Source: a virus
Lineage: Duplodnaviria; Heunggongvirae; Uroviricota; Caudoviricetes; Herelleviridae
Length of the DNA stretch: 64,000 nucleotides
Direction: 5' to 3' (one strand)
Virus record (IMG/VR): IMGVR_UViG_2974580128_000001
Within the stretch, counting starts at the first letter, position 1; every line of letters starts with the position of its first letter. This document shows positions 1-64,000 of this stretch, one piece after another. The translations under genes were made by a program, and so were the position numbers. The notes beneath the pieces were generated by a model that saw only the letters and a list, made by a program, of their open reading frames with translations, was not told the DNA's origin and searched no databases.

Positions 1-24
1 TTAAAAATTTTTATGTTTATCTAT

Positions 25-53
25 TGACAAAAAGAAATAAACATTATATAATA
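25..53 (+). promoter_or_regulatory. Early sigma-A-type promoter (TTGACA-17-TATAAT)
   Basis: TTGACA at 25-30, 17-nt spacer, TATAAT at 48-53, then conserved 'tgtaagataaa' box and RBS aaggagggg; same architecture recurs about 15 times in 1-7300. Confidence 0.75.
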
Positions 54-80
54 AATATGTAAGATAAAGGAGGGGAAAAC

Positions 81-212
81 ATGAAAAGCAAAGTAAAAGC
101 CTTTTTCATCGCAAGGAGGGAAAAGAAAGAAGTAAAAGAGATTCTACAGACAAGAAACAAGGCAATAAACGAGCTTAAAAATTTAAATAAAAAACTTATA
201 CAAAACTATTGA
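81..212 (+). CDS. small early protein (43 aa, basic)
   Basis: ATG 9 nt after RBS aaggagggg, downstream of promoter 25-53; below the ORF-track size cutoff. Confidence 0.35.
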   Translation: MKSKVKAFFIARREKKEVKEILQTRNKAINELKNLNKKLIQNY

Positions 213-237
213 CAAAAAGAAATAAACATTATATAAT
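209..237 (+). promoter_or_regulatory. Early sigma-A-type promoter
   Basis: TTGACA 209-214, 17-nt spacer, TATAAT 232-237, conserved downstream box. Confidence 0.75.
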
Positions 238-272
238 AAACATGTAAGATAAAACAAGGAGGAAAAAGAAAC

Positions 273-461
273 ATGCAAAAGAAATTATACAAGAAAAGAG
301 ATTTTTATAAAAAGTTGGCTTCATTCGCTGTTATGTTTTTACTTGGTTCAGTTGTTACGGCGGTATTTTCGTTTACAGTGTCACTTATTATCGGTTTGAC
401 TTTATTCATTTTTGCTTTTATGATTTTCGATGACTTAGATTATACAGTAAGAAATAAATAA
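273..461 (+). CDS. small hydrophobic early protein (2 predicted TM segments)
   Basis: 62-aa ORF after RBS caaggagg; strongly hydrophobic core. Confidence 0.55.
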   Translation: MQKKLYKKRDFYKKLASFAVMFLLGSVVTAVFSFTVSLIIGLTLFIFAFMIFDDLDYTVRNK

Positions 462-480
462 AATTTTTTATTCAAAACTA

Positions 481-509
481 TTGACAATAAACAATATACA
501 TGTTATAGT
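481..509 (+). promoter_or_regulatory. Early sigma-A-type promoter
   Basis: TTGACA 481-486, 17-nt spacer, TATAGT 504-509. Confidence 0.7.
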
Positions 510-545
510 TAACATGTAAGATAAATAAGAAAGAGAGTGATAAAA

Positions 546-953
546 ATGGAAAACACAAAAAAATATACATTAGAGGGCTTGAAACAACTAGCAAAAGAAA
601 GCGGGTTTGAAATTGAGGAGGTAAAACCAAAATTACACGAGGTTAACCGTTATTATTGGAGCGGTAGCATTTACGGCGGTTCAGATTTCATTTTCATTGA
701 CCACGATTTAAAAATTATTGTAACAGGTAACACACGAGCAACAAAAAGCGACATGTATACAAGAAACAATACGGAATGCAAACGAAAAAGAGACTTAAAC
801 GAGGAAAAAGCTTATTATGAGGGGCTAGGGTATCAAGTATTTAATAATGGGGCTTTCTCTTATGAGGCTTTGCGGTTATTACAGAATGGAAGTGTTAACC
901 GTTCATTAAATAAAGAATACAGCTTACAAGAATTGCTTGACATGAAAGACTAA
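546..953 (+). CDS. hypothetical early protein
   Basis: ORF track 537..953; ATG at 546 follows RBS aagagag. Confidence 0.55.
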   Translation: MENTKKYTLEGLKQLAKESGFEIEEVKPKLHEVNRYYWSGSIYGGSDFIFIDHDLKIIVTGNTRATKSDMYTRNNTECKRKRDLNEEKAYYEGLGYQVFNNGAFSYEALRLLQNGSVNRSLNKEYSLQELLDMKD

Positions 954-963
954 CATATAAAAC

Positions 964-982
964 GGCGGGACACGTTCCCGCC
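964..982 (+). terminator. hairpin ggcgggacacgttcccgcc (copy 1 of 2)
   Basis: perfect GC-rich inverted repeat immediately after the stop of 546..953; identical hairpin at 3376-3394. Confidence 0.5.
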
Positions 983-996
983 TTAAAGGGGAAAAC

Positions 997-1254
997 ATGA
1001 AAGTACAAAAAGCACCTCGTAAGGTTTACGGATTTACAAAGAAAGCGGGGGAACAACTCGCAGACCTTATCAGCAAAAAGCATTTTAACCATTATGCAAA
1101 AGTTGGAAAAATTGAGGGGAACACCGCAACAATTAAAATTCATAGATTTAAAGAGGGAAAAGGAAAACCCGCAAAAGATTATAAAGCTAGTGTAAAAGTT
1201 GTTAGGTTGTGGCATGGTAACATTGCAGATTTTACAGACTTTAAAATAATTTAA
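997..1254 (+). CDS. hypothetical basic early protein
   Basis: 85-aa ORF with RBS aaagggga. Confidence 0.55.
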   Translation: MKVQKAPRKVYGFTKKAGEQLADLISKKHFNHYAKVGKIEGNTATIKIHRFKEGKGKPAKDYKASVKVVRLWHGNIADFTDFKII

Positions 1255-1269
1255 AATTTTTTAAAACTA

Positions 1270-1298
1270 TTGACATTAAACAATAAACAAGTTATAAT
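1270..1298 (+). promoter_or_regulatory. Early sigma-A-type promoter
   Basis: TTGACA 1270-1275, 17-nt spacer, TATAAT 1293-1298. Confidence 0.75.
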
Positions 1299-1331
1299 AA
1301 AGGTGTAAGATAAAGAAAGGAAGTAATAAAA

Positions 1332-1568
1332 ATGATTATTGCAGAAAACGAAAAATATTTATTAAAACACCCATTAAATTCTTGGGACATGAATTATCAT
1401 TTAATCGAAAAAGAAACAGGTAAAGACTTCTTAATTGATATTGACGACGTAGCAGGCAACGAGGAAGAAAGAGAAAAATATGATTTAGTTTTATTGTTTT
1501 CAGACTTGCAAAGCCTTAACACTGATTTATTGATTGAAAACAGTTGGAAAACGTTAGAAGACGAATAA
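1332..1568 (+). CDS. hypothetical acidic early protein
   Basis: 78-aa ORF, RBS aaaggaag. Confidence 0.55.
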   Translation: MIIAENEKYLLKHPLNSWDMNYHLIEKETGKDFLIDIDDVAGNEEEREKYDLVLLFSDLQSLNTDLLIENSWKTLEDE

Positions 1569-1588
1569 AAAAAATTTAAACTTTTCTA

Positions 1589-1617
1589 TTGACAAAAGAC
1601 AATAAACACTATATAAT
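1589..1617 (+). promoter_or_regulatory. Early sigma-A-type promoter
   Basis: TTGACA 1589-1594, 17-nt spacer, TATAAT 1612-1617. Confidence 0.75.
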
Positions 1618-1653
1618 AGACTTGTAAGATAAATAAGAAGGGAATTGATAAAA

Positions 1654-1908
1654 ATGAGTAAAAAAGCAAAGGTAAAAAACTATTTAAGAGAAAATGTTGA
1701 TTTTGCAGGTTTTAAAGCAGAAGTAAAAAATTCATGGTTAGCAAACCGACCAATTTCAGAATTAAGATATAACGGCGTAACAAGTAAGTATTTTTATGAA
1801 AAAAGTAAAGAAGCGGTAAAGCTTGCGGGCTATAAACACCCTGAGAGCGACCGAACTTGGTTAACTGTTAATGACGTAATAGCGGAACTAATCGCAGAAA
1901 CATTCTAG
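1654..1908 (+). CDS. hypothetical early protein
   Basis: ORF track 1645..1908; ATG 1654 after RBS aagaaggg. Confidence 0.55.
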   Translation: MSKKAKVKNYLRENVDFAGFKAEVKNSWLANRPISELRYNGVTSKYFYEKSKEAVKLAGYKHPESDRTWLTVNDVIAELIAETF

Positions 1909-1922
1909 GGAGGGACTAAAAA

Positions 1923-2300
1923 ATGACAAATAAAAATTCTAACATTCAACTAGCGTTATCAAACATTACACGTTATAAAGACATGAACGACTATAAACAA
2001 GACTATGAAACACTAGAAGAAGCGCAAGCCGATTTTAACGAAAAAGTGGAAAATGGTTTTATTCAAAATATTACATTAGCAACGTATAACGGCGCTACAC
2101 AAGAAAGCACATTTTACGAGCTAACAGACGAAAATATTTTAGAAGCTATTTATACAGACTTGCACGAAACTGATTCTTATGATATGTTACAAGAAATAGA
2201 AGAAAACACCGACTTAACAAAATGGGACTATATACGAGCTTATACAGAAATTTATAACGTGTTTACACTTGACGGGCTTGTGTACATTGAAAGAGATTAA
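1923..2300 (+). CDS. hypothetical acidic early protein
   Basis: 125-aa ORF, RBS tagggagg. Confidence 0.55.
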   Translation: MTNKNSNIQLALSNITRYKDMNDYKQDYETLEEAQADFNEKVENGFIQNITLATYNGATQESTFYELTDENILEAIYTDLHETDSYDMLQEIEENTDLTKWDYIRAYTEIYNVFTLDGLVYIERD

Positions 2301-2319
2301 GGGGGGACGGTGTGACAAT

Positions 2320-2493
2320 ATGAGACCGAACAAAAAACTAGAAGCATTAAAACGGGCTAGAATGGAAAAACTAGCCCGTGAGACAATCGAAAAGCCTATA
2401 GAGTTTATTTACAACGGTAACTATACACAAGAAGAAATGTATTATTTCATGGAAGAAAGAAAACGACTGAAAGGAATTAAAAAACGAAAATAA
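2320..2493 (+). CDS. hypothetical basic early protein
   Basis: ORF track 2269..2493; ATG 2320 after RBS aagggggg. Confidence 0.5.
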   Translation: MRPNKKLEALKRARMEKLARETIEKPIEFIYNGNYTQEEMYYFMEERKRLKGIKKRK

Positions 2494-2498
2494 AACAG

Positions 2499-2527
2499 TT
2501 GACAAAGAAAAATATACATGGTATATT
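2499..2527 (+). promoter_or_regulatory. Orphan early-type promoter with no ORF downstream (possible small RNA)
   Basis: TTGACA 2499-2504, 17-nt spacer, TATATT 2522-2527; no ORF and no RBS in the next ~70 nt before the next promoter. Confidence 0.5.
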
Positions 2528-2599
2528 ATACATGTAAACAAGGGAAACACCTATTCGGACGAACTCAAAAAAAGAGTATAAAAATTTTAGTCAAAACTA

Positions 2600-2628
2600 T
2601 TGACAAAAAGAAATAAACCTGATACAAT
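2600..2628 (+). promoter_or_regulatory. Early sigma-A-type promoter
   Basis: TTGACA 2600-2605, 17-nt spacer, TACAAT 2623-2628. Confidence 0.7.
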
Positions 2629-2656
2629 AAACTTGTAAGAAAAGAGGTAGTAAAAA

Positions 2657-2896
2657 ATGACGGTTAAAGTTTATAACACCTATCACAAGGAAACAGAGTT
2701 TTTTGATGGTACTATAGAGGAGGCAAGAAAAGAAAAAGAAAGCATGCTTTCTATTAAGGCGTGGGAACTAGCAGAAAATGAGGTAGAGGAAGATTGGAAA
2801 CTTTATTATAAAAGCTATAAAGAAGCTTTACAGGCTACTTATAACGATATATTTTTAACGTTATGTAGTGAAATAGAATACTCAATTGTAGAATAA
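2657..2896 (+). CDS. hypothetical acidic early protein
   Basis: 79-aa ORF, RBS aagaggtag. Confidence 0.55.
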   Translation: MTVKVYNTYHKETEFFDGTIEEARKEKESMLSIKAWELAENEVEEDWKLYYKSYKEALQATYNDIFLTLCSEIEYSIVE

Positions 2897-2915
2897 AAAA
2901 ATTTAAACTTTTCTA

Positions 2916-2944
2916 TTGACATTAAACAATAAACACTATATAAT
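2916..2944 (+). promoter_or_regulatory. Early sigma-A-type promoter
   Basis: TTGACA 2916-2921, 17-nt spacer, TATAAT 2939-2944. Confidence 0.75.
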
Positions 2945-2983
2945 AAACATGTAAGATAAATAAGAGAAAGAGGGAACTTAAAA

Positions 2984-3367
2984 ATGACAACTTTAAAAGA
3001 AGCATACAACGAAATTATTGAAAGCAACCTAAACAACCCAGAAGAACGCAAAACATACTTACAGGACTTAACACAACACGGGGCAATTAGCGGAATGGTT
3101 AGCGGTTTGATTTACTACCACGAAACAACTCAATTTTTTAATGAACACCGTGACGAAATTCTTGCAATGTTACACGAATTAAAAGAAGAAACGGGGCTAG
3201 ACGAAAAAGGGCTATTCGGTGACAAGTGGAACGATTGGGAAGACTTACTAGAAGACGAAGCGGACGACTTAGACCCGTTAGCAGACACAAACAATCAAAA
3301 TTTACTAGCATGGTTTGCGGTGGAAGAACTAGCAAAGAAAGAACTTGACGAACTAGAAGAAGCATAG
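2984..3367 (+). CDS. hypothetical acidic early protein
   Basis: 127-aa ORF, RBS agagggaa. Confidence 0.55.
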   Translation: MTTLKEAYNEIIESNLNNPEERKTYLQDLTQHGAISGMVSGLIYYHETTQFFNEHRDEILAMLHELKEETGLDEKGLFGDKWNDWEDLLEDEADDLDPLADTNNQNLLAWFAVEELAKKELDELEEA

Positions 3368-3374
3368 CAAACAC

Positions 3375-3394
3375 GGCGGGACACGTTCCCGCCT
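3375..3394 (+). terminator. hairpin ggcgggacacgttcccgcc (copy 2 of 2) followed by an A/T run
   Basis: identical to hairpin at 964-982; sits right after the stop of 2984..3367. Confidence 0.5.
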
Positions 3395-3429
3395 TACATA
3401 AAAAAATTAAAAATTTTTATGTTTATCTA

Positions 3430-3459
3430 TTGACATTAAACAATATAGATGATAATATA
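3430..3459 (+). promoter_or_regulatory. Early sigma-A-type promoter (weaker -10)
   Basis: TTGACA 3430-3435, -10-like gaTAATAT 3451-3459. Confidence 0.55.
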
Positions 3460-3485
3460 AGAGTATAGAAAGGAAGCATACAAAA

Positions 3486-3764
3486 ATGTTAGATAAAGAA
3501 TATTTACATCAGCAACTAGAAAGAAGTTTCTACCCTATAAATGATATTAAACGTTTATCGGTGCTACACAAGCAAGAGCTTAACAACTTAAAGAACCATG
3601 TAAGAAAGGGGGCTACACCGGAACACGTAGCCAAACAATTGGAAGAACTAACAAAAGAAATGAACGAGCTTTCTAACCTTGCGTGTTCATTAGAGTTATA
3701 TGTTAGAAGTGTAAAGAACCAACTAGGGAACGAACTAGGCAAAAACGTAAACAAACACGAATAA
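3486..3764 (+). CDS. hypothetical early protein
   Basis: 92-aa ORF, RBS aaaggaag. Confidence 0.55.
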   Translation: MLDKEYLHQQLERSFYPINDIKRLSVLHKQELNNLKNHVRKGATPEHVAKQLEELTKEMNELSNLACSLELYVRSVKNQLGNELGKNVNKHE

Positions 3765-3783
3765 AAAAATTTAAAAAAAGTTA

Positions 3784-3812
3784 TTGACATTAAACAATAA
3801 ACAAGCTATAAT
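3784..3812 (+). promoter_or_regulatory. Early sigma-A-type promoter
   Basis: TTGACA 3784-3789, 17-nt spacer, TATAAT 3807-3812. Confidence 0.75.
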
Positions 3813-3848
3813 AAACATGTAAGATAAATAAGAAAGAGAGTGATAAAA

Positions 3849-4262
3849 ATGAGTAAAACAGTTGAAACAGTTATTACATTGATGAAAAGAGCAGAAAAGA
3901 AAGGCGTAGCAATCAAACGAGCAAGACAACGGGACATGTGGGGCTTAGGAGAATTACAAGAAGTTTATCGAGTAGAAAACAACGGTAAAACAGTAAGCTT
4001 ATACCACTATGAAACACTAACCGCAAAAGTTGACCTCGAAAACATGCAACTAATAGAGATATACGGGGAAAGCCGTTCCGATGGTGATAGCGTGGCAACT
4101 TTCTTATCTGAGTTAGGTTTTAAAAATTTTGACTTTGGTTTTAAACCAGTAAACGGGGGCTTTTGGTTATTCACTAACAAGGACGGGGAAAGACAAGAAA
4201 CCTATCTAGACGAACAAGGGGAAACCGCCGTTATAAATGAATTTAATCGGGTACAGGCATAA
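3849..4262 (+). CDS. hypothetical early protein
   Basis: ORF track 3840..4262; ATG 3849 after RBS aagagagtg. Confidence 0.55.
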   Translation: MSKTVETVITLMKRAEKKGVAIKRARQRDMWGLGELQEVYRVENNGKTVSLYHYETLTAKVDLENMQLIEIYGESRSDGDSVATFLSELGFKNFDFGFKPVNGGFWLFTNKDGERQETYLDEQGETAVINEFNRVQA

Positions 4263-4267
4263 CAAAA

Positions 4268-4295
4268 GAAAGAGGGGGAAACCTCTCTTTCTAAA
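4268..4295 (+). terminator. hairpin agaaagagggggaaacctctctttct
   Basis: perfect inverted repeat right after the stop of 3849..4262. Confidence 0.45.
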
Positions 4296-4345
4296 GTAAA
4301 CTTTTTCAAAACAAGCAAACTTATACTAGAAAGGAAAGAAAACTA

Positions 4346-4537
4346 ATGAATTTAAAAGAGTGGGGCTATACATGGGACGGCATGAAAGAAATTACACGGG
4401 AACAAGCAAAGAAACAATACAAGGAAAAAGAAACATTTATTCTATATAGTGATGACACAGAAAGCCTTATCGAGTCAGAGGAACAATTTAATATAAAGGG
4501 CGTTCGTTACGGTGTGGAAAAGGAGGGGGAACAATGA
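4346..4537 (+). CDS. hypothetical early protein
   Basis: 63-aa ORF, RBS aaaggaaag. Confidence 0.5.
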   Translation: MNLKEWGYTWDGMKEITREQAKKQYKEKETFILYSDDTESLIESEEQFNIKGVRYGVEKEGEQ

Positions 4538-4731
4538 ACAAATTTCTAGAAGAAAGAAAATCAGACTTACTTATTCAACAAAAAGAACAAGCTCAAACCT
4601 TATTGCACTATATAGAGGAAAACAAAGAACCAGACCAAACCATCATACAAAGACAAACAAACAGGCTTAACAGGTTAAGCGCTCAAATATACGAAATTAA
4701 AATGATACAAAGAAAACTAAAAAGAATATAA
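4534..4731 (+). CDS. hypothetical early protein
   Basis: 65-aa ORF translationally coupled (ATGA overlap) to 4346..4537; RBS aaggaggggg. Confidence 0.5.
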   Translation: MNKFLEERKSDLLIQQKEQAQTLLHYIEENKEPDQTIIQRQTNRLNRLSAQIYEIKMIQRKLKRI

Positions 4732-4744
4732 GGAGAAAACAGAC

Positions 4745-4924
4745 ATGGAAACAGTAAAAGACATTAAAAGAATGATAGGAACACTAAAAGAGGATATAAA
4801 GCATAAAGAAAGCTATATAAAGGAATTAGACGAACAAGGAAGAATGATAGAGTCAGAACTATTGAAAGCAGAAGTAAAAGGAATGAGGGACGTTATTCAG
4901 GACATAGAACAAGCTATATATTAG
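4745..4924 (+). CDS. small coiled-coil early protein (59 aa)
   Basis: ATG 4745 after RBS aaggagaaaa; below ORF-track cutoff. Confidence 0.4.
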   Translation: METVKDIKRMIGTLKEDIKHKESYIKELDEQGRMIESELLKAEVKGMRDVIQDIEQAIY

Positions 4925-4938
4925 AAGGAGGGGAAAAC

Positions 4939-5142
4939 ATGAAAGAAGTTAAGCTTATTCAATTAGACAAGAAAGAAATAGATAGTTATCACACATGGGG
5001 CATATTTGACACAACGGAACCAATAGAAGACGGGGACAGAATTTCTATATATGACCATAAAACGGGGGGCGTTTTACTTATAGACGTTATAACAGTAATC
5101 AAGGAAACAGAAGGCTATTTCTTTCTTATTATAGAAGAATAG
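4939..5142 (+). CDS. hypothetical early protein
   Basis: 67-aa ORF, RBS aaggagggg. Confidence 0.5.
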   Translation: MKEVKLIQLDKKEIDSYHTWGIFDTTEPIEDGDRISIYDHKTGGVLLIDVITVIKETEGYFFLIIEE

Positions 5143-5531
5143 AGAGAGGAAAAGAAGGAAAAGAGCAAAGAACCCAAAAACCCAAAAAAAGACCAAAGAG
5201 CCTGAGATTTTCAAAAGTCGAGCTTTTCGGAACCCGCTTATAGGGGCGCACACTGTTTTTCTATAATTCTAGCACAAACAGGAAGCTAGAGGGCACACAA
5301 TAGCCCTAGGAAGCCACAGGAAGCCCTTAGAGCGGTTTTATATAGATTTATATAGAATTATCCATAAATAAACAGAACTATGCTAGAATGCTTTAAAATA
5401 GCTTAAAATAAATTGAAATATTTAAGAGTTTATACTTGCATTTCATCTCTTTACATGGTATAGTATAGATAGTTAAAAGAGAGCTTCATTATTCGGACGA
5501 GAAACAAAATAAAAAAAGTTGAGTTTAATGC

Positions 5532-5560
5532 TTGACAAAGTAAACTATACATGTTAATAT
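5532..5560 (+). promoter_or_regulatory. Orphan early-type promoter; downstream ~60 nt is hairpin-rich with no ORF (possible small RNA)
   Basis: TTGACA 5532-5537, 17-nt spacer, TAATAT 5555-5560; downstream gtgtggttagggttaaaccttacagg...accacac forms an extended stem. Confidence 0.45.
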
Positions 5561-5634
5561 AAAGGTGTGGTTAGGGTTAAACCTTACAGGAAAACGAGCA
5601 CGACCACACAAACAAAAAAATTTAAACAAATCTA

Positions 5635-5663
5635 TTGACATTAAACAATAACTAGTATAGTAT
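5635..5663 (+). promoter_or_regulatory. Early sigma-A-type promoter
   Basis: TTGACA 5635-5640, -10-like TAGTAT 5658-5663. Confidence 0.6.
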
Positions 5664-5696
5664 AAGGGTATAAGATAAAGAGAGGGGACAAGACAC

Positions 5697-5951
5697 ATGC
5701 AAAACGATATTTATTATACAATACAGGACAAAGACGGCTTTGCAGAATCTTATAATGAGTTAGGCTTTTCACACGAACTAGGAAACATGAAAATTATTGA
5801 CTATACCTATATAGCATTAGAGGGAGCAGAAAAAGGGGACACTGTGGAACTAGTGAAAGTACCTATTTTAGAGGGCTACCAATACCCATATGACTTTTTA
5901 GTAATTGATGAAATAGGTAAAGAACACTATATCTATTATGAAGAAAAATAA
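5697..5951 (+). CDS. hypothetical early protein
   Basis: 84-aa ORF, RBS agagagggg. Confidence 0.55.
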   Translation: MQNDIYYTIQDKDGFAESYNELGFSHELGNMKIIDYTYIALEGAEKGDTVELVKVPILEGYQYPYDFLVIDEIGKEHYIYYEEK

Positions 5952-5975
5952 TTTAAAAAAATTTCATCTTATCTA

Positions 5976-6004
5976 TTGACATTAAACAATAAACAAGCTA
6001 TAAT
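5976..6004 (+). promoter_or_regulatory. Early sigma-A-type promoter
   Basis: TTGACA 5976-5981, 17-nt spacer, TATAAT 5999-6004. Confidence 0.75.
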
Positions 6005-6037
6005 AAAGGTGTAAGGTAAAGAGAGGGAGGAAACGAC

Positions 6038-6184
6038 ATGGAATACAACACACTAGACGAATTATTAGACAGTAAAGAATTTAAGGACTTCATGGACGAA
6101 CTAGAGGACGATGGTTTTTTTGACCAATTCGAGGACGAAGAAGACGGGAACACACTAGCAGACACGGGACGTTATCCAGAATAA
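6038..6184 (+). CDS. small very acidic early protein (48 aa)
   Basis: ATG 6038 after RBS gagggagg; D/E-rich; below ORF-track cutoff. Confidence 0.4.
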   Translation: MEYNTLDELLDSKEFKDFMDELEDDGFFDQFEDEEDGNTLADTGRYPE

Positions 6185-6199
6185 GGGAGGGGCTTAACA

Positions 6200-6424
6200 A
6201 TGAAAGCAATTATAATTAAACAGCTTAAGGACGGTTACAACGGCATTATAGCACGTAAGGAAAACGGTTGGACAAAAGAGGAACTAATCAATTTTACAGC
6301 GGGCGTAAGCAATATACTATTTGACCTTATCAACGATTTACAGGGCGGGGGCTTTATCACAGACAAGGAAGCGGAGGAAATAGAGGAAGTATTTTCTAAC
6401 ACTATTGACACACTAGAATTTTAA
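6200..6424 (+). CDS. hypothetical early protein
   Basis: 74-aa ORF, RBS aagggagggg. Confidence 0.5.
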   Translation: MKAIIIKQLKDGYNGIIARKENGWTKEELINFTAGVSNILFDLINDLQGGGFITDKEAEEIEEVFSNTIDTLEF

Positions 6425-6433
6425 ATTAATCTA

Positions 6434-6462
6434 TTGACAATAAACAATAAAAATAATATAAT
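6434..6462 (+). promoter_or_regulatory. Early sigma-A-type promoter with a hairpin at +1
   Basis: TTGACA 6434-6439, 17-nt spacer, TATAAT 6457-6462; hairpin gtgagaggggcttttccctctcac at 6468-6491. Confidence 0.65.
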
Positions 6463-6515
6463 ACTAGTGAGAGGGGCTTTTCCCTCTCACTCACACAAGA
6501 AAGGGACTGACTAAA

Positions 6516-6704
6516 ATGGAAAATGTAAAAATTGCAATGAAAGCTATCCAAGAAGAAATAAACGAAACCACTCTAATTATAACGGCATATAAGAGACCGC
6601 CACAGTGGTTTATTGACCATCTAGACCGATTACAGAAAGCACACCTTTCACTACAAGACGTAGCAAGACAAATGCCAGAAATTACAGAAAGCGAGGTTAA
6701 CTAA
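6516..6704 (+). CDS. hypothetical early protein
   Basis: 62-aa ORF, RBS aagggac. Confidence 0.5.
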   Translation: MENVKIAMKAIQEEINETTLIITAYKRPPQWFIDHLDRLQKAHLSLQDVARQMPEITESEVN

Positions 6705-6706
6705 AA

Positions 6707-6973
6707 ATGAAATTAAAAGACTTTATCAAACTAGCAGAATCCAAAGGGGCTACACTAGAGGCATACAACGAGCTAGGAGGCTATGAACTGACTAGAGGGG
6801 ACATAGTAGACCAGAACCCCGTTTTAATTGCTTACATGCAAGGAGCTTACAGCGTAGAAATATCAAACAAGGAACTAGAAAACAAGGAACTATCGGAATT
6901 AGTATTTGTTTATAAGAATGTAAGTCTTATCTATCCAAATGAAAAAGAGTTATTTTCAGAACTAGGACTATAG
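6707..6973 (+). CDS. hypothetical early protein
   Basis: 88-aa ORF immediately following 6516..6704. Confidence 0.5.
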   Translation: MKLKDFIKLAESKGATLEAYNELGGYELTRGDIVDQNPVLIAYMQGAYSVEISNKELENKELSELVFVYKNVSLIYPNEKELFSELGL

Positions 6974-6989
6974 TATAACGGCATATAAA

Positions 6990-7022
6990 GCCCGTAGAGA
7001 GGTTTTAGCGGGCTTTATATAT
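6990..7022 (+). terminator. hairpin aaagcccgtagagaggttttagcgggcttt followed by an AT run
   Basis: inverted repeat agcccg...cgggct after the stop of 6707..6973. Confidence 0.5.
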
Positions 7023-7045
7023 AAATACCTTAAGGAGGAAACAAG

Positions 7046-7186
7046 GTGCTTACAGTGGAAAACGAGGGCGTTAGGTGGCTAGTGAGTAAAGAAGCATGGC
7101 GGGCGGGCTTTGCTATGGAGGTGCTAGGCTTGCCAGATTGTAAAATTAGTACAGTACTAAAGGCGGGCTATAAAGTTATTATTTAA
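7046..7186 (+). CDS. small early protein (46 aa, GTG start)
   Basis: GTG 7046 after RBS aaggagg; open to TAA at 7184-7186. Confidence 0.3.
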   Translation: MLTVENEGVRWLVSKEAWRAGFAMEVLGLPDCKISTVLKAGYKVII

Positions 7187-7203
7187 TTATTTAGTCTTTT
7201 CTA

Positions 7204-7232
7204 TTGACAATAAGCAATAACTTTGGTATTCT
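7204..7232 (+). promoter_or_regulatory. Early sigma-A-type promoter (weak -10)
   Basis: TTGACA 7204-7209; conserved tgtaagataaa box downstream. Confidence 0.55.
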
Positions 7233-7266
7233 ATATTTGTAAGATAAATGAAGGGAATTGATAAGA

Positions 7267-7533
7267 ATGAAAAATCTAATGAATGAAACTATCTATAGTA
7301 ATATTACATTAAACCTAACTAAGAAGGCGCAAGGCATTATATCCCAATATGTAGACCATAACGAGGGCTACCCAAGACAAAAGAACAGAGGTCACTACTA
7401 CCGCTATACAGTTACATTTATCAATGGTGAAACGTTCGAAAGTAATAGCAAGGCGGACATTGCTCACTATATTTCATCTATGACAGCGGACGAACTAGAA
7501 ACCATCATCAAGGAAGCACAAGCCGAGCAGTAA
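7267..7533 (+). CDS. hypothetical early protein
   Basis: ORF track 7258..7533; ATG 7267 after RBS gaagggaattg. Confidence 0.55.
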   Translation: MKNLMNETIYSNITLNLTKKAQGIISQYVDHNEGYPRQKNRGHYYRYTVTFINGETFESNSKADIAHYISSMTADELETIIKEAQAEQ

Positions 7534-7731
7534 GAAATAGGACTATACCAGTTAACCCCACCCCGTGGTTTTGCGACCGTATTTAGGGGCGGGGCTATCA
7601 GGGCACCCTCGACCCTCAGGCTTATTTTTTTTGGAGCCAGAATTTTTTCTAGAAATTTGGAAAGTCAACACTAAAAGTCAACACCTTATAACTAACCCCA
7701 CCCCGTTGATGAGGATGAGGTCTTTTTGTAG

Positions 7732-7983
7732 TTAGATTCCGTTATTCCAACCACCCACATCTTTATGAGTATCGAAACCACAATCAGGGCAGTAACCTGC
7801 TTGTTCTGCATCTGTTGGGTACATGCTATAGCTATAATAGAAAGCATACATCTCCATGTTTTCATGCGTACACTCTGATTCCTTTTTCTTATACGGGTAA
7901 GGACATGCAGGACAGGTAAATGTATACTCTCCTGTTGAACCAATTAAACGTTCCCCACATTTTGGGCAAATATCCGCAACCAT
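7732..7983 (-). CDS. zinc-ribbon protein (two CxxC pairs)
   Basis: internal ATG at 7983 preceded by RBS aaggagga; CPKCG...CPAC...CPDCG motifs; the longer ORF-track N-terminus overlaps 8000..8317. Confidence 0.55.
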   Translation of the reverse strand: MVADICPKCGERLIGSTGEYTFTCPACPYPYKKKESECTHENMEMYAFYYSYSMYPTDAEQAGYCPDCGFDTHKDVGGWNNGI

Positions 7984-7999
7984 CTTAATCTTCCTCCTT

Positions 8000-8317
8000 T
8001 TAGTTTGAATGTTTAACTTGTTCCGCCATATTCTTTGCGAAGTATGTCCAGTATTTATGAAAGTCTGCGAAGTCAAAGAAATACTCCCCAACAATCTCTC
8101 CTGCTTGATTGCGGTAAAGTGGTACTTTCGTTTTCTCGTCTTTATGGATTTCATACTCTGTGTCATTTAACGAAATCCATACACTACCCGGAGTCACACT
8201 AGTTACTGTTGCCTTATCACAACCTAGTATCGGGTCACGAAGTTCCGGTTTTGTGAAGACTATGTCCCCAACCTCCAATTTGTTTAATCGCTCTTTGTCT
8301 ATTAATGTTGTTTCCAT
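8000..8317 (-). CDS. hypothetical protein
   Basis: 105-aa ORF, RBS aaggaggaag. Confidence 0.55.
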   Translation of the reverse strand: METTLIDKERLNKLEVGDIVFTKPELRDPILGCDKATVTSVTPGSVWISLNDTEYEIHKDEKTKVPLYRNQAGEIVGEYFFDFADFHKYWTYFAKNMAEQVKHSN

Positions 8318-8340
8318 TTGTTCTTCCTCCTTAAAATTTA

Positions 8341-8556
8341 TTACATTCTCTCTATTTGTCTAAAATTGATTATTTGTAGAATAAATGTAGCAATTAGCAC
8401 TAGTATTCCGACTGTGCATAGTATAATAACGAGCCAAGGCGTAGGTCTACTTGCTTCATTTGTTAACTCCCAGTATACCCCATAGCCAAGTGCATAGGAA
8501 GCAAATAAGAGGAGTGCCCCCTCGATTGTTAATAAAACATAGATTAGATACTTCAT
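8341..8556 (-). CDS. small membrane protein (2 TM)
   Basis: 71-aa hydrophobic ORF. Confidence 0.5.
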   Translation of the reverse strand: MKYLIYVLLTIEGALLLFASYALGYGVYWELTNEASRPTPWLVIILCTVGILVLIATFILQIINFRQIERM

Positions 8557-8784
8557 TTAGTCTTCCTCCATACTTAATGGGTCTTGTAGGTAGAAGTCGG
8601 AGATTCCCCATTTGTTTATATAAGTAATTTCTCCTTCTTTACTACCTGTCACTTGCCTTAACTCATATGTGATTTCTTCCCCGTCTTCACGAGAGTTTCC
8701 GTATTTGTCTATTATGAATAATGGAGTCTTCTCTGTGTCTAATAGTTCGTAACGCTCACCTGTTAGCTTGTGTATATAAATCAT
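8557..8784 (-). CDS. hypothetical protein
   Basis: 75-aa ORF, RBS aaggagggat. Confidence 0.5.
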   Translation of the reverse strand: MIYIHKLTGERYELLDTEKTPLFIIDKYGNSREDGEEITYELRQVTGSKEGEITYINKWGISDFYLQDPLSMEED

Positions 8785-8785
8785 G

Positions 8786-9019
8786 TTATCCCTCCTTTAG
8801 AATAATACACATATAGATACAATCACCATAGTTTTCACTGTCATATGTGATATAGTCTACTTCATAGTCTAGTAATTGTTCTGGGAAATCTTTTGAGTAA
8901 AACTCTGTACGCCATGACCGTTCTGCACAATAGGGTTCCCCGTCAAAGTCTTTAATATAGATTCGGAAAGAGTCACCAACTGATAAGATGTCTCTAACTT
9001 GTCTAAGTGTTAATTTCAA
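8786..9019 (-). CDS. hypothetical protein
   Basis: 77-aa ORF, RBS ggaggtgc. Confidence 0.5.
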   Translation of the reverse strand: MKLTLRQVRDILSVGDSFRIYIKDFDGEPYCAERSWRTEFYSKDFPEQLLDYEVDYITYDSENYGDCIYMCIILKEG

Positions 9020-9086
9020 ATGTCTTGCACCTCCGGTTCCGTGATTTCTAGGACAGCTATTATCTGTAGATTACACTTAAAGTGTA

Positions 9087-9605
9087 TTACTCTCCGCTTA
9101 AACAGTCTATGTCTATTCGAACCCTACTAATAGCTTTACCTAATAAGTTTAGCCCCTGCCATTGTTCTGGGTAGTTAATACGTAAGTCATCCGCTTTTAG
9201 ACCAACACCCCAAATCCTATCATAAGGACTAGCTTCAACAAATACTGTATCCTTCGGAAAGCTTAACAGAAAATCTAATAGCTCCTTATTCTGTGTAAAC
9301 TTATAAAAATTTCCATAGTAAACAATGCGTTCTCTAACAAGTTGCCATGCAGATTCATCGAAGTTCTTCACTTTTCTCCCCAATGCCTTTGCTTCTTTAG
9401 GTGTAGCAACTTGTAATATCTTACTTCCTGTCTCAAAATCACCAAAATAAATAGCTTTGTTATACATCATAAAATGTTCGCATGTAGGGAAAGATATGGT
9501 ACCTTCTAAGGCAGTGAATGATGCAGGATACCATTGAGATAAACATTCTTTTCCTATTTTATTTGGATTTTTAGTAGTATGTCCCCAAAAAGGCACAATA
9601 GCCAT
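9087..9605 (-). CDS. NADAR-domain (DUF1768 / YbiA-like) protein
   Basis: FWGH...FP(T/S)CEH(F/Y)...YNKA motifs typical of the NADAR/YbiA fold; 172 aa. Confidence 0.6.
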   Translation of the reverse strand: MAIVPFWGHTTKNPNKIGKECLSQWYPASFTALEGTISFPTCEHFMMYNKAIYFGDFETGSKILQVATPKEAKALGRKVKNFDESAWQLVRERIVYYGNFYKFTQNKELLDFLLSFPKDTVFVEASPYDRIWGVGLKADDLRINYPEQWQGLNLLGKAISRVRIDIDCLSGE

Positions 9606-9617
9606 AATTAATTCCCC

Positions 9618-9815
9618 CTATACCCATGAAATCTTTCTATTTTGTTGCGGACGGAACACCCCTACCTTACGTGTATGAATATCCCTACCTATAATAGCGT
9701 AAGGATTGTAATCTATCACTTCATACAAACGTACAGTGTAGGGGTGTTCTTCTCTTATAAAGCTACTAGCTTCCGCAATACTAAAAACTTTGTTAACAAT
9801 ACGTACTGCTTTCAT
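9618..9815 (-). CDS. hypothetical protein
   Basis: 65-aa ORF, TAATG-coupled to the upstream ORF. Confidence 0.45.
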   Translation of the reverse strand: MKAVRIVNKVFSIAEASSFIREEHPYTVRLYEVIDYNPYAIIGRDIHTRKVGVFRPQQNRKISWV

Positions 9816-9979
9816 TACGCACCACTGTACCTTTCTTGCTCTTCATAAATAGCCATGTCTTCTTGTAGTTCTATGTCTCTGTCTATACAGCTATAGCAGG
9901 TTTCGAAGGTGTAGTCGAAGTCACAGTCTAATTCACTCGCTAGTCTTCCACAACTAGCACAACGTACCTCATTTTCCAT
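9815..9979 (-). CDS. small zinc-ribbon protein (54 aa)
   Basis: ATG at 9979-9977 overlaps the stop of 9979..10365 (TAATG); CxxC...CxxC; below ORF-track cutoff. Confidence 0.4.
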   Translation of the reverse strand: MENEVRCASCGRLASELDCDFDYTFETCYSCIDRDIELQEDMAIYEEQERYSGA

Positions 9980-10365
9980 TACTTTGCACTCCCAATATAT
10001 TGAACAAAGTAATTTGAGCCTTTTTTAGCTAAAGTAAACATAGCTGTAACTTCTCCTTGTTCTATTGCTTCATGAGTAATTAAGTCTACTAAATTAGCAC
10101 TACTCATATTTGCAATGAAATCCTCCCCACAAGGATGACCCTCTACAAGTATATATGCTCCTGATGCTGAACGACCCCTGTAAGAGTCTAGGATACGAAT
10201 GTGTCCTTTAAAATCTACCTTTTCAATTACTTGGTATTCTTCGGGGTAAAGTTTAATATAAGCATCCCCGTTTCCATAGTCAAGTAACCGCCAATCAGTT
10301 AACCCTCTTGCTTTATCTGGTACCCAACGGTTGTTGGTTCTTTCTAAATAATATGTTACTGCCAT
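9979..10365 (-). CDS. hypothetical protein
   Basis: 128-aa ORF, RBS aaggagga. Confidence 0.55.
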   Translation of the reverse strand: MAVTYYLERTNNRWVPDKARGLTDWRLLDYGNGDAYIKLYPEEYQVIEKVDFKGHIRILDSYRGRSASGAYILVEGHPCGEDFIANMSSANLVDLITHEAIEQGEVTAMFTLAKKGSNYFVQYIGSAK

Positions 10366-10387
10366 TATTTCTCCTCCTTGTTAGGTA

Positions 10388-10825
10388 TTACTCCCATAGG
10401 AATATATCGTTTCTTATAACAAAAATGTCTTCTAGCGGAGTATTATAATGCAACTCTACATTATGATTCTCTTTCATGTAGGTTTTTGCATAATCAAATA
10501 AATGCTCTGGACACTTAAAACTAAATGAACCGCCATCTGCATCTTTGCAGGCTATATGCTCTTCCATAGTACTATTGACAAACCAGTTTACACACTTTGG
10601 TGGATAACCTAGCATAATTCCTAGTGCATAATCTTTTCCGTGTTTTCCTGATAATTTAGAAAACTCAGCTAGTTGTTCCAATTTAGAAACAACAAGTATG
10701 TCATTTTTGCCTACAGAAGTTGCAAAATGCTCCCGTACAACACGTTTAAGTTCTGGTGTCCCAATAAAGATGGTATCTCTTAGTCCCAAATTAAATGCCA
10801 CAGTTTCTTCTGCTAAAATAACCAT
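10388..10825 (-). CDS. hypothetical protein
   Basis: 145-aa ORF, RBS agaggagagg. Confidence 0.55.
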   Translation of the reverse strand: MVILAEETVAFNLGLRDTIFIGTPELKRVVREHFATSVGKNDILVVSKLEQLAEFSKLSGKHGKDYALGIMLGYPPKCVNWFVNSTMEEHIACKDADGGSFSFKCPEHLFDYAKTYMKENHNVELHYNTPLEDIFVIRNDIFLWE

Positions 10826-10888
10826 GATAACCTCTCCTCTTATACCTAATTACTCTTTTGATAGTTTGCTTCTTCTAATTGTCCTCCT

Positions 10889-12133
10889 CTATTTCGCTTT
10901 AAAATTGTAAACAGGCTTAACAATCTTTTGAATGTCTACTGTATCCTTGATTATTTCTTTGATTTCGTCAGCATCCTTGTATGCTTTTGGTGCTTCATCT
11001 AGTGTACTTTGAACAACAGATGTTGTATAAATACCAGACATTGTTTGTTTAAACTCGTCTAAGTCAAGTAATTCTTTTGCTTTAGAACGAGACAATACAC
11101 GTCCTGCTCCATGGGGTGCAGAATTATTCCAATCAGTGTTTCCTTTTCCTACACCGATGATAGAGCCTTCTTTCATGTTTAAAGGAATAACAAGTCTAAC
11201 ACCCTCCTGTGCATCTGTGGCACCTTTACGAATAGTGTTGGAATCTACATCAATATAATTATGAATAGAGTCAAATAAGTCAACTACAGTCCAACCCATG
11301 TTAGCAACAATCTTATCAATGATAGTTTTACGATTCATGTAAGCATAACGTTGTGCTAGTTGCATATCGTTTAAATAGTCATCCACTGCGGAACCTTCTA
11401 AGTATGGCAATTGTGGTTTAACATTGACAGCTTTAAAATTCTTAATAGCCTCTTGAATTTCTGACTGTCTGCCTTCTTGCTTAAGTGTTTCAATCATAGT
11501 TGCTAAACCTTTGTCATCACGTTCATGGTATAAATCCGCTTTCTTCTGGTGATATTGGGCTACTTTAAGTCCTAAAGAACGGGAACCTGTGTGAACTAAC
11601 AAGTAGTAATTGTTTTCGTCATCTTTACTTAATTCGATAAAATGATTTCCACCACCTAAAGTACCTAAAGACAAGGTAACACGTTCAATAAATGGTTCTT
11701 CTGTTGCACCTTTAAACGTCATAGATTCTAACATGTGCTTAATCGTATTCGGTACAGTAGGATGAAGTTCGTCCAAATTTTCTCTAATGTTAAACCCAGA
11801 AGGAACCACTTTGTTAATCACTGCATCCAATTTAGCCCATTCGGTATCTGTCGTGTCTTCTGGCTTTTCAATTTGAGCTACCATAATACCACAACCTACA
11901 TCTACGCCAACAATAGAGGGTACAACTCGATTGATACCATCTGGATAATGAATTGTTGTCCCAACTGTAGAACCTTTACCATAGTGTGCATCTGGCATAA
12001 TTCTAACAATGCCACCGTCTGTTACCGGTTCATTAATCATTGTTGTAACCTGACCGATAGTGCCTTCATCCACCGTGTTAATAAACATTTTCGCATCGGT
12101 ATACTTACCATTAAGTTCAATTAAGTTATTCAT
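10889..12133 (-). CDS. rtcB: RtcB-family RNA 3'-phosphate ligase
   Basis: 414 aa; GGGNHFIEL and HGAGR motifs characteristic of RtcB. Confidence 0.85.
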   Translation of the reverse strand: MNNLIELNGKYTDAKMFINTVDEGTIGQVTTMINEPVTDGGIVRIMPDAHYGKGSTVGTTIHYPDGINRVVPSIVGVDVGCGIMVAQIEKPEDTTDTEWAKLDAVINKVVPSGFNIRENLDELHPTVPNTIKHMLESMTFKGATEEPFIERVTLSLGTLGGGNHFIELSKDDENNYYLLVHTGSRSLGLKVAQYHQKKADLYHERDDKGLATMIETLKQEGRQSEIQEAIKNFKAVNVKPQLPYLEGSAVDDYLNDMQLAQRYAYMNRKTIIDKIVANMGWTVVDLFDSIHNYIDVDSNTIRKGATDAQEGVRLVIPLNMKEGSIIGVGKGNTDWNNSAPHGAGRVLSRSKAKELLDLDEFKQTMSGIYTTSVVQSTLDEAPKAYKDADEIKEIIKDTVDIQKIVKPVYNFKAK

Positions 12134-12314
12134 CAGTTTTCTCCCCCACTAATACTTTCTTCATCTTTTCATCTAGTCTCTGTATAATCTCTTGTTGTTC
12201 CTGAGCTAGCTTTGCATGGTGTTCACGCTGTTTTTTATATTTAGCATAAGCAAATAGTTCTTCTGTAGTTAGTTCTTCTAATTTACGTGTAAATGGTGTA
12301 GCTTCAAATTCCAT
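12126..12314 (-). CDS. small coiled-coil protein
   Basis: 62-aa ORF coupled to rtcB (ATG of rtcB overlaps its stop). Confidence 0.45.
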   Translation of the reverse strand: MEFEATPFTRKLEELTTEELFAYAKYKKQREHHAKLAQEQQEIIQRLDEKMKKVLVGEKTDE

Positions 12315-12402
12315 TACAAGTACCTCCTTGTTTTTTATACTTAAAGTATATCATGTAAGATAAAAAGAAGCAAGCAGTTTTTACACTACTTGCTATACTT
12401 TT

Positions 12403-13146
12403 TTAAACAAATTCTTCTCTTACTTCTCCCCAACTTTGGTCTGGGTCTGGTAAGCTAAAAGGTAGCTTATCCTGTTCTTCCTTAGATAAGCTCTGATAGC
12501 ATTTCTCGTGTACTGCAATGGTTCCAGAACTCCCCTGAGCAATAGGTAACATACTAATCAATTCCCGCATGGCTTCCCTAAACTTTTTATAGTCTTCGTC
12601 TTCATCGTTATCGACTAGGGCATACACATCGCATTCTGCTTTACGTGCATTTGCAATGTTTTCCTCGCTAGGAGCATCATAGAAATTTTTTCTTTGTAAT
12701 TCAAGATACTTGACTGCTTTAGTTAGTCTTTTAGCGTAGTTTTTAGCTATCGGGTCAACATCAATACCATTTTGTAAATACTCTACTAATTGATACTTCG
12801 CATCCCCTGATGAGATACCGAATAAAGATAAGTAACTTGTAGATAAAATATCTCCACTTGGAAGTATCCTGTTAGAACCAAAATGGTGAGAATCCACCCT
12901 ACCAAATTCGGAATCACATATTTCAGAATGGCTATTAGGGTTTGGGACACCATCTGTTGTATGGTCTTCCCCTCTATAGTTCTTATCTTCCACAACACCA
13001 CCATATTCATTGTAATGTCCAACCGTTTCTCCAATTAATTTTCCCTGTCTAACATGCTTTAACCGACAAAGTTCCCCACCATTAAAGCAGTCACCCACAA
13101 TCTGTGTATTGCATACTGGACAAATATAACCAAAACATCCCATCAT
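12403..13146 (-). CDS. hypothetical protein with N-terminal zinc ribbon
   Basis: 247 aa; CPVCN...C...C near the N-terminus. Confidence 0.55.
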   Translation of the reverse strand: MMGCFGYICPVCNTQIVGDCFNGGELCRLKHVRQGKLIGETVGHYNEYGGVVEDKNYRGEDHTTDGVPNPNSHSEICDSEFGRVDSHHFGSNRILPSGDILSTSYLSLFGISSGDAKYQLVEYLQNGIDVDPIAKNYAKRLTKAVKYLELQRKNFYDAPSEENIANARKAECDVYALVDNDEDEDYKKFREAMRELISMLPIAQGSSGTIAVHEKCYQSLSKEEQDKLPFSLPDPDQSWGEVREEFV

Positions 13147-13181
13147 TCTTCCTCCATTTTCTCTTTAATCATATCTAGCAC

Positions 13182-13829
13182 TTATTCTTTGTTGCGGTGC
13201 GGTATATTAAACAAATCAAGAATATCTTGTTCGATACGGTCTTGGTGCGCTCGTGCATTAATAACCTTATCATATTCGTTAACTAGTTCTGTGTATTTAA
13301 TCAAATCCTCTGGGCTTAGTTTATTTAAGTCCAAATCCTCTTTAGTAGGTACTGGTCTAAGACTGAAATAGTTTACACAGACAGTAACATCCTTACTTAC
13401 AGAACAGCGAATTTTGTCAAATACATCCAATTTTTCCAATTCGTCTGGTTGGTCAATATAAACATATATAGAAGGGATACCTTCTGGGTTCCATCTTATC
13501 TCATGTTCCGTCTCTGGGTATTTAACTTTCGCAATTACATACTTTCTGCCAACAGACACTACAGCAGAACCCGCAGTAGCATAATCGTTTCCTACCACCC
13601 AATCCTTAAAATCTTCAAGAGAACCTAAACCCGAAGGATAATGCTTAATCGTCAGCATAGGGTCAATTACTTCAACAACATCGCCTTCTCTAAATTTAAA
13701 AACATCAAATGTAATCGGTTCCCGATTAACCTCATAACCAAATTTTTTAGCAAAAAGCAAATCCCGAGAATAATCTTTTGCTTCATAATATCTCACAAAA
13801 TCAAAACAATTTTCAACTGATGCTCTCAT
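13182..13829 (-). CDS. hypothetical protein (coupled to the LarB-like gene)
   Basis: 215 aa; start overlaps the end of 13813..14571. Confidence 0.55.
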   Translation of the reverse strand: MRASVENCFDFVRYYEAKDYSRDLLFAKKFGYEVNREPITFDVFKFREGDVVEVIDPMLTIKHYPSGLGSLEDFKDWVVGNDYATAGSAVVSVGRKYVIAKVKYPETEHEIRWNPEGIPSIYVYIDQPDELEKLDVFDKIRCSVSKDVTVCVNYFSLRPVPTKEDLDLNKLSPEDLIKYTELVNEYDKVINARAHQDRIEQDILDLFNIPHRNKE

Positions 13830-14571
13830 GTCCTAACCCTCCCACAAGTTGAAGCTCTTCATTTTTAAAGAAGACTTCCCTAGCTTTCTCTATTTGTTCT
13901 AGTATACGTACAGCTTGTGATGCGCCACCAAAACCATTATTGATATTCACAACAGAAATACCAGAAGTGCAACTAGTTAGCGCAGTATTTAACGCTGTGT
14001 AACCATCTGCTGAAATACCGTAACCTGTTGAAGTTGGTACAGCAATAATAGGTAAATCAATTAAACCTGCAAGTACTACAGGTAGTGCTCCCTCAAAGCC
14101 TTGTACAGATACTACCGCATTACTCTTTGTAATAGCATCTGTAGAAGCCATTAGTTTTTTCAAGTCATTTACACCAATGTCATGAAACGACACAGGGACA
14201 TATCCATTTAAAAGTACGGTTAAGTAAGCTTCGTCTACGGTGTCTCTATCAGCTACACCCGCAGATGTAATTGCCACAGATAGGTCACTCTCTGTAGGGT
14301 TTGCACGATAAAACGCTGTCTGACTAGACTTGCAATACACAAAAGGGCTTCCTTCTCCCCAATTATCTACCCAATCTGGTTCCTCTAGTTCCTCTGCTTT
14401 TTCTATAATTTCCCCCCAAGAGAGAACCTGTGATGTTTCAAAAGGTAGTGCATAGAACACGTCTAAAGGTAATTTTGTTACCATGATATTTGTATCTGCG
14501 GGTACCTCTGCAATCTGACTGGCTAGTTCCTGTGCGGTTTTATTTCCACCAAATAGTGTACGTAATTTCAT
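13813..14571 (-). CDS. PurE-fold / LarB-like enzyme (AIR-carboxylase superfamily)
   Basis: C-terminal half aligns by eye with PurE (SAGxxD...VQGFEGALPVVLAGL...PIIAVPTSTG...GxxVVNINNGFGGA), plus a ~90-aa N-terminal domain; overall architecture is LarB-like. Confidence 0.5.
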   Translation of the reverse strand: MKLRTLFGGNKTAQELASQIAEVPADTNIMVTKLPLDVFYALPFETSQVLSWGEIIEKAEELEEPDWVDNWGEGSPFVYCKSSQTAFYRANPTESDLSVAITSAGVADRDTVDEAYLTVLLNGYVPVSFHDIGVNDLKKLMASTDAITKSNAVVSVQGFEGALPVVLAGLIDLPIIAVPTSTGYGISADGYTALNTALTSCTSGISVVNINNGFGGASQAVRILEQIEKAREVFFKNEELQLVGGLGHESIS

Positions 14572-14813
14572 TAGTTAATCTCCTCTAAAAATTTAGTTTT
14601 GTCTACTGGTTCTATCGTTCCATCTTCCTCGATTCCTTGAACTTTGAATAGTAAGAACTCTGGCATCGCACAGACAACAGCAGGGTCATATGCTGTTTCC
14701 GGGTCACATGCCATCTCAAACATGTTAGTGTCTTTGTTATAGAAAAAACATAAGTCCCCGATTCTTTCATCTGGGTATAAAAAGTCAGCAATGTAAAAAG
14801 CCATGTATTTCAT
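14571..14813 (-). CDS. hypothetical protein
   Basis: 80-aa ORF, ATGA-coupled. Confidence 0.45.
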   Translation of the reverse strand: MKYMAFYIADFLYPDERIGDLCFFYNKDTNMFEMACDPETAYDPAVVCAMPEFLLFKVQGIEEDGTIEPVDKTKFLEEIN

Positions 14814-14814
14814 A

Positions 14815-15183
14815 CTAGTTCCCTCCTGTTATTTTATTGTATAGTTTAGTAAGAAATCCAATCTTTTTATTGCTAGGTTCAGTTATCAACCATGTTATTG
14901 TTAGTGATTTAATTCGTGGAGCCAAAGCATTTTGCAGATAAGTTACATAGTCATTCTCTTGGACAGATACTGAATAGCCCTTTCCTATTAAAAATCGGTT
15001 AACTGCCTCTACCTCCTGCTTGTTAATATTAATGTCAGAGATAACACACCAGTATTGCCCTAGCTCCACTGCTTCCTTAATACTAGGTAGTACCTTATTT
15101 TTAATAAAGTCTACGGAATTTTGGACTAACATTTCCTGTTCTTTTTCAACAGTCTTATTATAAACCTCCTCTGCTGACATCAT
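14815..15183 (-). CDS. hypothetical protein
   Basis: 122-aa ORF. Confidence 0.5.
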   Translation of the reverse strand: MMSAEEVYNKTVEKEQEMLVQNSVDFIKNKVLPSIKEAVELGQYWCVISDININKQEVEAVNRFLIGKGYSVSVQENDYVTYLQNALAPRIKSLTITWLITEPSNKKIGFLTKLYNKITGGN

Positions 15184-16034
15184 TATGCACCAACTCCAAT
15201 TTCTTCATCTAGCTTTAAGGATTTAATCTTATTACTAAACATGTTAGCTTGCTCATTATAATGTAAAGCTAACAACATCTTAATGTTATTTTCAAACTCA
15301 GATGCTTTTGAATCCACATATGCTTCCCGCACTAGTGAATACATTGTGATGTTATCTTTACAGAATGCCCAAAGAGGCGTATCCAACTCACTTTTTAGCA
15401 CACGAGTTTTAAACAGACAGTCTGGCTCTTTGCTACGGTTCTCAATTTGCTTTTCTGTAATTTTCAAGTCTTCTTCTCGGATTTTCATTACACGAGTGGT
15501 ACATGTAAAGTCTCCTTCGGTTACTTCCGATGGTCTAACATCTACTCGTACACCAACTAAATATAAAGAATCCTCTCTTGAAATGTATACAGGTTCTATG
15601 TCCACAATCTTAGTGAATGGGCACTCGTAACCATTCTTAGCAAACCAATCTGTAATTAAGGACTGTAACTCATCTTGCTTATCCTCTGGAATCTCATCTG
15701 TTAGGTAGTAGTCCTCTGCAACTTCCCCAACTTCTTCATAGACCATCTCTTGTGTACGTTCCAAGAATGAATCAACATCTACAGGGAGATAAACCGGAGC
15801 CACTCTTCCAACTACAAAACTGTTGATTGGTTCTTCTGGTAGAAATCCTAAAATATCCTCTACGTGTTCCCAGATTTCTTCTACAAAAGTTTTCCCATTT
15901 CTAACGGCATCTACGGCTAGTTTACCTGCATGAATAGCCTCTTCCTTGGTATCGAAATAAGCACAAGCTCTCCAAACTTCTACATCTGTATCACTTGCAC
16001 ACATCCATTTTCCTACTAAAGACTCATTACTCAT
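15183..16034 (-). CDS. hypothetical protein
   Basis: 283-aa ORF, coupled. Confidence 0.55.
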   Translation of the reverse strand: MSNESLVGKWMCASDTDVEVWRACAYFDTKEEAIHAGKLAVDAVRNGKTFVEEIWEHVEDILGFLPEEPINSFVVGRVAPVYLPVDVDSFLERTQEMVYEEVGEVAEDYYLTDEIPEDKQDELQSLITDWFAKNGYECPFTKIVDIEPVYISREDSLYLVGVRVDVRPSEVTEGDFTCTTRVMKIREEDLKITEKQIENRSKEPDCLFKTRVLKSELDTPLWAFCKDNITMYSLVREAYVDSKASEFENNIKMLLALHYNEQANMFSNKIKSLKLDEEIGVGA

Positions 16035-16345
16035 TTTTTCTTTCCTCCCATTTTATCCTTATCTAGACCCCATATATGTGCCCATTTACGACAAAAGTGT
16101 TTATCATAATCTAAGTCCATACCGGTAGCACCTTCGAAGTCTTTAAACTCTTCATAAAATTCCGATTCTTTAAACTCATCCCACTTTTTCAATTCAACCA
16201 TCCTATACATGAGTTGGTCAAATTGATAGTCTGGTATTTTAATTGCATCTAATTCATAATACAGATAACTGTGTAGTAGTAAAGCACGCTCTGTCATATT
16301 TATAAAGGACAGGTTATCTAGTATAGTATTATTTACAACGGTCAC
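16031..16345 (-). CDS. hypothetical protein
   Basis: 104-aa ORF. Confidence 0.5.
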   Translation of the reverse strand: MTVVNNTILDNLSFINMTERALLLHSYLYYELDAIKIPDYQFDQLMYRMVELKKWDEFKESEFYEEFKDFEGATGMDLDYDKHFCRKWAHIWGLDKDKMGGKKK

Positions 16346-16348
16346 TTG

Positions 16349-16627
16349 TTACTCCCCCGGAATTGAAATTATTACTTCTATATCTAACACAGCCATAATC
16401 TTAAACAAGGACGGTAAGCTAATTACAGTTAACCCGTTTTCATATGTAGAAATGGCTTTTTGTGTAATGCCTGCCTTTGTAGCTAATGCACGTTGAGATA
16501 GACCTTGTTCTTCTCGTGCACTATGAATATAGCCTCGTAATGTATCAGATAAGGCACGTGTGTATTCTTCTGTATCATCCTTATTAACACCCAGTTCAGC
16601 AACTGTTTCGGTTAAATTGATTTTCAT
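16349..16627 (-). CDS. XRE-family helix-turn-helix transcriptional regulator
   Basis: GLSQRALATKAGITQKAISTYENG HTH motif; first gene after promoter at 16658-16686. Confidence 0.7.
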   Translation of the reverse strand: MKINLTETVAELGVNKDDTEEYTRALSDTLRGYIHSAREEQGLSQRALATKAGITQKAISTYENGLTVISLPSLFKIMAVLDIEVIISIPGE

Positions 16628-16657
16628 GTTTTCTCCTCCTTACCTTTCTATACTCAT

Positions 16658-16686
16658 AGTATATCAGATACCTTTCAGTACGTCAA
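16658..16686 (-). promoter_or_regulatory. minus-strand sigma-A-type promoter (TTGACG-17-TATACT)
   Basis: plus-strand text agtata...cgtcaacaac; member of the conserved (a)agtcaacac promoter family upstream of minus-strand genes. Confidence 0.55.
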
Positions 16687-16716
16687 CAACTTTAAATAAA
16701 AAAATCCTAGTAAATA

Positions 16717-17058
16717 CTAGGATTTTTTCTCTCTTTTTATTGCATCTGCGAGCATCTCACTAAAACAGGTTCCCCCATTATAGAAGGTAAACAAAAAGTT
16801 ATACATGTCTGGTTCACCCTCCACAGGAGTAAGTAAAGACACTTCATCATTATCTAAGATAGTTTGTTCGACCGCATGATAAAGGTCATCCTCTACTTTA
16901 ACGTAGCTATCATAATTCTCTTCTAAAAACCACTCCATGTCACTATCATAATAACTAGGTCGTTCTCCTCTACTTTGTGTAAACAAACTAACTACTTGAT
17001 ACTGTTCTACTTCTGTAAGCTTACGTACCTTGCCTACACGTGTTTCCATTTCTGACAT
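16717..17058 (-). CDS. hypothetical protein
   Basis: 113-aa ORF. Confidence 0.5.
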   Translation of the reverse strand: MSEMETRVGKVRKLTEVEQYQVVSLFTQSRGERPSYYDSDMEWFLEENYDSYVKVEDDLYHAVEQTILDNDEVSLLTPVEGEPDMYNFLFTFYNGGTCFSEMLADAIKREKKS

Positions 17059-17070
17059 TATATTTACTCC

Positions 17071-17301
17071 TTAAATATGGTCTTTGTCTTTAAACGTTTC
17101 GTAAGAATAATGTACCTGCGTGATAACATGGAAGACCTTATCACAATTTGGACAAGTTGTTTCCCAAATTGCCCCTTCCTCCATATTCTCTGAACTATAG
17201 ATTCCAGAATGATACAGGTCTTCCTCGTCTTTCATAGTTTCTTCACAGAATGGACAAGTGGGGTACAGTTCCTTCTCTTCTATAATGTATCCTTTATACA
17301 T
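17071..17301 (-). CDS. zinc-ribbon protein
   Basis: CPFCEE...CPNCDK. Confidence 0.5.
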   Translation of the reverse strand: MYKGYIIEEKELYPTCPFCEETMKDEEDLYHSGIYSSENMEEGAIWETTCPNCDKVFHVITQVHYSYETFKDKDHI

Positions 17302-17312
17302 AATAACTCTCC

Positions 17313-17609
17313 CTACTTAAACGCTTCATCTAAATCAAGTTCACGTTTTGCGATTTCAGTGATTTCTTCAATGGCTTCTTGGTATTCTCGGATAGTTGTA
17401 ATCTCTTTACCATTTCCTCCTAAGACCCAATGACGTTGAATCATGTGTAAAGCTTTTGTAAGGTTCGTTTGGTAACCGATAAGCGCAACATTCTCGTTTC
17501 CTTTTTTGTCGTAAGTGATTTCTCCTCTGTCGTTACGAACCACACGTTTTACGGTTACGTTGTCTGCATCACTAGTAATACGGTAGTCTAATACTTTCAT
17601 GTTTAACAT
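17313..17609 (-). CDS. hypothetical protein
   Basis: 98-aa ORF. Confidence 0.5.
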   Translation of the reverse strand: MLNMKVLDYRITSDADNVTVKRVVRNDRGEITYDKKGNENVALIGYQTNLTKALHMIQRHWVLGGNGKEITTIREYQEAIEEITEIAKRELDLDEAFK

Positions 17610-18079
17610 TATTTGTCTCTTCCTTTCATTCGTTGGTTTCCTGTACGAGGTTTAAATTTACGTGGTAAAACACGGGTATTGCGTTTAGCTTCAGTATATT
17701 TACGTTTAAGCCGAACCTTTCTGTCTGACTGATGTTCAAACATGTCTGCAAGAGCGGAGCAGTAATCAATCTCTGCACGTACTTTTTCTCCCACATATCT
17801 TTCTAAATAGAATACATCAAGAGCTACTTTACTATAGTCAATGTCATATTGACTAATAGTAACAATGCGCTCAACTGTGTATCTATCACAAATAGAGAAT
17901 CGTAAGTAAATTATTAACTGGTCAAATCTTAAGTCATAATAGAGTGGTTTAAGATAGTCCAACTTAATACGGTTATCTATTTCGTATAGGTGTTCTTTTG
18001 TATAGTCTAACAGAGCAATAATTCGATTGTCTGTTTCATTCATTTCTAACGTCATACCTTCGTCCTTTCCGGTGTGCAT
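17609..18079 (-). CDS. hypothetical protein
   Basis: 156-aa ORF, basic C-terminus. Confidence 0.5.
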   Translation of the reverse strand: MHTGKDEGMTLEMNETDNRIIALLDYTKEHLYEIDNRIKLDYLKPLYYDLRFDQLIIYLRFSICDRYTVERIVTISQYDIDYSKVALDVFYLERYVGEKVRAEIDYCSALADMFEHQSDRKVRLKRKYTEAKRNTRVLPRKFKPRTGNQRMKGRDK

Positions 18080-18243
18080 TAATAGAGTCTACGGTTACAT
18101 GTCTTAGCTGAAAGCTTACTTAGTTAGACTCGGATAAAAGCCTCTTACCTAGACCTGTCCGCTAACAGCGGAGGATATTATCTAGGTAAGGGCTAAGGAT
18201 AAACACACCCTATACATACCGTTAATGTGACACGCCCGGTTCG

Positions 18244-18672
18244 TTACTGTCTTAAAATAAGGTCTGTTGGTAGTACTGAGTAGCGTTTTTCATCCACTGG
18301 GTTTAACCCATCTTTGCCGAGAACTGCCACTACAAGTTTGTCTTCATCGTATCCTGTAACTACCAAGTTAGCCCCCATTAGTTGTTCATTTCTTGCATAA
18401 AGTCCTGCCGGTGAATAGAGAACCCAATCCCCAATGTTAAATACCCCTTTAAGGTACTTACCACACATTGGACAGTACTTAATAAATGTTCTAGCTTCTG
18501 CGGTCATTGTCGTACGAACATTCCCATAACTGTGAAAACTAAACTGTGCACGCAATACATTATGGTCTACACCTATACCAATACCGCCTGATTCATCTTC
18601 TAAATTATAAAGTAATGCTCCACCCTCACACCAATTACACATGTTGCTCCTCCTTCGCTTTTTGGATTTCAC
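18244..18672 (-). CDS. zinc-finger protein
   Basis: CNWCEGG...CPMCGKY; 142 aa. Confidence 0.5.
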   Translation of the reverse strand: MKSKKRRRSNMCNWCEGGALLYNLEDESGGIGIGVDHNVLRAQFSFHSYGNVRTTMTAEARTFIKYCPMCGKYLKGVFNIGDWVLYSPAGLYARNEQLMGANLVVTGYDEDKLVVAVLGKDGLNPVDEKRYSVLPTDLILRQ

Positions 18673-18898
18673 TTTGTAAAAAATTAATATACCTTGGATT
18701 TTCTATATTAAACATATCCTGAACATATACGGCTCCTAGTTCTCTACGATACGCATAGTCCACACCAATACGTCTATAGAACTCATGGTTAACATGATAC
18801 ATAAACTGATGGAATCTTGTATGCTGTCCTCTTAAATCATACAGCTCCTGTAATAGGTCACAGATTTGTACAAATTCTTCCTTTGTTCCACTTGCCAT
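18635..18898 (-). CDS. hypothetical protein
   Basis: 87-aa ORF, RBS aaggaggag; preceded by promoter at 18928-18956. Confidence 0.5.
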   Translation of the reverse strand: MASGTKEEFVQICDLLQELYDLRGQHTRFHQFMYHVNHEFYRRIGVDYAYRRELGAVYVQDMFNIENPRYINFLQSEIQKAKEEQHV

Positions 18899-18927
18899 GA
18901 TTTATCTCCTCCTTACCTGTTACCTAA

Positions 18928-18956
18928 AGTATATCAAAACCCAGAGCATCTGTCAA
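18928..18956 (-). promoter_or_regulatory. minus-strand sigma-A-type promoter (TTGACA-17-TATACT)
   Basis: plus text agtata...ctgtcaacac; embedded in hairpin cccagag..ctctggg. Confidence 0.55.
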
Positions 18957-18973
18957 CACTCTGGGTAACTTTT

Positions 18974-20614
18974 TTATTGTACAGATAATAAGGAAGCTAC
19001 GTTAATGTAAGTAATCAAACCTTTTTCTACGTCCTGTACAATTGGGTACTCTGCTTTGTCTTCATACATGATGTTATCCCGTACATATAGCATCTCTGAT
19101 TCAACATAACGGAAGATAGCATCTGAACTACCTGTTGTTGCTAATCGTATCCGTTTCTTATCCGTAGGGTTTGCTATGACTGCCTGATTTTTACTTAGCT
19201 TACATAACAACTTAAACATTCTTGTAATGTTTTCATCTTCTAAAGCCGGAGAAGATGTTGTTTTCTTCTTCAATCGTTGTTCCATATAAATTGGAATTGC
19301 TTGTGCAGATAACTTCATCGTAGTATCACTATTTAAGAAGTACTCTGTAGTAGTTAAAACAACCTTTGATTGTTCTAAAAACTTAAGCTGTAAATAGCAT
19401 CGCAAATCATCTTCTGAGAATGATTTTTGGTATTTTGAATGGTCTGCATTTATCCATTCTACGATGCTACTTAAGAAGGTTACAGGTCTCTTACCAGAAT
19501 AAGAAATACTAATATAGTCAGATGTATTTACTATCTCTTTTGCGCAAGAGATTTCATATATGGTAGCCCCCTCTAGGTCACTGTCTTCACCGATAAAAAT
19601 AGTAGTTAAGAAGCTACTTGGGACAAATCCTACATGGATAAATTCTTGGGTTTCTGGTAGGTGTGACTCAATAAAACTACCTAAAAGTTCTTTCCATAAG
19701 AATTGCTCATCCTTGACTAGTGCTTCCTTCTTTTGAAGTTTATAGAACAAAAGGTCAAACGCAGTATACCAATCTTCGGAAATTTTTAGTTTAGTTAATT
19801 CCTCATCTACTGGAACATCAATAGTAGCAGACGTGTCTTCCTCAACTTCCGTGCTATCTAAATTATTATCCCATAAATCAAATGTTTTACGGAGACAAAA
19901 CTCTCTCCATAATGTATCACTCGGGTCTTCTCCATATTGCAATAACATCTGCTTTCCAATTGAAGTTAATGTAACCTTACCTCGACTATTGGTGCCCTCG
20001 TTATAATCTTGAATACACCCTTTATACCGCAAAGAAAGTAACATAGTGTTCGTTGCTTTATCTTCAATAAGTTTTAATATTTGTTTATAGCCGTACTCCA
20101 TATAGAAAACAGGGAAGTTCTTTTGCTCAACAAAAGCTTCGTGCTCCACCTCTAACCCACGTTTTTGTCTTCCGAGTTTATCAATTATACGAAGCGCCTC
20201 TAATTCTCGTTCCTCAATAGTCACAACATACTGACTAATTTTATTTTCGTAAGCTAAAGCGGTATTCATCTCTTGCAAAATCTGTTTAAATAAATCGTTT
20301 GCATCTTTTGCCTTCTGAGTCTTAAATGTTCTGATTGTCGTATCATAGAAACGTTCATGACTCGAAATAGCAAACTGCCCAATATATCGTTTACCTTTTA
20401 AATTTAAACGGTTTTCGTTACGATTCCCTAGAGTAAACGTTACGTAGACAGACTCACTAGACTTAGAAAAATAAATATCTTGAACAACTATGCCGATAGT
20501 TTCAAGCTCGTTTATACGTTTAGTAAAATCACTCTCATATTGTGGTCTGTTTACATTTTTGCAGTGCTTTCTATAGTGTACTGCAACAGTTTTCGATTCT
20601 TTTGCCACATCCAA
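18974..20614 (-). CDS. large hypothetical protein (546 aa)
   Basis: long ORF with RBS gagaggtaattgg; no motif recognised. Confidence 0.6.
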   Translation of the reverse strand: MDVAKESKTVAVHYRKHCKNVNRPQYESDFTKRINELETIGIVVQDIYFSKSSESVYVTFTLGNRNENRLNLKGKRYIGQFAISSHERFYDTTIRTFKTQKAKDANDLFKQILQEMNTALAYENKISQYVVTIEERELEALRIIDKLGRQKRGLEVEHEAFVEQKNFPVFYMEYGYKQILKLIEDKATNTMLLSLRYKGCIQDYNEGTNSRGKVTLTSIGKQMLLQYGEDPSDTLWREFCLRKTFDLWDNNLDSTEVEEDTSATIDVPVDEELTKLKISEDWYTAFDLLFYKLQKKEALVKDEQFLWKELLGSFIESHLPETQEFIHVGFVPSSFLTTIFIGEDSDLEGATIYEISCAKEIVNTSDYISISYSGKRPVTFLSSIVEWINADHSKYQKSFSEDDLRCYLQLKFLEQSKVVLTTTEYFLNSDTTMKLSAQAIPIYMEQRLKKKTTSSPALEDENITRMFKLLCKLSKNQAVIANPTDKKRIRLATTGSSDAIFRYVESEMLYVRDNIMYEDKAEYPIVQDVEKGLITYINVASLLSVQ

Positions 20615-20623
20615 TTACCTCTC

Positions 20624-20944
20624 TTATCTTTCTTCTTTTGCAACGTATGCTTCTAATACAATAGTTCTAATCGGTGCTTCTTCATGTACTTCATCTTTTA
20701 CCTTCTTGATTACACCTTCTCTTAACAGTCCTTCTCCTAACTTATGTGAAGCTTCTAGCATTCGTAAGTTTACAAGCTCATCACTGTCAAATACACTCAC
20801 ATCTAAGCTTACTCTGTAAGGTAATACTTGTTGGTATACACGGGTGACTGTTAGGGGTTCCCCTATAAGAGGACTCTTCCCAACTCGAGAAAATGCCCAG
20901 TTATCCAACTTTTTATTAAACCGCTTCTTTAATCTGTCTAACAT
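20624..20944 (-). CDS. hypothetical protein
   Basis: 106-aa ORF, RBS ggaggtg. Confidence 0.5.
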   Translation of the reverse strand: MLDRLKKRFNKKLDNWAFSRVGKSPLIGEPLTVTRVYQQVLPYRVSLDVSVFDSDELVNLRMLEASHKLGEGLLREGVIKKVKDEVHEEAPIRTIVLEAYVAKEER

Positions 20945-20964
20945 GTTTTCACCTCCATGTAAAC

Positions 20965-20994
20965 AGTATACATGTTAATCCTTACAAAAGTCAA
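20965..20994 (-). promoter_or_regulatory. minus-strand sigma-A-type promoter (TTGACT-18-TATACT)
   Basis: plus text agtata...aagtcaacaa. Confidence 0.55.
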
Positions 20995-21017
20995 CAATAA
21001 AATAAAAAAACATACAA

Positions 21018-21758
21018 CTAAGTATGTTTTTTCGGTACAAAATATTTCTCTTGGATATTACCGTCTTTATCTACAACAATACCATTTAACTGTCCGCCAT
21101 AGGCGCAAGCACCATCAATGTATATTGTACGGTCTCCTAAATAAATATCACAGTTATTACCTTTATGAAAGTTCACTGTAGGTGTATGTCCTACAATAAT
21201 AGTTTTACTTGTCTCGTTCTTTTGGAATGGATTTGGTCTAGTCCAAAGCATTTCATGTTCCTCTGCTGTTTTCCAGTCTGGCTGTCTCCATCTTGGGATA
21301 CCTCCATGCACAAATAGCACGTTACCGAACTCGTAGTAAGGTTCTAGGAGTTCCAAGGTGTCTTTTACATTAGAATTATTAAGAAGCTCTGTACGCAACG
21401 TTAGGGCGCTAAGAGAAGCTGTCTTAGTTCCTAGAATCGAATTAGCAGTCTCTTGACCTCCTTGATAATACCACACTGAGTATATCTCTTGCAAGTCCTC
21501 ATAATCTGGTTCTAATCTTAATGGGAAACTAAGGAAATCTAATAGCATTTGGTCATGGTTCCCTTTAATTGCTGTGCCACCAGAAGCCATATGTTCGTAA
21601 ACAAAACCTAGAACTTCTTTTGATTGGAGACCTCTGTCTACATAATCTCCTAAAAGAACCAATTCCTGTTCTTCACGATTCCAATTTTTTAATAACTCCA
21701 TAAACTCATCGTACATACCATGTATATCTGATACTACGAACGCTTTCTCTTTGCTCAT
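21018..21758 (-). CDS. calcineurin-like metallophosphoesterase (Ser/Thr phosphatase-like)
   Basis: DIHG...GDYVDRG...GNHD motifs. Confidence 0.75.
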   Translation of the reverse strand: MSKEKAFVVSDIHGMYDEFMELLKNWNREEQELVLLGDYVDRGLQSKEVLGFVYEHMASGGTAIKGNHDQMLLDFLSFPLRLEPDYEDLQEIYSVWYYQGGQETANSILGTKTASLSALTLRTELLNNSNVKDTLELLEPYYEFGNVLFVHGGIPRWRQPDWKTAEEHEMLWTRPNPFQKNETSKTIIVGHTPTVNFHKGNNCDIYLGDRTIYIDGACAYGGQLNGIVVDKDGNIQEKYFVPKKHT

Positions 21759-22015
21759 TAATCGTCCTCTACTTTCTCAAAATATCGAAAGAACGCATAC
21801 CAATCATATCGTTCAGTAACCTGCTTACTCTCGTGCATAAATACAAACTCAACGTATTTGTGTTTAACTGCATGAGGGTCTACTGGTTCCCAAGGAAGCC
21901 TGCGAGGATAATCGTAATAAACTTTTGTTGGAATGACTTCTCGCATTAACAATTTAGGGTACCGCTTTTTAGGACGGTACCTCTTTCCTAAAACATGTTC
22001 GTATGTCGGTCTCAT
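21758..22015 (-). CDS. hypothetical protein
   Basis: 85-aa ORF coupled between two phosphoesterase genes. Confidence 0.45.
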   Translation of the reverse strand: MRPTYEHVLGKRYRPKKRYPKLLMREVIPTKVYYDYPRRLPWEPVDPHAVKHKYVEFVFMHESKQVTERYDWYAFFRYFEKVEDD

Positions 22016-22620
22016 TCTATTGTACCATGTTTCGTATAAGTTAAGCCGGACTCGTTGAAATGCTTTTCCTTTTCTTCAATCAGGTCAATACACTCTTTAA
22101 TTGTGTATGGTGTCCCAAAAGGGTGTAAAGTTAATTCTGGTGAATCGACACCTACATTTAATAAGTTAGGTTCTTGATAAGCTATCTCATGAATATGTCC
22201 ATGTAAGTTTACTCGGTTTCCTCGGCTACCAATAATGAGTGGATAGTGTGTTAAATGGATGATTTTTCTTTCCTGCTTTAGTATTACGCCAACATCACTC
22301 CAGAATACTCGTTCACGTAATTCCTCATCCCGATTAATTGTTTTTAAAAGCTTGGTACTGTCGTGGTTTCCTTTAACCATGATAATGATACCGTTTAGCT
22401 TACGAAGAATCTCTAGAGTATCCTTTGGTTTCTGGTTCATAGCAAAGTCCCCTAGATGGTACACAGTGTCTTCCGGACGAACTCGTTTGTTCCATGTCTT
22501 GATTAAGTAATCGTTCATTTCGTCCACATCAGCAAACCTACGTCTTGTCTCTACAAAGCCATCTTCACCACAAATATTGTGGTGGTTGAAGTGCATGTCT
22601 GAAATTACATATGTTTTCAT
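22012..22620 (-). CDS. calcineurin-like metallophosphoesterase
   Basis: SDMHFNH...HLGDF...GNHD motifs. Confidence 0.7.
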   Translation of the reverse strand: MKTYVISDMHFNHHNICGEDGFVETRRRFADVDEMNDYLIKTWNKRVRPEDTVYHLGDFAMNQKPKDTLEILRKLNGIIIMVKGNHDSTKLLKTINRDEELRERVFWSDVGVILKQERKIIHLTHYPLIIGSRGNRVNLHGHIHEIAYQEPNLLNVGVDSPELTLHPFGTPYTIKECIDLIEEKEKHFNESGLTYTKHGTIE

Positions 22621-23192
22621 TCTAGCAACCCTCCCAATTCAAAGTTATCGAAACACTCTGCATTGTATACATTTTGAATGGCATTCCGATAGAACTCTAC
22701 AGTCTCTAGACTAACTGGGGTGAAGTTGTGTACATCTACTCCTACATTAAGTCCGTCACGTTTCACCTTTTGTTTTTCATGAATATGCCCAAATAAGCCA
22801 AAATAGCCATCTTTGATTTTATCTTCTGAATAACTCATATGGGAAGGCTCATGGACAAGAACTAATTTTTGGTCTACAAGAGTGACAATTTCTCCTTTTC
22901 TAACAAATTCAAAGTATTTTTCTTGTTCCGGAGTAATAAACCCACCTTTACCATCCCGTTCATAGTTACCAAATAATAAATGAATTTTACCTTTAAGCTG
23001 TTTAGCTACTTCGAAGTTACCGAAATCCCCTAAATGGTAAACAGTGTCTTCTTCATCTACAACATCGTTCCACCGTTCTATCATAGCTAAATCAGCATGT
23101 TCTACATTATCAAAATACATACCTCGCATAGAATATTTGAAAGTACGTTCTTGTCCAAAGTGTGTGTCGGACGTAAACCAAATCTTACTCAT
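22617..23192 (-). CDS. calcineurin-like metallophosphoesterase
   Basis: SDTHFG...HLGDFGN...GNYERD...GHIHE motifs. Confidence 0.65.
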   Translation of the reverse strand: MSKIWFTSDTHFGQERTFKYSMRGMYFDNVEHADLAMIERWNDVVDEEDTVYHLGDFGNFEVAKQLKGKIHLLFGNYERDGKGGFITPEQEKYFEFVRKGEIVTLVDQKLVLVHEPSHMSYSEDKIKDGYFGLFGHIHEKQKVKRDGLNVGVDVHNFTPVSLETVEFYRNAIQNVYNAECFDNFELGGLLE

Positions 23193-23669
23193 TTACATCA
23201 TCTCCAAACGTTCATAACATTTTTTAATTACCAAGGCATCCCACATTGCATTATGCTTTACACCTTCCATTGTTTCACCATTACCAAGAAGGAACGCAAA
23301 CTCTTCACGAGAAATATCAGGGTCAACGCCTTTAACCTTAAATAACGTACAGATGTCAAAGGGAATATAGTACATGTTACTGGGTATAGAGAGCGCATCC
23401 CCAAATAGATGGTTGAACAACACCCAGTCGTATGAAAGACAGTCTGACCATACTTCTACAGAATTAAACTGCGCTAGCCATTCCTGTAGTTTTTGTGCGA
23501 TATATTCTGTGTCTCCATAGTACTGATTTTCTTCTTCTCGTAGGTTTTCTTCCCCTACTAAATTATCAAGCACATGCGCCTGTAACCATTCGTCTACTTG
23601 TGTTTCATCGTAATCGTTTAACTCTGCATAGAATGATACACCATTTTCATGTCTTACTCCTCTATGCAA
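23193..23669 (-). CDS. putative DEDDh-family 3'-5' exonuclease
   Basis: C-terminal HNAMWDA resembles the Exo III (H-x4-D) motif; overall call is weak. Confidence 0.35.
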   Translation of the reverse strand: MHRGVRHENGVSFYAELNDYDETQVDEWLQAHVLDNLVGEENLREEENQYYGDTEYIAQKLQEWLAQFNSVEVWSDCLSYDWVLFNHLFGDALSIPSNMYYIPFDICTLFKVKGVDPDISREEFAFLLGNGETMEGVKHNAMWDALVIKKCYERLEMM

Positions 23670-23679
23670 TTAATTATGA

Positions 23680-24030
23680 TTATGTTGTGACTATCAATAG
23701 AACTAACAATTGAAGATAATGAACTGTTTGGTCAATTGTTAATTGTGTTTTGGGGTCTGGTACTATCGAAGGAAACCATGTACTTTGTGCTTTGAGATAA
23801 TCCATTACAAAATGTGGTAACCATAGAACAAGTAAAATGTGTGCTAATGTAATAGACAAACCAATTAGGTAACCTGTCATAGCAATTGTAAAAGTCCAAA
23901 TAGTTGCATGGATAAATAACACATATAGGTCTCTTGTTTTTTCTCTTGCAATATATTCACTTTGTAGTGCGTAATCTCCTACAGCATGTGCCCCTACTAA
24001 CATAACAAACATAGTAATATATGGTGTCAT
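23680..24030 (-). CDS. membrane protein (DUF3307-like)
   Basis: 3-4 TM segments; AHAVGDYALQS motif. Confidence 0.45.
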   Translation of the reverse strand: MTPYITMFVMLVGAHAVGDYALQSEYIAREKTRDLYVLFIHATIWTFTIAMTGYLIGLSITLAHILLVLWLPHFVMDYLKAQSTWFPSIVPDPKTQLTIDQTVHYLQLLVLLIVTT

Positions 24031-24254
24031 TATATTCTACCACCCTCATCTAATAGTTTCTCTAACGGAATGAACTCTGTTGTCCGTCTAAGAACAACAT
24101 CTCCTGATTCCTCAATTGTATCAAGCCAACGTTTACTACCATCACTCATACGAAACAATCTTAACGGGTACCCCATTTCGTCATATTGTATAATATTTGT
24201 TCTTTCGTATACGTAAGGCTCTGGCTTCTTTTTTATAAAGTTAAACCAGTTCAT
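24030..24254 (-). CDS. hypothetical protein
   Basis: 74-aa ORF, ATGA-coupled. Confidence 0.45.
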   Translation of the reverse strand: MNWFNFIKKKPEPYVYERTNIIQYDEMGYPLRLFRMSDGSKRWLDTIEESGDVVLRRTTEFIPLEKLLDEGGRI

Positions 24255-24511
24255 TCCTGCACCTCTTCATAAGTGTCTGCAAAGATGTCTGGTTTACATG
24301 GATAAACTTCACCTTGAACACCTCGAATGATGTAGTCTCCCACAGAAACGTGCATCCAACCTTCAAGTGTTTTAATATAAAGTTCTCCTTCTTCAAAACT
24401 GTAATCTGTATTTAATATCCATTCTGGGACATAGTAGTTTCCTGTGGAATCCATAAAATCTCCATCAAATTTAAATGCCTCAATTACTACTGGTTTCTTT
24501 CTATACTTCAT
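24251..24511 (-). CDS. hypothetical protein
   Basis: 86-aa ORF. Confidence 0.45.
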   Translation of the reverse strand: MKYRKKPVVIEAFKFDGDFMDSTGNYYVPEWILNTDYSFEEGELYIKTLEGWMHVSVGDYIIRGVQGEVYPCKPDIFADTYEEVQE

Positions 24512-24728
24512 ATGTTACCTCCGTATTTACTATATTTTGTAATATAAAAGATACTTCTACACCACGAAAGTCTTTGTGTGGCTTAGTTCGTATACTTTTA
24601 TATTCAACTGCTTGTTCAATACTTTTTAGCATATGTTTGGCATAACTACCTACAAACATATAATATCTACCATCTATTGTATATACACGTAGTATTTTCT
24701 TAGTTTTTGTCATTGATAGCACCTTCAA
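24501..24728 (-). CDS. hypothetical protein
   Basis: 75-aa ORF. Confidence 0.45.
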   Translation of the reverse strand: MKVLSMTKTKKILRVYTIDGRYYMFVGSYAKHMLKSIEQAVEYKSIRTKPHKDFRGVEVSFILQNIVNTEVTYEV

Positions 24729-24933
24729 TGTATTTTAATTCACGCATCAACTTAATAAAAGAATCAGTGTCTAAAATAACTGACATGTCATCGCTTCTAT
24801 CTTGTATAGTAATTTCTACCACTGTATCTTCTTCATCAAGACTACGACGGTCTTCCTCATAAGTTACTTTAACGCTACTGCTAACGCCATCATCACTATA
24901 CAATGCGTAATACCTATTTGTACTTATTTCCAC
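24700..24933 (-). CDS. hypothetical protein
   Basis: 77-aa ORF. Confidence 0.45.
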   Translation of the reverse strand: MEISTNRYYALYSDDGVSSSVKVTYEEDRRSLDEEDTVVEITIQDRSDDMSVILDTDSFIKLMRELKYIEGAINDKN

Positions 24934-24938
24934 TCCAA

Positions 24939-25136
24939 TCAGCCCCTTTCTTTTATTGGTCTAGTTCCGTTTCCTTGCACTTTTGTTCCTCTATATTTAA
25001 CAGCACAGTCAGCGTGCTGTAGTCTCCAATAACCATTATTTCTTTCGAAATGTCCTTGACCTTTTTCTACAAAGGTACCGCACCTGTAGCAATAACCCGG
25101 ATACTTGTTGCGCATAGTAGTCTCCCCTTTACACAA
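24939..25136 (-). CDS. small zinc-binding protein
   Basis: CYRCG...C..H. Confidence 0.45.
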   Translation of the reverse strand: MCKGETTMRNKYPGYCYRCGTFVEKGQGHFERNNGYWRLQHADCAVKYRGTKVQGNGTRPIKERG

Positions 25137-25722
25137 GTTCTAACGAGATACTTAATATACCAGAATATTTATCTTTTACAGCTTCTTCTACTTGATTAAT
25201 TGCTTCTTCCAGTGAAATAGTTGTATTCGTATCCTCGGAATAAGTCTTAGCTAAAATCCGTATTGCATGAACTTGGGAAACCTCTTTTAGTTCAACAGAG
25301 GTATTGTCTTCGTCATCCACATAGGCTTGCTCTTTGTATATCTCTAAAGCTTTGCTAGGACTATAGGCTGATATAAGCGCAAAATAAGGGCTAGTTACTT
25401 CATAGAACTTAATTCCTGTTAAGTTAAAGAAAGGTGTTACGTAGTCCATTACGCCTTTTTTCATGCGTAGTTCATTTGAATGTTTTAAGCTATCATAGTG
25501 CTCTTTTTCTACTACAACAACCTCGACTACTTTACCTTTTTCTACTTCATTTGGGGTACATAGTCTATCTCTAGCTCCAAGATAACTACACATTAGTGCA
25601 TCTTTAACTATCGTTCCAGAAGCAGTATTATACCCTGTTTTATAAAACCCATCTTCCCTTACTGCAACATATAATTTTAACGGCTCACTCATACTAGTTT
25701 TCCTCCTCTGTAATAGTATCAT
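25129..25722 (-). CDS. hypothetical protein
   Basis: 197-aa ORF (likely starts at the internal MSEPLK). Confidence 0.5.
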   Translation of the reverse strand: MILLQRRKTSMSEPLKLYVAVREDGFYKTGYNTASGTIVKDALMCSYLGARDRLCTPNEVEKGKVVEVVVVEKEHYDSLKHSNELRMKKGVMDYVTPFFNLTGIKFYEVTSPYFALISAYSPSKALEIYKEQAYVDDEDNTSVELKEVSQVHAIRILAKTYSEDTNTTISLEEAINQVEEAVKDKYSGILSISLELV

Positions 25723-25916
25723 AGAAAATCATCCCAACCGACTCCCACGCTACGCATAAAACAAGACTTATTACATAGTAAGTATCTTTTATGATACTCA
25801 TTTTTAAAACTCAGAGTGCTTCCGCACTCTGAACAATATAACTTCACTTTTTTGTCTGGGTATCCATCGTTGAGTATCTCCTGCTTAAATCTCTTAATTC
25901 CTTGTCGTCTATTCAT
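25719..25916 (-). CDS. zinc-ribbon protein
   Basis: CSECG...CNKSC. Confidence 0.45.
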   Translation of the reverse strand: MNRRQGIKRFKQEILNDGYPDKKVKLYCSECGSTLSFKNEYHKRYLLCNKSCFMRSVGVGWDDFL

Positions 25917-26474
25917 CTATAACCTCTTTTCCACTGGCACAGCAAACGCCCATAAATCTGCATTAATTTCTTTTATCTCCCGCTCTGTAAAACTATTCTT
26001 CCAAGTTCTACAATGCTTGTTATTTTTAACCACGGAAAGGTGGGTATAAGTCTCCCCGGACATTGTTTTAGTTTGAACGAGATAATATGTTTCATTAACA
26101 ACCGTTAACTTAACATGATACAACGGTTCTTCAACCTTATAACCAAGAATACAAGCCCTCTCAAAATCATAGCGACAATACGCTATTTCAAAATATCTAC
26201 TCAATTTGTCTAATTCCAAAGTATCCGGTAAATTTACTGTATCAGGTGTGTTATTCCGAAATTCTTGGATTGCATCACTAGGTGCCCAATTACGTTTCGT
26301 TACCCAATCAACAAACTCCGCCACAAAATTTGGTATAACTGGTTTATCTACTTCCCCTATCTTTCTCATTATTGTAATTCCGGCATTTATACCCTCGTTA
26401 TAACAAAAGTCTCTTATATCAGTTCCTGACATCCTATGGCTTTCTAATTCCTTAATCGCTTCTTGTTTATTCAT
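25917..26474 (-). CDS. hypothetical protein
   Basis: 185-aa ORF. Confidence 0.55.
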   Translation of the reverse strand: MNKQEAIKELESHRMSGTDIRDFCYNEGINAGITIMRKIGEVDKPVIPNFVAEFVDWVTKRNWAPSDAIQEFRNNTPDTVNLPDTLELDKLSRYFEIAYCRYDFERACILGYKVEEPLYHVKLTVVNETYYLVQTKTMSGETYTHLSVVKNNKHCRTWKNSFTEREIKEINADLWAFAVPVEKRL

Positions 26475-26476
26475 AG

Positions 26477-27235
26477 CTACTCCTTCTCTAAATTCTCTCT
26501 CTTGGCTAACAACCGGAAATTTTCATAAAAATAACCTAAAGTTTCGTCACCGATAGCCCCATCATCTGCATCAGTGTAAAATTCATCTTTAACTCCGTTA
26601 ACTAAAAGTACCCCGTCATCATCTATTCCTTCAACAAAATATACCTTTGCTTCATGTGTACCTTTACGAATAACTAAATCCCCAACATTCACTTCCCATT
26701 TAGGTATTGGCTCTACTTCATCTGGCAATTTAATTATTGTAAAGTGCGTTTTATACTCTGGGAAGTCATCGTCTAATGGAGTACCAGAATATGGTGCTTC
26801 ACTAATAGGAAAATCCCACCAAAGAACATCTCCCATGTCTTCATGCCATTTATCTGCTCGATATGCTATAACCCTCTGAGAGTTGTCCTGATAATCTTTC
26901 ACAGGTTCGATTGATAACCAAGCTCCCATAAACTCTTCTGTATTATTAGCAATCCACTTTAGTGCTACTGTTTCTTGTAGACTTCCGGTAAAAGGTTGGG
27001 ACTTAGTTTTATAACTAACTAGAATTTCCATTATAGTATCAAAGTCTGTATCCGGGCTTTCTTTCCAATAAGTGAGCAAGTCTTGCACTTCTTCTGGCAA
27101 GGAGTAACTTATTATAGCCTGCTGTTTTTTTAACGAACGAATAGCATTTTGTAAGTAAGCTTCTTCGACATCCCGACTTTTATTACCATTTAAAACCCGC
27201 TCAATCTCATCAATTGCATGTTCAATGTGATTCAT
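26477..27235 (-). CDS. hypothetical protein
   Basis: 252-aa ORF. Confidence 0.55.
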   Translation of the reverse strand: MNHIEHAIDEIERVLNGNKSRDVEEAYLQNAIRSLKKQQAIISYSLPEEVQDLLTYWKESPDTDFDTIMEILVSYKTKSQPFTGSLQETVALKWIANNTEEFMGAWLSIEPVKDYQDNSQRVIAYRADKWHEDMGDVLWWDFPISEAPYSGTPLDDDFPEYKTHFTIIKLPDEVEPIPKWEVNVGDLVIRKGTHEAKVYFVEGIDDDGVLLVNGVKDEFYTDADDGAIGDETLGYFYENFRLLAKRENLEKE

Positions 27236-27237
27236 TA

Positions 27238-27582
27238 TTATTCCTCCTTTAAATCCCCAAATTTTCTGTCTAATTCAACACCAAATTCAAATTCATCAGC
27301 TTTCTTCGATAATTTGCACATATCTTCATAATTTTTCTTGAAGTTCTTATGAATAATCGGAGAACAATAACCTGTCTCTATCCGTGCTAATGAATACTTG
27401 ACCAGTCTAGCAATTTTATACTCTAATGTTTGATAATTAACAACAATATTTAATTTATTTTTTGGGTTGTACCACTCATGTGTATATGGAGGCATTGTAA
27501 CCCTATTCTCAAACCCTAAACCTGTCAACAGCTTTTTGACTGCTTCTGTATTAACTTCTAATGTGTCCATGTCTACCTCCAC
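27238..27582 (-). CDS. hypothetical protein
   Basis: 114-aa ORF. Confidence 0.5.
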   Translation of the reverse strand: MEVDMDTLEVNTEAVKKLLTGLGFENRVTMPPYTHEWYNPKNKLNIVVNYQTLEYKIARLVKYSLARIETGYCSPIIHKNFKKNYEDMCKLSKKADEFEFGVELDRKFGDLKEE

Positions 27583-27977
27583 CAGTTAGGTTCTTTAATA
27601 ACTTGCCACGCTCTTTTTAGTTGTTCTTCGTTGAAATGTCCAAAATGACAATCCTCTTTAGGAATACCGAGCTTACAAGCTAACACACTGTACAGCTCTC
27701 CCCTACTTATCTGTCTAGACTTCCATACAGGGTCAAATAAACTGTGACATAGTTTTTTCCATCGTTTCATAGGTGGTGTAGCTAAAATACCTAGTGGTTC
27801 TTTTGGTCTGTTCTTGTGAGTCCCTACACTTGCACCACAACCTGTACAATAATAACATTTACCATTACCGTAAACTTTCCCATATAATACTTCATTACTT
27901 GTCCAAATAACTTTAGCTCCACAGTAAGGACAGTTATCTGGTACTAACATTTTATCCATGATTTGTTCACCTCTCAT
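27573..27977 (-). CDS. zinc-finger protein
   Basis: CPYCG...CYYCTGCG; promoter at 27984-28013 upstream. Confidence 0.55.
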   Translation of the reverse strand: MRGEQIMDKMLVPDNCPYCGAKVIWTSNEVLYGKVYGNGKCYYCTGCGASVGTHKNRPKEPLGILATPPMKRWKKLCHSLFDPVWKSRQISRGELYSVLACKLGIPKEDCHFGHFNEEQLKRAWQVIKEPNWWR

Positions 27978-27983
27978 GTATAC

Positions 27984-28013
27984 AGTATACCCCTATGGTA
28001 TCAGTAAGTCAAC
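27984..28013 (-). promoter_or_regulatory. minus-strand sigma-A-type promoter (TTGACT-17-TATACT)
   Basis: plus text agtata...aagtcaacac. Confidence 0.55.
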
Positions 28014-28049
28014 ACTTTTTTACAAAAAAAGAACAGCATTTCTGCTGTC

Positions 28050-28253
28050 CTAAAAATCACACCAATCATCTTTATCATAAGAATCATCTGTGTATTGTTC
28101 TTTACCTTTAATGTTCTTAACATTAACATGCTCGTCTTCCTCTGGTTGCTCTTCTTTGTTTTTCTTGACGAAGTAGTAACCAATAGAGAAAGCTATACCC
28201 CCAAGCAACAGTATAATAAGAGCGATAAAGAATTTAGCAATGAAGAATCCCAT
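28050..28253 (-). CDS. small membrane protein downstream of the SPFH gene (NfeD-like position)
   Basis: 67 aa, N-terminal TM segment, ATGA-coupled to 28253..29110. Confidence 0.45.
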   Translation of the reverse strand: MGFFIAKFFIALIILLLGGIAFSIGYYFVKKNKEEQPEEDEHVNVKNIKGKEQYTDDSYDKDDWCDF

Positions 28254-29110
28254 TACTTGTCAGTGTCCACGATTGCTTGTCCGTCACCGATTGTAGTAGT
28301 AACCCAACCGTGTTCCTTACGAGCTTGTGCTTCTTCGTAACGAACTAATTCATCCGTAACAGATTCTGCAATTTTCTTGTTAGCTTCTGCTTGTGCATTA
28401 GCTTTATCTCTAATAGCTTGGGCTTCTGCTTGGGCTTTCAAAGTAACTTTTGTAGCCTCAGTTTCTGCTTGTGTTTTTTGAGTTTTAGCATCTAACTCAG
28501 CTTTTTTAGCTTCTTGTCCTGAACGGATGATTGCATCAATTGATTTTTGTGTTTCTGGGTCAACGTCAGGTACACCTACCGTTACGTTTTCAACTAAGAA
28601 ACCTTTACCTTCAACTGAATCAGAGAAACGAGCTAACACTTCTCCCTCAACCTCAGAAGACTTACCTGAAAGAACATCTAGTAAGCTGTACTTAGAGTAA
28701 ACTTCACGAGCAGTCTTTTGTAGACGAGATTTCAACCAACCTTTTTCAATGTCCTCAGATGTTACGTTACCGAACTCTTTGTACATTTTAGTTGCTTGTT
28801 TAGGGTCTACTTTGTAGTCATACTTAATGTTAACTACAGTTTTCTTACCGTCAGATGTAGAAACCGCAACATCTTTAGCTTGGATAGTTTGTAAACGGAT
28901 TGGGTATTGTGTTACTTTATCAATACCTACCCATTTAACACCGGGCTGTAATGCTTCGGATTTAACACCACCGTTAGGTGAGAAACGTACACCTACATAA
29001 CCGTTGTCGATTCGTTCGAAGAAACGGAAAGCACCGATTGTACCTCCAATCAATAAAATAACTGCAACCACTCCGGCTACGACTAGGCGTTTAAACGTCT
29101 TCTCGGTCAT
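28253..29110 (-). CDS. SPFH / band-7 domain membrane protein
   Basis: N-terminal TM segment, then GYVGVRF...core and a long Ala/Glu/Lys/Gln-rich coiled-coil tail typical of prohibitin/HflKC/YqiK-like proteins. Confidence 0.7.
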   Translation of the reverse strand: MTEKTFKRLVVAGVVAVILLIGGTIGAFRFFERIDNGYVGVRFSPNGGVKSEALQPGVKWVGIDKVTQYPIRLQTIQAKDVAVSTSDGKKTVVNIKYDYKVDPKQATKMYKEFGNVTSEDIEKGWLKSRLQKTAREVYSKYSLLDVLSGKSSEVEGEVLARFSDSVEGKGFLVENVTVGVPDVDPETQKSIDAIIRSGQEAKKAELDAKTQKTQAETEATKVTLKAQAEAQAIRDKANAQAEANKKIAESVTDELVRYEEAQARKEHGWVTTTIGDGQAIVDTDK

Positions 29111-29168
29111 AAAAATAATTCCTCCAATATTTAGTTTTTTATGTGTAAGTTTTCCCCTTACAAATAGT

Positions 29169-29197
29169 AGTATACCTTACACTGTATAACAAGTCAA
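29169..29197 (-). promoter_or_regulatory. minus-strand sigma-A-type promoter (TTGACT-17-TATACT)
   Basis: plus text agtata...aagtcaacaa upstream of the SPFH gene. Confidence 0.55.
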
Positions 29198-29207
29198 CAA
29201 CTTTTTT

Positions 29208-29861
29208 TTATTTTCTTGTGGAAAATAATTTAATGGGTGTATGGTCTTCCCCTTCAAGATACTTACCATCTTCCCACAAGACCACTGAGCCTTTCTCTAG
29301 GCTTCTCTGCACATCAAGGATACGTTGATTCCATGAACCGCGGAAAACAAGGTTAGGGTTGAATTTATCCTGCTCAAAACGACCATCTACTAGTACATCT
29401 ACGTAAGATAATAATTCAAGCTTATCTTCCCAGTTTTCAGCGTTAGAATCCGTAAGCTCTTCAAAGGTATAACCTGACCATGACCAGATTGTTTTACCTG
29501 TTAGCTCTGATTTAATACGTTTAGCTAAGGGCAGTAATACTTGCGTGTTTAAAAATGGTTCTCCACCCAATAGTGTGAGTCCTTCGCAATAATCTTGTGC
29601 AATATCTTTAAGAATTTGGTCTTCTACTTCTTGGGTGTAATCTTTACCCCAACTAAAGTTTTGCGCCTTTTTATTGTAACATCCTAAACAATTAAACGGA
29701 CAACCAGAGACGTAGATGCTTCCACGTACCCCGATACCGTCTACCATTACAGGAAATTTATAATCAGCATATTTACCCTTAGACAGTCTTTCTGCTGTCC
29801 ATGTCATTGGGTCTTTACTCATCTGTATTTCCCTCTTTCTTAACATGTAACCCTTCGTCAT
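29208..29861 (-). CDS. nrdG: anaerobic ribonucleotide reductase activating protein (radical SAM)
   Basis: CPFNCLGCYN = CxxxCxxC radical-SAM cluster motif; size and context with nrdD. Confidence 0.75.
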   Translation of the reverse strand: MTKGYMLRKREIQMSKDPMTWTAERLSKGKYADYKFPVMVDGIGVRGSIYVSGCPFNCLGCYNKKAQNFSWGKDYTQEVEDQILKDIAQDYCEGLTLLGGEPFLNTQVLLPLAKRIKSELTGKTIWSWSGYTFEELTDSNAENWEDKLELLSYVDVLVDGRFEQDKFNPNLVFRGSWNQRILDVQRSLEKGSVVLWEDGKYLEGEDHTPIKLFSTRK

Positions 29862-30108
29862 AACCTGATTGAGTGAACTTAGCTTGACAAATTGAACACT
29901 TGTAAGCCTTGTACCCTAAATTATTATAGGGTTTTACTTGGTCTTCACCGTCTTCATCTTGGTGTGTACATGCTTTTTGTAATGCCTTTAATACTTCATT
30001 TCGTTGCTTGATTAATCGCTCTTTCTTTGCTAAATGTCTGTGCTCTTCATGTAAAATCGCAGACTCTGCAATAGCTAAAAGATTTTGTAAAGAGGAAGCT
30101 GTACTCAT
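29815..30108 (-). CDS. hypothetical protein
   Basis: 97-aa ORF coupled between the ThyA-like gene and nrdG. Confidence 0.45.
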   Translation of the reverse strand: MSTASSLQNLLAIAESAILHEEHRHLAKKERLIKQRNEVLKALQKACTHQDEDGEDQVKPYNNLGYKAYKCSICQAKFTQSGYDEGLHVKKEGNTDE

Positions 30109-31070
30109 TAAATTGCCACCTCATAATTAAATCTTCCGTTATGTTTATAATCTTCAACCTTAAGTTTAGATAATGAGCATTCAAAGAAATTAGCCGTATC
30201 GTCTATTTCCCAAGGAAGAACCAATTTAGGTTCCGCATTTAGCACTTCGTCTGACATAGGAGCAGTTACCTGTTTGATTGCTTGTTCTATGTGACGGTCG
30301 TAGATATGTGCATTATCAATATTCCAGAACATTGTACCCAACTCTAAGCCAGATACCTTAGCCATAACTACATGTAACGCATGATACTGCAATACATTGA
30401 ATGGCAATCCTAAGCACACATCCGCACTGCGTTGCTTAACGTGTAAGTTCAACTTACCGCCCTGTACTGTCCAGTGAGTAGCCCATACACAAGGTTCTAA
30501 TGCCATTTCATCTAAGTCTTCCACATCCCATAGAGTTGTCATAATTCTACGAGAACTTCGATTGTATTTTAGTTGATATAGAATAGTTTCTACCTGATTA
30601 AACTTAACGTAGCACTTATAGTCTTTTGTTTCAGGGTTAACATCAACCATAATATCCTCTTCGGGAAAAAAGTCTTCCGGATAAGCTACATAAAATTCAT
30701 TATTCATGTCTAGTTGCACTTTACGTTTTTTATTGCGTAACTGCCAACCATAAGCTTTTCCGATTGTTCCATCTTCTTGTTCCCATTCATCCCAAATAGT
30801 CACTCCACGTTCTTGTAACCACTTGACATCATTAGACATTGCTTGCCAAATCCACTCTAATTCTGTAAATGCCCACTTAGAGCCTACAAATTTACTCTTA
30901 AGAATTGGCAGTCCCATGTCTGGTGTAATTTCAAAGCTTACACCTTCAATTGCATATGCAGGAGCAGGTTCCCCATCTTCATAGTGTGCTCGTACTTCAT
31001 CGGGGTTTTGCAAAATACCTTTTTCTTTGATGGCTAACACAAGGTCAGCATAAATTTTATCAAAACTCAT
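30108..31070 (-). CDS. thymidylate synthase (ThyA) family enzyme; thymidylate synthase or dUMP hydroxymethylase
   Basis: core matches ThyA by eye (LEPCVWATHW catalytic Cys region; QRSADVCLGLPFNVLQYHALHVVMA); substrate/product not decidable from sequence. Confidence 0.75.
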   Translation of the reverse strand: MSFDKIYADLVLAIKEKGILQNPDEVRAHYEDGEPAPAYAIEGVSFEITPDMGLPILKSKFVGSKWAFTELEWIWQAMSNDVKWLQERGVTIWDEWEQEDGTIGKAYGWQLRNKKRKVQLDMNNEFYVAYPEDFFPEEDIMVDVNPETKDYKCYVKFNQVETILYQLKYNRSSRRIMTTLWDVEDLDEMALEPCVWATHWTVQGGKLNLHVKQRSADVCLGLPFNVLQYHALHVVMAKVSGLELGTMFWNIDNAHIYDRHIEQAIKQVTAPMSDEVLNAEPKLVLPWEIDDTANFFECSLSKLKVEDYKHNGRFNYEVAI

Positions 31071-31085
31071 GTGTGTTCTCCTTTT

Positions 31086-31715
31086 CTATGTTCGTCTAAC
31101 TATATTGATAGAGTCTGTATACCCATTTCTTCGTACCCACTCTGTATAACTGTTGTGCTCTTCTTGCGCAATTGCTTTTAAAGAACCGTACCACTTCTTG
31201 ACTTCTTCCCGTTTTTTACGTTTGAATACTAATGATTTGTTTTTATCTATGACATTGATAATCTTACTTACTCCACCAGTATTATCTATAAGCATTAATC
31301 GGGAAATAGTGGGTTTTGGAGGAAATAACTTTTTGCATCCCTTACACAACTCCTCCGGCTCTTTTTTCCTACCCAGTGCACTCAAATCTGGTAGCGTTCT
31401 ACCACAACGTATACACTCAGTTCCATAAGCCTGCTCAAAATATTGTGCATTAATACGAGGAAACTTTTGCGTAAGTCTTAGATTAGTTGGGGGTGTTTTA
31501 ACTCTTTTTCTTAGTACTGTTTTGTTTTTCTTAACCCTAACACTAACTGAGTCATTACCATCAAAATTAAAAGAAAAACTAATTGTTCCAGAGGGGCTAA
31601 TTACCGGAGTAACTACATTGCGTTCTTCTCGGTCTGCTAACACCCGAACATCTGTTATACGTTTACGTCTTTTCTTTGTGAATAAACGTCCTCGTGTGTA
31701 GTCTATACCTTGCAT
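31086..31715 (-). CDS. hypothetical protein with CxxC zinc motifs
   Basis: 209 aa; CIRCG...CKGCKK. Confidence 0.5.
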   Translation of the reverse strand: MQGIDYTRGRLFTKKRRKRITDVRVLADREERNVVTPVISPSGTISFSFNFDGNDSVSVRVKKNKTVLRKRVKTPPTNLRLTQKFPRINAQYFEQAYGTECIRCGRTLPDLSALGRKKEPEELCKGCKKLFPPKPTISRLMLIDNTGGVSKIINVIDKNKSLVFKRKKREEVKKWYGSLKAIAQEEHNSYTEWVRRNGYTDSINIVRRT

Positions 31716-31716
31716 A

Positions 31717-32466
31717 TTACAAACCTAGCCATGAACGCACTTTACTGAAAGGGGGTTTCTTTTCAGGTTCCTTGTACTCAGAGTTTGTACGTTTTAATTT
31801 ATCATTGTAGTTATCTGCAAGTGTTAACAATTCATCAGGATTTACTGTTTCACAATAAAAAGCAATCTCTTCCCCAGTTAGCTCTCTATTTTCTTCAATC
31901 AATTTATCAAGAGTCAAATCGCAATACTCATCTTCCCAGTCAGCTAAGAAGTACATACGTTCCATGACATAATCTGATGTTTCATCTAAGAATATACCAA
32001 ATAGAATTGGGTCTTTATCTCGATTATCTTTTGCTACTTGTTGACCTACTTCATCTGTATAGTCTGTAAACATGATAACTAAGCGGTCAAATTTATCTTG
32101 TACACGTTCGATTACAGGAACAACTTCATCTGGAATTTCACGAGGGAAATCTTTGAGGTCAGCTAGTTTAACTGAACGATTTTCCACATTTTCAATAAAG
32201 TTTTCAATATCTTCTGAATACACAAAAGTTGTAATGCCCATATCTCGAATTTCTTTTTCTAATTGGATTGTTCTAATATGATGGCGTAATAAGGAAATCT
32301 GTCTATCTTGCTTTGTTTTAACTGCCTTTTCTAACATACGTAATGCGTTTGCGTAATAACGGTCTAAGTCGGCATCTTGATTTTCCTTTTTATTTTGCTT
32401 TACTCGTTCGAAAAACTCTGTAGGTGATAGTTCTTCTAATGGTTTCGTTGTTAAGTTTTCAGTCAT
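31717..32466 (-). CDS. hypothetical acidic protein
   Basis: ORF track 31717..32535; internal ATG 32466 preceded by RBS aggagg and promoter at 32504-32532. Confidence 0.5.
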   Translation of the reverse strand: MTENLTTKPLEELSPTEFFERVKQNKKENQDADLDRYYANALRMLEKAVKTKQDRQISLLRHHIRTIQLEKEIRDMGITTFVYSEDIENFIENVENRSVKLADLKDFPREIPDEVVPVIERVQDKFDRLVIMFTDYTDEVGQQVAKDNRDKDPILFGIFLDETSDYVMERMYFLADWEDEYCDLTLDKLIEENRELTGEEIAFYCETVNPDELLTLADNYNDKLKRTNSEYKEPEKKPPFSKVRSWLGL

Positions 32467-32503
32467 GATACATCCTCCTAAAAAAATATTCCTTACAGGA
32501 AAT

Positions 32504-32532
32504 AATATATCACCTGTAAGGAATAAAGTCAA
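32504..32532 (-). promoter_or_regulatory. minus-strand sigma-A-type promoter (TTGACT-17-TATATT)
   Basis: plus text aatata...aagtcaacac. Confidence 0.5.
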
Positions 32533-32539
32533 CACTATA

Positions 32540-33007
32540 TTAAAAAATTGTTGTAAGCATTTGACTGTGGTCTAACGCTAGAACAGCATCCCCAGTAACA
32601 CGCCCATCACGGTATAGAATAATTGTAGTATCATCGGTTGAGATGTCTACTTTAGCCTCGTGAGAGGTGATGGTAAACCATACGTAATCACTGTCAGATT
32701 CGTCTTCCTTACGTTCAGCATCTGACCGCATTTGAGCTATATACATTTGTGCAAGATTATGCCCAGAAGGGTCTCTATTAGGGTCTCCAAACACTGTAGA
32801 TGGACTAATACCTTCTTCTTGTCCGTCTAATGAAACTGTTTCTAAAATACTCTCAGCAAGCATATTAGGGGTATCTGTGGCTCCTAAAAAAGCGTTAGGT
32901 AACTCATATACACCTTCTTGAACTCGGTGTAGTAAAATAGTAGCACCTACTTCTAATTGGTTTCTTAATACAACTAAAGAAACGTTAAATCCTACTTTTT
33001 CAATCAT
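32540..33007 (-). CDS. hypothetical protein with degenerate Nudix-like segment
   Basis: G.Y.LPNA...AESILETVSL loosely resembles a Nudix box but lacks the conserved Glu residues; start at internal ATG 33007 after RBS ggagga. Confidence 0.3.
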   Translation of the reverse strand: MIEKVGFNVSLVVLRNQLEVGATILLHRVQEGVYELPNAFLGATDTPNMLAESILETVSLDGQEEGISPSTVFGDPNRDPSGHNLAQMYIAQMRSDAERKEDESDSDYVWFTITSHEAKVDISTDDTTIILYRDGRVTGDAVLALDHSQMLTTIF

Positions 33008-33269
33008 GTTCTTTCCTCCATTTTTCCATTTCATTTATTTTATCAGGCAATATTCTTCTTGTTAAACAACCTGTAGTACTTACATGAAGCCTTTGAACTC
33101 CATTATTTTTGCCTAGAACTTCGTCTGCTTTCTTATAGAGCATGTCTGTATGTTTTGGACAAGCTATCTCATTAAAAGATGCTCCGTTATCTGCTACACT
33201 TACAATCCCGTTTGCACAGAATCGACTACGACAACCTATACATTCATTCGCTAGTTTCTTCATGAGCAA
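33000..33269 (-). CDS. cysteine-rich small protein
   Basis: CIGCRSRFC...C...C. Confidence 0.45.
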   Translation of the reverse strand: MLMKKLANECIGCRSRFCANGIVSVADNGASFNEIACPKHTDMLYKKADEVLGKNNGVQRLHVSTTGCLTRRILPDKINEMEKWRKEHD

Positions 33270-33573
33270 CCTCCCACTCTGTGGCTTCCCTTAACTGTAG
33301 CTGTCTAGCTTCTTCTAAAGGACTGATGTAATCAGGTAGCTCATCTACCGGTGTAAAACGTTTTGTCCCGTCTTCAAGTATACCATAAAAATGGTCTGCC
33401 GGACGTGCAAAAACTGTGTTAGCATTTGGTGAATAAGGGTTAGGATACATTCTTCGATACAATACTAACTGCTCCCCAGTCTCTGTATGAAGTACATCAT
33501 CATATTCTAGTGTAGCATAATAAGCACCCTTATAATGACGAAACCACGTTCCGGCTCTATGCTTATATTCCAT
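33244..33573 (-). CDS. DUF1653-like protein
   Basis: RHYKGAYY motif typical of DUF1653. Confidence 0.45.
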   Translation of the reverse strand: MEYKHRAGTWFRHYKGAYYATLEYDDVLHTETGEQLVLYRRMYPNPYSPNANTVFARPADHFYGILEDGTKRFTPVDELPDYISPLEEARQLQLREATEWEVAHEETSE

Positions 33574-33577
33574 TCCT

Positions 33578-33605
33578 CTTCCCCCTCCCTAAAGAAAAGC
33601 TAGCA
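33578..33605 (-). terminator. minus-strand intrinsic terminator after the pnuC-like gene
   Basis: minus-strand agagctagcctagtgctagct hairpin followed by tttcttt. Confidence 0.5.
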
Positions 33606-34349
33606 CTAGGCTAGCTCTTTATTTTTACCTTTGGTTAATTTACCACTTTCATCATACCACGCATAGATGGCAGTTACAACATTTGTTTGATATAAAACAT
33701 CTCTAATTGCAAACCAGTAGTTACCAGAACCGAAATCTAGTAAGAACCAGAAGAAGTTACTTGCAAACCATCCCCACCATGAAAAGTCAATTCGCATAAT
33801 CATTAAGAATTGAGATACGATTCCTAGCAAGTAAGCAATAATGTTACCCCAATACATGATGTTACCCATTAGGGAACCATCTGTAGTAAAGCCAATTTTA
33901 TCTCCGTACATAATTAAGACAATTAAACCTACAATTGTAAATGCTAAAGTAAATACTACCCAAAAAGCGTTCATCTTACCTACTTTAATACGCCCATCTT
34001 CATCTTGATTGGATTCTTTTGTCCACTCTTTTAACCCGATAATGTGTGTAATACCGTAGTAAATACCTGCAAAAGCCAAACCGAAATTCCCAAACATAGT
34101 ATTAATAATAATTTCACCAACGTTAGAACTAATACCTAAGATATTCCCCATTTTAGGATAACGGTCTGCTAAAGATACCACACAAGGTACACCTAAACAG
34201 TACGCTGTGATATAAAATAACCAGTTAGTTTTATCTGACCAGTCAGTGACAAACACCCCCACAACCAGTCCCAGTACCACCAAAGTGATTGCGTACTGTT
34301 TGCGCCACTTCCCATTAGCTAGTGAAATATTGTCCATAAATGTTTTCAT
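33606..34349 (-). CDS. pnuC: PnuC-like nicotinamide riboside transporter (copy 2)
   Basis: polytopic membrane protein with two PnuC-like repeats rich in W/Y (..SWWGWFASNFFW..AIYAWYDE); internal ATG chosen at 34349, overlapping the nadR-like stop. Confidence 0.5.
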   Translation of the reverse strand: MKTFMDNISLANGKWRKQYAITLVVLGLVVGVFVTDWSDKTNWLFYITAYCLGVPCVVSLADRYPKMGNILGISSNVGEIIINTMFGNFGLAFAGIYYGITHIIGLKEWTKESNQDEDGRIKVGKMNAFWVVFTLAFTIVGLIVLIMYGDKIGFTTDGSLMGNIMYWGNIIAYLLGIVSQFLMIMRIDFSWWGWFASNFFWFLLDFGSGNYWFAIRDVLYQTNVVTAIYAWYDESGKLTKGKNKELA

Positions 34350-34350
34350 A

Positions 34351-35478
34351 TTATTTCTCCTCCTTGTTAGTCCAAATTTCGTCCACATATAATTGCAATG
34401 TATCAACTGTAGTTCCTTCTAGGTACTTTTCGATAATTTTCTTGCAAAGTTCATAACGAGTTTCATAATCACTCGCAGTTACTTCCACATATGGGATATG
34501 ATTCTCTGCGTATAATTTCTTCAACAGGTTTTGGAAGTCTTGTCTACGTTTTTCATCACCGATTAAACGCATACCATCATCTACCCATTTAGTCGAATTA
34601 TCTAGCAAAATAACCAAGTCAAAGCGGTCATTGTCAATCTTATCTTGTACAGATGGATGGGGTTTTCCTTCATACGTAATACAAAAGGCTTGTGTAGCTA
34701 CGTAGTCTGTATCTGAAATAGTAAATCTATTAGCATTACGTCTTGCAAATCTAACATCTTGATAGTGACCATTAGCAATTGCTTGGTAGTCACTGTACTG
34801 TAACGCACTCTCATCTCCGCCTAATTCAAGTTCACAGTAGTTACGACCGTATTCCCAAACAGTCGTAGTAGCAAAGTAGTTACCTAGCTTATCTACCATC
34901 AAAGTTTTACCACTAGACTCTCCTCCTGCAATTACAATTGTAGGAGCCAATGCTTCCCGGCTAGCACGAGGTAGATAGTCCCAGTACTTAATAGGGTTGT
35001 TACGTACTTTTGTTGCACTAATGTTAACATTAGAACGCTCTGGGTCTACTAACGTAGTAGGACAGCCAAAGTATTTTTGGTACCCTTCCGCATCCTGTGG
35101 TTCACTTGAAAAGAAGGTTGCTTCTTCCCAATCAAAACCTCTTTCAGCCAACACACGATTACCTGTTACAGTCTCTTTCACAAGGTTTGCCCATGCTTCC
35201 CATCCGTTAGGATACTCTGGAATGCTTGATTCATCTACGAGTACAGGAATGATAATATCTCGTTGAACTTGAAAAGTCTTTTGAACAATTCGTAGTTTGT
35301 CTCGTGCTGTTAGTGGACGTTTCATGTTAGAATCCATGTATAAACGGTCATCTCTACTGTCTGAGTGGCTTACCACTACAACAAGAGTCTCTACTTGTGT
35401 GCTTGCTTTTTGAATCATATCTACATGTCCTTTGTGTAAGGGATAGAATTTCCCAACTACTACTCCGAACTTTTTCAT
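34351..35478 (-). CDS. nadR: bifunctional NMN adenylyltransferase / ribosylnicotinamide kinase (NadR-like)
   Basis: N-terminal GKFYPLHKGH (HxGH nucleotidyltransferase motif) and C-terminal P-loop GGESSGKT kinase domain. Confidence 0.75.
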   Translation of the reverse strand: MKKFGVVVGKFYPLHKGHVDMIQKASTQVETLVVVVSHSDSRDDRLYMDSNMKRPLTARDKLRIVQKTFQVQRDIIIPVLVDESSIPEYPNGWEAWANLVKETVTGNRVLAERGFDWEEATFFSSEPQDAEGYQKYFGCPTTLVDPERSNVNISATKVRNNPIKYWDYLPRASREALAPTIVIAGGESSGKTLMVDKLGNYFATTTVWEYGRNYCELELGGDESALQYSDYQAIANGHYQDVRFARRNANRFTISDTDYVATQAFCITYEGKPHPSVQDKIDNDRFDLVILLDNSTKWVDDGMRLIGDEKRRQDFQNLLKKLYAENHIPYVEVTASDYETRYELCKKIIEKYLEGTTVDTLQLYVDEIWTNKEEK

Positions 35479-35532
35479 ACCTTATTCCTCCTTTTAGGTA
35501 TTTTTTACTATAATTAATTATACCACACTTTA

Positions 35533-36270
35533 CTAGTTATTTTCAATATAAAAATAGCCATAAATTAAACCAATTGTTAGTGCAATCCACCCGATAACAA
35601 TTAATATCGTAGAAAGGATTCCTTTAGACAATTTGGACTCAACAAATTTATCATATGCAGTATAAGAAACGTTAATAGCGCTGTCTTTACCTCTAACTGA
35701 CTGTAACCCATTTTCACTAGCATCCGCAAGGAAAGTTAAATGTAACTTCTTAGGTACGCCATAGTAGGTAATACGTACATCTGATGATAAGTACTTAGTA
35801 GTTATATACTTGCCATCGAACCCAGTAAACTTGTTAAAATCGTATATATGGTCGTGTACTTTAACTTTATCAACCTGTTTAGTTTTAGAACCATAGTACA
35901 CCCATTCCCAGTAAGTTTCTGTTTTAGTTTTTGTGTTACCTTTCTCGTCTACATAACTAACTGTTCTAGTCCGCATCTCATAGTGTTCCTCTTCTGCAAC
36001 AACTTTCATGTATTCTCCACCAATACGAGGAAACGTTACTGGTTTTATTGCTATGAAATCACTATGCGTATAAAAGATACCTTGTTGTGTATCTAACACG
36101 TAATCATACGTTTCTTTATCATCTGCCGGAATAGCGGTTTCGTACATTTGATTCGATTTTATCCGGTTCTCTTCTACTTTTCCATGTACCCATATTCCTA
36201 GTAAACTAGTTAAGGTAACAATTAGCATAGGAATAATGATGAACCGGATTCTACCGTCCACCCGTATCAT
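35533..36270 (-). CDS. membrane-anchored protein (N- and C-terminal TM segments)
   Basis: 245 aa; hydrophobic ends. Confidence 0.5.
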   Translation of the reverse strand: MIRVDGRIRFIIIPMLIVTLTSLLGIWVHGKVEENRIKSNQMYETAIPADDKETYDYVLDTQQGIFYTHSDFIAIKPVTFPRIGGEYMKVVAEEEHYEMRTRTVSYVDEKGNTKTKTETYWEWVYYGSKTKQVDKVKVHDHIYDFNKFTGFDGKYITTKYLSSDVRITYYGVPKKLHLTFLADASENGLQSVRGKDSAINVSYTAYDKFVESKLSKGILSTILIVIGWIALTIGLIYGYFYIENN

Positions 36271-36815
36271 TTGCTAAACAGGTCTGTATGACCTTTAGGC
36301 TCCACAGGGATTGTTAACAATTCATAATCTTGTACTTCATACCCTTGCAGTGCAAGTAACTTACGATTTAAGAAAGTTCTAGTAAATCGTTTATAGTCTG
36401 AAATTTGTCGGTTATAAGCTTTACGATGACTAGCAACTCGATTCTCTGTAATACTGAACTCCTTCATTGCTTGTTTGTAATTATCCTGTGATTTAAGTTC
36501 TGGATACTTTTCGACTACTGCATTTAAAGTCGTTTTAGCTGAGTCTACTTTACCAGTTTCTGCTTGTTGTCTTGCTTTAACAATAAGCTCTAATGTACTC
36601 TTTTCGTAGTTATTATAGCTCTCAATAGCATCTACTAAATTTTGAAACAAATCTACTCGTCTGTTTTCCTCAGTATTTAAATCACCATAGGCTTGCTCAA
36701 TAGATACTTCGTAACTGATAGCTCTATTTTCTACATGTTTTACTCCAAAAAATGTAACAATACCTAATAATAAAACCCCTACTAGTGAAATAATAATTGT
36801 ATTCGCTTTACCCAT
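36267..36815 (-). CDS. LemA-family membrane protein
   Basis: N-terminal TM segment, then a helical domain with the LemA-like pattern. Confidence 0.6.
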   Translation of the reverse strand: MGKANTIIISLVGVLLLGIVTFFGVKHVENRAISYEVSIEQAYGDLNTEENRRVDLFQNLVDAIESYNNYEKSTLELIVKARQQAETGKVDSAKTTLNAVVEKYPELKSQDNYKQAMKEFSITENRVASHRKAYNRQISDYKRFTRTFLNRKLLALQGYEVQDYELLTIPVEPKGHTDLFSK

Positions 36816-37185
36816 GTGCTTTTCCTCCTAAGAACTGTTTAAGAATTTCTCTCCAATTGACATATTCTGTTGTATGTCCTTTGTCATCAATGTAAACATC
36901 TGCACCAAGCTTACGGCTGTTATTACCATATGCTTTCATCAAATCTGGATGATTCTCATTGATGTAGTGATAGTTAATACCACATTCTGCCAAAAACCTT
37001 TTTGCTTGTTCTAACTCTTCGCCTTCACGACATGTCCATATAAGAATTTGTTTTCCTGACTTGTATAGGCTGTTAATCACTTCTTTTGCATGTGGTTGTA
37101 GCCCTACAATATTTGGAAATTCACTTCTTACAATAGTGTCATCAAAGTCGATAGCTATGTATTTGCACTTTGATAAATCTTTCAT
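36808..37185 (-). CDS. HAD-superfamily phosphatase (5'-nucleotidase-like)
   Basis: motif I IAIDFDDTIV and a distal DD motif. Confidence 0.6.
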   Translation of the reverse strand: MKDLSKCKYIAIDFDDTIVRSEFPNIVGLQPHAKEVINSLYKSGKQILIWTCREGEELEQAKRFLAECGINYHYINENHPDLMKAYGNNSRKLGADVYIDDKGHTTEYVNWREILKQFLGGKAHG

Positions 37186-37236
37186 TTGTTTCTCCTTTCA
37201 AATAAAAAAGGTATACCCTTCTTTGCTACAAGAAGA

Positions 37237-37265
37237 AGTATACCTTATGAGTATCACTAAGTCAA
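37237..37265 (-). promoter_or_regulatory. minus-strand sigma-A-type promoter (TTGACT-17-TATACT)
   Basis: plus text agtata...aagtcaacac upstream of the HAD phosphatase gene. Confidence 0.55.
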
Positions 37266-37279
37266 CACTATCTTACAAA

Positions 37280-37519
37280 TTATTTGTAAGAATTTTTTAT
37301 TTCTTTGATTTTTCCCATTTGTACGCCCGTAAAACTAATACCTGTAGATGTTTCTACGTAAGGTAATGAAGTTACGGACTTACTAACTAAATAATCTCTG
37401 GCTGTTGGGTCTTCATCAATGTTTCGTTCTTCAAAGAGAATTTTCTCCCCTTCAAGCATACGTTTCACGAATGTACACTGACCACAACCATTTTTTGAGT
37501 AGACTGTTACTTTAGGCAT
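37280..37519 (-). CDS. nrdH: NrdH/glutaredoxin-like redoxin
   Basis: 79 aa; CGQC active-site motif in a thioredoxin-fold context. Confidence 0.7.
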   Translation of the reverse strand: MPKVTVYSKNGCGQCTFVKRMLEGEKILFEERNIDEDPTARDYLVSKSVTSLPYVETSTGISFTGVQMGKIKEIKNSYK

Positions 37520-38276
37520 GAGGAACCTCCTTTTTAAACCATTTAGAGTTTGTAAATGCTAATACATCATTTGCTAGGTATAACATGTAAGTCAGCATTA
37601 GTACATAAACTGCATGTCCATGTAAAGCTGTTTGAATCCATAGAGCTACTGACATTAGTCCTTGGAAAGTCCAGAAGTAATATTGTGCTCTAAAGCCTTT
37701 CACACACAGTACAGCTCCAACTAAACCAATCATTGCACTTGTTGCATCTAAGAAAGCCTGCGGTGAATGTAAAACAACCGTATCTAATAAGTATAAAGCA
37801 ACCCAGAAAACAACAATAAGACCTAATGTTTTAAGCATGTGTACAGGTTGCATTTTACGAGGTTTCAAACCCTCATTCCATTGTTTAGAGAAGATGATAG
37901 GAATATCTAACAAAACAATATAAGCAGTTTGCATAATAATATCACTGTAGTTACCTGTTACAGTTGCTACACCGATTAATAGAATAGCAGAAATAAATCC
38001 TAAAATACCATTAATTGATTTACCCATTGTAATTGTTACAGTACATGTAAATCCAATAATTCCTGCAATTGTAGCAGTAAACCCTGTCATTGTTAACCCT
38101 TGACCTTGTAGCATAGGTAGAATAATACCGGTAAATACTTGGACTGCCATTCCGACAAACCATAATACACGAGCTGATTTATTCCAACCAGTTAAACCAT
38201 CTTTATAATATTCGTAAGTGAATAATTTTTCAATATTTCCTTTGTTATCTTTCCAAAACTTTTTTAACTTGTCCAT
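37512..38276 (-). CDS. pnuC: PnuC-like nicotinamide riboside transporter (copy 1)
   Basis: polytopic membrane protein; duplicated motif ..TGNYSDIIMQ...IFSKQW.. and ..NDVLAFTNSKWFKK resembling PnuC repeats. Confidence 0.5.
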   Translation of the reverse strand: MDKLKKFWKDNKGNIEKLFTYEYYKDGLTGWNKSARVLWFVGMAVQVFTGIILPMLQGQGLTMTGFTATIAGIIGFTCTVTITMGKSINGILGFISAILLIGVATVTGNYSDIIMQTAYIVLLDIPIIFSKQWNEGLKPRKMQPVHMLKTLGLIVVFWVALYLLDTVVLHSPQAFLDATSAMIGLVGAVLCVKGFRAQYYFWTFQGLMSVALWIQTALHGHAVYVLMLTYMLYLANDVLAFTNSKWFKKEVPHA

Positions 38277-38293
38277 TTGTTATTTTTCCTCCA

Positions 38294-39115
38294 TTAAATA
38301 GCTTTCTCTAGTGTGTATAAGTCTTGATTGTCAGTAAACTTGCTTAATTCATGGAAAGGTAGTTTACCCTCTAATCTATTATATAGCTTCAATGCAACTT
38401 GTGTAGCGTGGTCTTTACACCAAGGTAAGCCGTTTAACTCACATAAACATTTAACTGTATCTACAGTAGATAGTGCCCCGACTTCACACAACTTACTCAA
38501 AATAATTGTTAACAAGTAAACACGGTCTCCCTTATCATTCACAAAGTCTTTATCTGTTACATCTAAAACAATTTTAGGGAATCCCATATCTTTTTGTAAC
38601 CAATTTTGATAGTTCTCATGATGGCGTTTAAAGTATTCGTATAATTCAGTACCCTCTTCTACTTTCTCAAACTCACGGGCACGTGCATTGATTCGTTTGA
38701 TTTCTTCTTCAAAAGAACAATTTAATACAATCATTAAATCGGGAGTCTTTTTAGGTAATGGTTCTAATTCTTTTAACATACGATTAAGCAATCGGTGATA
38801 AACTCCCTGTTCCATTTCTGTAACATGACCCTCTTGTACTAGTTGGTCTAAGAAGATACTGTCTTCAAAAATAGAACGGTCTAAAATACCGTTATCTACA
38901 CTCATAGCTTCTTGAATCATTTCGAAGCGTTTAGATAGCATATCTATTTGGAAAAGTAGTCCATACTTTGCTTTATCTTGGTAGAACAATTCAAGCATTG
39001 GATTTTCCTCTACCGGTTCATAAACTGCTTTTGTGTTTAAAAGATTTGCTAATATTTCTGTCATTGATGATTTACCTACACCAATAACTCCGGCTAATGT
39101 AATTATCATAACCAT
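38294..39115 (-). CDS. deoxynucleoside / deoxynucleotide kinase (dNK family)
   Basis: P-loop GVIGVGKSS at the N-terminus; ERS-like motif. Confidence 0.65.
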   Translation of the reverse strand: MVMIITLAGVIGVGKSSMTEILANLLNTKAVYEPVEENPMLELFYQDKAKYGLLFQIDMLSKRFEMIQEAMSVDNGILDRSIFEDSIFLDQLVQEGHVTEMEQGVYHRLLNRMLKELEPLPKKTPDLMIVLNCSFEEEIKRINARAREFEKVEEGTELYEYFKRHHENYQNWLQKDMGFPKIVLDVTDKDFVNDKGDRVYLLTIILSKLCEVGALSTVDTVKCLCELNGLPWCKDHATQVALKLYNRLEGKLPFHELSKFTDNQDLYTLEKAI

Positions 39116-39178
39116 CTCCTCTAACTTTTTCTTATTTTTGACAATATTAAGAGCCTGCTAGTCAGGCTCTAATAAACC

Positions 39179-41350
39179 TTACATATGTTTCACACGTGCA
39201 TCTATTTCTTTTTTACGTCCGTGTGCATTAGGACGAGCTTGTGGTTGACCCAAATATCCACATTGCCTTTTAACGACATCGCATGTTGCGGGGTCATTAT
39301 TCCCACATTGTGGACATTCGTAGCCGTCTGATGTGGGGTTAAACTCTCCGTCAAAACCACATTCATGACATTTATCAATCGGGGTGTTTGTTCCTAAATA
39401 ACCAACTTTATCATAGCTGTAGTCCCAAACAGCTTCTAACGCCTTAAGGTTATGAACTAATTTAGGGTACTCTACATAGTGAATAAAACCACCAGAAGCA
39501 TATTTTGGAAACTCTTTCTCAAAGTCAATCTTTTCAAAAGGTGTTGGAGCTTTACGAACATCATAGTGGAAACTATTTGTATAGTATTCTTTGTCTGTAA
39601 TGTTCTCGATGATTCCATATTTTTCTGTGTCCATACGACAGAATCTATCGGTTAGACTTTCACTTGGTGTTGAGTAGATAGAAAACCAGATACCTGTCTC
39701 TTTTGTCCATTCATCCTTTTTATCATAAAGCTTACGTAAAACATCTAAAGCAAACTCTTTTGCCTCTTCATGATGTGGGTCTGTTTTATCTTGCCAGTCA
39801 CCACCGTAGAACATGCTAGCAACCTCGTACAGCCCAATATAACCCATAGAAACCGTTGCACGGTTATTTATGAACAATTGTTTTACATCGTCATCATCGG
39901 TTAAATTAGCTCCAAAAGCACCATGTTTGTACAAGATAGGAGCATTCTTTGGTTGAGCTTCATAAGTACGTTCAATTCGATAAGCCAAAGCATCATGTAA
40001 TACCTTAGCTCGTTCTTCAAAAATTTCCCAGAAGACTTCTTTATCCCCTTCTGATTCAATAGCAATACGTGGTAAGTTAAGGGTTACTACTCCTAAATTC
40101 ATACGACCAGAGTTTACTTCGTTTCCATGTTCATCTTTCCATCCTTGTAAGAATGAACGACAACCCATAGGACATTTAAATGAGCCTGTTAGCTCAACAA
40201 TTTTGTCATAGTTCAAAATATCAGGGTACATACGTTTAGCTGAACATTCTAATGCTAACTGTTTTACTTCATAGTTAGGGTCTTCTGGTTTACGGTTAAC
40301 TCCGTCTTTAATAGTGAACAATAATTTAGGGAAGATTGCTGTACGTCCTTCTGTACCTAGACCTTGGATACGTACTTTAAAAATAGCTTTTTGGATTTCT
40401 CTTTCCCAACGTCCAGTACCTAAACCAAAACCAATAGACGTGAAAGGAGTCTGACCATTCGATGTAAATAACGTATTAATTTCATACTCTAGGCTTTGCA
40501 TTGCATCGTAAATATCTTTGTTTGTTTTCTCGATTGCATATGTTTCTGGCTCAGGAATACGATAACGTTTAGCATCTGTCATATGTTTTTGATAATTCAT
40601 TTCAGCATAAGGTGCTAATACTTCATCAATACGGTCAAACGAACAACCACCATATTGACTGGAAGCCACATTCGCAATAATTTGTGCTGTTTGTGCTGTA
40701 GCTGTTTGAATGGAATGTGGTGAACCTATTTCTGCGTTACCCATTTTAAACCCATTCTTCAACATATATTCAAAGTCAATCAAACAACAATTTGTCATTG
40801 GACGATAAGGTTGATAGTCTAAATCGTGATAATGAATATCTCCACGTAAATGTGCGTTAGCTACATGAGGAGGGAGCATTTTAAGACCCTCAACTTTGTT
40901 AACTGTACCTGCTGTAAGGTCTCGTTCTGTTGCAAATGTATTTGAGTCCTTATTTGCATTCTCATTGACAATAGTTTTGTCCTTTTCTTGTAGCTTACGT
41001 AATCTTACATTAATATCTGTATCACCTGCACGTTCAGCATCACGTAAAGAACGAAACTCAATATAGTTTCTAGCTACGTTTTTAGCAAAAGATTTCATTA
41101 ATTCCTGCTCTACAATACTTTGGAGTTTTGCAATATCGACACGTCCTGTATCGCTGTAATGCTTCACTACAAAGCGTTTAACACGTTCAGCTATAATCTC
41201 TCCTAAATCTGTTTTAGCGCCCGTAGCATCCTTCTCAGCTCGTCCTACGGCACGTACAATCCTTCCTTCATTAAACTTGACAGTTCTTCCGTCTCGTTTA
41301 ACTACAAAAATCTGTTTTGTCTTAACATCTACATCTTGTGTTGCTTGCAC
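39179..41350 (-). CDS. nrdD: anaerobic ribonucleoside-triphosphate reductase (class III RNR)
   Basis: 723 aa; C-terminal glycyl-radical motif ..RQCGYLGQ and CxxC zinc motifs. Confidence 0.85.
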   Translation of the reverse strand: MQATQDVDVKTKQIFVVKRDGRTVKFNEGRIVRAVGRAEKDATGAKTDLGEIIAERVKRFVVKHYSDTGRVDIAKLQSIVEQELMKSFAKNVARNYIEFRSLRDAERAGDTDINVRLRKLQEKDKTIVNENANKDSNTFATERDLTAGTVNKVEGLKMLPPHVANAHLRGDIHYHDLDYQPYRPMTNCCLIDFEYMLKNGFKMGNAEIGSPHSIQTATAQTAQIIANVASSQYGGCSFDRIDEVLAPYAEMNYQKHMTDAKRYRIPEPETYAIEKTNKDIYDAMQSLEYEINTLFTSNGQTPFTSIGFGLGTGRWEREIQKAIFKVRIQGLGTEGRTAIFPKLLFTIKDGVNRKPEDPNYEVKQLALECSAKRMYPDILNYDKIVELTGSFKCPMGCRSFLQGWKDEHGNEVNSGRMNLGVVTLNLPRIAIESEGDKEVFWEIFEERAKVLHDALAYRIERTYEAQPKNAPILYKHGAFGANLTDDDDVKQLFINNRATVSMGYIGLYEVASMFYGGDWQDKTDPHHEEAKEFALDVLRKLYDKKDEWTKETGIWFSIYSTPSESLTDRFCRMDTEKYGIIENITDKEYYTNSFHYDVRKAPTPFEKIDFEKEFPKYASGGFIHYVEYPKLVHNLKALEAVWDYSYDKVGYLGTNTPIDKCHECGFDGEFNPTSDGYECPQCGNNDPATCDVVKRQCGYLGQPQARPNAHGRKKEIDARVKHM

Positions 41351-41439
41351 TCAAAGTTCCACCTTTCTTACAATATCTAGTATACTTAGTATAGCATAAC
41401 AATACTTACAGTGCAAGATGTAATTGCCAACAAAAAATA

Positions 41440-41472
41440 AAAGACTACAAACTAAGTTGTAGTCTTTTTCAA
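41440..41472. terminator. bidirectional terminator hairpin
   Basis: aaaagactacaaactaagttgtagtcttttt: perfect 9-bp stem flanked by A and T runs. Confidence 0.55.
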
Positions 41473-41500
41473 CAAATATTACAAATTGATTAATTTTTTC

Positions 41501-41770
41501 TCAGATTAGCTCACCTAAGAAATCTTCACCATCATCTGGTTTCTTGTGCTTATACTCATCCGTTTTGAGCATTAGGTACTTGTTACCTGTTTCTACTTGT
41601 AACCTCTCAAAAGCTCTACGGTACTCCTCAGCACTAGATGTAGCATCTAGTAGGAACTTAGCATTAAGGATGGCTAAAACCGCTAGTAGCTCTTCTCGAC
41701 TACCAGACATCTGTACCTTAACTTTACCATCCTCAGTCGTATAAGCTCCGATTTTATTCTTGATTGCCAC
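41501..41770 (-). CDS. hypothetical protein
   Basis: 89-aa ORF. Confidence 0.5.
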   Translation of the reverse strand: MAIKNKIGAYTTEDGKVKVQMSGSREELLAVLAILNAKFLLDATSSAEEYRRAFERLQVETGNKYLMLKTDEYKHKKPDDGEDFLGELI

Positions 41771-41781
41771 AGTTACACCTC

Positions 41782-42612
41782 TTAATCTTTTAATTTAATT
41801 TTAGGCATAGCTTCAAGAAGTTTATTATTGAACTTTCCAGAAATAACAGCTTCCCCAAGTTCATTTGTTACCACGGAAATCCAGTAAGGAGACTTCGGTT
41901 TCAAACGATTGTTATTAACATCTAGGAATGCTCTAAACAATCGAGGGAAAGAGGTTACTCCTACTAATTTACTAGCAAGGTCATGCGCAATAACTTTCTT
42001 AGTGAAACGCTCTGCATTGAATGAGTCTAGCGTATACAACAAGAAATAAACTCCCTGCAACTGTGTGTTTGACCTAAAATCTGTTGAATCAATAAACTTT
42101 TGATATGACTGAGCAAACTTGACATATTCTTTATAGTTACGGAAACGGAACGCACCATCACGTACAACATCTGTTTTTCTTCCTGCTGTACTACTATAAC
42201 CTAACGCAGTAGAAATAGTAGAGGACACCCGTAATGCCGGATACGTAGACATCAAGTTCAACAGTTGTTTATAACTTTGGTATCCTGATTCGGCATACTT
42301 ATGGATGTAGTCTTCGACCTTCCATGATTTACTTGTACTATTCAATTCTGCAACATCAATGTCACTGTCATCGAACGTATAAGTAATGGGTAACCCAAGT
42401 TCACGAGCTACAGCTAAACGGTGTTGTCCGTCAATAACTTCCATCTTTCGATTTACTTTAATCTCAGTAAGAACCCCACGTTTCGAAATTGAGTCCCGTA
42501 AAGCCTTAGAAATTTTAACTGGTCTGTTTCCTTTTAGTTGTTTGAATTTAGACAGGTCTGCTGTTTCATAGACCTGTTTTACTGCTTTATCTTGCTTCTT
42601 TTCTTTAGACAC
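41782..42612 (-). CDS. ParB/Srx-like nuclease-domain protein
   Basis: N-terminal ..LKGNRPV...VIDGQHRLAVARELG ParB-box-like motif. Confidence 0.55.
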   Translation of the reverse strand: MSKEKKQDKAVKQVYETADLSKFKQLKGNRPVKISKALRDSISKRGVLTEIKVNRKMEVIDGQHRLAVARELGLPITYTFDDSDIDVAELNSTSKSWKVEDYIHKYAESGYQSYKQLLNLMSTYPALRVSSTISTALGYSSTAGRKTDVVRDGAFRFRNYKEYVKFAQSYQKFIDSTDFRSNTQLQGVYFLLYTLDSFNAERFTKKVIAHDLASKLVGVTSFPRLFRAFLDVNNNRLKPKSPYWISVVTNELGEAVISGKFNNKLLEAMPKIKLKD

Positions 42613-42630
42613 CTGTCATCTCTCCCTTAA

Positions 42631-42942
42631 TTATTTTTTGTATTGAATGCTTTGACTTACCTCAGTGATTTTCTTAACCTTTTTAAATACATTAGGATAA
42701 CATTTTTCCAAGGTATTTCGGTCTACACCAATGCGTTCATAGGCGCTAATAAGTTTGAAAGTTCCGTATTGAGATTCAACTTTTGTTTTCTTAAGTTGAA
42801 TCATTTGTTCAAGAATTTCTTTTCTAAGTTCATCTCTTTGCTCGTTTAAAGAATCAAGCAACTCCTGAACACGTTTGTATTCCTTAAAGTTGCGCTCTAA
42901 TTCTTTTTCTTTTACTTCTGTAGTTGTTAGTCTCATGACCAT
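42631..42942 (-). CDS. coiled-coil protein
   Basis: 103-aa ORF; promoter at 42968-42996. Confidence 0.5.
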   Translation of the reverse strand: MVMRLTTTEVKEKELERNFKEYKRVQELLDSLNEQRDELRKEILEQMIQLKKTKVESQYGTFKLISAYERIGVDRNTLEKCYPNVFKKVKKITEVSQSIQYKK

Positions 42943-42967
42943 CTCTCCCTTTCTTTACTATACTCAA

Positions 42968-42996
42968 AGTATATCATTACATATTATAAAAGTCAA
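42968..42996 (-). promoter_or_regulatory. minus-strand sigma-A-type promoter (TTGACT-17-TATACT)
   Basis: plus text agtata...aagtcaacac. Confidence 0.55.
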
Positions 42997-43036
42997 CACC
43001 TATCTTACAAAAAATTGCCAAAAAAATATTTGGCAA

Positions 43037-43267
43037 TCAGTTTTTGTCATCAGGTTCTAATAGCTTGTCCGCAGGCATATCAAAAATCCGAGCTAGTTTA
43101 GCTTGATTATTTGCTCTGGGTTTTTTGATTCCATGCTCCCAATAGGATACGGTTGACCAATGTACACCTAGTTTTTTAGCTACAGAACGCAAGGATTCAT
43201 GCTTTTCTTCACGAACACGTTTCAGCACCAAGGGTTTTGGCTTGCTTTCCACGATTCTCCCCTCCAT
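43037..43267 (-). CDS. XRE-family HTH regulator
   Basis: LRSVAKKLGVHWSTVSYWEHG helix-turn-helix. Confidence 0.65.
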   Translation of the reverse strand: MEGRIVESKPKPLVLKRVREEKHESLRSVAKKLGVHWSTVSYWEHGIKKPRANNQAKLARIFDMPADKLLEPDDKN

Positions 43268-43310
43268 TCTATATATAACTACAGCCCTAGGAAAACCTAG
43301 GGCAAGTAGA

Positions 43311-44843
43311 TTATTTAAGTGCTTCTTTTACAAAGTCGTATTCTGGTTTATTTAACACAGACAACATCATTTCTTCTGGGGAAGTAATTTCTCCGCCTAA
43401 CACTTGTGTTAAGATGTTTGTGGAGAACCCAGATACTAAAGCTGTTCCTTTTTCGTCAAAACGTACAGGTGTATTATCATGACGAGAGTTTACATTCCAG
43501 AATACTACAGATGGTAACTCGTAACCTGCCTGTTCGAACTTAAGTTTTGCTTGTTCATAGTTAGTGTAACCTGCCACACCTTGGTCAAATTCCATATCGG
43601 AAATAATAACGATTTTTGAAGGTAAATCATTTTGTGGTGTGTGGTTTTTCACCGCAGTAGATAAAATCAAGTCGAATACTTTTTGTAAATTTGTATTTCT
43701 AGCATTGTATGAACATTTATCGTAAGCTTTCATCTTATCCATAAGTGTACCTGACAATGGTAAGTTTACTAAACGAGGTTGTTCAGAAAATACGATGAAA
43801 TGACCTTTGAATGCACCACTTAAGCGTTCAGCAGTGTAGATAGCTAAACCTTCTGCAACTTCCCAAGGGGTAACATTTTCTGTACCACCCCATGTCATAG
43901 AACCAGAAGTATCCGCAACTACAATTGCATTATCTTCAATATCTTTCAACACATCGTCCATAGATTTCCATGTTGCTTCTAGTGAACGGTCTAATGTTCT
44001 GTAGTAACTTCTGCTACCATAAGCCCGAATTACTTCATGAGGTAACATGTTCTTTGCGTTCATTGTTACTTCCCCAGATTCTACTTTAGAAAGTAAATCT
44101 TCATATTCGTCTGGCATGTGTAATTGCAAAGCTTTACGGTATTTGAACAATGCTTTAGAGGATACTTGGTTCAAATCAATCTTATGGTATTCCTTGCTTG
44201 CTAACCGAACTTCAATTACATTTAAATAATCACGTAATTTAGCAATCATTTTACGATAACGAGTTAGACCTGCTTTACCTTCAAAACCTAAATAGTTAGC
44301 AATACGAGCACCTTGATTACGTTTCTTGCTATTTGGAGAACTTACATTAGCTAACCATTTACCTAGTAATGATACAGGCTCACCTTCTGACATGTTTTTA
44401 ATATCAGATGTTAGTTGGTTACCGATGATACGTGCACCTTCTGTATCCACAAAGTGAATACTACGTTTGTGTGCGTACTCCATAGTTTCAAATAAGTCTG
44501 TCCAACGACCAACATATGCCATGTACTCCATTAAAGTAACGATTACTTGCTTGTTTTGGTTACGACCATCCACTAAGTATTTGATTGCTTCTAGGTAAGC
44601 GGAACGTTCACCCAATCCACCTAAACGGATATTACGTAAGTGTACCAAATTGCGTAATGCTAACTCTGGGTTTTCATCGTAGGCTTTAGCAAACATGTTT
44701 CGTACATCTCCTAAACGACCACGCATAGCCCCTGCTTGTGCAAAGAAGTCTAAGTTAGCGTTTAAAGTTGATGTATAAGTTTTAGCTCCATTTTCTGTAG
44801 AACCAACAGTTGTTTCTTCTTTTAGGTTGTCTAAAAATGACAT
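43311..44843 (-). CDS. rsr: Ro60-like protein (Rsr ortholog: TROVE domain plus vWA/MIDAS)
   Basis: 510 aa; N-terminal TROVE-like helical region and C-terminal vWA domain with MIDAS motif DTSGSM; same architecture as bacterial Rsr. Confidence 0.7.
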   Translation of the reverse strand: MSFLDNLKEETTVGSTENGAKTYTSTLNANLDFFAQAGAMRGRLGDVRNMFAKAYDENPELALRNLVHLRNIRLGGLGERSAYLEAIKYLVDGRNQNKQVIVTLMEYMAYVGRWTDLFETMEYAHKRSIHFVDTEGARIIGNQLTSDIKNMSEGEPVSLLGKWLANVSSPNSKKRNQGARIANYLGFEGKAGLTRYRKMIAKLRDYLNVIEVRLASKEYHKIDLNQVSSKALFKYRKALQLHMPDEYEDLLSKVESGEVTMNAKNMLPHEVIRAYGSRSYYRTLDRSLEATWKSMDDVLKDIEDNAIVVADTSGSMTWGGTENVTPWEVAEGLAIYTAERLSGAFKGHFIVFSEQPRLVNLPLSGTLMDKMKAYDKCSYNARNTNLQKVFDLILSTAVKNHTPQNDLPSKIVIISDMEFDQGVAGYTNYEQAKLKFEQAGYELPSVVFWNVNSRHDNTPVRFDEKGTALVSGFSTNILTQVLGGEITSPEEMMLSVLNKPEYDFVKEALK

Positions 44844-44883
44844 CTGACATCTCTCCTTTGTATGGTAATGTTTTATCTAACAC

Positions 44884-44913
44884 CACTATAACATGTAATA
44901 TTATGTAAGTCAA
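44884..44913 (-). promoter_or_regulatory. minus-strand sigma-A-type promoter for rsr (TTGACT-18-TATAGT)
   Basis: plus text actata...aagtcaacac. Confidence 0.5.
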
Positions 44914-45029
44914 CACTTTTTGTAAATAAAAAACTCATCCGATTAAGAATGAGTTTGTATGTAATATCAAGAACCACAGGCTTAATTAAATTCAATAGTT
45001 TTAATTTGTTAGTTGATTGCTGTAGGGTT

Positions 45030-45615
45030 CTTTATGCTCTGGCAACCTAAGAGGTTAGAGCTATGGCAAAATACCAAAACCTTTTTGATATGTAACAAGA
45101 ATCTATTTTATACGTTGCTCTACCAACTGAGCTACAGGGGGAATCATCCTCCCGGCAGGACTCGAACCTGCGACCAACGGCTCCATAGGCAATAAAAATC
45201 GCTGTTAGATTCTTTATGTTCCGGCACCCATCAAGGATGGAACTATAGCTATGCTAAAACCGTTTTATTTATGTATCAAGAAGCAGTTATGCCACCAATC
45301 GGCATCCTCATAATTTGGGTTGAGAATATAGGAGTTGAACCTAAGTAAGGGTTTGCTGTATGCTTCTTTATGCTTCGGCGCCCATTAAGGGTGAAGCTAT
45401 GACCTAAGCCAAAACCGTTTTATTTATGTAACAAGAACGCATTAACTTTAAGCTTTACCAATTAAGCTATACCACCAATGGTGGCAGTTGGATTCGAACC
45501 AACAACTCACATTTTTCAGATGTATTAGTTTTAAAAGTTTGCTGTGGCGTTCTTTATGTTCCGGCTACCTGTTAGGTTGGAACTATGACATATGTCAAAA
45601 CCTTTTTATCTTGTC
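45030..45615 (-). ncRNA. three tandem circularly permuted tRNA-like modules (Y-RNA/YrlA-like tRNA mimics) separated by four copies of a ~75-nt repeat
   Basis: minus-strand order in each module is T-arm (e.g. GGTCGCAGGTTCGAGTCCTGCC), closed acceptor-like hairpin, D-arm (e.g. GTAGCTCAGTTGGTAGAGC), all bracketed by an imperfect closing stem; repeat units A 45031-45108, B 45196-45270, C 45352-45428, D 45540-45612 show compensatory changes in an internal hairpin. Confidence 0.55.
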
Positions 45616-45671
45616 TTTATAATAGCATAAACTATTCAAACTGTCAACTATTAATTTAAATATATTGAAAC

Positions 45672-45896
45672 TTATTTAAAAGCTCCAATATATTTAACAG
45701 TACCCTTGCATTTACGTGCAAAAGCTTCTAGCTCTTTACGAGCACCTAAACGGTCTGGTTGAGAAGACTGTACTGTAACTTCTTTTGGTACAGTAATTTC
45801 ACGAGTTTTCTTAACTGTCTTTCCGTTTTTTAACTTTTGTTCGTACTCTTCTGTACGAGTAGAAGTTGTTGAAATAATTCCGTAAAATTTAGACAT
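45672..45896 (-). CDS. small basic protein
   Basis: 74-aa ORF, RBS ggaggtcac. Confidence 0.5.
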   Translation of the reverse strand: MSKFYGIISTTSTRTEEYEQKLKNGKTVKKTREITVPKEVTVQSSQPDRLGARKELEAFARKCKGTVKYIGAFK

Positions 45897-45926
45897 GTTA
45901 TGTGACCTCCGGTCATTTTATTTTAA

Positions 45927-46008
45927 TGGGGAGTGATGGAGTTGCACCACCCGAGCTTTCGCAACTGATTTACAGTCAGCCCCGCTACTACTTACGGTAT
46001 AACTCCCC
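45927..46008 (-). tRNA. tRNA-Tyr(GTA) candidate, type II, atypical T-loop TGCAACT
   Basis: acceptor GGGGAGT/ACTCCCC, anticodon stem GCTGA/TCAGT with loop CTGTAAA, long variable arm. Confidence 0.35.
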
Positions 46009-46204
46009 GCATAGGTATGTATATATCAATACAATGTACAAGAACTTTTAGTGAGGTAGCTCTCATAGTGTATTAATGGGGTACATTGTGTAACTTCAAC
46101 TAGTATTGCCTCACACGTGACTAGTCTTATATACACAATGCCTACATACAACCCGATAGACCACCCTTGGTACGCATATTAAGAGGCGCAGGGTGATACG
46201 AATA

Positions 46205-46275
46205 TATGGATTGCAGGATTCGAACCCGCACCCTTTGGTTGGAAGCCAAAGATACTACCCTTATACTAAATCCAC
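46205..46275 (-). tRNA. tRNA-Gly(TCC)
   Basis: acceptor GTGGATT/AATCCAT, anticodon loop CTTCCAA, T-arm GCGGGTTCGAATCCTGC. Confidence 0.65.
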
Positions 46276-46395
46276 ATAATGTTAATAGGCGGGTACCCGA
46301 CAGCGAAGTATCATTCCTGTCTTGTCATTCTCCTATTAACTCCATAATACCTTGCCTAGAGTTGAGCTAGGTCTCACATTTATCGAAGGTATTAA

Positions 46396-46468
46396 TCGGG
46401 AAAGCAGGACTTGAACCTACGACCCCACGCTCCCAAAACGTGTGCGCTACCAACTGCGCTATTTCCCG
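46396..46468 (-). tRNA. tRNA-Pro(TGG)
   Basis: acceptor CGGGAAA/TTTCCCG, D-arm GCGCAGTTGGTAGCGC, anticodon loop TTTGGGA, T-loop TTCAAGT. Confidence 0.75.
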
Positions 46469-46547
46469 TTAACTTATACATATATTATAACACAAACTTA
46501 CATGATGTCAACAACTATTTGTAAGTTTTTTTAATTTATCCATTCGG

Positions 46548-46634
46548 GACAGTGTGCTTTAACCATTCAGCCACCCGCAGGGGTAACCCGCAGGACGGGA
46601 TTCGAACCCGTATACCACTGTCCTATTGGATAGG
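46548..46634 (-). ncRNA. fourth permuted tRNA-like module (T-arm ACGGGTTCGAATCCCGT, then D-arm-like GCTGAATGGTTAAAGC) closed by 8-bp stem GGACAGTG/CACTGTCC
   Basis: T-arm precedes D-arm on the transcribed strand; no complementary acceptor strands at the ends; outer inverted repeat at 46548-46555 and 46627-46634. Confidence 0.45.
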
Positions 46635-46789
46635 CTTGTGTACCTGTCATCTTCCGATTACACACACCTAGTCTAGTTACCGTACCAATAGATTTGACAG
46701 GAATCTAGGGTAACGCCCAATATGGTGTTAATTTACCTTGTATTCTGTTACAGGTTTGCAACCCTGAACAAGGATGACCAATCCTAATG

Positions 46790-46859
46790 ATATGCGAGGG
46801 GATTTGAACCCCTATCTACTTCATAGGTCACTTTATCCACTTAAGCTACGCATACCTAT
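46790..46859 (-). tRNA. tRNA-like gene, anticodon undetermined (short D/anticodon region)
   Basis: acceptor GTATGCG/CGCATAT and T-arm AGGGGTTCAAATCCCCT are clear; body is ~6 nt shorter than canonical. Confidence 0.35.
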
Positions 46860-46912
46860 TTAATTTCTAGCTAGGTAACTAAATTCACTGCACCTTGCGC
46901 AGAGTACAGCTA

Positions 46913-46985
46913 TGGAGCATAGCGGACTTGAACCGCTGACATCTACCTTGCAAGGGTAGCGCTCTCCCAACTGAGCTAATGCCTC
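46913..46985 (-). tRNA. tRNA-Ala(TGC) with G3:U70
   Basis: D-arm GCTCAGTTGGGAGAGC, anticodon loop CTTGCAA, T-arm AGCGGTTCAAGTCCGCT, G3-U70 wobble in acceptor. Confidence 0.75.
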
Positions 46986-46993
46986 GTATAAAA

Positions 46994-47066
46994 CACCTCC
47001 GCTGAGATTCGAACTCAGAATGCGGGATTAGAAATCCTGTGGTTTATCCAATTAGCCTACGGAGAT
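46994..47066 (-). tRNA. tRNA-Arg(TCT)
   Basis: anticodon loop TTTCTAA, T-arm CTGAGTTCGAATCTCAG; acceptor with one mismatch. Confidence 0.55.
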
Positions 47067-47265
47067 ATACTTACTTAAACGGAAGATAAATTGTTTGACC
47101 AATTCTAAGTTTATTAGGGTCTTTAATACTTCTATTCTGACCATGCAACCTAATTAGTCTCCATAACCAAGGCTTGCCATAATATTTTCTAGCAATAGAA
47201 TACATTGTGTCACCTTTTTCAACTGTGTATCTCATAACAATTACCCTCCTAAGTTATAAATATGG

Positions 47266-47634
47266 CTATATATAGGATACTCCTGTAAACAATTCAATTG
47301 CTTCAATTTCAGTATGGAAGTTTTCCCATTCTAAACATTCATAGAAATCTTGTAAGATATGCTTGTCTTTCCTGTAAACAGTCTCACCTTTATGGGCTTT
47401 CTCACAGATTTCTCTAACAGCATCCACATTATACTTACCACCAGTTTTATACTGCTCTAAACCAGAATTTAATAAAGCTCGTTGTACTTCTTCACTTTTA
47501 TCCCCTGCTTTCCAAGAGTCAAAAGCTTTATCATACAATGTATCTTCCATGTGTTCACCTTCTACTTCCATGATTGATTGAATAAATCTTTGCCACTTAG
47601 AAGGCTCCTTGTGTTTAACTTTACGAAAACTCAT
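47266..47634 (-). CDS. hypothetical protein inside the tRNA array
   Basis: 122-aa ORF, RBS ggaggctaatc. Confidence 0.5.
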   Translation of the reverse strand: MSFRKVKHKEPSKWQRFIQSIMEVEGEHMEDTLYDKAFDSWKAGDKSEEVQRALLNSGLEQYKTGGKYNVDAVREICEKAHKGETVYRKDKHILQDFYECLEWENFHTEIEAIELFTGVSYI

Positions 47635-47659
47635 GATTAGCCTCCATTATCTTTAATGA

Positions 47660-47747
47660 ACCGAGGAGGAGGGACTCGAACCCCCAAACGCTTTTACACG
47701 TCTATGACTTTTCAAGAGTCAATTTTTTCCAGTTATGATACTCCTCG
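47660..47747 (-). tRNA. tRNA-Ser(TGA), type II
   Basis: acceptor CGAGGAG/CTCCTCG, anticodon stem TGACT/AGTCA with loop CTTGAAA, long variable arm ACGTGTAAAAGCGT. Confidence 0.7.
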
Positions 47748-47858
47748 AAAAAGAAATTGATTGACTAGTACTGTTAGTTGACTAGCCAACCGGAACTACT
47801 TAAACCGAACTCTTTAAACAGCTTTAGTAGTTATTATTTAGGTTTTTAGATAAACAAC

Positions 47859-48119
47859 TTACCAAAACCAAACTAGATTTAATGCTAGTCGTTTACTAAT
47901 AATAGGTGATTTTCTATGTCTAACCGATTTAAACTTGCGTACATTCCCCTTATATGGTGTAAAGTCAATCTTACAGGGTTCAACATAATTAAATTTACGG
48001 TTAGCTCGTTTAATTACTGCTTGCTTTTGTTTAGAAGCTTTAATTTCTTTTTCAAATGCTTCTTTTTCAATGTTGTTAGCTATAGTTGCTAAATGTTCAG
48101 TCATAAAGCTCATATCCAT
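47859..48119 (-). CDS. hypothetical protein inside the tRNA array
   Basis: 86-aa ORF, RBS aaggagagatgg. Confidence 0.45.
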   Translation of the reverse strand: MDMSFMTEHLATIANNIEKEAFEKEIKASKQKQAVIKRANRKFNYVEPCKIDFTPYKGNVRKFKSVRHRKSPIISKRLALNLVWFW

Positions 48120-48137
48120 CTCTCCTTACATGTTCTA

Positions 48138-48224
48138 TGGAAGGCATGGGATTCGAACCCACACATGCTGTTACACATCTACTTGGTTTCCAACCAAGCC
48201 TCTTTACCGTTTGAGTAACCTTCC
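48138..48224 (-). tRNA. tRNA-Ser(GGA), type II
   Basis: acceptor GGAAGGT/GCCTTCC, anticodon stem CTTGG/CCAAG with loop TTGGAAA, long variable arm, T-arm GTGGGTTCGAATCCCAT. Confidence 0.75.
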
Positions 48225-48318
48225 GTCTCGGGAGCAGGCGTGTTTGTCCAAAGGGGACAATACATAATCTTCTGTGCATATTGTTCCCTAGGCTTTATGC
48301 ACACCCGTTATCTGCATA

Positions 48319-48504
48319 CTAACAGACCCGCCAATTTTCTAACACTTTTTCTAATGCTTCGTACGGACACATTACTGTCTTACCGTGAACACCATGTATT
48401 CTCAAAATAATATAATGTTCATTTATCTCGGAGGTAACAAAGTATATCTTATCCTTCACTAAACCTAAACTTCCGTTTAAACCAATGAATTTTAAATACA
48501 TCAT
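48319..48504 (-). CDS. small hypothetical protein
   Basis: 61-aa ORF, RBS ggaggtaac. Confidence 0.4.
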   Translation of the reverse strand: MMYLKFIGLNGSLGLVKDKIYFVTSEINEHYIILRIHGVHGKTVMCPYEALEKVLENWRVC

Positions 48505-48786
48505 GTTACCTCCTAACTATGTATAACCCATAAAGCATCATGGGGGGACTGTAGTATGCCCAACCTGCGGGGATGCTCCGCTCTGAATCCGTAGAAATCA
48601 GCCACAATTCGATATTTATTTAGTGAAAAAATTAGTTAAGATTCGACTGCTTGACAAAGGCAGTCTATGTCACTGGCAAGGATTTGCACCTTGCAGTCGG
48701 GAACGAGCCGTCGCCTATCTATCCCTCAAATAAGCTCCAAATACCCTACGTTTTTAGTATTGGCTACTTATACGTCTACCTATTCC

Positions 48787-48812
48787 GCCACAGTGACTAT
48801 GGAGCTGACGGG
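48787..48812 (-). ncRNA. tRNA/tmRNA-like 3' fragment (GGGTTCAATTCCCGTCAGCTCCA)
   Basis: minus-strand sequence resembles the T-arm plus 3' acceptor strand of tmRNA (..GGGUUCAAcUCCCGcCAGCUCCAcca) but no partner 5' acceptor strand within 100 nt; lies 70 nt from the GIY-YIG gene. Confidence 0.3.
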
Positions 48813-48878
48813 AATTGAACCCTACAACTCCACTTGTGCTATATTGTAAGTATAACATATAAAAAGGAGACTTACAAC

Positions 48879-49601
48879 ATGACACAAGGAATTTACTTAA
48901 TTACAAATATTGTTAACAATAGACACTACGTAGGACAATCAAAAGATATTGAACGTAGGTGGAACGAACACAGACATAGTACTTTTAATACTAATGCTAC
49001 TGATTACGAAACTCCCCTACACCGTGCATTTAGAAAACACGGAATGGAAAACTTCATATTTGAAATCCTAGAAGTTGTACCGAACCATTCGGAACTTAAT
49101 TCTATCGAGAACAAGTATATTGCAAAGTATAACTCTATTGGTAATGGTTACAACCAGATAATCACTTCACGCAATGGTCTTTCAAAAGAAGAAATTAATA
49201 AGAAACGTGAATTAAAATATGGTGTAACTAGAGACAAGCTTTACAATCAGCTAATGCTTGATTCTTTTAGTAAAGTCGCTAGCTACTATGGTGTATCCTC
49301 AAACGCTATTAAAAAATGGTGTAAAGACTATGACCTACCTACATCTGCTAAAGCTTATGACAATCCCGAAAAGTCTAAAAGATATAGTGAACTTATGAGA
49401 AAGTTAGCTACAGAGTCATCAACCAAAAAGAAACGAATAGCTATGATTGATAAGGACACCTCTGTTGTTATAAAAGAATTTGATTCTGTTAGAGAAGCCT
49501 CAGAATACATCGGAACTTCTACTAGTAATATAACAAGAGCAGTACATGGTTATGAGGGCAGAACCACTTCATGTGGCTACCGTTGGTCATATATAAAATA
49601 A
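48879..49601 (+). CDS. GIY-YIG homing endonuclease (free-standing, opposite strand to the tRNA array)
   Basis: N-terminal GIYLITN...YVGQS (GIY-YIG motif), conserved R and E downstream, C-terminal basic DNA-binding region; ATG 48879 after RBS aaggag. Confidence 0.75.
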   Translation: MTQGIYLITNIVNNRHYVGQSKDIERRWNEHRHSTFNTNATDYETPLHRAFRKHGMENFIFEILEVVPNHSELNSIENKYIAKYNSIGNGYNQIITSRNGLSKEEINKKRELKYGVTRDKLYNQLMLDSFSKVASYYGVSSNAIKKWCKDYDLPTSAKAYDNPEKSKRYSELMRKLATESSTKKKRIAMIDKDTSVVIKEFDSVREASEYIGTSTSNITRAVHGYEGRTTSCGYRWSYIK

Positions 49602-49603
49602 CA

Positions 49604-49680
49604 AAATGGAACTGAGGGGAATCGAACCCCTGTGTTGACGTAGAACCATACAAAATTCTACGGGCGTAGTTACTAGTTTT
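49604..49680 (-). ncRNA. tRNA-like 3' fragment (T-arm AGGGGTTCGATTCCCCT plus CAGTTCCA) with no identifiable 5' half
   Basis: clear T-arm and acceptor-like 3' strand; upstream is a 6-bp stem CGTAGA/TCTACG with a 12-nt loop instead of canonical anticodon/D arms. Confidence 0.3.
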
Positions 49681-50186
49681 AATCTACATTAAGGCTACAA
49701 CTAATAACTGAAATTACCTTAACTGAGTGGTAAAGCCTCTCCTGAGTTATCCACTTTTACCTCAGCGTTGTCGGTTAATGAATCCTCTAGGTAGAACCGA
49801 CCCTAATCTAGAGGGGTAAGTGTGTAGCTAGTCTAAAACTAGGCTACAGCTAGTAATTCTTCGTTTTTAGCAGTTATATTTACTGCGATGATTAAGTCAT
49901 CACTCTGCCCGCTATTCATATACTTCTTACGCCAGTCGAAACCAAAACAGCCCCAACATAAGAATTTCTTTTGACTAACCCTACCCTTCCGGCAGGGTCT
50001 AATCAAAAGTATACAATTAAAAAATGAAAATGAGTTACGGAAAATGTAACGTCTCCACCACCGGACTATAAGGGTAAGTTGTTCCGGTCTTTAACCTAAG
50101 TACTTTACTTAAATCTAACAGGACAGTCTTCATTACGTAAACTACTTAACCATGTAAAACGTAAAGGTCAATTTCCGTTGACCTAA

Positions 50187-50272
50187 TACAAGAGGAGGGA
50201 TTCGAACCCTCACGCCTATCACAGGCATGGCATTCTAAGTGCCACATGTCTACCAATTCCAACACTCTCGCA
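50187..50272 (-). tRNA. tRNA-Leu(TAG), type II
   Basis: anticodon stem TGGCA/TGCCA with loop CTTAGAA, long variable arm GCCTGTGATAGGC, T-arm GAGGGTTCGAATCCCTC. Confidence 0.7.
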
Positions 50273-50448
50273 TAATCACTTTTTAAACTAGATTACTTAT
50301 GGTTTCTCACTTCTGAAAAAATACCACTTTATATATCAACATTTTTCTTATGAATGGGTTAAGATATGTTTTAACGAAAAAGAGGCTAAAAGAGTATTTC
50401 CTCAAAATTTTCGGTCAAGTTAATCTAGTAAGGAAAAGTGTAACCTTA

Positions 50449-50520
50449 TGTGACTGCTCAGAATCGAACTGAGATTCATGTTTCCACAGAACACTGCCTT
50501 ACCATTAGGCTACAGTCACC
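50449..50520 (-). tRNA. tRNA-His(GTG) with encoded G-1
   Basis: acceptor GTGACTG/CAGTCAC preceded by extra G, D-arm GCCTAATGGTAAGGC, anticodon loop CTGTGGA. Confidence 0.7.
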
Positions 50521-50591
50521 ATCATGTGTTCCTTACAAGAATTACTATACAGCATCTTGTAAGGAAAGTCAACACTTACATATAAATTTAT

Positions 50592-50813
50592 TTAAAAAAG
50601 TTTTGATGAATCTAATTGAGAGAAACTTTCGGGTAGAGAACCTAGCTCTTCCATGTACTCTTGGTCAATCTCGTAAACAGTTAACTCCGTTACTTCATTT
50701 TCAATGGTAAGTTTCATTGCTTCTGCTGTTTGTATACTGTGTCCTTCTACTTGAAGCTTATCATCAAGATAAATGCCTTCCCAGTCTCCTGCAACTACAT
50801 AATCTGCTTTCAA
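50592..50813 (-). CDS. hypothetical acidic protein
   Basis: 73-aa ORF. Confidence 0.45.
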   Translation of the reverse strand: MKADYVVAGDWEGIYLDDKLQVEGHSIQTAEAMKLTIENEVTELTVYEIDQEYMEELGSLPESFSQLDSSKLF

Positions 50814-50821
50814 GATATTAC

Positions 50822-51073
50822 CTACTTTCTCCTCAATTTCTGATAAAAATTATTATCCTTGTAATCTTCCTCGTGGGCATAAAATTTTTTCATATCATAT
50901 GTCCAACAAGTTTCTTCTAATCGTTTATGATGTGTCAATGTTACTTCATCATCAAAACGACCTTGATTTAATTTATGCCTGTAATTTCTGTTAACCATTC
51001 TTTTTATGTCTCGAACAGTTGAATCCTTCATACAAACATAACGGTAATAGGGTTTTCTGTAACTTCTACTCAT
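50822..51073 (-). CDS. hypothetical basic protein
   Basis: 83-aa ORF, RBS aaggaggac. Confidence 0.5.
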   Translation of the reverse strand: MSRSYRKPYYRYVCMKDSTVRDIKRMVNRNYRHKLNQGRFDDEVTLTHHKRLEETCWTYDMKKFYAHEEDYKDNNFYQKLRRK

Positions 51074-51129
51074 TGTAAGTCCTCCTTAATAGGTACTTAC
51101 AATTTATTTAACCTTTTTTTCATTTTTTA

Positions 51130-51372
51130 TAGCCCTCTTTCGAACAGACGTCTTAAAGTCTTACCCTCATTATTTAAAACATATACCGAGTTAACATAAG
51201 CCTTTGTCTCTCCTTTGTTGTCAACTCTATATTCATAGGGTTCATTTGGAACACGGGTAATCTCTTCATGTTTAGAATTAAGTAAAGAAAAAGCATTTTC
51301 TTGTTCTAAAAGAAATTGTACCCCATCAATAAGTTCGATAAAAGGTTTAGACGTAAACTAACGACAGGTCAT
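51130..51372 (-). CDS. candidate ORF with in-frame TAG at codon 5 (ATG ACC TGT CGT TAG + 76 sense codons)
   Basis: 76-codon open frame with no ATG/GTG/TTG start other than the ATG located 4 codons upstream of an in-frame TAG; could be a pseudogene or evidence of amber read-through. Confidence 0.25.
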
Positions 51373-51392
51373 AGTTTTCCAATTAAGGCAAA

Positions 51393-51466
51393 TACCAGTG
51401 AGAGGATTTGAACCTCTGACACCCGCCTTATCAAGACGATGCTCTAACCAACTGAGCTACACTGGT
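51393..51466 (-). tRNA. tRNA-Ile(GAT)
   Basis: D-arm GCTCAGTTGGTTAGAGC, anticodon loop TTGATAA, T-arm AGAGGTTCAAATCCTCT. Confidence 0.75.
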
Positions 51467-51619
51467 GTGACCCATGTGTCAGGACTTTCACCTGTTCTCG
51501 GGGTGCCCCGCCTCTCTACTAATCTCCTCATTCGGTGCCCCTAATAGAGTGACTAGAGATAGTTAGCAGTAAAAATTATATATCATGAATCAAATTTTTA
51601 CTGCATCCTATATACACGA

Positions 51620-51691
51620 TACCGTCTACAGGATTTGAACCTGTGACATCCACCTTGTAAGGGTGGCGTTCTCCCACTGAACTAAGACGGT
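51620..51691 (-). tRNA. tRNA-Val(TAC)
   Basis: D-arm GTTCAGTGGGAGAAC, anticodon stem CCACC/GGTGG with loop CTTACAA, T-arm ACAGGTTCAAATCCTGT. Confidence 0.75.
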
Positions 51692-51698
51692 GAAAAAT

Positions 51699-51793
51699 AC
51701 GGAAGACAGGATTTGAACCTGCGATATAGGAGTTTTAGTGCACTCATTGTCTCCCACGGTATCCGTTGCGTATTGCCATCACGCCACTCCCGT
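51699..51793 (-). tRNA. tRNA-like gene, unassigned (possible type II)
   Basis: T-arm GCAGGTTCAAATCCTGT and 3' acceptor CTTCCGT are clear; candidate 5' acceptor ACGGGAG lies 95 nt away; anticodon arm not resolved. Confidence 0.3.
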
Positions 51794-51800
51794 ATGCTAA

Positions 51801-51873
51801 CCGACAGTAAAGGAATCGAACCTCTATCACTAGATTCGTAGTCTAGCATCCTATCCAATTGAACGAACTGTCG
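51801..51873 (-). tRNA. tRNA-Arg(ACG)
   Basis: perfect acceptor CGACAGT/ACTGTCG, anticodon stem CTAGA/TCTAG with loop CTACGAA. Confidence 0.7.
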
Positions 51874-51975
51874 CTATAGGCTAGCAATTACGCAGACTGA
51901 CTATAGGCACCTTCGTCCCGTCACCTGTAAGTGCCATCCTACAGGTTGTCCGTGGCACCGCAATGTACTAACCGA

Positions 51976-52049
51976 TGTCCCCACAGGGATTTGAACCCCG
52001 AACCCCCCGATTAAAAGTCGGGTGCTCTAGCCGATTGAGCTATGAAGAC
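51976..52049 (-). tRNA. tRNA-Lys(TTT)
   Basis: D-arm GCTCAATCGGCTAGAGC, anticodon stem CCCGA/TCGGG with loop CTTTTAA, T-arm CGGGGTTCAAATCCCTG. Confidence 0.75.
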
Positions 52050-52099
52050 AGTTGTGTTTTTCAAGATAACCCTCTTGAAAAACCGTTACTAATAGAAAA

Positions 52100-52175
52100 A
52101 CTAAGGGTCTCGACTGACAGATTTGAACTGTCTGCTCCTCCTAAGAGGCGTGTTACCAAAGCCATACACCAACTC
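52100..52175 (-). tRNA. tRNA-like gene, unassigned (non-canonical anticodon region)
   Basis: T-arm GACAGTTCAAATCTGTC and a 5-of-7 acceptor; central region has only a CCTC/GAGG stem with a 4-nt loop. Confidence 0.3.
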
Positions 52176-52183
52176 TTCGAGAA

Positions 52184-52257
52184 TATCCCCTACAGGATTC
52201 GAACCTGTGACCCCCTGATTAAGAGTCAGGTGCTACCACCAACTGAGCTAAGGAGAT
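52184..52257 (-). tRNA. tRNA-Lys(CTT) candidate
   Basis: acceptor ATCTCCT/AGGGGAT (one G-U), D-arm GCTCAGTTGGTGGTAGC, anticodon stem CCTGA/TCAGG with loop CTCTTAA, T-arm ACAGGTTCGAATCCTGT. Confidence 0.55.
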
Positions 52258-52272
52258 AAGATTACCAATAGC

Positions 52273-52346
52273 TAGTTAAGCCTTACGGAATCGAACCGCC
52301 ATGAGGTTATGAAGCTCACATAGACCACTAGACACAAAACTAGCTT
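52273..52346 (-). tRNA. tRNA-like gene with CAT anticodon loop (TTCATAA) and atypical T-arm/acceptor junction
   Basis: perfect 7-bp acceptor GCTAGTT/AACTAGC; T-loop TTCGATT present but 5 extra nt between T-stem and acceptor. Confidence 0.3.
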
Positions 52347-52449
52347 ATTGATAAAATTCTATATAGATAATTGTATGCAATGTTCGCACTAACTAACCAG
52401 ATAACCAGTCAATCATTCAAAACATTAATTTGTGAGTTTCCGCTCACAA

Positions 52450-52521
52450 TGCTGATTGAGAGAATCGAACTCCCATTCCCGGGTTACAAAGCCGGAGTAA
52501 TAGCCGTTATACTAAATCAGC
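52450..52521 (-). tRNA. tRNA-Thr(TGT)
   Basis: perfect acceptor GCTGATT/AATCAGC, anticodon loop TTTGTAA (C-C mismatch closing pair), T-arm GGGAGTTCGATTCTCTC. Confidence 0.6.
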
Positions 52522-52560
52522 GTAACCCCTCAATAGAGGGGAATTATTATACTAAGTTAC

Positions 52561-52858
52561 CATACCCGTAGGTATTTGTTTGAGCTTGTTTAAACATAAT
52601 GCTCTTGATAGTTAAGTCGTTGTACTTTTCATCGTCTTCATCATCAAGGTACACATCAACGTTAACGTTCTTACCGGAAATACCGATTGTTTCGTCTTTA
52701 CCAACTGTTAAGTCTTTACTGTTGAAGGATACATCAAAGTAAATGCTATCTTCTTTTGTACGACTACCGAACGAAACTCTGTCACCGAATAAATCTAAGC
52801 TTCGAGAGTTGATTACAACAGGTTGTAACCCACCTTCAAATTGAATAGTTACTGTGTA
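52561..52858 (-). other. 100-codon open coding-like frame directly in frame after the TAG stop of the AAA ATPase gene (possible read-through extension or pseudogene fragment)
   Basis: ...ENQ TAG YTVTIQFEGGLQPVVINSRSLDLFGDRVSFGSRTKEDSIYFDVSFNSKDLTVGK... TAA; no plausible start codon in the first ~85 codons. Confidence 0.35.
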
Positions 52859-53638
52859 CTATTGATTTTCAATATTAAGGATGTTTAAGTCAGCAATAGC
52901 TTCACCAAATGGGATACCAAAGCTTAATTCCAATGCAATTGCTCGTAAGCAGTCATAGTTTAACTTAATTCTACGGCTAAACTTAACAACACTGTCAATT
53001 TCACCATAGTAAGCTTCGTCTAACTTATCTTGCAAGTAAGTGCGAATTTCATCTGCATCAGGATATTCGAAACGTAAATGATAATGGAAACGTCCCGGAC
53101 GGTTAAGCATAAAGTCATTTACACGACTTAAGCTATTAACAGTAAGAGCGTAGATACGTTTACGTTGTGATAAACCATCGAATAAGCTCAATAGTTTTTC
53201 TTGTGGTTCACGACCGTCACGGTCATTGAATACTTTTTCAAATTCATCGAACAGGATAAGAGACTCTTGGTCAATACTGTCAATAAATTCTGCAATCCCC
53301 GGATAAGCTTCTGTAATTAAGATAACAGGCATATCCTCTTCAATAGCTCGTTGAGATAAGATTTGAGTAAATAGTGATTTACCAATCCCTTTGTCTCCAC
53401 TTAAAATGATTCCTAAGCTACGATTAATTGTTTTAAATGTGTGTAGCACTTTTTCAATTTTAGCTAAACGGTCACCGTAAACTTTAGGTTCTTTCAATTC
53501 AAAATCGTCTGTTACTACTAGTGAGAACCCAGACATTGGATTGAATCGGACTTTATAAGTTTGCGCAGGCAACTTATCATAAGTTTTAAGGTCGTTTGCA
53601 TAAATTTCATAGTTACTACCATAGTTGATTACTTTCAT
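52859..53638 (-). CDS. AAA-family ATPase
   Basis: Walker A GDKGIGKS and Walker B LILFDEFEK; ATG 53638 after RBS aagggga; the ORF-track N-terminus would overlap tRNA-Phe. Confidence 0.7.
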   Translation of the reverse strand: MKVINYGSNYEIYANDLKTYDKLPAQTYKVRFNPMSGFSLVVTDDFELKEPKVYGDRLAKIEKVLHTFKTINRSLGIILSGDKGIGKSLFTQILSQRAIEEDMPVILITEAYPGIAEFIDSIDQESLILFDEFEKVFNDRDGREPQEKLLSLFDGLSQRKRIYALTVNSLSRVNDFMLNRPGRFHYHLRFEYPDADEIRTYLQDKLDEAYYGEIDSVVKFSRRIKLNYDCLRAIALELSFGIPFGEAIADLNILNIENQ

Positions 53639-53677
53639 AAATATTCCCCTTATTCGTGTTTTATTAGCATTTGCTAA

Positions 53678-53751
53678 TGGAGAGGGGTGGAATTGAACCA
53701 CCGACCCCTAGGGTTTCAATCTAGTGCTCTAACCTACTGAGCTACCTCTCC
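53678..53751 (-). tRNA. tRNA-Phe(GAA)
   Basis: perfect acceptor GGAGAGG/CCTCTCC, D-arm GCTCAGTAGGTTAGAGC, anticodon loop TTGAAAC, T-arm GGTGGTTCAATTCCACC. Confidence 0.7.
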
Positions 53752-53873
53752 GTGTCAATTTGGACTTATCCCCCACGTGGTTACTAAGATAAGTCCTATG
53801 CCTTTGAAGTGTGGATACTCAAAAAATGAGTACAGGTACTAAAAATCTGATGACAAGTCAGATTTATGTCATA

Positions 53874-53947
53874 AGCAGAAGGTGAGATTCGAACTCACGT
53901 TCAGGGGTTTGCAATCCCTAGCCTTAACCCACTTGGCTACTCCCGCA
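53874..53947 (-). tRNA. tRNA-Cys(GCA)
   Basis: anticodon stem AGGGA/CCCCT with loop TTGCAAA, T-arm GTGAGTTCGAATCTCAC. Confidence 0.6.
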
Positions 53948-54186
53948 TTGGCATCCCTCTAGGTTTTTATCTGCATCGGGACTCACATAAACTGATAAGT
54001 GAAAACAGGGCACTAGTCTGCTTTACACCTGCGCTATCAGAACCTAGACTCGGCAACACTGCCTTAGATGACTTTAATCTTGTAAACACGTCACATTCTT
54101 CAACAATTACCAGTAGAGTGCTACATACCAGTAATTCGTTCCTGTGAAGGATAGTACACTATAACTATCACCGCTGTCCAAGAATA

Positions 54187-54258
54187 CACGCCGTGAAGGA
54201 TTCGAACCCCCGTCTTCCGGGTTGGAGCCGGAAATGATAGCCACTACACCAACAGCGC
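54187..54258 (-). tRNA. tRNA-Trp(CCA)
   Basis: anticodon stem TCCGG/CCGGA with loop CTCCAAC, T-arm GGGGGTTCGAATCCTTC. Confidence 0.7.
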
Positions 54259-54468
54259 AAGATTCGGAGGGGAGGGACTAGCAACCCTCCGAAAAATGTA
54301 AGATAATGAGAGATTAAAACATGCCACTATTAAAAGTGGAATAGGTAATTAAGGATTCGAACCTTACAAGCCCTTACTGCTTACCTTGTAAACTTATAGT
54401 ATCATGTGTTGTACCGAAAGTCAACACTTTTTATAAAAATAATAGGGAGAAATATTTCTCCCTAAAAA

Positions 54469-54542
54469 TGGACTATACCGGAATTGAACCGATGACCTGT
54501 CAGTTATGAGCTGACGGCTCTGACCCACTGAGCTAATAGTCC
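54469..54542 (-). tRNA. tRNA-Met(CAT)
   Basis: perfect acceptor GGACTAT/ATAGTCC, D-arm GCTCAGTGGGTCAGAGC, anticodon stem GTCAG/CTGAC with loop CTCATAA. Confidence 0.75.
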
Positions 54543-54749
54543 GTGTAATAATACCACGAAATAAACCTTAGTAAGTCATATAGTCCCAGAAAGGGAGACA
54601 TATGAAACTAGTGTTGAATGCCATAATCGTTTAATAAATGTGACTGAGAGAGTAATAAATTTCTTAGGCATGTCCATATGCCTCCTTTCCAATAATGATA
54701 GTTTTAAGATATAAACAGAATAAATAAAAGAGAAAATAATAATGAATAA

Positions 54750-54821
54750 TAGCGCATGAGAGAGTCGAACTCTCGATTCCGGTTCGAAAGACCGGTGTCT
54801 TGACCGCTTGACCAATGCGCC
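54750..54821 (-). tRNA. tRNA-Glu(TTC)
   Basis: anticodon stem CCGGT/ACCGG with loop CTTTCGA, T-arm GAGAGTTCGACTCTCTC. Confidence 0.7.
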
Positions 54822-54826
54822 ATAAA

Positions 54827-54901
54827 CGAGCTATATGGGACTTGAACCCATGACCTTCTCCGTGACAGGGAGACGAGCACTCCTGACTGCTCCAATAGCC
54901 C
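54827..54901 (-). tRNA. tRNA-Asp(GTC)
   Basis: D-arm GAGCAGTCAGGAGTGCTC, anticodon stem TCTCC/GGAGA with loop CTGTCAC, T-arm ATGGGTTCAAGTCCCAT. Confidence 0.7.
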
Positions 54902-55026
54902 ACTGTTTCCCCAACCACCGCCACCTAGGGGATTCGTACGTCTACGTGAGTTTTCTGGTTATACATTATTGTTCAAGACAATAGTTGTACGAGTGGAATA
55001 CCAATTTACCACTCTGCGGTTCCTAT

Positions 55027-55098
55027 TGCGGTAGGTGGGAGTCGAACCCACTAAAGCTTGGTTATGAGCCAAGTGCCTAAACCGTTCGGCATCTCCGC
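55027..55098 (-). tRNA. tRNA with CAT anticodon (second Met or tRNA-Ile2/lysidine type)
   Basis: anticodon stem CTTGG/CCAAG with loop CTCATAA, T-arm GTGGGTTCGACTCCCAC; acceptor has one mismatch. Confidence 0.55.
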
Positions 55099-55801
55099 AG
55101 TAATACAAGTCTGGTTAAAAACTCAAAACTTAATAGATTAAGGGCTTTTCTTCCTGCTTCATATACACTCACTGCATTCGGTCACATACTCAGAGAGGCT
55201 GAACCATCGGGAGCTACCCAATAGCTTCTCTCTGCCTTTAATGTATGGTCTAGCACGGTGGCTAACAACGTTCACCTAAACATTCAGCATTAAAAGTATT
55301 ATTTTACATATAACCCATATGTCTTCTGTAATATTTTCATCCAACGCTGACTTAAGCTACTTGTACCAAGGTCTCTTGTTAAACCTGTATTTCTACAGTT
55401 CTCGTCAAAGGGAGTCTTTTGAGTTTTCCAAGGTCTGCCAAGCTTCTCACACTTCCACCTAACTTGGATTCTTTTCCACAGGAACGTCTATTGTATCCCC
55501 CAAGAGTCTTGTACCTTACAATCCATGTATACTCCACATAACGCTTAACTGATATTAGCTTTTACTAATAGTTACTCCTATGTTACCATAAGACCTACCT
55601 GCAACCCAAAGCACTATCGCACCTTCGGTTACATCCAGATTCACGCCACGTTATCCTAGCAAGCTGTTCAAACTTTCTGCACTAGGTTCAAAATCTATTA
55701 AGTTTTCAATTTTTAACCACTAACTTGTGGTGTAATACTAATATAGCATAACATTACAAAGTTGTAAACACCTTTTTGTAAGTTTTTTTGATTTTTTTTG
55801 A

Positions 55802-55890
55802 TGGAAGGTAAGGGGGTCGAACCCTTACACCGGATTTCTCCGACCTAACTGATTAGCAATCAGCCCTCTTAACCATTTGAGTAACCTTCC
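55802..55890 (-). tRNA. tRNA-Ser(GCT), type II
   Basis: acceptor GGAAGGT/ACCTTCC, anticodon loop TTGCTAA, long variable arm, T-loop TTCGACC. Confidence 0.7.
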
Positions 55891-55999
55891 AAAAGCAAAA
55901 AGGGAACCCCTGTAATTAAACAGGGGTAAGAGAGATGTCTCTAAAAGCCTACAACCATTATAACATAGAAACATAGTTTGTACAGCCGTAACTGTACAA

Positions 56000-56071
56000 C
56001 TGTCAGGACAGGGTTCGAACCTGTATCGCAACCTTCAAAGGGTCGTGTCCTACCTGTTAGACGACCTGACA
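56000..56071 (-). tRNA. tRNA-Gln(TTG) (U1:A72)
   Basis: perfect acceptor TGTCAGG/CCTGACA, anticodon stem CGACC/GGTTG with loop CTTTGAA, T-arm ACAGGTTCGAACCCTGT. Confidence 0.7.
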
Positions 56072-56163
56072 AAAAGGTGGAACCTCCCTAAATTTGGGGA
56101 AGAGGGAGGTTCTCATGCTATTAACAAACACGAATTTGCTAACCAAGTAATCTTGACTAGCAA

Positions 56164-56234
56164 CTCACCTAGCAGGACTTGAACCTACAAGAACTGGTTA
56201 ACAGCCAGTCATGATACCGTTTCATCATAGGTGA
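56164..56234 (-). tRNA. tRNA-Asn(GTT)
   Basis: perfect acceptor TCACCTA/TAGGTGA, anticodon stem ACTGG/CCAGT with loop CTGTTAA, T-arm TAGGTTCAAGTCCTG. Confidence 0.65.
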
Positions 56235-56461
56235 ATTTTAGTTCTATCAACATTATAACACAAAAGCTGATAGAACTAGCAACTTTTTTACAAACTTAAC
56301 AACTTTTTTCTTAACTACTGATTCAGCAACTTACTCAATAGTTAAAGACTTAAAGAAAGAGGAAGTAATTGAGGTATGTCAATCACTAACTAAAGTATAC
56401 AACATTTTTATTATCCTGACAACAACTAAATGCAAAAAAGTTCAAAAAAGATTATAAATAG

Positions 56462-56626
56462 TTAAATTATCAGAATATTCAAATTAATGTCCTATTTTAA
56501 ATTTTTGACCTCCTTATATACTTAATACTATATATTAAATCTATATATCTAAATTATATAAATATTAGACCATATATTATTAATATATATAAGACTTACA
56601 AAAAATTAAAATAGGACATTTTTCTG
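56462..56626. repeat. ~165-bp AT-rich element with 20-bp terminal inverted repeats (copy 1)
   Basis: aatgtcctattttaaattttt ... [AT-rich core with atactatatat] ... aaaaattaaaataggacatttt; a second copy lies at 61970-62094. Confidence 0.6.
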
Positions 56627-56669
56627 ACAATTCACTTTTAGATAAAAAGAAAGAGAGCAAAATGCCCTC

Positions 56670-57008
56670 TTACCGTGTTTCAAAGTATTCCTTGATTGTA
56701 TACTCTCTAGCTTCTTTAGCTTCCTCAGTTTCATCTTTAGGAGCTAAATACAATTTAGTAATTGTAGCGGGTACCTCTACCATCTTATAGTCAATAAAAG
56801 TAGCTTGACGTAGATTTAAGTATCGGATACCTGTTGTTCTATCAGTACCTGTATGAACAGGCAAGAAAGTTAATTCTTTACCTCTGACAGAGCCATTAGC
56901 TTGCGTTAGTGCATCAACTACAGTTCCGCCCATATAGCGTGGAAATAGGTAAACCTTGTCAGTACCTACTGTAATTTCTGCGACCTTTTCGTGTGTTGGA
57001 TAGTTCAC
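56670..57008 (-). CDS. hypothetical protein
   Basis: 112-aa ORF, RBS gaaaggagaaatt. Confidence 0.5.
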   Translation of the reverse strand: MNYPTHEKVAEITVGTDKVYLFPRYMGGTVVDALTQANGSVRGKELTFLPVHTGTDRTTGIRYLNLRQATFIDYKMVEVPATITKLYLAPKDETEEAKEAREYTIKEYFETR

Positions 57009-57062
57009 TTATAATTTCTCCTTTCAGAATATGCTATAATTACAGTATAAGTATAACACATT

Positions 57063-57410
57063 CTATGGTTTAAAAATGCTGAACACGTAAGTCACAACCG
57101 CACCGAGAACAATCATGAAGATGTTTTCCACGATGTCTCTTTTATGGTCAAACTCTTTGTCGTTTACACCTTCGAGAGCATCAATGGTTTCTTCCAGTTT
57201 TGTAATCTGGTACGTAAGATGTGAATATTTCTCTTCATGAACAGCTAACCTTTTATCAAGACTGTTAACGATGTCCTTCAATTCACTAACTGCATTATTC
57301 AGTTCTGTGTTGTCCTGTTTAATGCCCTTCTCAGTTAGTTCTCCATGTTGGAGCTTGTCTTCCAATCGTTGCAGTCTTAATACTAGGTCACCTACTTGGT
57401 AATCGTTCAT
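57063..57410 (-). CDS. XhlA-like coiled-coil protein with C-terminal TM anchor (lysis-associated)
   Basis: long coiled coil then ..IFMIVLGAVVTYVFSIFKP hydrophobic tail, resembling the XhlA family. Confidence 0.45.
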   Translation of the reverse strand: MNDYQVGDLVLRLQRLEDKLQHGELTEKGIKQDNTELNNAVSELKDIVNSLDKRLAVHEEKYSHLTYQITKLEETIDALEGVNDKEFDHKRDIVENIFMIVLGAVVTYVFSIFKP

Positions 57411-57449
57411 TTGTGCTCCCCCTCTCGGTTGTATAGCTCAATCTCCCGG

Positions 57450-57707
57450 TCAGTTAGAAAACCACATGTAACCGCCTATGCCCAGAATACATCCGACAAG
57501 GTAAATAATTGGAGTATACAGCCCAATGAAGAGCATAACCACGCTACCAACACTAAGTCCGTATAGTATCAAAAGATACTTATACGATGCCAAAGGACTT
57601 AAATCTGCTTGCAGTTTTTTGTACTGTATAGCTCGGGTGACATAGTAGGATGCTGAGTAAACGAACAACTGTAGCAATAACATAGCAATAAATGCTAGTC
57701 GGTACAT
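57450..57707 (-). CDS. small 3-TM membrane protein (holin-like)
   Basis: 85 aa with three hydrophobic helices; adjacent to XhlA-like gene. Confidence 0.4.
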   Translation of the reverse strand: MYRLAFIAMLLLQLFVYSASYYVTRAIQYKKLQADLSPLASYKYLLILYGLSVGSVVMLFIGLYTPIIYLVGCILGIGGYMWFSN

Positions 57708-57825
57708 TCTATCGCCTCTCTTCTTTCCTAGAGCTATCTTTAATATAGTACACCAAAGCCTTTATAATCAGGTGTGCTAGATTAGATATGTAGGCTAAAA
57801 AATATAAACGGAAGAGTGAGAAAAA

Positions 57826-58095
57826 GTGAAGGTACGGAAAAAATTATTATACAAATCAATTTTTATCACCATCTCTGTTATCATCATGATTTGTGCAAGC
57901 AAGCTGATTGCAGATGTGCTAGGCTTAGAACAACATTTTACAGCAACAATGCTTGTAGGAGGTTCTTTGTGGGCTTGGATAGCTAGTATTGTCTTTGATT
58001 CTTCTGAGAAGAGAAAAAAGAAGGATAATCTACAGCAACAGCTTAATGAAGCACTGCGTGATTTAAAAGAGATAAAAGCGTTAATCAAAAAATAA
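57826..58095 (+). CDS. small membrane protein with basic coiled-coil tail
   Basis: 89 aa; two TM segments then a K/R-rich helix. Confidence 0.45.
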   Translation: MKVRKKLLYKSIFITISVIIMICASKLIADVLGLEQHFTATMLVGGSLWAWIASIVFDSSEKRKKKDNLQQQLNEALRDLKEIKALIKK

Positions 58096-58105
58096 TTAAT
58101 AAGGG

Positions 58106-58393
58106 GTGGAGGATATGTCCCTTACAAGAGAAGAAATAAAGCAAAAAAGGCAGTATATTTTTAGCAAAGCTCAAAAGACGACAAATATACGAAAAGGGGA
58201 TAAACGCATAGCAAGTGCTACACGGATGTGTGCAGTATGTGGAAGACCGTTGTCCAGACTTGTTCTTACTAATGGTTCTGCAATAGTTACTACAGCACAT
58301 GTAAGCTGTAAGATGTCAGATTTAGTACGATTGAACATGTGCGAAGACATACGGTCTTGCTATGCGTATACAAGTAAAAAGGGGGAGGAATAG
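58106..58393 (+). CDS. hypothetical basic protein
   Basis: 95-aa ORF, RBS aaggggtggagg. Confidence 0.5.
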   Translation: MEDMSLTREEIKQKRQYIFSKAQKTTNIRKGDKRIASATRMCAVCGRPLSRLVLTNGSAIVTTAHVSCKMSDLVRLNMCEDIRSCYAYTSKKGEE

Positions 58394-58826
58394 CCACATG
58401 AGTATGGCAGACCGTATTAAAGAAAATGCTGAACAAAAGAAAATGGAACGTACATCCGAACAACGATTACGTGACACATTTAATAATGCTTCTCTCACGT
58501 TAATTAACCAGTTCATGGCTAAAGTTATGGCAGGTTCAATAGACATAGATGACGTTGGGGATTTAACCCGTCTATTCCAAATCTACATGCAGATTAATAA
58601 TATCAATGCAGGAATGCAAGAGGGAACTGGTCAATTACCTGCTCTTAGTGCTACACAAAAAGATATTATTGCAGACAAGGTAAGCACTGAAAAGGCTACC
58701 ATAGACGGAGAGGAGGAGGAAGTTGTTTCGTTGGAGGAATTAGCTAAATTATCGGATGAAGAGATTGATAAGATGCTATTGGATAAGGAAATCCAAATGA
58801 ACAAAGAAAACGAAGCAACGTTTTAA
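58362..58826 (+). CDS. hypothetical protein (position suggests terminase small subunit)
   Basis: 154 aa; TAATG-coupled to the terminase large-subunit exon 1. Confidence 0.4.
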   Translation: MRIQVKRGRNSHMSMADRIKENAEQKKMERTSEQRLRDTFNNASLTLINQFMAKVMAGSIDIDDVGDLTRLFQIYMQINNINAGMQEGTGQLPALSATQKDIIADKVSTEKATIDGEEEEVVSLEELAKLSDEEIDKMLLDKEIQMNKENEATF

Positions 58827-59887
58827 TGACAAATAAAGCACAACATATTGCTAAAATGGCAAAAGAAATGTATGGGACGGACAAAATAACAACTGCACAG
58901 CTTGCCTACATCACAGACATGTTAACTCCGTCCACATATTTACTAAGAAACCACTCCGTTCGTAATCATCCGATTACATTTATGATTTCCGGACGTGACC
59001 AACAAAAAGCCCAAGCGCATAGACCTTGGCAAGTAAAAATTATTAATGACCAACATCGAACAAAGGCAGTTATTAAATCACGGCAATTAGGGCTTTCAGA
59101 AATGGGTGTAGGAACCATGCTACACTTTGCAGATACACATAGTTATGATGCAGTTAAGTGTTTGTATACCTTCCCAACAAACGAACAAATGACTAAATTC
59201 GTACAAACACGTCTTGACCCCGTATTGCAACGTGGTTATTACAGTACGATTATTGACCCAGAAGTAGACTCATTAAAGGCTAAGAAGATTCGTAATAGCT
59301 TTTTATACTTCCGTTCAAGTTCTAAACCGGGAGCTGTAGAGGGGGTCGATATTGATTACCTATCTATGGATGAGTACGACCGTGTTCCTGCATTAGCCGA
59401 AGCTTCTGCGTTGGAATCTATGTCATCTTCTCCATATAAGATTGTTACTCGTTGGTCTACCCCATCAGCTCCTGATGTAGGTATCCATGCTTTGTTTGAA
59501 CAGTCTGACCAATACTGGTACCTACACAAATGTGATAAGTGTAACCATTATAACCAAATGAACTATGAAGATTATGTACCAGAGGCACCAGTGGAACGTA
59601 GAGGGAACATCCTTTGTGTAAATCCTAAAGGGGTAGACCCAATTGCTAAAACAGTTGTGGATGGCTCCTTCCAATTCGTTTGTCAAAAATGTGGAGAGCC
59701 ATTAGACCGTTGGTACAATGGTATATGGGTTCCTAAATATCCAGACCGTACTAAAAATGGTCTAGGTATTCGAGGATACATGATTTCTCAAATGAATGCT
59801 GTTTGGGTATCTGCTGACCAATTAAAAACAAAAGAGCTTACATCACTATCGAAACAAGCGTTCTATAACTATACGTTGGGTGAATAA
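58826..59887 (+). CDS. terL: terminase large subunit, ATPase portion (exon 1 of an apparently split gene)
   Basis: deviant Walker A KSRQLGLSE resembling T4 gp17 SRQLGKT; ...DIDYLSMDEYDRV Walker-B-like; ORF ends abruptly before the nuclease domain. Confidence 0.6.
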   Translation: MTNKAQHIAKMAKEMYGTDKITTAQLAYITDMLTPSTYLLRNHSVRNHPITFMISGRDQQKAQAHRPWQVKIINDQHRTKAVIKSRQLGLSEMGVGTMLHFADTHSYDAVKCLYTFPTNEQMTKFVQTRLDPVLQRGYYSTIIDPEVDSLKAKKIRNSFLYFRSSSKPGAVEGVDIDYLSMDEYDRVPALAEASALESMSSSPYKIVTRWSTPSAPDVGIHALFEQSDQYWYLHKCDKCNHYNQMNYEDYVPEAPVERRGNILCVNPKGVDPIAKTVVDGSFQFVCQKCGEPLDRWYNGIWVPKYPDRTKNGLGIRGYMISQMNAVWVSADQLKTKELTSLSKQAFYNYTLGE

Positions 59888-61150
59888 CGCCCCTTCAATT
59901 GGCAACAATTGTCGAAAACTCTGTTAAACGGGCATAGGAAAATAACCAATATCCTGATAAGAGACCCTGCCTCCTGAAAAGGAAAGAGGGAATCCCGTGC
60001 TAAATCACTTGGTAACAAGTGTAAATGCCTAACGACTAAACTTCTAGGTAGCTAACCAAATGGGGTTAGTGAGAACTAGATAAGAACTACAAGACATTCT
60101 AAGTATGCTATTATAATTACTGAGAGGTGATTAGATGGCAAAGAAACAAACCACTGAAACATTTACAGCTCGGGTAGCTGAACTTACTAACAATGAATAT
60201 ACAGTTGTTGGTGAATATGTAAATAACAAAACAAAAATAGCTATAACTCACACAACGTGTAACACTACTTATCTAGTTAAACCAAAAGGTTTTTTGGATG
60301 GTAACCGATGCCCTCATTGTAGAAATAAGCTACGAGGAGCTAAGCAAAAGACACAAGAGCAGTTCGCAGAAGAGGTTGCAAACTTAACGGATAACGAGTA
60401 CATCGTTGTAGGGGAGTATACAGGAGCTACTAACAAAGTAGCAGTCCAACATAGAATATGTGGTAACTCATGGAGAGTTTCTCCGAATAGTTTTTTATCC
60501 CGAGGAACACGATGCCCTACGTGCGCAAGGAACATGACAGCACAGGAGCAGAGATACTCTACAGAGCAGTTTATCAAAAAATTAGAGGAACGCTTTCCGA
60601 AAGAATACACATTATTGTCTGAGTACATGGGTAGCAAGAAAAAAGTTTTGGTACGTCACAACCGCTGTGGTAATGAGTGGGAAATCAAAGCAAGTCATTT
60701 GCTACACCATAATATGTGTCCTAGGTGTAAGTCATCGAGAGGTGAAGCATTGATTCGGAAGTATCTAACAAATATAGGTTTGGGATTTACAGAACAGAAA
60801 ACCTTCCCTAATTTAGAACTTAAAAAACCATTATCCTATGATTTCTATATACCTAGTAAGCAATTGCTGATTGAATATCAAGGTATACAACACTATGAAC
60901 CAATAGCTCACTTCGGTGGAGCTGAACGGTTTAAACTCCAACAGGAGAGCGATGAAAGAAAACGAAAATACGCAGGTGAGCATGGGTTACTATTAGTGGA
61001 AGTACCTTACTCACTCGATACAATAGAAAAGGTATCGGCATACTTAGAAAAGGAAATAAAACTTGTAGTGTAAAGCAGAGCAACCTAAACCAAAAAAAAG
61101 TAGGTTGATGATATAGTCTAGTCCGACTGCCAAGAGCAGTAACAAAATAC
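59888..61150 (+). mobile_element. intron-like insertion within terL carrying a homing-endonuclease ORF
   Basis: ~1.26 kb between the two terL reading frames; structured non-coding flanks (59888-60134, 61074-61150) around the endonuclease ORF. Confidence 0.45.
60135..61073 (+). CDS. endonuclease with three zinc-ribbon DNA-binding repeats and a C-terminal DUF559 / Vsr-like (PD-(D/E)xK) nuclease domain
   Basis: three repeats of ..NEY(T/I)VVGEY...C..C..; C-terminal YDFYIP...LIEYQG..H matches the DUF559/Vsr-like pattern. Confidence 0.6.
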   Translation: MAKKQTTETFTARVAELTNNEYTVVGEYVNNKTKIAITHTTCNTTYLVKPKGFLDGNRCPHCRNKLRGAKQKTQEQFAEEVANLTDNEYIVVGEYTGATNKVAVQHRICGNSWRVSPNSFLSRGTRCPTCARNMTAQEQRYSTEQFIKKLEERFPKEYTLLSEYMGSKKKVLVRHNRCGNEWEIKASHLLHHNMCPRCKSSRGEALIRKYLTNIGLGFTEQKTFPNLELKKPLSYDFYIPSKQLLIEYQGIQHYEPIAHFGGAERFKLQQESDERKRKYAGEHGLLLVEVPYSLDTIEKVSAYLEKEIKLVV

Positions 61151-61951
61151 TACGAAAGTAGCGGTAGTTCGTATCCTTACGCAGACCAAAAACTTACTGT
61201 TAATGCCGGTGACGTAGAACGTAACAGACGTGGAGACCTCCCAGAGTCCCCTAGAGACCGTGGAGATTACAAGTTTATCTCTGTAGGCATTGACTGGGGA
61301 AACAGACATTGGGTGTCCATTCATGGCGTTAGAACGAATGGTCAAGTGGATTTAATTAAATTGTTCTCTGTAGGTAAAGCTAACCCATTAAACCCTGATG
61401 CGATTGATACAGATATTCAGTCAATTCGATTACAATTAGCACCATATGAACCTGATATTATCGTTGCCGATGTTGGTGACTCTGGTGATAAAGTTGCTAA
61501 ACTGATTCAGATTTATGGCAAAGACCGTGTATTTGGTTGTGTATATCCATCTACACCTAAATCTACAGGTAACTTAGTACCAAGTTGGAATGTTCAAGGT
61601 AACAAGGTGTCTGCTGATAAGTTAATGCAGAATAAACGATACATTTCAAATATGAAAGATGGAGTTATTGGTTTCTACCACAAAATGGATAGTGAGCTAA
61701 TGCTTTACATTGAACACTGGGGAAATGTAGTAATTCGTGATGAGGAGGATGAAAAATCCCCTACAGGATTCCGACAAACCATCGGACGTAAAGGTGATGA
61801 CCACTATTCACAAGCTAGTGTTTATTCCATGTTAGGTTATGAACATTTGATGAACGTATTTACAGGGGCAGATGACTATGGGTTTAACTCTGATTGGATT
61901 TCTACTCAATTAAACCCTACACCTCCTGATATTTTTACTCAGTTTACTTAA
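61150..61951 (+). CDS. terL: terminase large subunit, nuclease portion (exon 2; 5' boundary approximate)
   Basis: frame open from ~61150; ..YKFISVGIDWGNRHW.. matches the first catalytic-Asp motif of terminase RNase-H-like nuclease domains; ORF-track start 61313 is a GTG inside this frame. Confidence 0.5.
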
Positions 61952-61969
61952 AAAAGCAAAATGTCCTAT

Positions 61970-62094
61970 TTTAATTTTTCTACGTCCTTATATATTAATA
62001 CTATATATCTATATACCTATATCTAGTTATTAAGTATATATAGTATAATATATTATATAAGGGAGACAAAAATTTAAAATAGGACATTTTTATT
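61970..62094. repeat. ~165-bp AT-rich element with terminal inverted repeats (copy 2)
   Basis: aaatgtcctattttaatttttc ... gacaaaaatttaaaataggacatttt; same termini and atactatatat core as 56462-56626. Confidence 0.6.
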
Positions 62095-62106
62095 AAATTA
62101 GCTATT

Positions 62107-62135
62107 GATTGACAAAAAATAATATGCTATTATAC
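62107..62135 (+). promoter_or_regulatory. sigma-A-type promoter upstream of 62195..63040
   Basis: TTGACA followed ~17 nt later by TATACT in tagctattgattgacaaaaaataatatgctattatactact. Confidence 0.45.
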
Positions 62136-62194
62136 TACTTGTCAATAATAGCAATAGTTATTTTTCTTGTCATAACAATAAAGGAGACGTTTAC

Positions 62195-63040
62195 ATGAAT
62201 GACAATCAAGAATACCAAGCTCTTGTTGATAATCTTCTTAGCTCTGTTCCAGAATTTAAACCTGTAGAAGCTACAGTCAGTAAATCCTTTTTAGAAGGTA
62301 TGCTAGGCAAGAAGCTAGACTACGGGTACGTTATATCAGAAAATGAAAAATTATCAAAAGACTATTCACATATTGTGAAGGCTTATGGTTTCAACTCCTT
62401 TTATGACCTATACTGCTATGCTGATAGTTGTGATTCACTAAATGACTATTTAATTAAAGGCGGTCAAAAAGATTTATCAAAGTTGAAGCCAGTTAAAAGA
62501 CGAGTAATGAGAAATGGTAAAATGATGACGACTACTATCTACGAAGACAGTTCCGGAGAAGATGATGATAAAAACCCATTAGATAAGGACACTCAAACAG
62601 AGGAAAATGTTGAGCCAAGAAATGCTAGAGATTTAAGCAAAACAATTATTGGAAATGACCATAATGGTATAGACCCAAAACAAATTGCTAAACTTAAAAC
62701 TGAGGCAGGTAATCTAAATGGGACATTTTCAACTGATTGTTCTTCATACTTAGTTCTTCAAGGAGAAACCGGAGAACTTGGTGGTGTGGCAGGTTATCGT
62801 AAAGAGGGTAGCTATTTATATTTAGCTTTCTACCAATCAGACGACCTTACAAGTGGAGTGGCTTATGTAGCATTTACACAACTATTGTTACGTGCTCGTA
62901 AACTTGGCTTAGGTGCTAAGATTGATGCTACTGACGACCCGTTAGCACTAGAATTATTTAAAGAATACGGACTTAAAAAAAGTGGTAGTTGTTATATAAT
63001 TTCCAAGAGTTCCCTACTGGAAGCGCTTGGGGAGCCATGA
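62195..63040 (+). CDS. hypothetical late protein
   Basis: 281-aa ORF, RBS aaaggagacg. Confidence 0.55.
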   Translation: MNDNQEYQALVDNLLSSVPEFKPVEATVSKSFLEGMLGKKLDYGYVISENEKLSKDYSHIVKAYGFNSFYDLYCYADSCDSLNDYLIKGGQKDLSKLKPVKRRVMRNGKMMTTTIYEDSSGEDDDKNPLDKDTQTEENVEPRNARDLSKTIIGNDHNGIDPKQIAKLKTEAGNLNGTFSTDCSSYLVLQGETGELGGVAGYRKEGSYLYLAFYQSDDLTSGVAYVAFTQLLLRARKLGLGAKIDATDDPLALELFKEYGLKKSGSCYIISKSSLLEALGEP

Positions 63041-63864
63041 TTTCAACTTTTGAGTTATTTTTAATTTTAGCCTTCTCAACAACCGTGTTTATATGCTATA
63101 ATCTTTTTGTAGCTCAAACAGTCAAGACAATTTTTGATTTGAGAAAAAAGGCACAAGTTGTGCTAACTGAAAGAGCAACTGAGCTAACGAAGAAGTTAAC
63201 AAACATACTGAAAGGGGATGTACAGGAGTTGCCAGAGAAAGAAAATGTAATTATTAACGAACAAACACTCTCTGACTTGTTAGTCGAAAAAGCAAGCGAT
63301 GCCGACTACAAATTGTTCATTGAGAAACTGACAGAGATTGTAAAGGATTTATATTCAAATTATCAATTCCTTCGTCAAGACCCACAACCCGATGATTTCA
63401 TGTCAGGTTATTTTTTAGGGTTCCAAGTTTTTAGAGAGGAATACCCTGTCGAATATGAGTATTTATTCCGATTAGCTATTGACCGTGGGTTAGACGATAT
63501 TAAAATCAATAAACTCTTTGTCGAAGCTTTACAAAACGGAGAGGTATTACCATTAGGAGATGCCATTGTAGACCCTAACTTGTCCGGATGCAGTTCTATC
63601 CTTCAAGCACAAGAAGTACGTGTAAACATTGTATTCGCACCTAAAGCATACATGGAGCGTAAAGAAGAGCTGATTGAAGAAAAAACTGCTGAAATGGAAA
63701 AGCAGAAGAAAGAGCAACAAGAACTAGCAATCCAAAAAGACAACGTGGTTAAATCTGCACGTCTTGCTGAGGCTGTCATTAACGAATTAGTGGATGAAGT
63801 CGCAGAAAAACACGAACTACAAGAACTCGTTAAACAAATTAAAGAAAGCATGAGGTATTTCTAA
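63036..63864 (+). CDS. coiled-coil late protein (possible scaffold-like)
   Basis: ORF track 62989..63864; ATG 63036 overlaps upstream TGA (ATGA); long Glu/Lys/Gln-rich helices. Confidence 0.45.
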
Positions 63865-64000
63865 ATGGCAAACCCTACAACCAAAGTAACATTAAACCAA
63901 GCATTAATCAAAGAATTGCGTGCACTTCAAGGAAAAAGAGAGTCCTTGATTGCAAGCAATCTACATGTACCAGAACCTCAATCAGTTATGATTCCAATTC
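63865..64000 (+). CDS. partial CDS (N-terminus only, runs off the window)
   Basis: ATG 63865 immediately after the upstream stop; open to the window end. Confidence 0.4.
   Translation, partial: MANPTTKVTLNQALIKELRALQGKRESLIASNLHVPEPQSVMIPI

Follow-up and report, generated by a model that had tools for sequence, protein, structure and literature searches.

The window, by which is meant the whole stretch of 64,000 nucleotides of an Enterococcus phage analysed here, carries at 43311..44843, on the minus strand, the 510-residue open reading frame on which the initial annotation centred. Its product is labelled gp087, 'RNA-binding protein', in RefSeq. Directly upstream of the gene and on the same strand lies an array of four tandem repeat RNA units (A to D, 45612-44958), in a region left unannotated in RefSeq, with 115 nt between the end of the array and the start of the gp087 ORF. 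The features are listed below. R1 is a covariance model, built in this analysis, of the helix+ACAGCAA signature described further on, and Rfam scores refer to YrlA (RF02553; gathering threshold, GA, 69 bits).

10889..12133, minus strand: RtcB RNA ligase (PF01139, 203.2 bits, E 1.1e-59, profile positions 15-425 of 426)
43037..43267, minus strand: 76-aa HTH (XRE-type) protein, possible regulator (PHROG transcriptional regulator families)
43311..44843, minus strand: gp087, Ro60-like protein gene (510-aa ORF; DUF2828 and DUF7788/vWA)
44885..44913, minus strand: promoter-like site before the gp087 gene (TTGACT-17-TATAGT, 10/12, TG extension; consensus match only)
44931..44956, minus strand: terminator-like hairpin and T run closing the array (10-bp stem, then TTTATTT; begins 2 nt after unit D)
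44958..45091, minus strand: RNA unit D (R1 41.5 bits, E 5.6e-7, a score for which a near-identical copy from locus L002 stood among the model seeds); closing helix 45032-45026 / 44975-44969; ACAGCAA 45023-45017; 5' hairpins 45075-45065 and 45061-45036; interior a simple apical hairpin, 45006-44984, without tRNA-like domain
45088..45271, minus strand: RNA unit C (Rfam YrlA 45.2 bits, below GA; R1 20.9 bits, E 0.033); closing helix 45214-45206 / 45105-45097; ACAGCGA 45205-45199; 5' hairpins 45255-45247 and 45243-45218; permuted tRNA-like domain with T arm 45171-45155, stem-loop 45154-45135 and D arm 45134-45116
45269..45426, minus strand: RNA unit B (R1 27.4 bits, E 0.001; MFE fold); closing helix 45368-45361 / 45285-45278; ACAGCAA 45359-45353; 5' hairpins 45410-45401 and 45397-45372; interior with degenerate T-like arm 45343-45329, stem-loop 45325-45305 and D-like arm 45304-45290
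45424..45612, minus strand: RNA unit A (Rfam YrlA 34.3 bits, below GA; R1 20.4 bits, E 0.041); closing helix 45554-45547 / 45440-45433; ACAGCAA 45545-45539; 5' hairpins 45596-45587 and 45583-45558; tRNA-like domain with T arm 45503-45487, stem-loop 45485-45471 and D arm 45468-45451
45619..45647, minus strand: promoter-like site before the RNA array (TTGACA-17-TATTAT, 11/12, TG extension)
45672..45896, minus strand: 74-aa basic protein, possible accessory (PHROG 6885; syntenic neighbour)
46533..46633, minus strand: separate YrlA-like permuted tRNA-like RNA (Rfam YrlA 28.4 bits, below GA)

Two Pfam domains are found in gp087, both above their curated cut-offs: DUF7788 (PF25043; 155.1 bits, cut-off 27.1) and DUF2828 (PF11443; 92.8 bits, cut-off 29). 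The protein also matches PHROG 850, 'RNA-binding protein' (E 4.5e-142). The initial annotation described it as a TROVE plus vWA protein and an ortholog of Rsr/Ro60. The vWA half of this description stands: the MIDAS motif DTSGSM is at residues 311-316, and D311, S313, S315, T384 and D416 of the site are invariant in an alignment of 40 homologs. TROVE (PF05731) has no Pfam match in gp087 and matches 0/40 DUF2828 homologs at E<=1, and no Ro60 was found among PDB sequences with the gp087 family, either by single-sequence phmmer or by profile search. By the comparison with Ro60 that had been proposed as a check, the AF2 model of gp087 (pLDDT 91.3) has a Ro60-like predicted fold, with a ring of HEAT repeats followed by a C-terminal vWA domain. 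Judged by its sequence, gp087 is a member of a separate family, DUF2828/DUF7788, and not an Rsr/TROVE ortholog; its Ro60 architecture is visible only in the predicted structure.

The RNA units share a simple signature. In all four there is a closing helix of at least 7 bp, followed on the 5' strand by N0-2 and ACAGCAA (ACAGCGA in unit C), while the 3' strand ends in CUUG. Four copies of the string AAAGAA-N4-ACAGCRA are present, where chance would give 0.00. When the 64-kb window was scanned with R1, the four units were the sole matches with E<0.05, units A and C being marginal (E 0.03-0.04) because their large inserts are penalised. Folding energy lends weak support, with z of -0.7 to -1.8 for single units and -2.1 for the whole array. 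The promoter-like and terminator-like sites on either side suggest that the array is a candidate transcription unit of its own. Four permuted tRNA-like modules had been described here; there are indeed four tandem same-strand units, but the permuted order of T arm, stem-loop and D arm is clear only in A and C, is degenerate in B and is absent from D.

The assignment of these modules to YrlA did not hold. No YrlA reaches the gathering threshold in the window, the best scores being 45.2, 34.3 and 28.4 bits. Against the YrlA model, units A and C align over their tRNA-like domains, with mismatches in the stem region. The motif GNCGAAN0-1G near the 5' end of Y RNAs is the proposed contact with Ro60 (Chen et al. 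2014). A motif search found it in none of the closing stems of the four units; the single match in the array is GCCGAAG at 45379, inside the second 5' hairpin of unit B. By these comparisons the units are an RNA family apart from Rfam YrlA, defined by the closing helix and ACAGCAA, and the family was not found in Rfam 15 or in the literature searched. The RNA at 46533-46633 has a long bulged stem (MFE z = -3.15) without ACAGCAA and was not matched by R1 in the scan of the window; its tie to the gp087 system is uncertain.

The same signature recurs beside DUF2828 genes elsewhere. In 80 viral loci all 139 R1 matches (139/139) are on the strand of the gene, as are 126/126 matches in bacterial loci, which were unseeded and of which 68/80 contain units. 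Over the 500 nt that precede the gene in the viral loci, ACAGCAA was counted 148 times on the same strand and 0 times on the other. For the 5' strand, 159/276 instances have a perfect 7-bp partner, compared with 34/276 after shuffling. Double changes are seen at all 7 helix pairs, both in the seed alignment and in 90 independent matches (630/630 cells paired, against 31-55% in slid controls), and it should be borne in mind that perfect pairing was required in choosing the seed alignment and that the A4 alignment was made by fitting to the model, which biases both towards the helix.

Most loci have their units on the strand of the DUF2828 gene, no more than about 1 kb upstream of it, and the adjacency spans phages of Firmicutes, Actinobacteria and Proteobacteria. 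Units matching R1 are present in Listeria, mycobacterial, Felixounavirus and other Enterococcus phages; in the Felixounaviruses and mycobacteriophages they are downstream of the gene or between tRNA genes. Arrays reach 8 units per locus, and what the units carry is diversified: many have no tRNA-like part, and some have whole tRNA-like bodies. T-loop-like motifs were found in 25/154 units (about 1 expected), and mimicry of the anticodon loop has no specific support, with 57 units on the sense strand and 47 on the reverse complement.

The locus had been joined in the initial annotation to RtcB at 10889..12133. That gene is present about 32 kb from gp087, and the comparative data bear out a link between the protein family and RtcB that is stronger than the spacing implies. 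RtcB adjoins the DUF2828 gene in 41/80 bacterial loci, and in 37 of the 68 bacterial loci with enough flank it starts a median of 30 nt after the stop of the homolog. In Listeria phages RtcB is 1.3 kb from the homolog, and an RNA ligase is likewise no more than 4 kb away. The DUF2828 family is functionally tied to RtcB. Two WYL regulators are found upstream of the DUF2828 gene in about 50/80 bacterial loci, the RNA units being situated between the WYL genes and the DUF2828(-RtcB) operon. In the window, the 74-aa basic protein is 33% identical to the ORF at the same position in the Listeria phage locus L083, and the HTH protein directly downstream of gp087 is 42% identical to an HTH_3 gene that follows the homolog there. 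On the strand of gp087, 46205-56235 is occupied by about 25 tRNA genes together with a tmRNA and a ROOL RNA. Followed in the direction of transcription, this tRNA cluster has gp087 at its downstream end, and not at its head as had been stated.

Phage-encoded Ro60 with adjacent Y-like RNAs has already been published (PMC4201824, PMC12135203), as have the Salmonella rsr-yrlBA-rtcBA operon regulated by RtcR and the Rsr-Y RNA-PNPase system of Deinococcus (PMC4201824, PMC7790460). Like bacterial Rsr, gp087 is predicted to be a Ro60-type protein with a HEAT-repeat ring and vWA/MIDAS; like YrlA and YrlB, its RNAs are same-strand neighbours with a stem made from the 5' and 3' ends, and they include the permuted T arm, stem-loop and D arm of YrlA. 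Operon linkage with RtcB and a ligand-sensing regulator are further likenesses to Salmonella, although the regulator there is the CARF-domain RtcR and in DUF2828 loci a WYL protein. The differences are that gp087 lacks TROVE sequence signal, that the RNA handle would be helix plus ACAGCAA and not GNCGAAN0-1G, and that DUF2828 RNAs form large arrays in which a tRNA-like part is often missing. In Thermus phage phiLo the Ro60 has a TROVE domain, and the RNAs Yrl1 and Yrl2 were selected for carrying a CGAA motif. Experiments there demonstrated binding, a dimeric RNP and recruitment of host PNPase (PMC12135203), whereas the gp087 particle is a proposed one.

Closer relatives exist. In the E. coli phage Bas63 (JohannRWettstein) the Ro60-like gp130, encoded beside a tRNA cluster, counters the ppl defence, and on its own, from a plasmid or the T7 genome, it restores T7 plaquing on ppl (10.1101/2024.10.10.617714); since this rescue took place without the neighbouring RNAs, one or more activities of the family may be independent of cognate RNAs. 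It belongs to the same family as gp087 (31% identity over 494 aa, E 1e-75). Its authors remarked on its structural likeness to Ro60 and surmised that Y RNAs might be among the annotated tRNA genes (10.1101/2024.10.10.617714); the R1 units of Bas63 are instead unannotated RNAs between tRNA genes (L170 12068-12145, 12235-12303 and 12690-12768), downstream of the gene and interspersed, unlike the compact upstream array of gp087. Mycobacterium phage Finnry gp54, an actinobacteriophage 'Ro-like RNA binding protein', has DUF2828 and DUF7788 and is 34% identical to gp087. Immediately downstream of gp54 there are two ACAGCAA units, along with a YrlA-like tRNA domain, overlapping an annotated hypothetical CDS, whereas the gp087 RNAs are upstream. 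Chen et al. 2014 selected their Ro60 phages (e.g. ET08) on TROVE annotation, and these may therefore be another set than the DUF2828 actinobacteriophages.

On the basis of the predicted fold, the covarying RNA signature, the same-strand adjacency across phyla and the operon linkage with RtcB and WYL genes, we hypothesise, with a probability of about 0.6, that the locus encodes a ribonucleoprotein analogous to Ro60-Y RNA, made from different protein and RNA families. Transcription of the array would start at its own promoter and give a precursor of about 680 nt, to be cleaved into small RNAs, in each of which the two ends would form the closing helix (AAGAA-NNNN / NNNN-UUCUUG) followed by single-stranded ACAGCAA. 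This module would be the handle that docks on gp087, folded like Ro60 with HEAT repeats and a vWA with intact MIDAS, just as the conserved Y RNA stem docks on Ro60, a protein whose outer surface takes Y RNA and whose central cavity takes single-stranded RNA ends. The variable interior would be cargo, in units A to C a mimic of the tRNA elbow (T arm, stem-loop, D arm), which may either recruit enzymes of tRNA and RNA ends (RtcB, host exonucleases, RNase P, the CCA-adding enzyme) or serve as a decoy for tRNA-attacking nucleases. In either case the particle would aid tRNA/RNA repair or surveillance in infection, together with the phage tRNAs and RtcB. Expression and processing of the RNAs, their binding by gp087 and the role of the particle, be it tRNA/rRNA quality control or action against nucleases, are inferred.

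The rescue of T7 by solo gp130 and the intact, invariant MIDAS site would fit a protein that works alone against host defence, for instance one whose vWA/MIDAS surface inhibits a nuclease such as ppl, with RNAs that gate or regulate it or are unrelated. However, gp130 may borrow host RNAs in that experiment, and the arrays are kept beside the gene in 68 of the 80 bacterial chromosomal loci, where an anti-defence role is not obvious and where RtcB and WYL regulators are part of the operon. Given also the strict tie of strand and position across phages of three phyla, we regard this reading as rather unlikely. It is quite improbable that the units are cis-regulatory leaders (attenuators or autoregulatory binding sites) of the DUF2828(-RtcB) mRNA and not free small RNAs. 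Their usual place close upstream, and in bacteria between regulators and operon, is what leaders would have; but in the window a terminator-like and a second promoter-like site part the array from the gp087 ORF, the downstream and tRNA-interspersed units of Felixounavirus and mycobacteriophages do not fit, and up to eight units with diversified cargo, including whole tRNA-like bodies, would be odd for a leader.

A true Rsr/Ro60 (TROVE) ortholog with canonical YrlA, that is, the Salmonella rsr-yrlBA-rtcBA system moved into a phage, would account for the predicted fold, the alignment of units A and C to YrlA and the RtcB gene, yet is made very improbable by the missing TROVE and Ro60 sequence signals, the sub-threshold YrlA scores with mismatched stem and the closing stems that lack GNCGAAN0-1G. 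In units A and C both the T arm and the D arm do resemble those of nearby tRNA genes (families D3 and D4), in a region devoid of RefSeq annotation, as would be expected if the repeats were functionless: tRNA pseudogenes in decay, or duplications, at the margin of the cluster. This explanation is hardly credible, as it is the non-tRNA parts (closing helix, ACAGCAA, 5' hairpins) that are conserved and covary, and the signature is also found beside bacterial DUF2828 genes, with no tRNA gene nearby in 53/80 loci.

Ro60-Y RNA particles are a classic RNA-surveillance system that is still poorly understood, and to our knowledge bacterial Y RNAs are known almost solely beside TROVE-annotated proteins. 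The gp087 locus looks like a parallel, second version of this particle. It was put forward as the likeliest candidate for an undescribed system, which is partly the case: phage Ro60 with Y RNAs and the Ro60-like gp130 were already known, and the ACAGCAA RNA partner family is apparently undescribed. The DUF2828 family, with at least 7,465 clusters (E<=1e-5) and at least 698 phage isolate genomes, is large; its members now go under the names DUF2828, 'vWFA protein' or 'RNA-binding protein', while its RNAs are missed by annotation pipelines, with spurious ORFs sometimes called over them. If the proposed ribonucleoprotein is real, it gives a function to a widespread domain of unknown function, accounts for unannotated gaps in many phage tRNA clusters and offers a candidate RNA cofactor for the anti-ppl phenotype of gp130.

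A wider reading, which we offer tentatively and consider possible but not probable, is that helix+ACAGCAA RNAs are widespread, unrecognised modular 'display' RNAs, with a constant handle on the DUF2828 ring and swappable pieces of tRNA as cargo. Phages would use them to titrate or divert those immune nucleases of the host that target tRNA, and to pass broken tRNAs on to RtcB, and bacteria would run them as a WYL-regulated damage-response operon. DUF2828 and its RNAs would then be a second, independent lineage of the Ro60/Y-RNA type and a general phage counter-defence strategy. The cargo in such RNAs would be the tRNA elbow, an isolated T arm, or an entire tRNA body in which the handle replaces the anticodon loop. 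The minimal units are only about 65-75 nt long, and would for this reason, if confirmed, be a tractable model for the role of tRNA-mimicking Y RNAs.

The 510-aa open reading frame at 43311..44843 and the RtcB gene at 10889-12133 (PF01139, E 1.1e-59) are both present at the coordinates of the initial annotation, on the minus strand. The 510-aa protein had been taken for a Ro60/Rsr ortholog with a TROVE domain. In Pfam it matches DUF2828 and DUF7788, with VWA_2 matched weakly and TROVE not at all, and TROVE was not found in any of 40 diverse homologs even at E ≤ 1. Ro60 was likewise not found among PDB sequences, either by phmmer or by a 40-sequence profile. However, AlphaFold2 generates a confident model (pLDDT 91.3, pTM 0.91), for which the best nine Foldseek matches in the PDB are all Ro60 structures; the alignments are full-length, and the highest TM is 0.63. 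The tie between DUF2828 proteins and Ro60 is made by structure comparison only, the sequence routes having failed. The MIDAS residues show no variation across the family. As modelled, the protein has the Ro60 architecture within a separate sequence family; the architecture originally proposed thus stands and the orthology does not, and the protein is here called Ro60-like.

The family comprises at least 7,465 protein clusters at E ≤ 1e-5. It is encoded in 698 phage isolate records, with hosts that include Escherichia, Mycobacterium, Salmonella, Vibrio, Listeria, Staphylococcus, Campylobacter, Enterococcus and Bacillus. DUF2828 proteins have already been labelled 'Ro-like RNA binding protein' by actinobacteriophage annotators, and jumbo phages with 'ROT/TROVE' proteins are on record. 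Burroughs and Aravind, in 2016, are said to have possibly handled such proteins as 'Rot/TROVE'. In the literature, 'DUF2828' was found in incidental mentions only.

The region is 100% identical, at equal coordinates, to that of the Enterococcus phage EfV12-phi1 (Herelleviridae, Schiekvirus), and 30 further Enterococcus phage records have it at 91-99% identity. RefSeq labels 43311-44843 'RNA-binding protein' and carries no annotation for 44844-45671. In the order of transcription of the minus strand, a tRNA cluster with a ROOL RNA and a tmRNA (56235 to 46205) is followed by a 74-aa ORF, an RNA array, the 510-aa ORF and an HTH ORF, so that the gene lies at the downstream end of the cluster.

Features flanking the array and the 510-aa gene
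45672-45896, minus strand: 74-aa lysine-rich ORF flanking the array (PHROG 6885, function unassigned)
preceding unit A, minus strand: promoter-like site, 11/12 matches with an extended -10 (consensus match only)
following unit D, minus strand: terminator-like hairpin (consensus match only)
preceding the 510-aa ORF, minus strand: second promoter-like site (consensus match only)
43037-43267, minus strand: 76-aa XRE-type HTH ORF flanking the 510-aa gene

With a promoter-like site before unit A, a terminator-like hairpin after unit D and a second promoter-like site before the ORF, the array looks like a transcription unit of its own, of about 680 nt. A Listeria phage has both flanking ORFs at equivalent positions (74-aa basic ORF, 33% identity; HTH ORF, 42%).

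The array consists of four tandem units, A to D, spanning 45612-44958 on the minus strand. Each unit begins with two small hairpins, followed by AUAAAGAA-NNNN, which is the 5' strand of a closing helix, and then by ACAGCAA (ACAGCGA in unit C). A variable insert follows, and the unit ends with NNNN-UUCUUG(U/A)UA, the 3' strand of the helix. The differences between units in the variable segment of this helix are compensatory, and the window contains four instances of AAAGAA-N4-ACAGCRA where 0.00 are expected. Support for the 5' hairpins comes from the five units of a relative (protein 74% identical): when these are compared with the window units, both partners differ in 10/13 pairs, and the paired fraction of cells is 96.6%, with slid controls at 30-54%. 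None of the ribozyme families in Rfam matches these two hairpins, and a self-cleaving processing element is therefore unsupported. A longer lower stem, GGAAC/GUUAC, judged by eye, was rejected because GGAAC is part of the covarying second 5' hairpin. Thermodynamic z-scores are modest (-0.7 to -1.8 for single units, -2.1 for the whole array); the structural case is made by covariation, and stability, weak for single units, is not counted as evidence.

The units had been described as four permuted tRNA-like modules of YrlA type. There are indeed four units, and the order T arm, stem-loop, D arm typical of YrlA is present in A and C; it is degenerate in B, and D has only a simple hairpin. No Y RNA is found in the window at Rfam gathering thresholds. 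A sensitive scan with the YrlA covariance model gives three matches, all of them below the 69-bit threshold and with alignments that are good in the tRNA-like core only.

YrlA matches in the sensitive scan (threshold 69 bits)
45086-45199, minus strand: 45.2 bits
45425-45532, minus strand: 34.3 bits
46533-46633, minus strand: separate YrlA-like permuted tRNA-like RNA, 28.4 bits, MFE z = -3.15

The units match no Rfam family other than YrlA at this sub-threshold level, and typical units match no family in Rfam 15. In 254 bacteria and 22 phages, Chen et al. (2014) described YrlA RNAs beside Ro60 genes annotated as TROVE; the Ro60 contact that they proposed is GNCGAAN0-1G. In contrast to those RNAs, the closing stems of the window units were found to lack GNCGAAN0-1G. 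The separate RNA at 46533-46633 has a long stem, GGACAGUG/CACUGUCC, in which AAUA/CGAA forms an internal loop. Its position is immediately upstream of the perfect sigma-70-like promoter of tRNA-Pro (46511-46484); it has no ACAGCAA and is unmatched by model R1, the covariance model of closing helix and ACAGCAA described next.

The helix and ACAGCAA recur across the family. In 80 viral contigs encoding homologs (34-99% identity), the first 500 nt upstream hold 148 copies of ACAGCAA on the strand of the gene, the following two bins hold 67 and 49, and a further 30 copies come immediately past the gene stop; counts on the opposite strand are 0, 2 and 5 in the three upstream bins. The consensus reads AAG-R-C-R-C, followed by two variable bases, ACAGCAA and a U-rich stretch, then about 30-40 variable nt and G-Y-G-Y-C-U-U-G, giving a typical unit of about 65-75 nt. 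A perfect 7-bp partner is found for 159/276 motif instances, taken with no selection for pairing, against 34/276 with a shuffled 5' strand. In a seed alignment of 68 sequences, which were chosen for pairing, double changes occur at 7/7 helix positions, and R1 was built from this alignment. Searched against the 64-kb window, R1 matches only the four units at E<0.05 (next best 12 bits), a scan to be read with the caveat that the seed included a near-identical copy of unit D. In the viral loci it gives 139 matches at E ≤ 0.01, 139/139 on the strand of the gene.

The signature extends to bacteria. In 80 genome loci from Clostridia, Treponema, Thermotogota, Planctomycetales and Victivallales, none of which was in the seed, R1 gives 126 matches in 68/80 loci, again all on the strand of the gene (126/126) and, with few exceptions, no more than about 1.1 kb upstream of it. 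Among 90 independent matches, in an alignment fitted by the model, 630/630 helix cells are paired, with double changes at 7/7 positions. R1 units are also found in the Listeria phage, Mycobacterium phage Finnry, the Felixounaviruses momo and Bas63, and Enterococcus phage VRE9_1; Bas63 has three, at MZ501086 82067-82144, 82234-82302 and 82689-82767. Three 'hypothetical protein' CDSs overlap such units, at L167 4035-4250 (Finnry gp55), L170 12749-12901 (bas63_0137) and L171 2362-2478 (VRE9_1 CDS0134), and are probably ORF calls over non-coding RNA genes.

The interior of the units is variable, and T-loop-like motifs occur there in 25/154 units against about 1 expected; around 40% of unit-bearing loci have at least one such unit. 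Distant phages have oversized 'tRNA' matches of 113-123 nt (46-52 bits), uncalled by ARAGORN: L004 3061-3177, 3393-3515 and 3600-3714, beside the DUF2828 gene, and likewise L008 3492-3612 and L014 5732-5844. The three L004 RNAs have normal acceptor, D and T arms and ACC ends, with a capped helix and ACAGCAA replacing the anticodon loop. The cap is a short loop. Drawn in two dimensions, these RNAs share the shape of the permuted units of the window and differ in where the chain is broken. Mimicry of anticodon stem-loops was also considered. Seven-nt YU-NNN-R-N loops occur in 57/154 units against 12 shuffled, but 47 occur on the reverse complement; the excess lacks strand specificity, which indicates generic hairpin enrichment, and the claim was dropped.

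Neighbouring ORFs were clustered over 163 loci. RtcB sits on the strand of the DUF2828 gene in 41/80 bacterial loci, at a median distance of 30 nt past the DUF2828 stop; of the 68 bacterial loci that reach far enough downstream, 37 have it there. Upstream, about 50/80 bacterial loci have two WYL-domain proteins, and further loci contain RlaP or RNA ligases. The bacterial gene order is regulators, RNA array, Ro60-like gene, RtcB. It parallels the Salmonella rsr-yrlBA-rtcBA operon under RtcR (PMC7790460), which has a CARF domain where the present loci have WYL domains. PADLOC matched neither the window protein nor RtcB, its matches being to WYL, in the bacterial upstream genes only. Downstream of the DUF2828 gene in the Listeria phage come RtcB, at 1.3 kb, and an RNA ligase, at 4 kb. 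Flanking tRNA genes are present in 57/80 viral loci, 345 on the same strand and 0 on the opposite.

The observation behind the initial annotation was thus largely real and its interpretation right in part: the locus is best classed as a variant Ro60-Y RNA system. Its protein family is already known, though uncharacterised, and the cognate RNA family appears undescribed; a literature search, with two key papers outside its reach, did not find a description of the helix-ACAGCAA RNAs or of the DUF2828-RtcB-WYL operon. Thermus phage phiLo has a related system, with a Ro60 that binds a pair of upstream Y-like RNAs and brings in PNPase from the host (PMC12135203).

We infer that the RNAs are expressed, processed and directly bound by the protein. 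Most likely, the window protein would form a Ro60-like ring, on which the small RNAs would dock through the helix and ACAGCAA as a handle, and the variable interior, here mostly a tRNA-elbow mimic, would serve as cargo for recruiting or titrating enzymes directed at tRNA. The particle might act in RNA repair and surveillance alongside RtcB and the tRNAs of the phage, or it might counter tRNA-directed immunity. In the main rival reading, the protein would be an anti-defence factor working by itself. Bas63 gp130, a homolog (31% identity, E 1e-75), structurally resembles Ro60 and adjoins a tRNA cluster. It counters ppl, a defence system, even if moved alone into T7 (10.1101/2024.10.10.617714), which allows such solo action.

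Several further features were noted around the tRNA clusters. The window's cluster contains a full-length ROOL RNA (55124-55710, minus strand, 260 bits), and a ROOL-like match of 90 bits (threshold 99) is found at the corresponding position of the Listeria phage (L083 4469-5020), about 1 kb upstream of the DUF2828 gene. In Finnry (L167 1-1318), a band-7-like membrane protein gene and then tRNA-Tyr lie 1.2-2.5 kb upstream of the DUF2828 gene; Burroughs and Aravind, in 2016, reportedly proposed SPFH/band-7 proteins with a tRNA-like partner as another RNA-repair scaffold. The window's tmRNA (49604-49954, minus strand, tag peptide AKNEELLAVA) is unannotated in RefSeq. A homing-endonuclease ORF on the opposite strand (48834-49601, plus) interrupts the cluster, and the related phages EFDG1, PEf771 and phiSHEF13 have other endonuclease insertions close to the array. 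At 51698-51793 (minus strand) a tRNA-like RNA of 33.3 bits, above the Rfam tRNA threshold, has about 30 nt in place of the 7-nt anticodon loop; it is uncalled by ARAGORN and RefSeq, lacks ACAGCAA, and could be a tRNA carrying an insertion or else a further tRNA mimic. Finally, a near-threshold tRNA at 45929-46006 (minus strand, 27.7 bits against 29), unannotated in RefSeq, has the anticodon loop CUGUAAA (GUA, Tyr) and a long variable arm, and would be the sole tRNA-Tyr of the cluster.

Follow-up and report, generated by a model that had tools for sequence, protein, structure and literature searches.

Ro60/Y-RNA particles are found in animals, some bacteria and a few phages. YrlA (Rfam RF02553) is the tRNA-like Y RNA of Salmonella, mycobacteria and some mycobacteriophages; its Ro-binding stem carries the motif GNCGAAN0-1G, and Y RNA candidates have been sought at ≤~4 kb from a Ro60 orthologue, on the same strand (Chen et al. 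2014, PMC4201824). The supplementary tables of that study include 22 phages with YrlA (PMC4201824). In Thermus phage phiLo, Yrl1 and Yrl2 have a stem–bulge–stem structure with a CGAA motif, and both binding by phiRo60 and the recruitment of PNPase were shown experimentally (PMC12135203). In Felixounavirus Bas63, the Ro60-like protein gp130 is encoded beside a tRNA block and counters the Ppl defence, and the authors guessed that some of the nearby ‘tRNAs’ may be Y RNAs (PhageMaP preprint, PMC11482910); that work describes a phenotype and no RNA.

The window, which is the whole 64,000-nt stretch of DNA that was analysed, is 100% identical to MH880817.1, Enterococcus phage EfV12-phi1 (Schiekvirus). 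On its minus strand, a promoter (45647–45619) and an intrinsic terminator (44956–44924) enclose approximately 690 nt with four tandem units. This array is probably an unannotated non-coding RNA operon supplying Y-RNA-like partners, with binding predicted, for the phage’s own Ro60-like protein. It is most likely a new version of the known Ro60/Y-RNA partnership, for a divergent phage homologue of Ro60.

Several features of the locus recall YrlA: the array is encoded beside a Ro60-type gene on the same strand, its units are closed by a stem joining the 5′ and 3′ ends (P1), a T arm, a loop-closed acceptor-like stem and a D arm follow one another in that order, and several RNAs share the locus, as is often the case for YrlA. 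Unlike YrlA, the array scores 45 and 34 bits, under the 69-bit threshold of the family; its units have ACAGCAA in place of GNCGAAN0-1G and a short, unbulged P1; a single promoter-to-terminator array links four units, each with two extra hairpins, one of which lacks the tRNA-like domain; and the protein partner is of the DUF2828 type rather than Pfam TROVE. Yrl1 and Yrl2 of phiLo also differ, as the passages searched of that report describe no tRNA-like domain for them, and as binding is experimentally shown for them and predicted for the array. A terminal stem, a variable internal module and the linkage of bacterial Y RNA genes to Ro60 are shared with the Y RNAs of metazoans and Deinococcus, from which the array differs in its motif, in showing no similarity of sequence and in having no bulged conserved helix; P1 is a shorter and less elaborate helix than the bulged one to which Ro binds in classical Y RNAs.

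Limits of the array

The array promoter (45619–45647, minus strand) consists of TTGACA, a 17-nt spacer and TATTAT, with TG ahead of the −10 hexamer. With 11 of 12 consensus matches it is the best site in the region, and a TTGACA promoter lies at the equivalent position in the relatives L003, L090 and L091. The intrinsic terminator closing the array (44924–44956, minus strand) has a 10-bp stem, a 6-nt loop and a T run, and is also present in the minimum free energy (MFE) fold. A check of coding potential found no open reading frame longer than 60 amino acids within the array. The folding z-score of the whole transcript is only −1.84 (20 shuffles). A first-pass annotation had claimed three tandem modules within 45030–45615; those three are present, but the actual count is four, the fourth unit (44969–45076) extends outside these limits, and the promoter and terminator of the array had been missed.

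The gene for the Ro60-like protein, which begins 81 nt beyond the end of the array on the same strand, has its own promoter (44885–44913, minus strand; TTGACT, 17 nt, TATAGT, with TG; 10 of 12 matches), so that array and gene have separate promoters with the terminator between them. The position of the array directly upstream of the gene would suit a cis-acting leader that regulates it by attenuation or through autoregulatory sites, in place of trans-acting RNAs, and repeated protein-binding sites ahead of a protein’s own gene are typical of autoregulation. This explanation is nevertheless very unlikely, given the strong terminator and fresh promoter that intervene and the arrangement in other phages, where the units number from 2 to approximately 10 and may lie downstream of the gene or embedded in tRNA-like genes.

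Architecture of the units

Each unit is composed of two hairpins (hp1 and hp2), which precede P1, the closing stem P1 itself, an ACAGCAA motif and a variable module. P1 is 7–8 bp long and of a common design, in which AAGAA+NN(N) pairs with N′N′(N′)+UUCUU. The motif, which is ACAGCGA in one unit, lies directly 3′ of the 5′ strand of P1, inside the stem, and is single-stranded. The module enclosed by P1 is a YrlA-type tRNA mimic in two units, degenerate in one and AU-rich in one. All the unit coordinates below refer to the minus strand.

Unit 1 (45433–45597) comprises hp1 (45586–45597), hp2 (45558–45583) and a P1 formed by the 5′ strand AAGAACGC (45547–45554) and the 3′ strand GCGUUCUU (45433–45440). 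Its ACAGCAA (45539–45545) is followed by a tRNA-like module (module 3, 45441–45538), made up of an extra-arm hairpin with a CUGAAAA loop (45509–45523), a T arm (45487–45503), a closed acceptor (45470–45486) and a D arm (45452–45467). In folding of the RNA, a check proposed with the first-pass annotation, the MFE fold recovers P1 together with the T arm, acceptor hairpin and D arm of this unit.

Unit 2 (45278–45411) has hp1 at 45400–45411, hp2 at 45372–45397, a P1 of AAGAAGCA (45361–45368) with UGCUUCUU (45278–45285) and ACAGCAA at 45353–45359. Its degenerate tRNA-like module (module 2, 45286–45352) contains a T arm (45328–45344), a closed acceptor with a 10-nt loop (45304–45327) and a 3-bp D arm (45291–45303). 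The module is nearly unaltered in L003, whose Ro60-like protein is 74% identical, and the unit is missing entirely from four sequenced Schiekvirus relatives; a shortfall of approximately 155 nt, matching the loss of this unit, is seen in many further records.

Unit 3 (45097–45256), with hp1 at 45246–45256 and hp2 at 45218–45243, pairs AAGAAUCU (45207–45214) with AGAUUCUU (45097–45104) in P1. It is the unit with the ACAGCGA variant (45199–45205), and its tRNA-like module (module 1, 45105–45198) has a T arm (45155–45171), a closed acceptor (45135–45154) and a D arm (45117–45132). Unit 4 (44969–45076; hp1 45064–45076, hp2 45036–45061) is closed by AAGAACC (45026–45032) with GGUUCUU (44969–44975) and carries ACAGCAA at 45017–45023, followed by a 41-nt AU-rich module without tRNA features (44976–45016). 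Units of this type, with P1, ACAGCAA and a short AU-rich insert, are also present in L003, L091, L092 and L087.

Two further pairings were considered and set aside. An outer GGUUUU/AAAAC pairing around entire units is not kept, on inspection by eye, in L003 or in the last unit, and a 3-bp GUA/UAC extension below P1 is broken in this phage by an uncompensated G-to-A change.

Covariation of the stems

A repeat search recovered the four repeat copies at the places claimed for them (45012–45064, 45194–45246, 45348–45400 and 45534–45586), with 66–74% identity over 53 nt. The alignment reaches 85 nt in three copies; copy D is without its right-hand end because the promoter occupies that position. 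The repeat had been described as a 75-nt element interleaved with the modules. It is real, but it is not a separate element: P1 closes across each module, and the repeat therefore corresponds to the constant part of each unit plus the linker. The two positions of P1 that follow AAGAA (positions 6 and 7) are paired across the module in 19 of 19 cases, by six complementary dinucleotide combinations, as against 4 of 12 and 7 of 12 for the rejected arrangement in which the repeat closes on itself (UUCUU with its own AAGAA). A flanking complementarity between GCGTTCTT and AAGAACGC had likewise been noticed and likened to a bulged Ro-binding stem; the pairing exists, as a plain helix of 7–8 bp without bulges.

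The covariation reported for an inner hairpin holds and extends further. Across 17 distinct copies from the window and related phages, 98.5% of hp1 and hp2 cells are paired and 10 of 12 pairs have changed on both sides, counts that are not independent because the copies are paralogous or closely related. Controls in which the partner strand was slid by 1–3 columns gave 26–49% pairing, and none of 500 shuffles reached the observed values. Covariation thus supports P1, hp1 and hp2.

Twelve G·U cells would become A·C mismatches if read from the opposite strand. Together with the compensatory changes in hp1, hp2 and P1 and with the minus-strand promoter and terminator, they support the view that the repeat reflects an RNA structure and not a DNA repeat. 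The tRNA block that adjoins the array and the copy number that differs among relatives could be explained, with no RNA function involved, by a tandem set of tRNA genes in decay or by a repeat that matters only as DNA, as recombination or protein-binding sites. Such an origin is highly improbable: four helices are preserved by compensatory changes, P1 covaries, G·U pairs make the structure strand-specific, the promoter and terminator are conserved, and module 2 has hardly changed in a phage with a Ro-like protein that is now only 74% identical.

tRNA-like modules

The modules were located with a descriptor scan written in Python. In all three intervening segments the minus strand has the order anticipated in the first-pass annotation, a T arm followed by a loop-closed 7-bp hairpin and a D arm, with module 2 being degenerate (4 of 5 T-stem pairs and a 3-bp D stem). 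The acceptor strands are complementary within each module (CGGGAGG/CCCCCUG, AUUCUCA/UGAGGAU and UGCCACC/GGUGGUA) and not between one module and the next, which means that the reversed order is genuine and no artefact of tandem tRNAs.

This reversed order is the architecture of YrlA, and of the Rfam families YrlA is the one that best matches two of the three modules: module 1 scores 45.2 bits (local E = 1.7e-8, 45086–45199) and module 3 scores 34.3 bits (E = 2.4e-5, 45425–45532), both matches falling short of the 69-bit gathering score of RF02553. Neither module 2 nor unit 4 matches this model. Modules 1 and 3 thus have the YrlA tRNA-like domain, module 2 has a degenerate form of it and unit 4 has none. 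In the two YrlA-type modules the equivalent of the anticodon stem leads into P1. The YrlA stem motif GNCGAAN0-1G is absent from the minus-strand sequence of the units on direct reading, and ACAGCAA or ACAGCGA stands instead just 3′ of the 5′ strand of P1. The best matches to the tRNA model RF00005, which span two modules, score 20.1 and 19.6 bits against a criterion of 29 bits, and ARAGORN called no tRNA on the array modules. Ribozyme families in Rfam gave no match to 44850–46250 up to E = 10, and ribozyme, riboswitch and CRISPR readings were rejected since no Rfam family other than YrlA and tRNA was matched. A general covariance model built from circularly permuted phage tRNAs was dropped, as MAFFT misaligned the D-loop half.

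In the circularly permuted tRNA genes of Cyanidioschyzon merolae the 3′ half precedes the 5′ half, and the modules of the window share this order. They could accordingly be permuted tRNA genes: each module would be excised and closed into a circle (for example by the phage’s RtcB), and a cut in the acceptor loop would then yield a functional tRNA. The phage does encode RtcB, and a tRNA block stands beside the modules. Unlike in C. merolae, however, the acceptor is sealed by a short loop (3–10 nt in the window, a UUCG tetraloop in L003), which leaves neither a CCA nor any leader or trailer on which RNase P or RNase Z could act. At the open end there is a conserved stem resembling a protein handle: joining the module ends yields no anticodon stem-loop, as the anticodon-stem equivalent continues into P1 and ACAGCAA. 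P1 and the motif are also kept in the unit that has no tRNA features, no bulge-helix-bulge motif for a splicing endonuclease is evident, and the phage already carries a near-complete tRNA set. The production of working tRNAs is therefore extremely doubtful.

The Ro60-like protein

The gene downstream of the array (43311–44843, minus strand) encodes a 510-amino-acid protein (EFV12PHI1_54) that has a HEAT-repeat ring followed by a vWA domain with an intact DxSxS MIDAS motif. Pfam assigns only DUF2828, DUF7788 and a weak VWA_2 to it, with no match to TROVE. Proof of Ro60 identity at the level of sequence was given up, as phmmer and profile searches of PDB sequences returned no Ro60 match; the relationship to Ro60 is one of fold only.

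We propose this protein as the candidate partner of the array RNAs. The product of the gene having the Ro60 fold, the array lies well within the ~4 kb and on the strand expected of a Y RNA, and P1, which is recovered in the MFE fold, provides paired ends enclosing a variable module. The suggestion of a Y-RNA-like arrangement is thus upheld by the neighbouring Ro60 fold and the terminal stem, although the closing stem has no bulge and protein binding is a prediction. In phage EFP01 the array has been lost together with the Ro60-like gene, except for its last 50 codons; this co-loss is a single deletion of neighbouring DNA and is therefore weak evidence of functional linkage.

A homologue of RtcB-type RNA ligases is encoded 32 kb away (10949–12148, minus strand) and is not part of the locus. 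It was found by tblastn with the ‘tRNA splicing ligase’ of Listeria phage AG20 (48% identity over 406 amino acids, E = 9e-115), the gene for which lies 1.2 kb from a Ro-like gene in that phage. The homologue is a possible functional associate of the Ro60-like locus.

ACAGCAA units in other phages

Ro60-like proteins of this family occur in 698 phage records, and homologues 30–40% identical are found across phages of Gram-positive, Gram-negative and mycobacterial hosts. Felixounavirus homologues belong to the DUF2828 family, of which gp130 of Bas63 is a possible member. Across 80 distant IMG/VR phage loci with a protein of this kind, 390 copies of ACAGCAA lie on the gene strand against 36 on the opposite strand, and 75 of the loci have it within 1.5 kb upstream or 0.7 kb downstream of the protein gene. 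Its density is 1.72 per kb near the gene versus 0.21 per kb in the outer flanks. With Watson–Crick-only thresholds and two topologies, the strand just 5′ of ACAGCAA is helical at 61% of sites, compared with 11.5% of random sites; an earlier test for P1, accepting any 6-bp helix within 200 nt with G·U allowed, was uninformative (background 70%). ACAGCAA was not found on the minus strand of this phage’s ordinary tRNA block.

In the distant loci ACAGCAA often sits within tRNA-like or anticodon-arm-like RNAs, and an anticodon-arm-like hairpin is present in 21 of 102 units that are not of the tRNA type (1.6 expected). Mycobacteriophage Finnry has the unit design, with a closed-acceptor tRNA-like module, beside a homologue annotated as ‘Ro-like RNA binding protein’. 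Felixounavirus momo has three ACAGCAA units in unannotated gaps of its tRNA block, one of them with a closed-acceptor tRNA-like module. Both hp1 and hp2 are absent from distant relatives. Strict closed-acceptor modules inside P1 are rare (4 distinct modules in 3 of the 80 metagenomic loci), and the YrlA-like topology is therefore clade-restricted and not general.

These comparisons bear on whether the units act as stand-alone tRNA mimics, a sponge or decoy for a host tRNA nuclease or modifying enzyme, with the Ro60-like gene as a mere neighbour. The enrichment of tRNA-like and anticodon-arm-like modules would fit this, as would the separate promoters of array and gene with a terminator in between. 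It is an unlikely explanation, though, because ACAGCAA units accompany the protein gene, and share its strand, in phages of such varied hosts that have proteins only 30–40% identical, and because conservation of P1 and ACAGCAA alongside a variable tRNA-like part is the pattern expected of a protein-binding handle.

Returning to RNAs that partner the Ro60-like protein, the units may, more tentatively, belong to a large ACAGCAA RNA family associated with DUF2828-type Ro60 homologues in hundreds of phages of Firmicutes, Actinobacteria and Proteobacteria, in which one handle carries interchangeable tRNA mimics in two circularly permuted topologies. In the topology of this window the handle is open and the acceptor closed. 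In the second, a tRNA-like gene is normal except that a handle closed by a small loop stands where its anticodon loop would be, an arrangement seen in 19 of the 27 Rfam tRNA matches of excess length; the over-long ‘tRNAs’ of other phages are probably Ro partners. Some units hold anticodon-arm mimics only, UUU(Lys) being the commonest. No description of an ACAGCAA RNA family was found in Rfam 15 or the searchable literature.

Proposed role and implications

If the conserved stem and the GNCGAA motif in YrlA are a guide, the Ro60-like protein would recognise the constant part of each unit, namely P1 plus ACAGCAA and possibly hp2. The variable module would then be the effector end, offering a face shaped like a tRNA or an anticodon arm to a tRNA-binding partner. 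By analogy with Rsr/YrlA/PNPase (Chen et al. 2014) and the phiLo Ro60/Yrl/PNPase complex (PMC12135203), the particle may hold the ring to an exoribonuclease of the host or to some other enzyme that handles tRNAs. It might act in quality control or repair of the large tRNA set of the phage, which also encodes RtcB, or alternatively serve as an adaptor or decoy that counters host defences directed at tRNAs.

In Schiekvirus, a group of therapeutic-type Enterococcus phages, an unannotated four-unit Y-RNA-like operon thus stands beside a Ro60-fold protein filed under a domain of unknown function, and the spurious small open reading frames called within the array in some phages can be corrected. ACAGCAA beside a covarying stem is a searchable signature that marks candidate partner RNAs in many of the phages sampled, including Listeria phage AG20, a Felixounavirus and a mycobacteriophage. 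RNA-binding specificity, the role of tRNA mimicry and possible ties to tRNA-targeting defence and RtcB repair become testable. If the large-family reading is true, the particle would be a programmable tRNA-mimic platform for the repair, protection or decoy of tRNAs hit by host anticodon nucleases, and would explain mechanistically the anti-defence phenotype that has been reported for a phage protein resembling Ro60.

Organization of the array

The sequence is identical (100% over 801 bases around the array) to Enterococcus phage EfV12-phi1 (MH880817.1; genus Schiekvirus, family Herelleviridae), and the window shares the coordinates of that record. At least 80% of the array region is present in 28 related records, and in the 32 matching records the features listed for the matched stretch include no RNA gene. 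The array occupies the downstream end of a minus-strand block comprising 23 tRNAs, a tmRNA and a ROOL RNA. A homing-endonuclease-like gene of the GIY-YIG/NUMOD type (48879–49601, plus strand) lies on the opposite strand within this tRNA block, adjoining the tmRNA gene. The array is delimited by a promoter at 45647–45619 (minus strand; 11 of 12 consensus positions and an extended −10 element) and an intrinsic terminator at 44956–44924 (minus strand), and contains no ORF of more than 60 residues. A second promoter at 44913–44885 (minus strand; 10 of 12 consensus positions) precedes the next gene, which encodes a 510-residue Ro60-like protein (43311–44843, minus strand) and lies 81 nt beyond the terminator.

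Promoter and terminator enclose four RNA units, rather than the three tRNA-like segments of the first-pass annotation. Each unit opens with hp1, a 4-bp hairpin, followed by AUAG and by hp2, in which an outer stem of 5 bp leads through a single bulged base into an inner hairpin, with NGCC bulged out on the 3′ side. Next come the first (5′) strand of the closing stem P1 (AAGAA+NN(N)), one to two bases, the motif ACAGCAA (ACAGCGA in unit 3) and a variable module; 3′ of the module lie the second P1 strand (N′N′(N′)+UUCUU), a G and UUACAU. P1 and ACAGCAA together are referred to as the handle. Unit 4 (44969–45076, minus strand), beyond the span first annotated, has a 41-nt AU-rich module with no tRNA features. 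Since hp1 and hp2 are found 5′ of the first unit, are absent after the last and are missing from distant relatives, in this clade they form the 5′ portion of each unit. The minimum free energy fold of the 691-nt transcript recovers all P1 stems, T arms, closed acceptors, D arms, hp2 hairpins and the terminator, with a modest z-score of −1.84 for the whole transcript.

Phages vB_Edu_21C1 and vB_OCPT_CCS1 carry an extra insert (…GATATTATAATGACAAGTTAAATAAAAGGTGTTGCGCCCC…) directly after unit 4, replacing the EfV12-phi1 terminator region, and the two short CDSs annotated within the array of 21C1 are probably spurious. Enterococcus phage EFP01 (Schiekvirus) is devoid of the array and, apart from the final 50 codons, of the Ro60-like gene, making it a natural deletion mutant usable for phenotypic comparison with its relatives.

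Covariation and coding strand

The first-pass annotation had described tRNA-like modules interleaved with a covarying 75-nt repeat at 45030–45615. A repeat search recovered four copies at these places, with 66–74% identity over 53 nt, three of them extending to 85 nt. Pairing in hp1–hp2 was assessed in 17 distinct copies from EfV12-phi1, three sequenced relatives, one IMG/VR contig and three diverged metagenomic relatives (protein identity of 63–74%). Standard pairs occupy 98.5% of cells (12 specified pairs in 17 copies) and two-sided changes occur in 10 of the 12 pairs, counts that overstate independence because the copies are paralogues and close relatives. When the 3′ partner was slid by 1–3 columns, only 26–49% of cells paired, and none of 500 shuffles matched the observed pairing, covariation score or two-sided-change counts. 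Twelve cells are G·U, the plus-strand equivalent being A·C, which places the RNA on the minus strand. Compensatory change is thus strand-specific, which argues against the array consisting of DNA repeats or decaying tRNAs.

In P1, both positions after AAGAA pair across the module in 19 of 19 units, with the combinations CC/GG, CG/CG, GC/GC, UC/GA, UG/CA and UG/CG. Closure of the P1 strands inside one repeat copy was rejected, only 4/12 and 7/12 being paired. The 75-nt repeat thus runs from the P1 3′ strand and the tail of one unit through the hairpins into the 5′ strand of the next, and is not itself a structural unit. Both the outcome of the slid controls and the variety of pair types argue, at the level of sequence comparison, for the reality of the hp1–hp2 and P1 structure, supporting the earlier reading of the repeat as conserved RNA.

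tRNA-like modules

The reversed order of tRNA elements noted previously is confirmed: on the minus strand, all three intervening segments present a T arm, a 7-bp hairpin with a loop of 3–10 nt, and a D arm, the middle module being a degenerate form of this design. The strands of the closed hairpin pair inside their own segment (CGGGAGG/CCCCCUG, AUUCUCA/UGAGGAU and UGCCACC/GGUGGUA), and those of neighbouring segments have no complementarity to each other. As the acceptor strands pair within and not between segments, the modules are neither closely spaced ordinary tRNAs nor tRNAs with an insertion. Functional permuted tRNA genes, which would share the reversed order, are unlikely, given that no anticodon loop can form, that short loops close off the acceptors and that one of the units is without any tRNA features. 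ARAGORN made no tRNA call in the array, and the Rfam tRNA model reached only 20 bits there. The top Rfam match is YrlA, a tRNA-like bacterial Y RNA (45.2 bits, local E-value of 1.7e-8, 45086–45199), with a second match at 45425–45532 (34.3 bits, E-value of 2.4e-5); neither reaches the YrlA gathering score of 69.

A further reversed-order module is present at 46533–46633 (minus strand), in a longer unannotated stretch (46540–46800, minus strand), with a T arm (ACGGG/CCCGU), a loop-closed acceptor and a D arm. Two stems close it, a perfect one of 8 bp (GGACAGUG/CACUGUCC) and an outer one (UAUCCA/UGGAUA), and CGAA lies in its internal loop; the module matches YrlA with 28.4 bits (local E-value of 3.8e-4) and lacks ACAGCAA. 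It may represent a second kind of Y-like RNA in the tRNA block, approximately 1 kb upstream of the array. A Tyr-like tRNA sequence with a GUA anticodon (45929–46006, minus strand) carries 11 inserted nt in the variable region when aligned to the Rfam model and scores 27.7 bits, slightly below the Rfam threshold of 29; it has no ARAGORN call or GenBank annotation, and Tyr is otherwise absent from the phage tRNA set. Two more tRNA matches were made by Rfam and not by ARAGORN (51698–51793 and 55027–55098, minus strand), one of which, 96 nt long and scoring only 33.3 bits, may contain an insertion.

The neighbouring Ro60-like protein

The 510-residue protein matches the Pfam families DUF2828, DUF7788 and, weakly, VWA_2, has no match to Pfam TROVE, and is assigned to phrog_850 ('RNA-binding protein'). 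Sequence and profile searches against PDB sequences did not reach Ro60. From 47 homologues, AlphaFold produced a model with a mean pLDDT of 91.5, and when this model was searched against the PDB with Foldseek, the five top hits were without exception full-length Ro60/TROVE proteins. No variation is seen in the MIDAS residues (DxSxS, T and D). As modelled, the protein is a Ro60-fold homologue that has diverged beyond the reach of sequence methods.

Chen et al. (2014, PMC4201824), who defined the tRNA-like domain of YrlA and a GNCGAAN0-1G motif, located YrlA RNAs beside TROVE-annotated genes of 254 bacteria and 22 phages. The Ro60 of Thermus phage phiLo binds two upstream Y-RNA-like RNAs and complexes with host PNPase (PMC12135203). 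In a preprint (PMC11482910), Felixounavirus Bas63 is reported to counter the Ppl defence through a Ro60-like protein, with the conjecture that the 'tRNAs' beside the gene for this protein may be Y RNAs; a jumbo-phage survey (PMC7824862) describes TROVE proteins 'with a tRNA-like partner' as an RNA-repair platform. The present array differs from YrlA in its handle motif, tandem operon form and protein family. No Rfam family corresponds to the handle, and no paper linking DUF2828 proteins to RNAs of this kind was found among journals readable without subscription.

Related loci in other phages

Homologues of the Ro60-like protein were detected by tblastn in 698 phage records, including Listeria A511-like, Felixounavirus, Staphylococcus, Campylobacter, Vibrio, Aeromonas and Bacillus phages, and mycobacteriophages in which they are annotated as 'Ro-like RNA binding protein'. 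Eighty IMG/VR loci were compared, with proteins mostly 34–40% identical and two close relatives. tRNA genes lie within 4 kb of the gene in 56 of the 80, in every case on its strand. There are 390 copies of ACAGCAA on the gene strand versus 36 on the opposite strand; the motif is found within 1.5 kb upstream or 0.7 kb downstream of the gene in 75 loci, at least twice in 64, at a density of 1.72 per kb near the gene versus 0.21 per kb in the outer flanks. Within the window, it stands in handle context only in the four units, and never in the ordinary tRNA block. This tight linkage to the protein gene across hosts is hard to reconcile with the units acting as stand-alone decoys. A cis-acting leader of the gene is argued against by the intervening terminator and second promoter, and by units that elsewhere sit downstream of the gene.

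The segment just 5′ of ACAGCAA is helical at 61% of sites versus 11.5% of random sites. In arrangement A, this helix closes downstream across a variable module, as in the window; in arrangement B, it is a local hairpin and the handle is inserted in an otherwise normal-order tRNA-like gene, in place of the anticodon loop or adjoining it. ACAGCAA lies inside 19 of the 27 Rfam tRNA matches longer than 100 nt (15 loci). In a few loci inspected by eye, arrangement B can be read as arrangement A circularly permuted. Eight over-long matches in other phages, full-length and of 103–144 nt, lack ACAGCAA (L011 8039–8158; L042 937–1079; L033 8821–8964 and 6610–6739; L016 5828–5940 and 6406–6508; L036 3771–3906; L023 3623–3737) and could be tRNAs with another insertion type or motif variants.

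Of the 102 distinct arrangement-A units lacking a T loop, 21 have a hairpin of 5 bp whose 7-nt loop reads YU-NNN-R-N, versus 1.6 ± 1.4 expected after shuffling; the commonest triplet in these anticodon-arm-like loops is UUU. Closed-acceptor YrlA-like modules within P1 are found in the Enterococcus-phage clade, locus L078, mycobacteriophage Finnry (just downstream of the Ro-like gene) and Felixounavirus momo (inside the tRNA block).

Proposed function

The Ro60-like protein would bind the constant handle, perhaps together with hp2, and the variable module would offer a tRNA-binding partner a surface resembling a tRNA or an anticodon arm. There is precedent in Ro60 tethered to PNPase to degrade structured RNA. 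EfV12-phi1 encodes an RtcB-type RNA ligase homologue (10949–12148, minus strand; 48% identity to the 'tRNA splicing ligase' of Listeria phage AG20), and in AG20 the RtcB gene lies 1.2 kb from the Ro-like gene. This parallels the rsr-yrlBA-rtcBA operon of Salmonella. By analogy with that operon, the phage RtcB and the AG20 neighbourhood make a part in the surveillance or repair of tRNAs, or in decoying defence nucleases directed at tRNA, plausible. In line with the first-pass reading, the array is most likely a Y-RNA-like, partly tRNA-mimicking non-coding RNA array for a divergent phage Ro60 homologue, and points to a broad and apparently unannotated RNA family.
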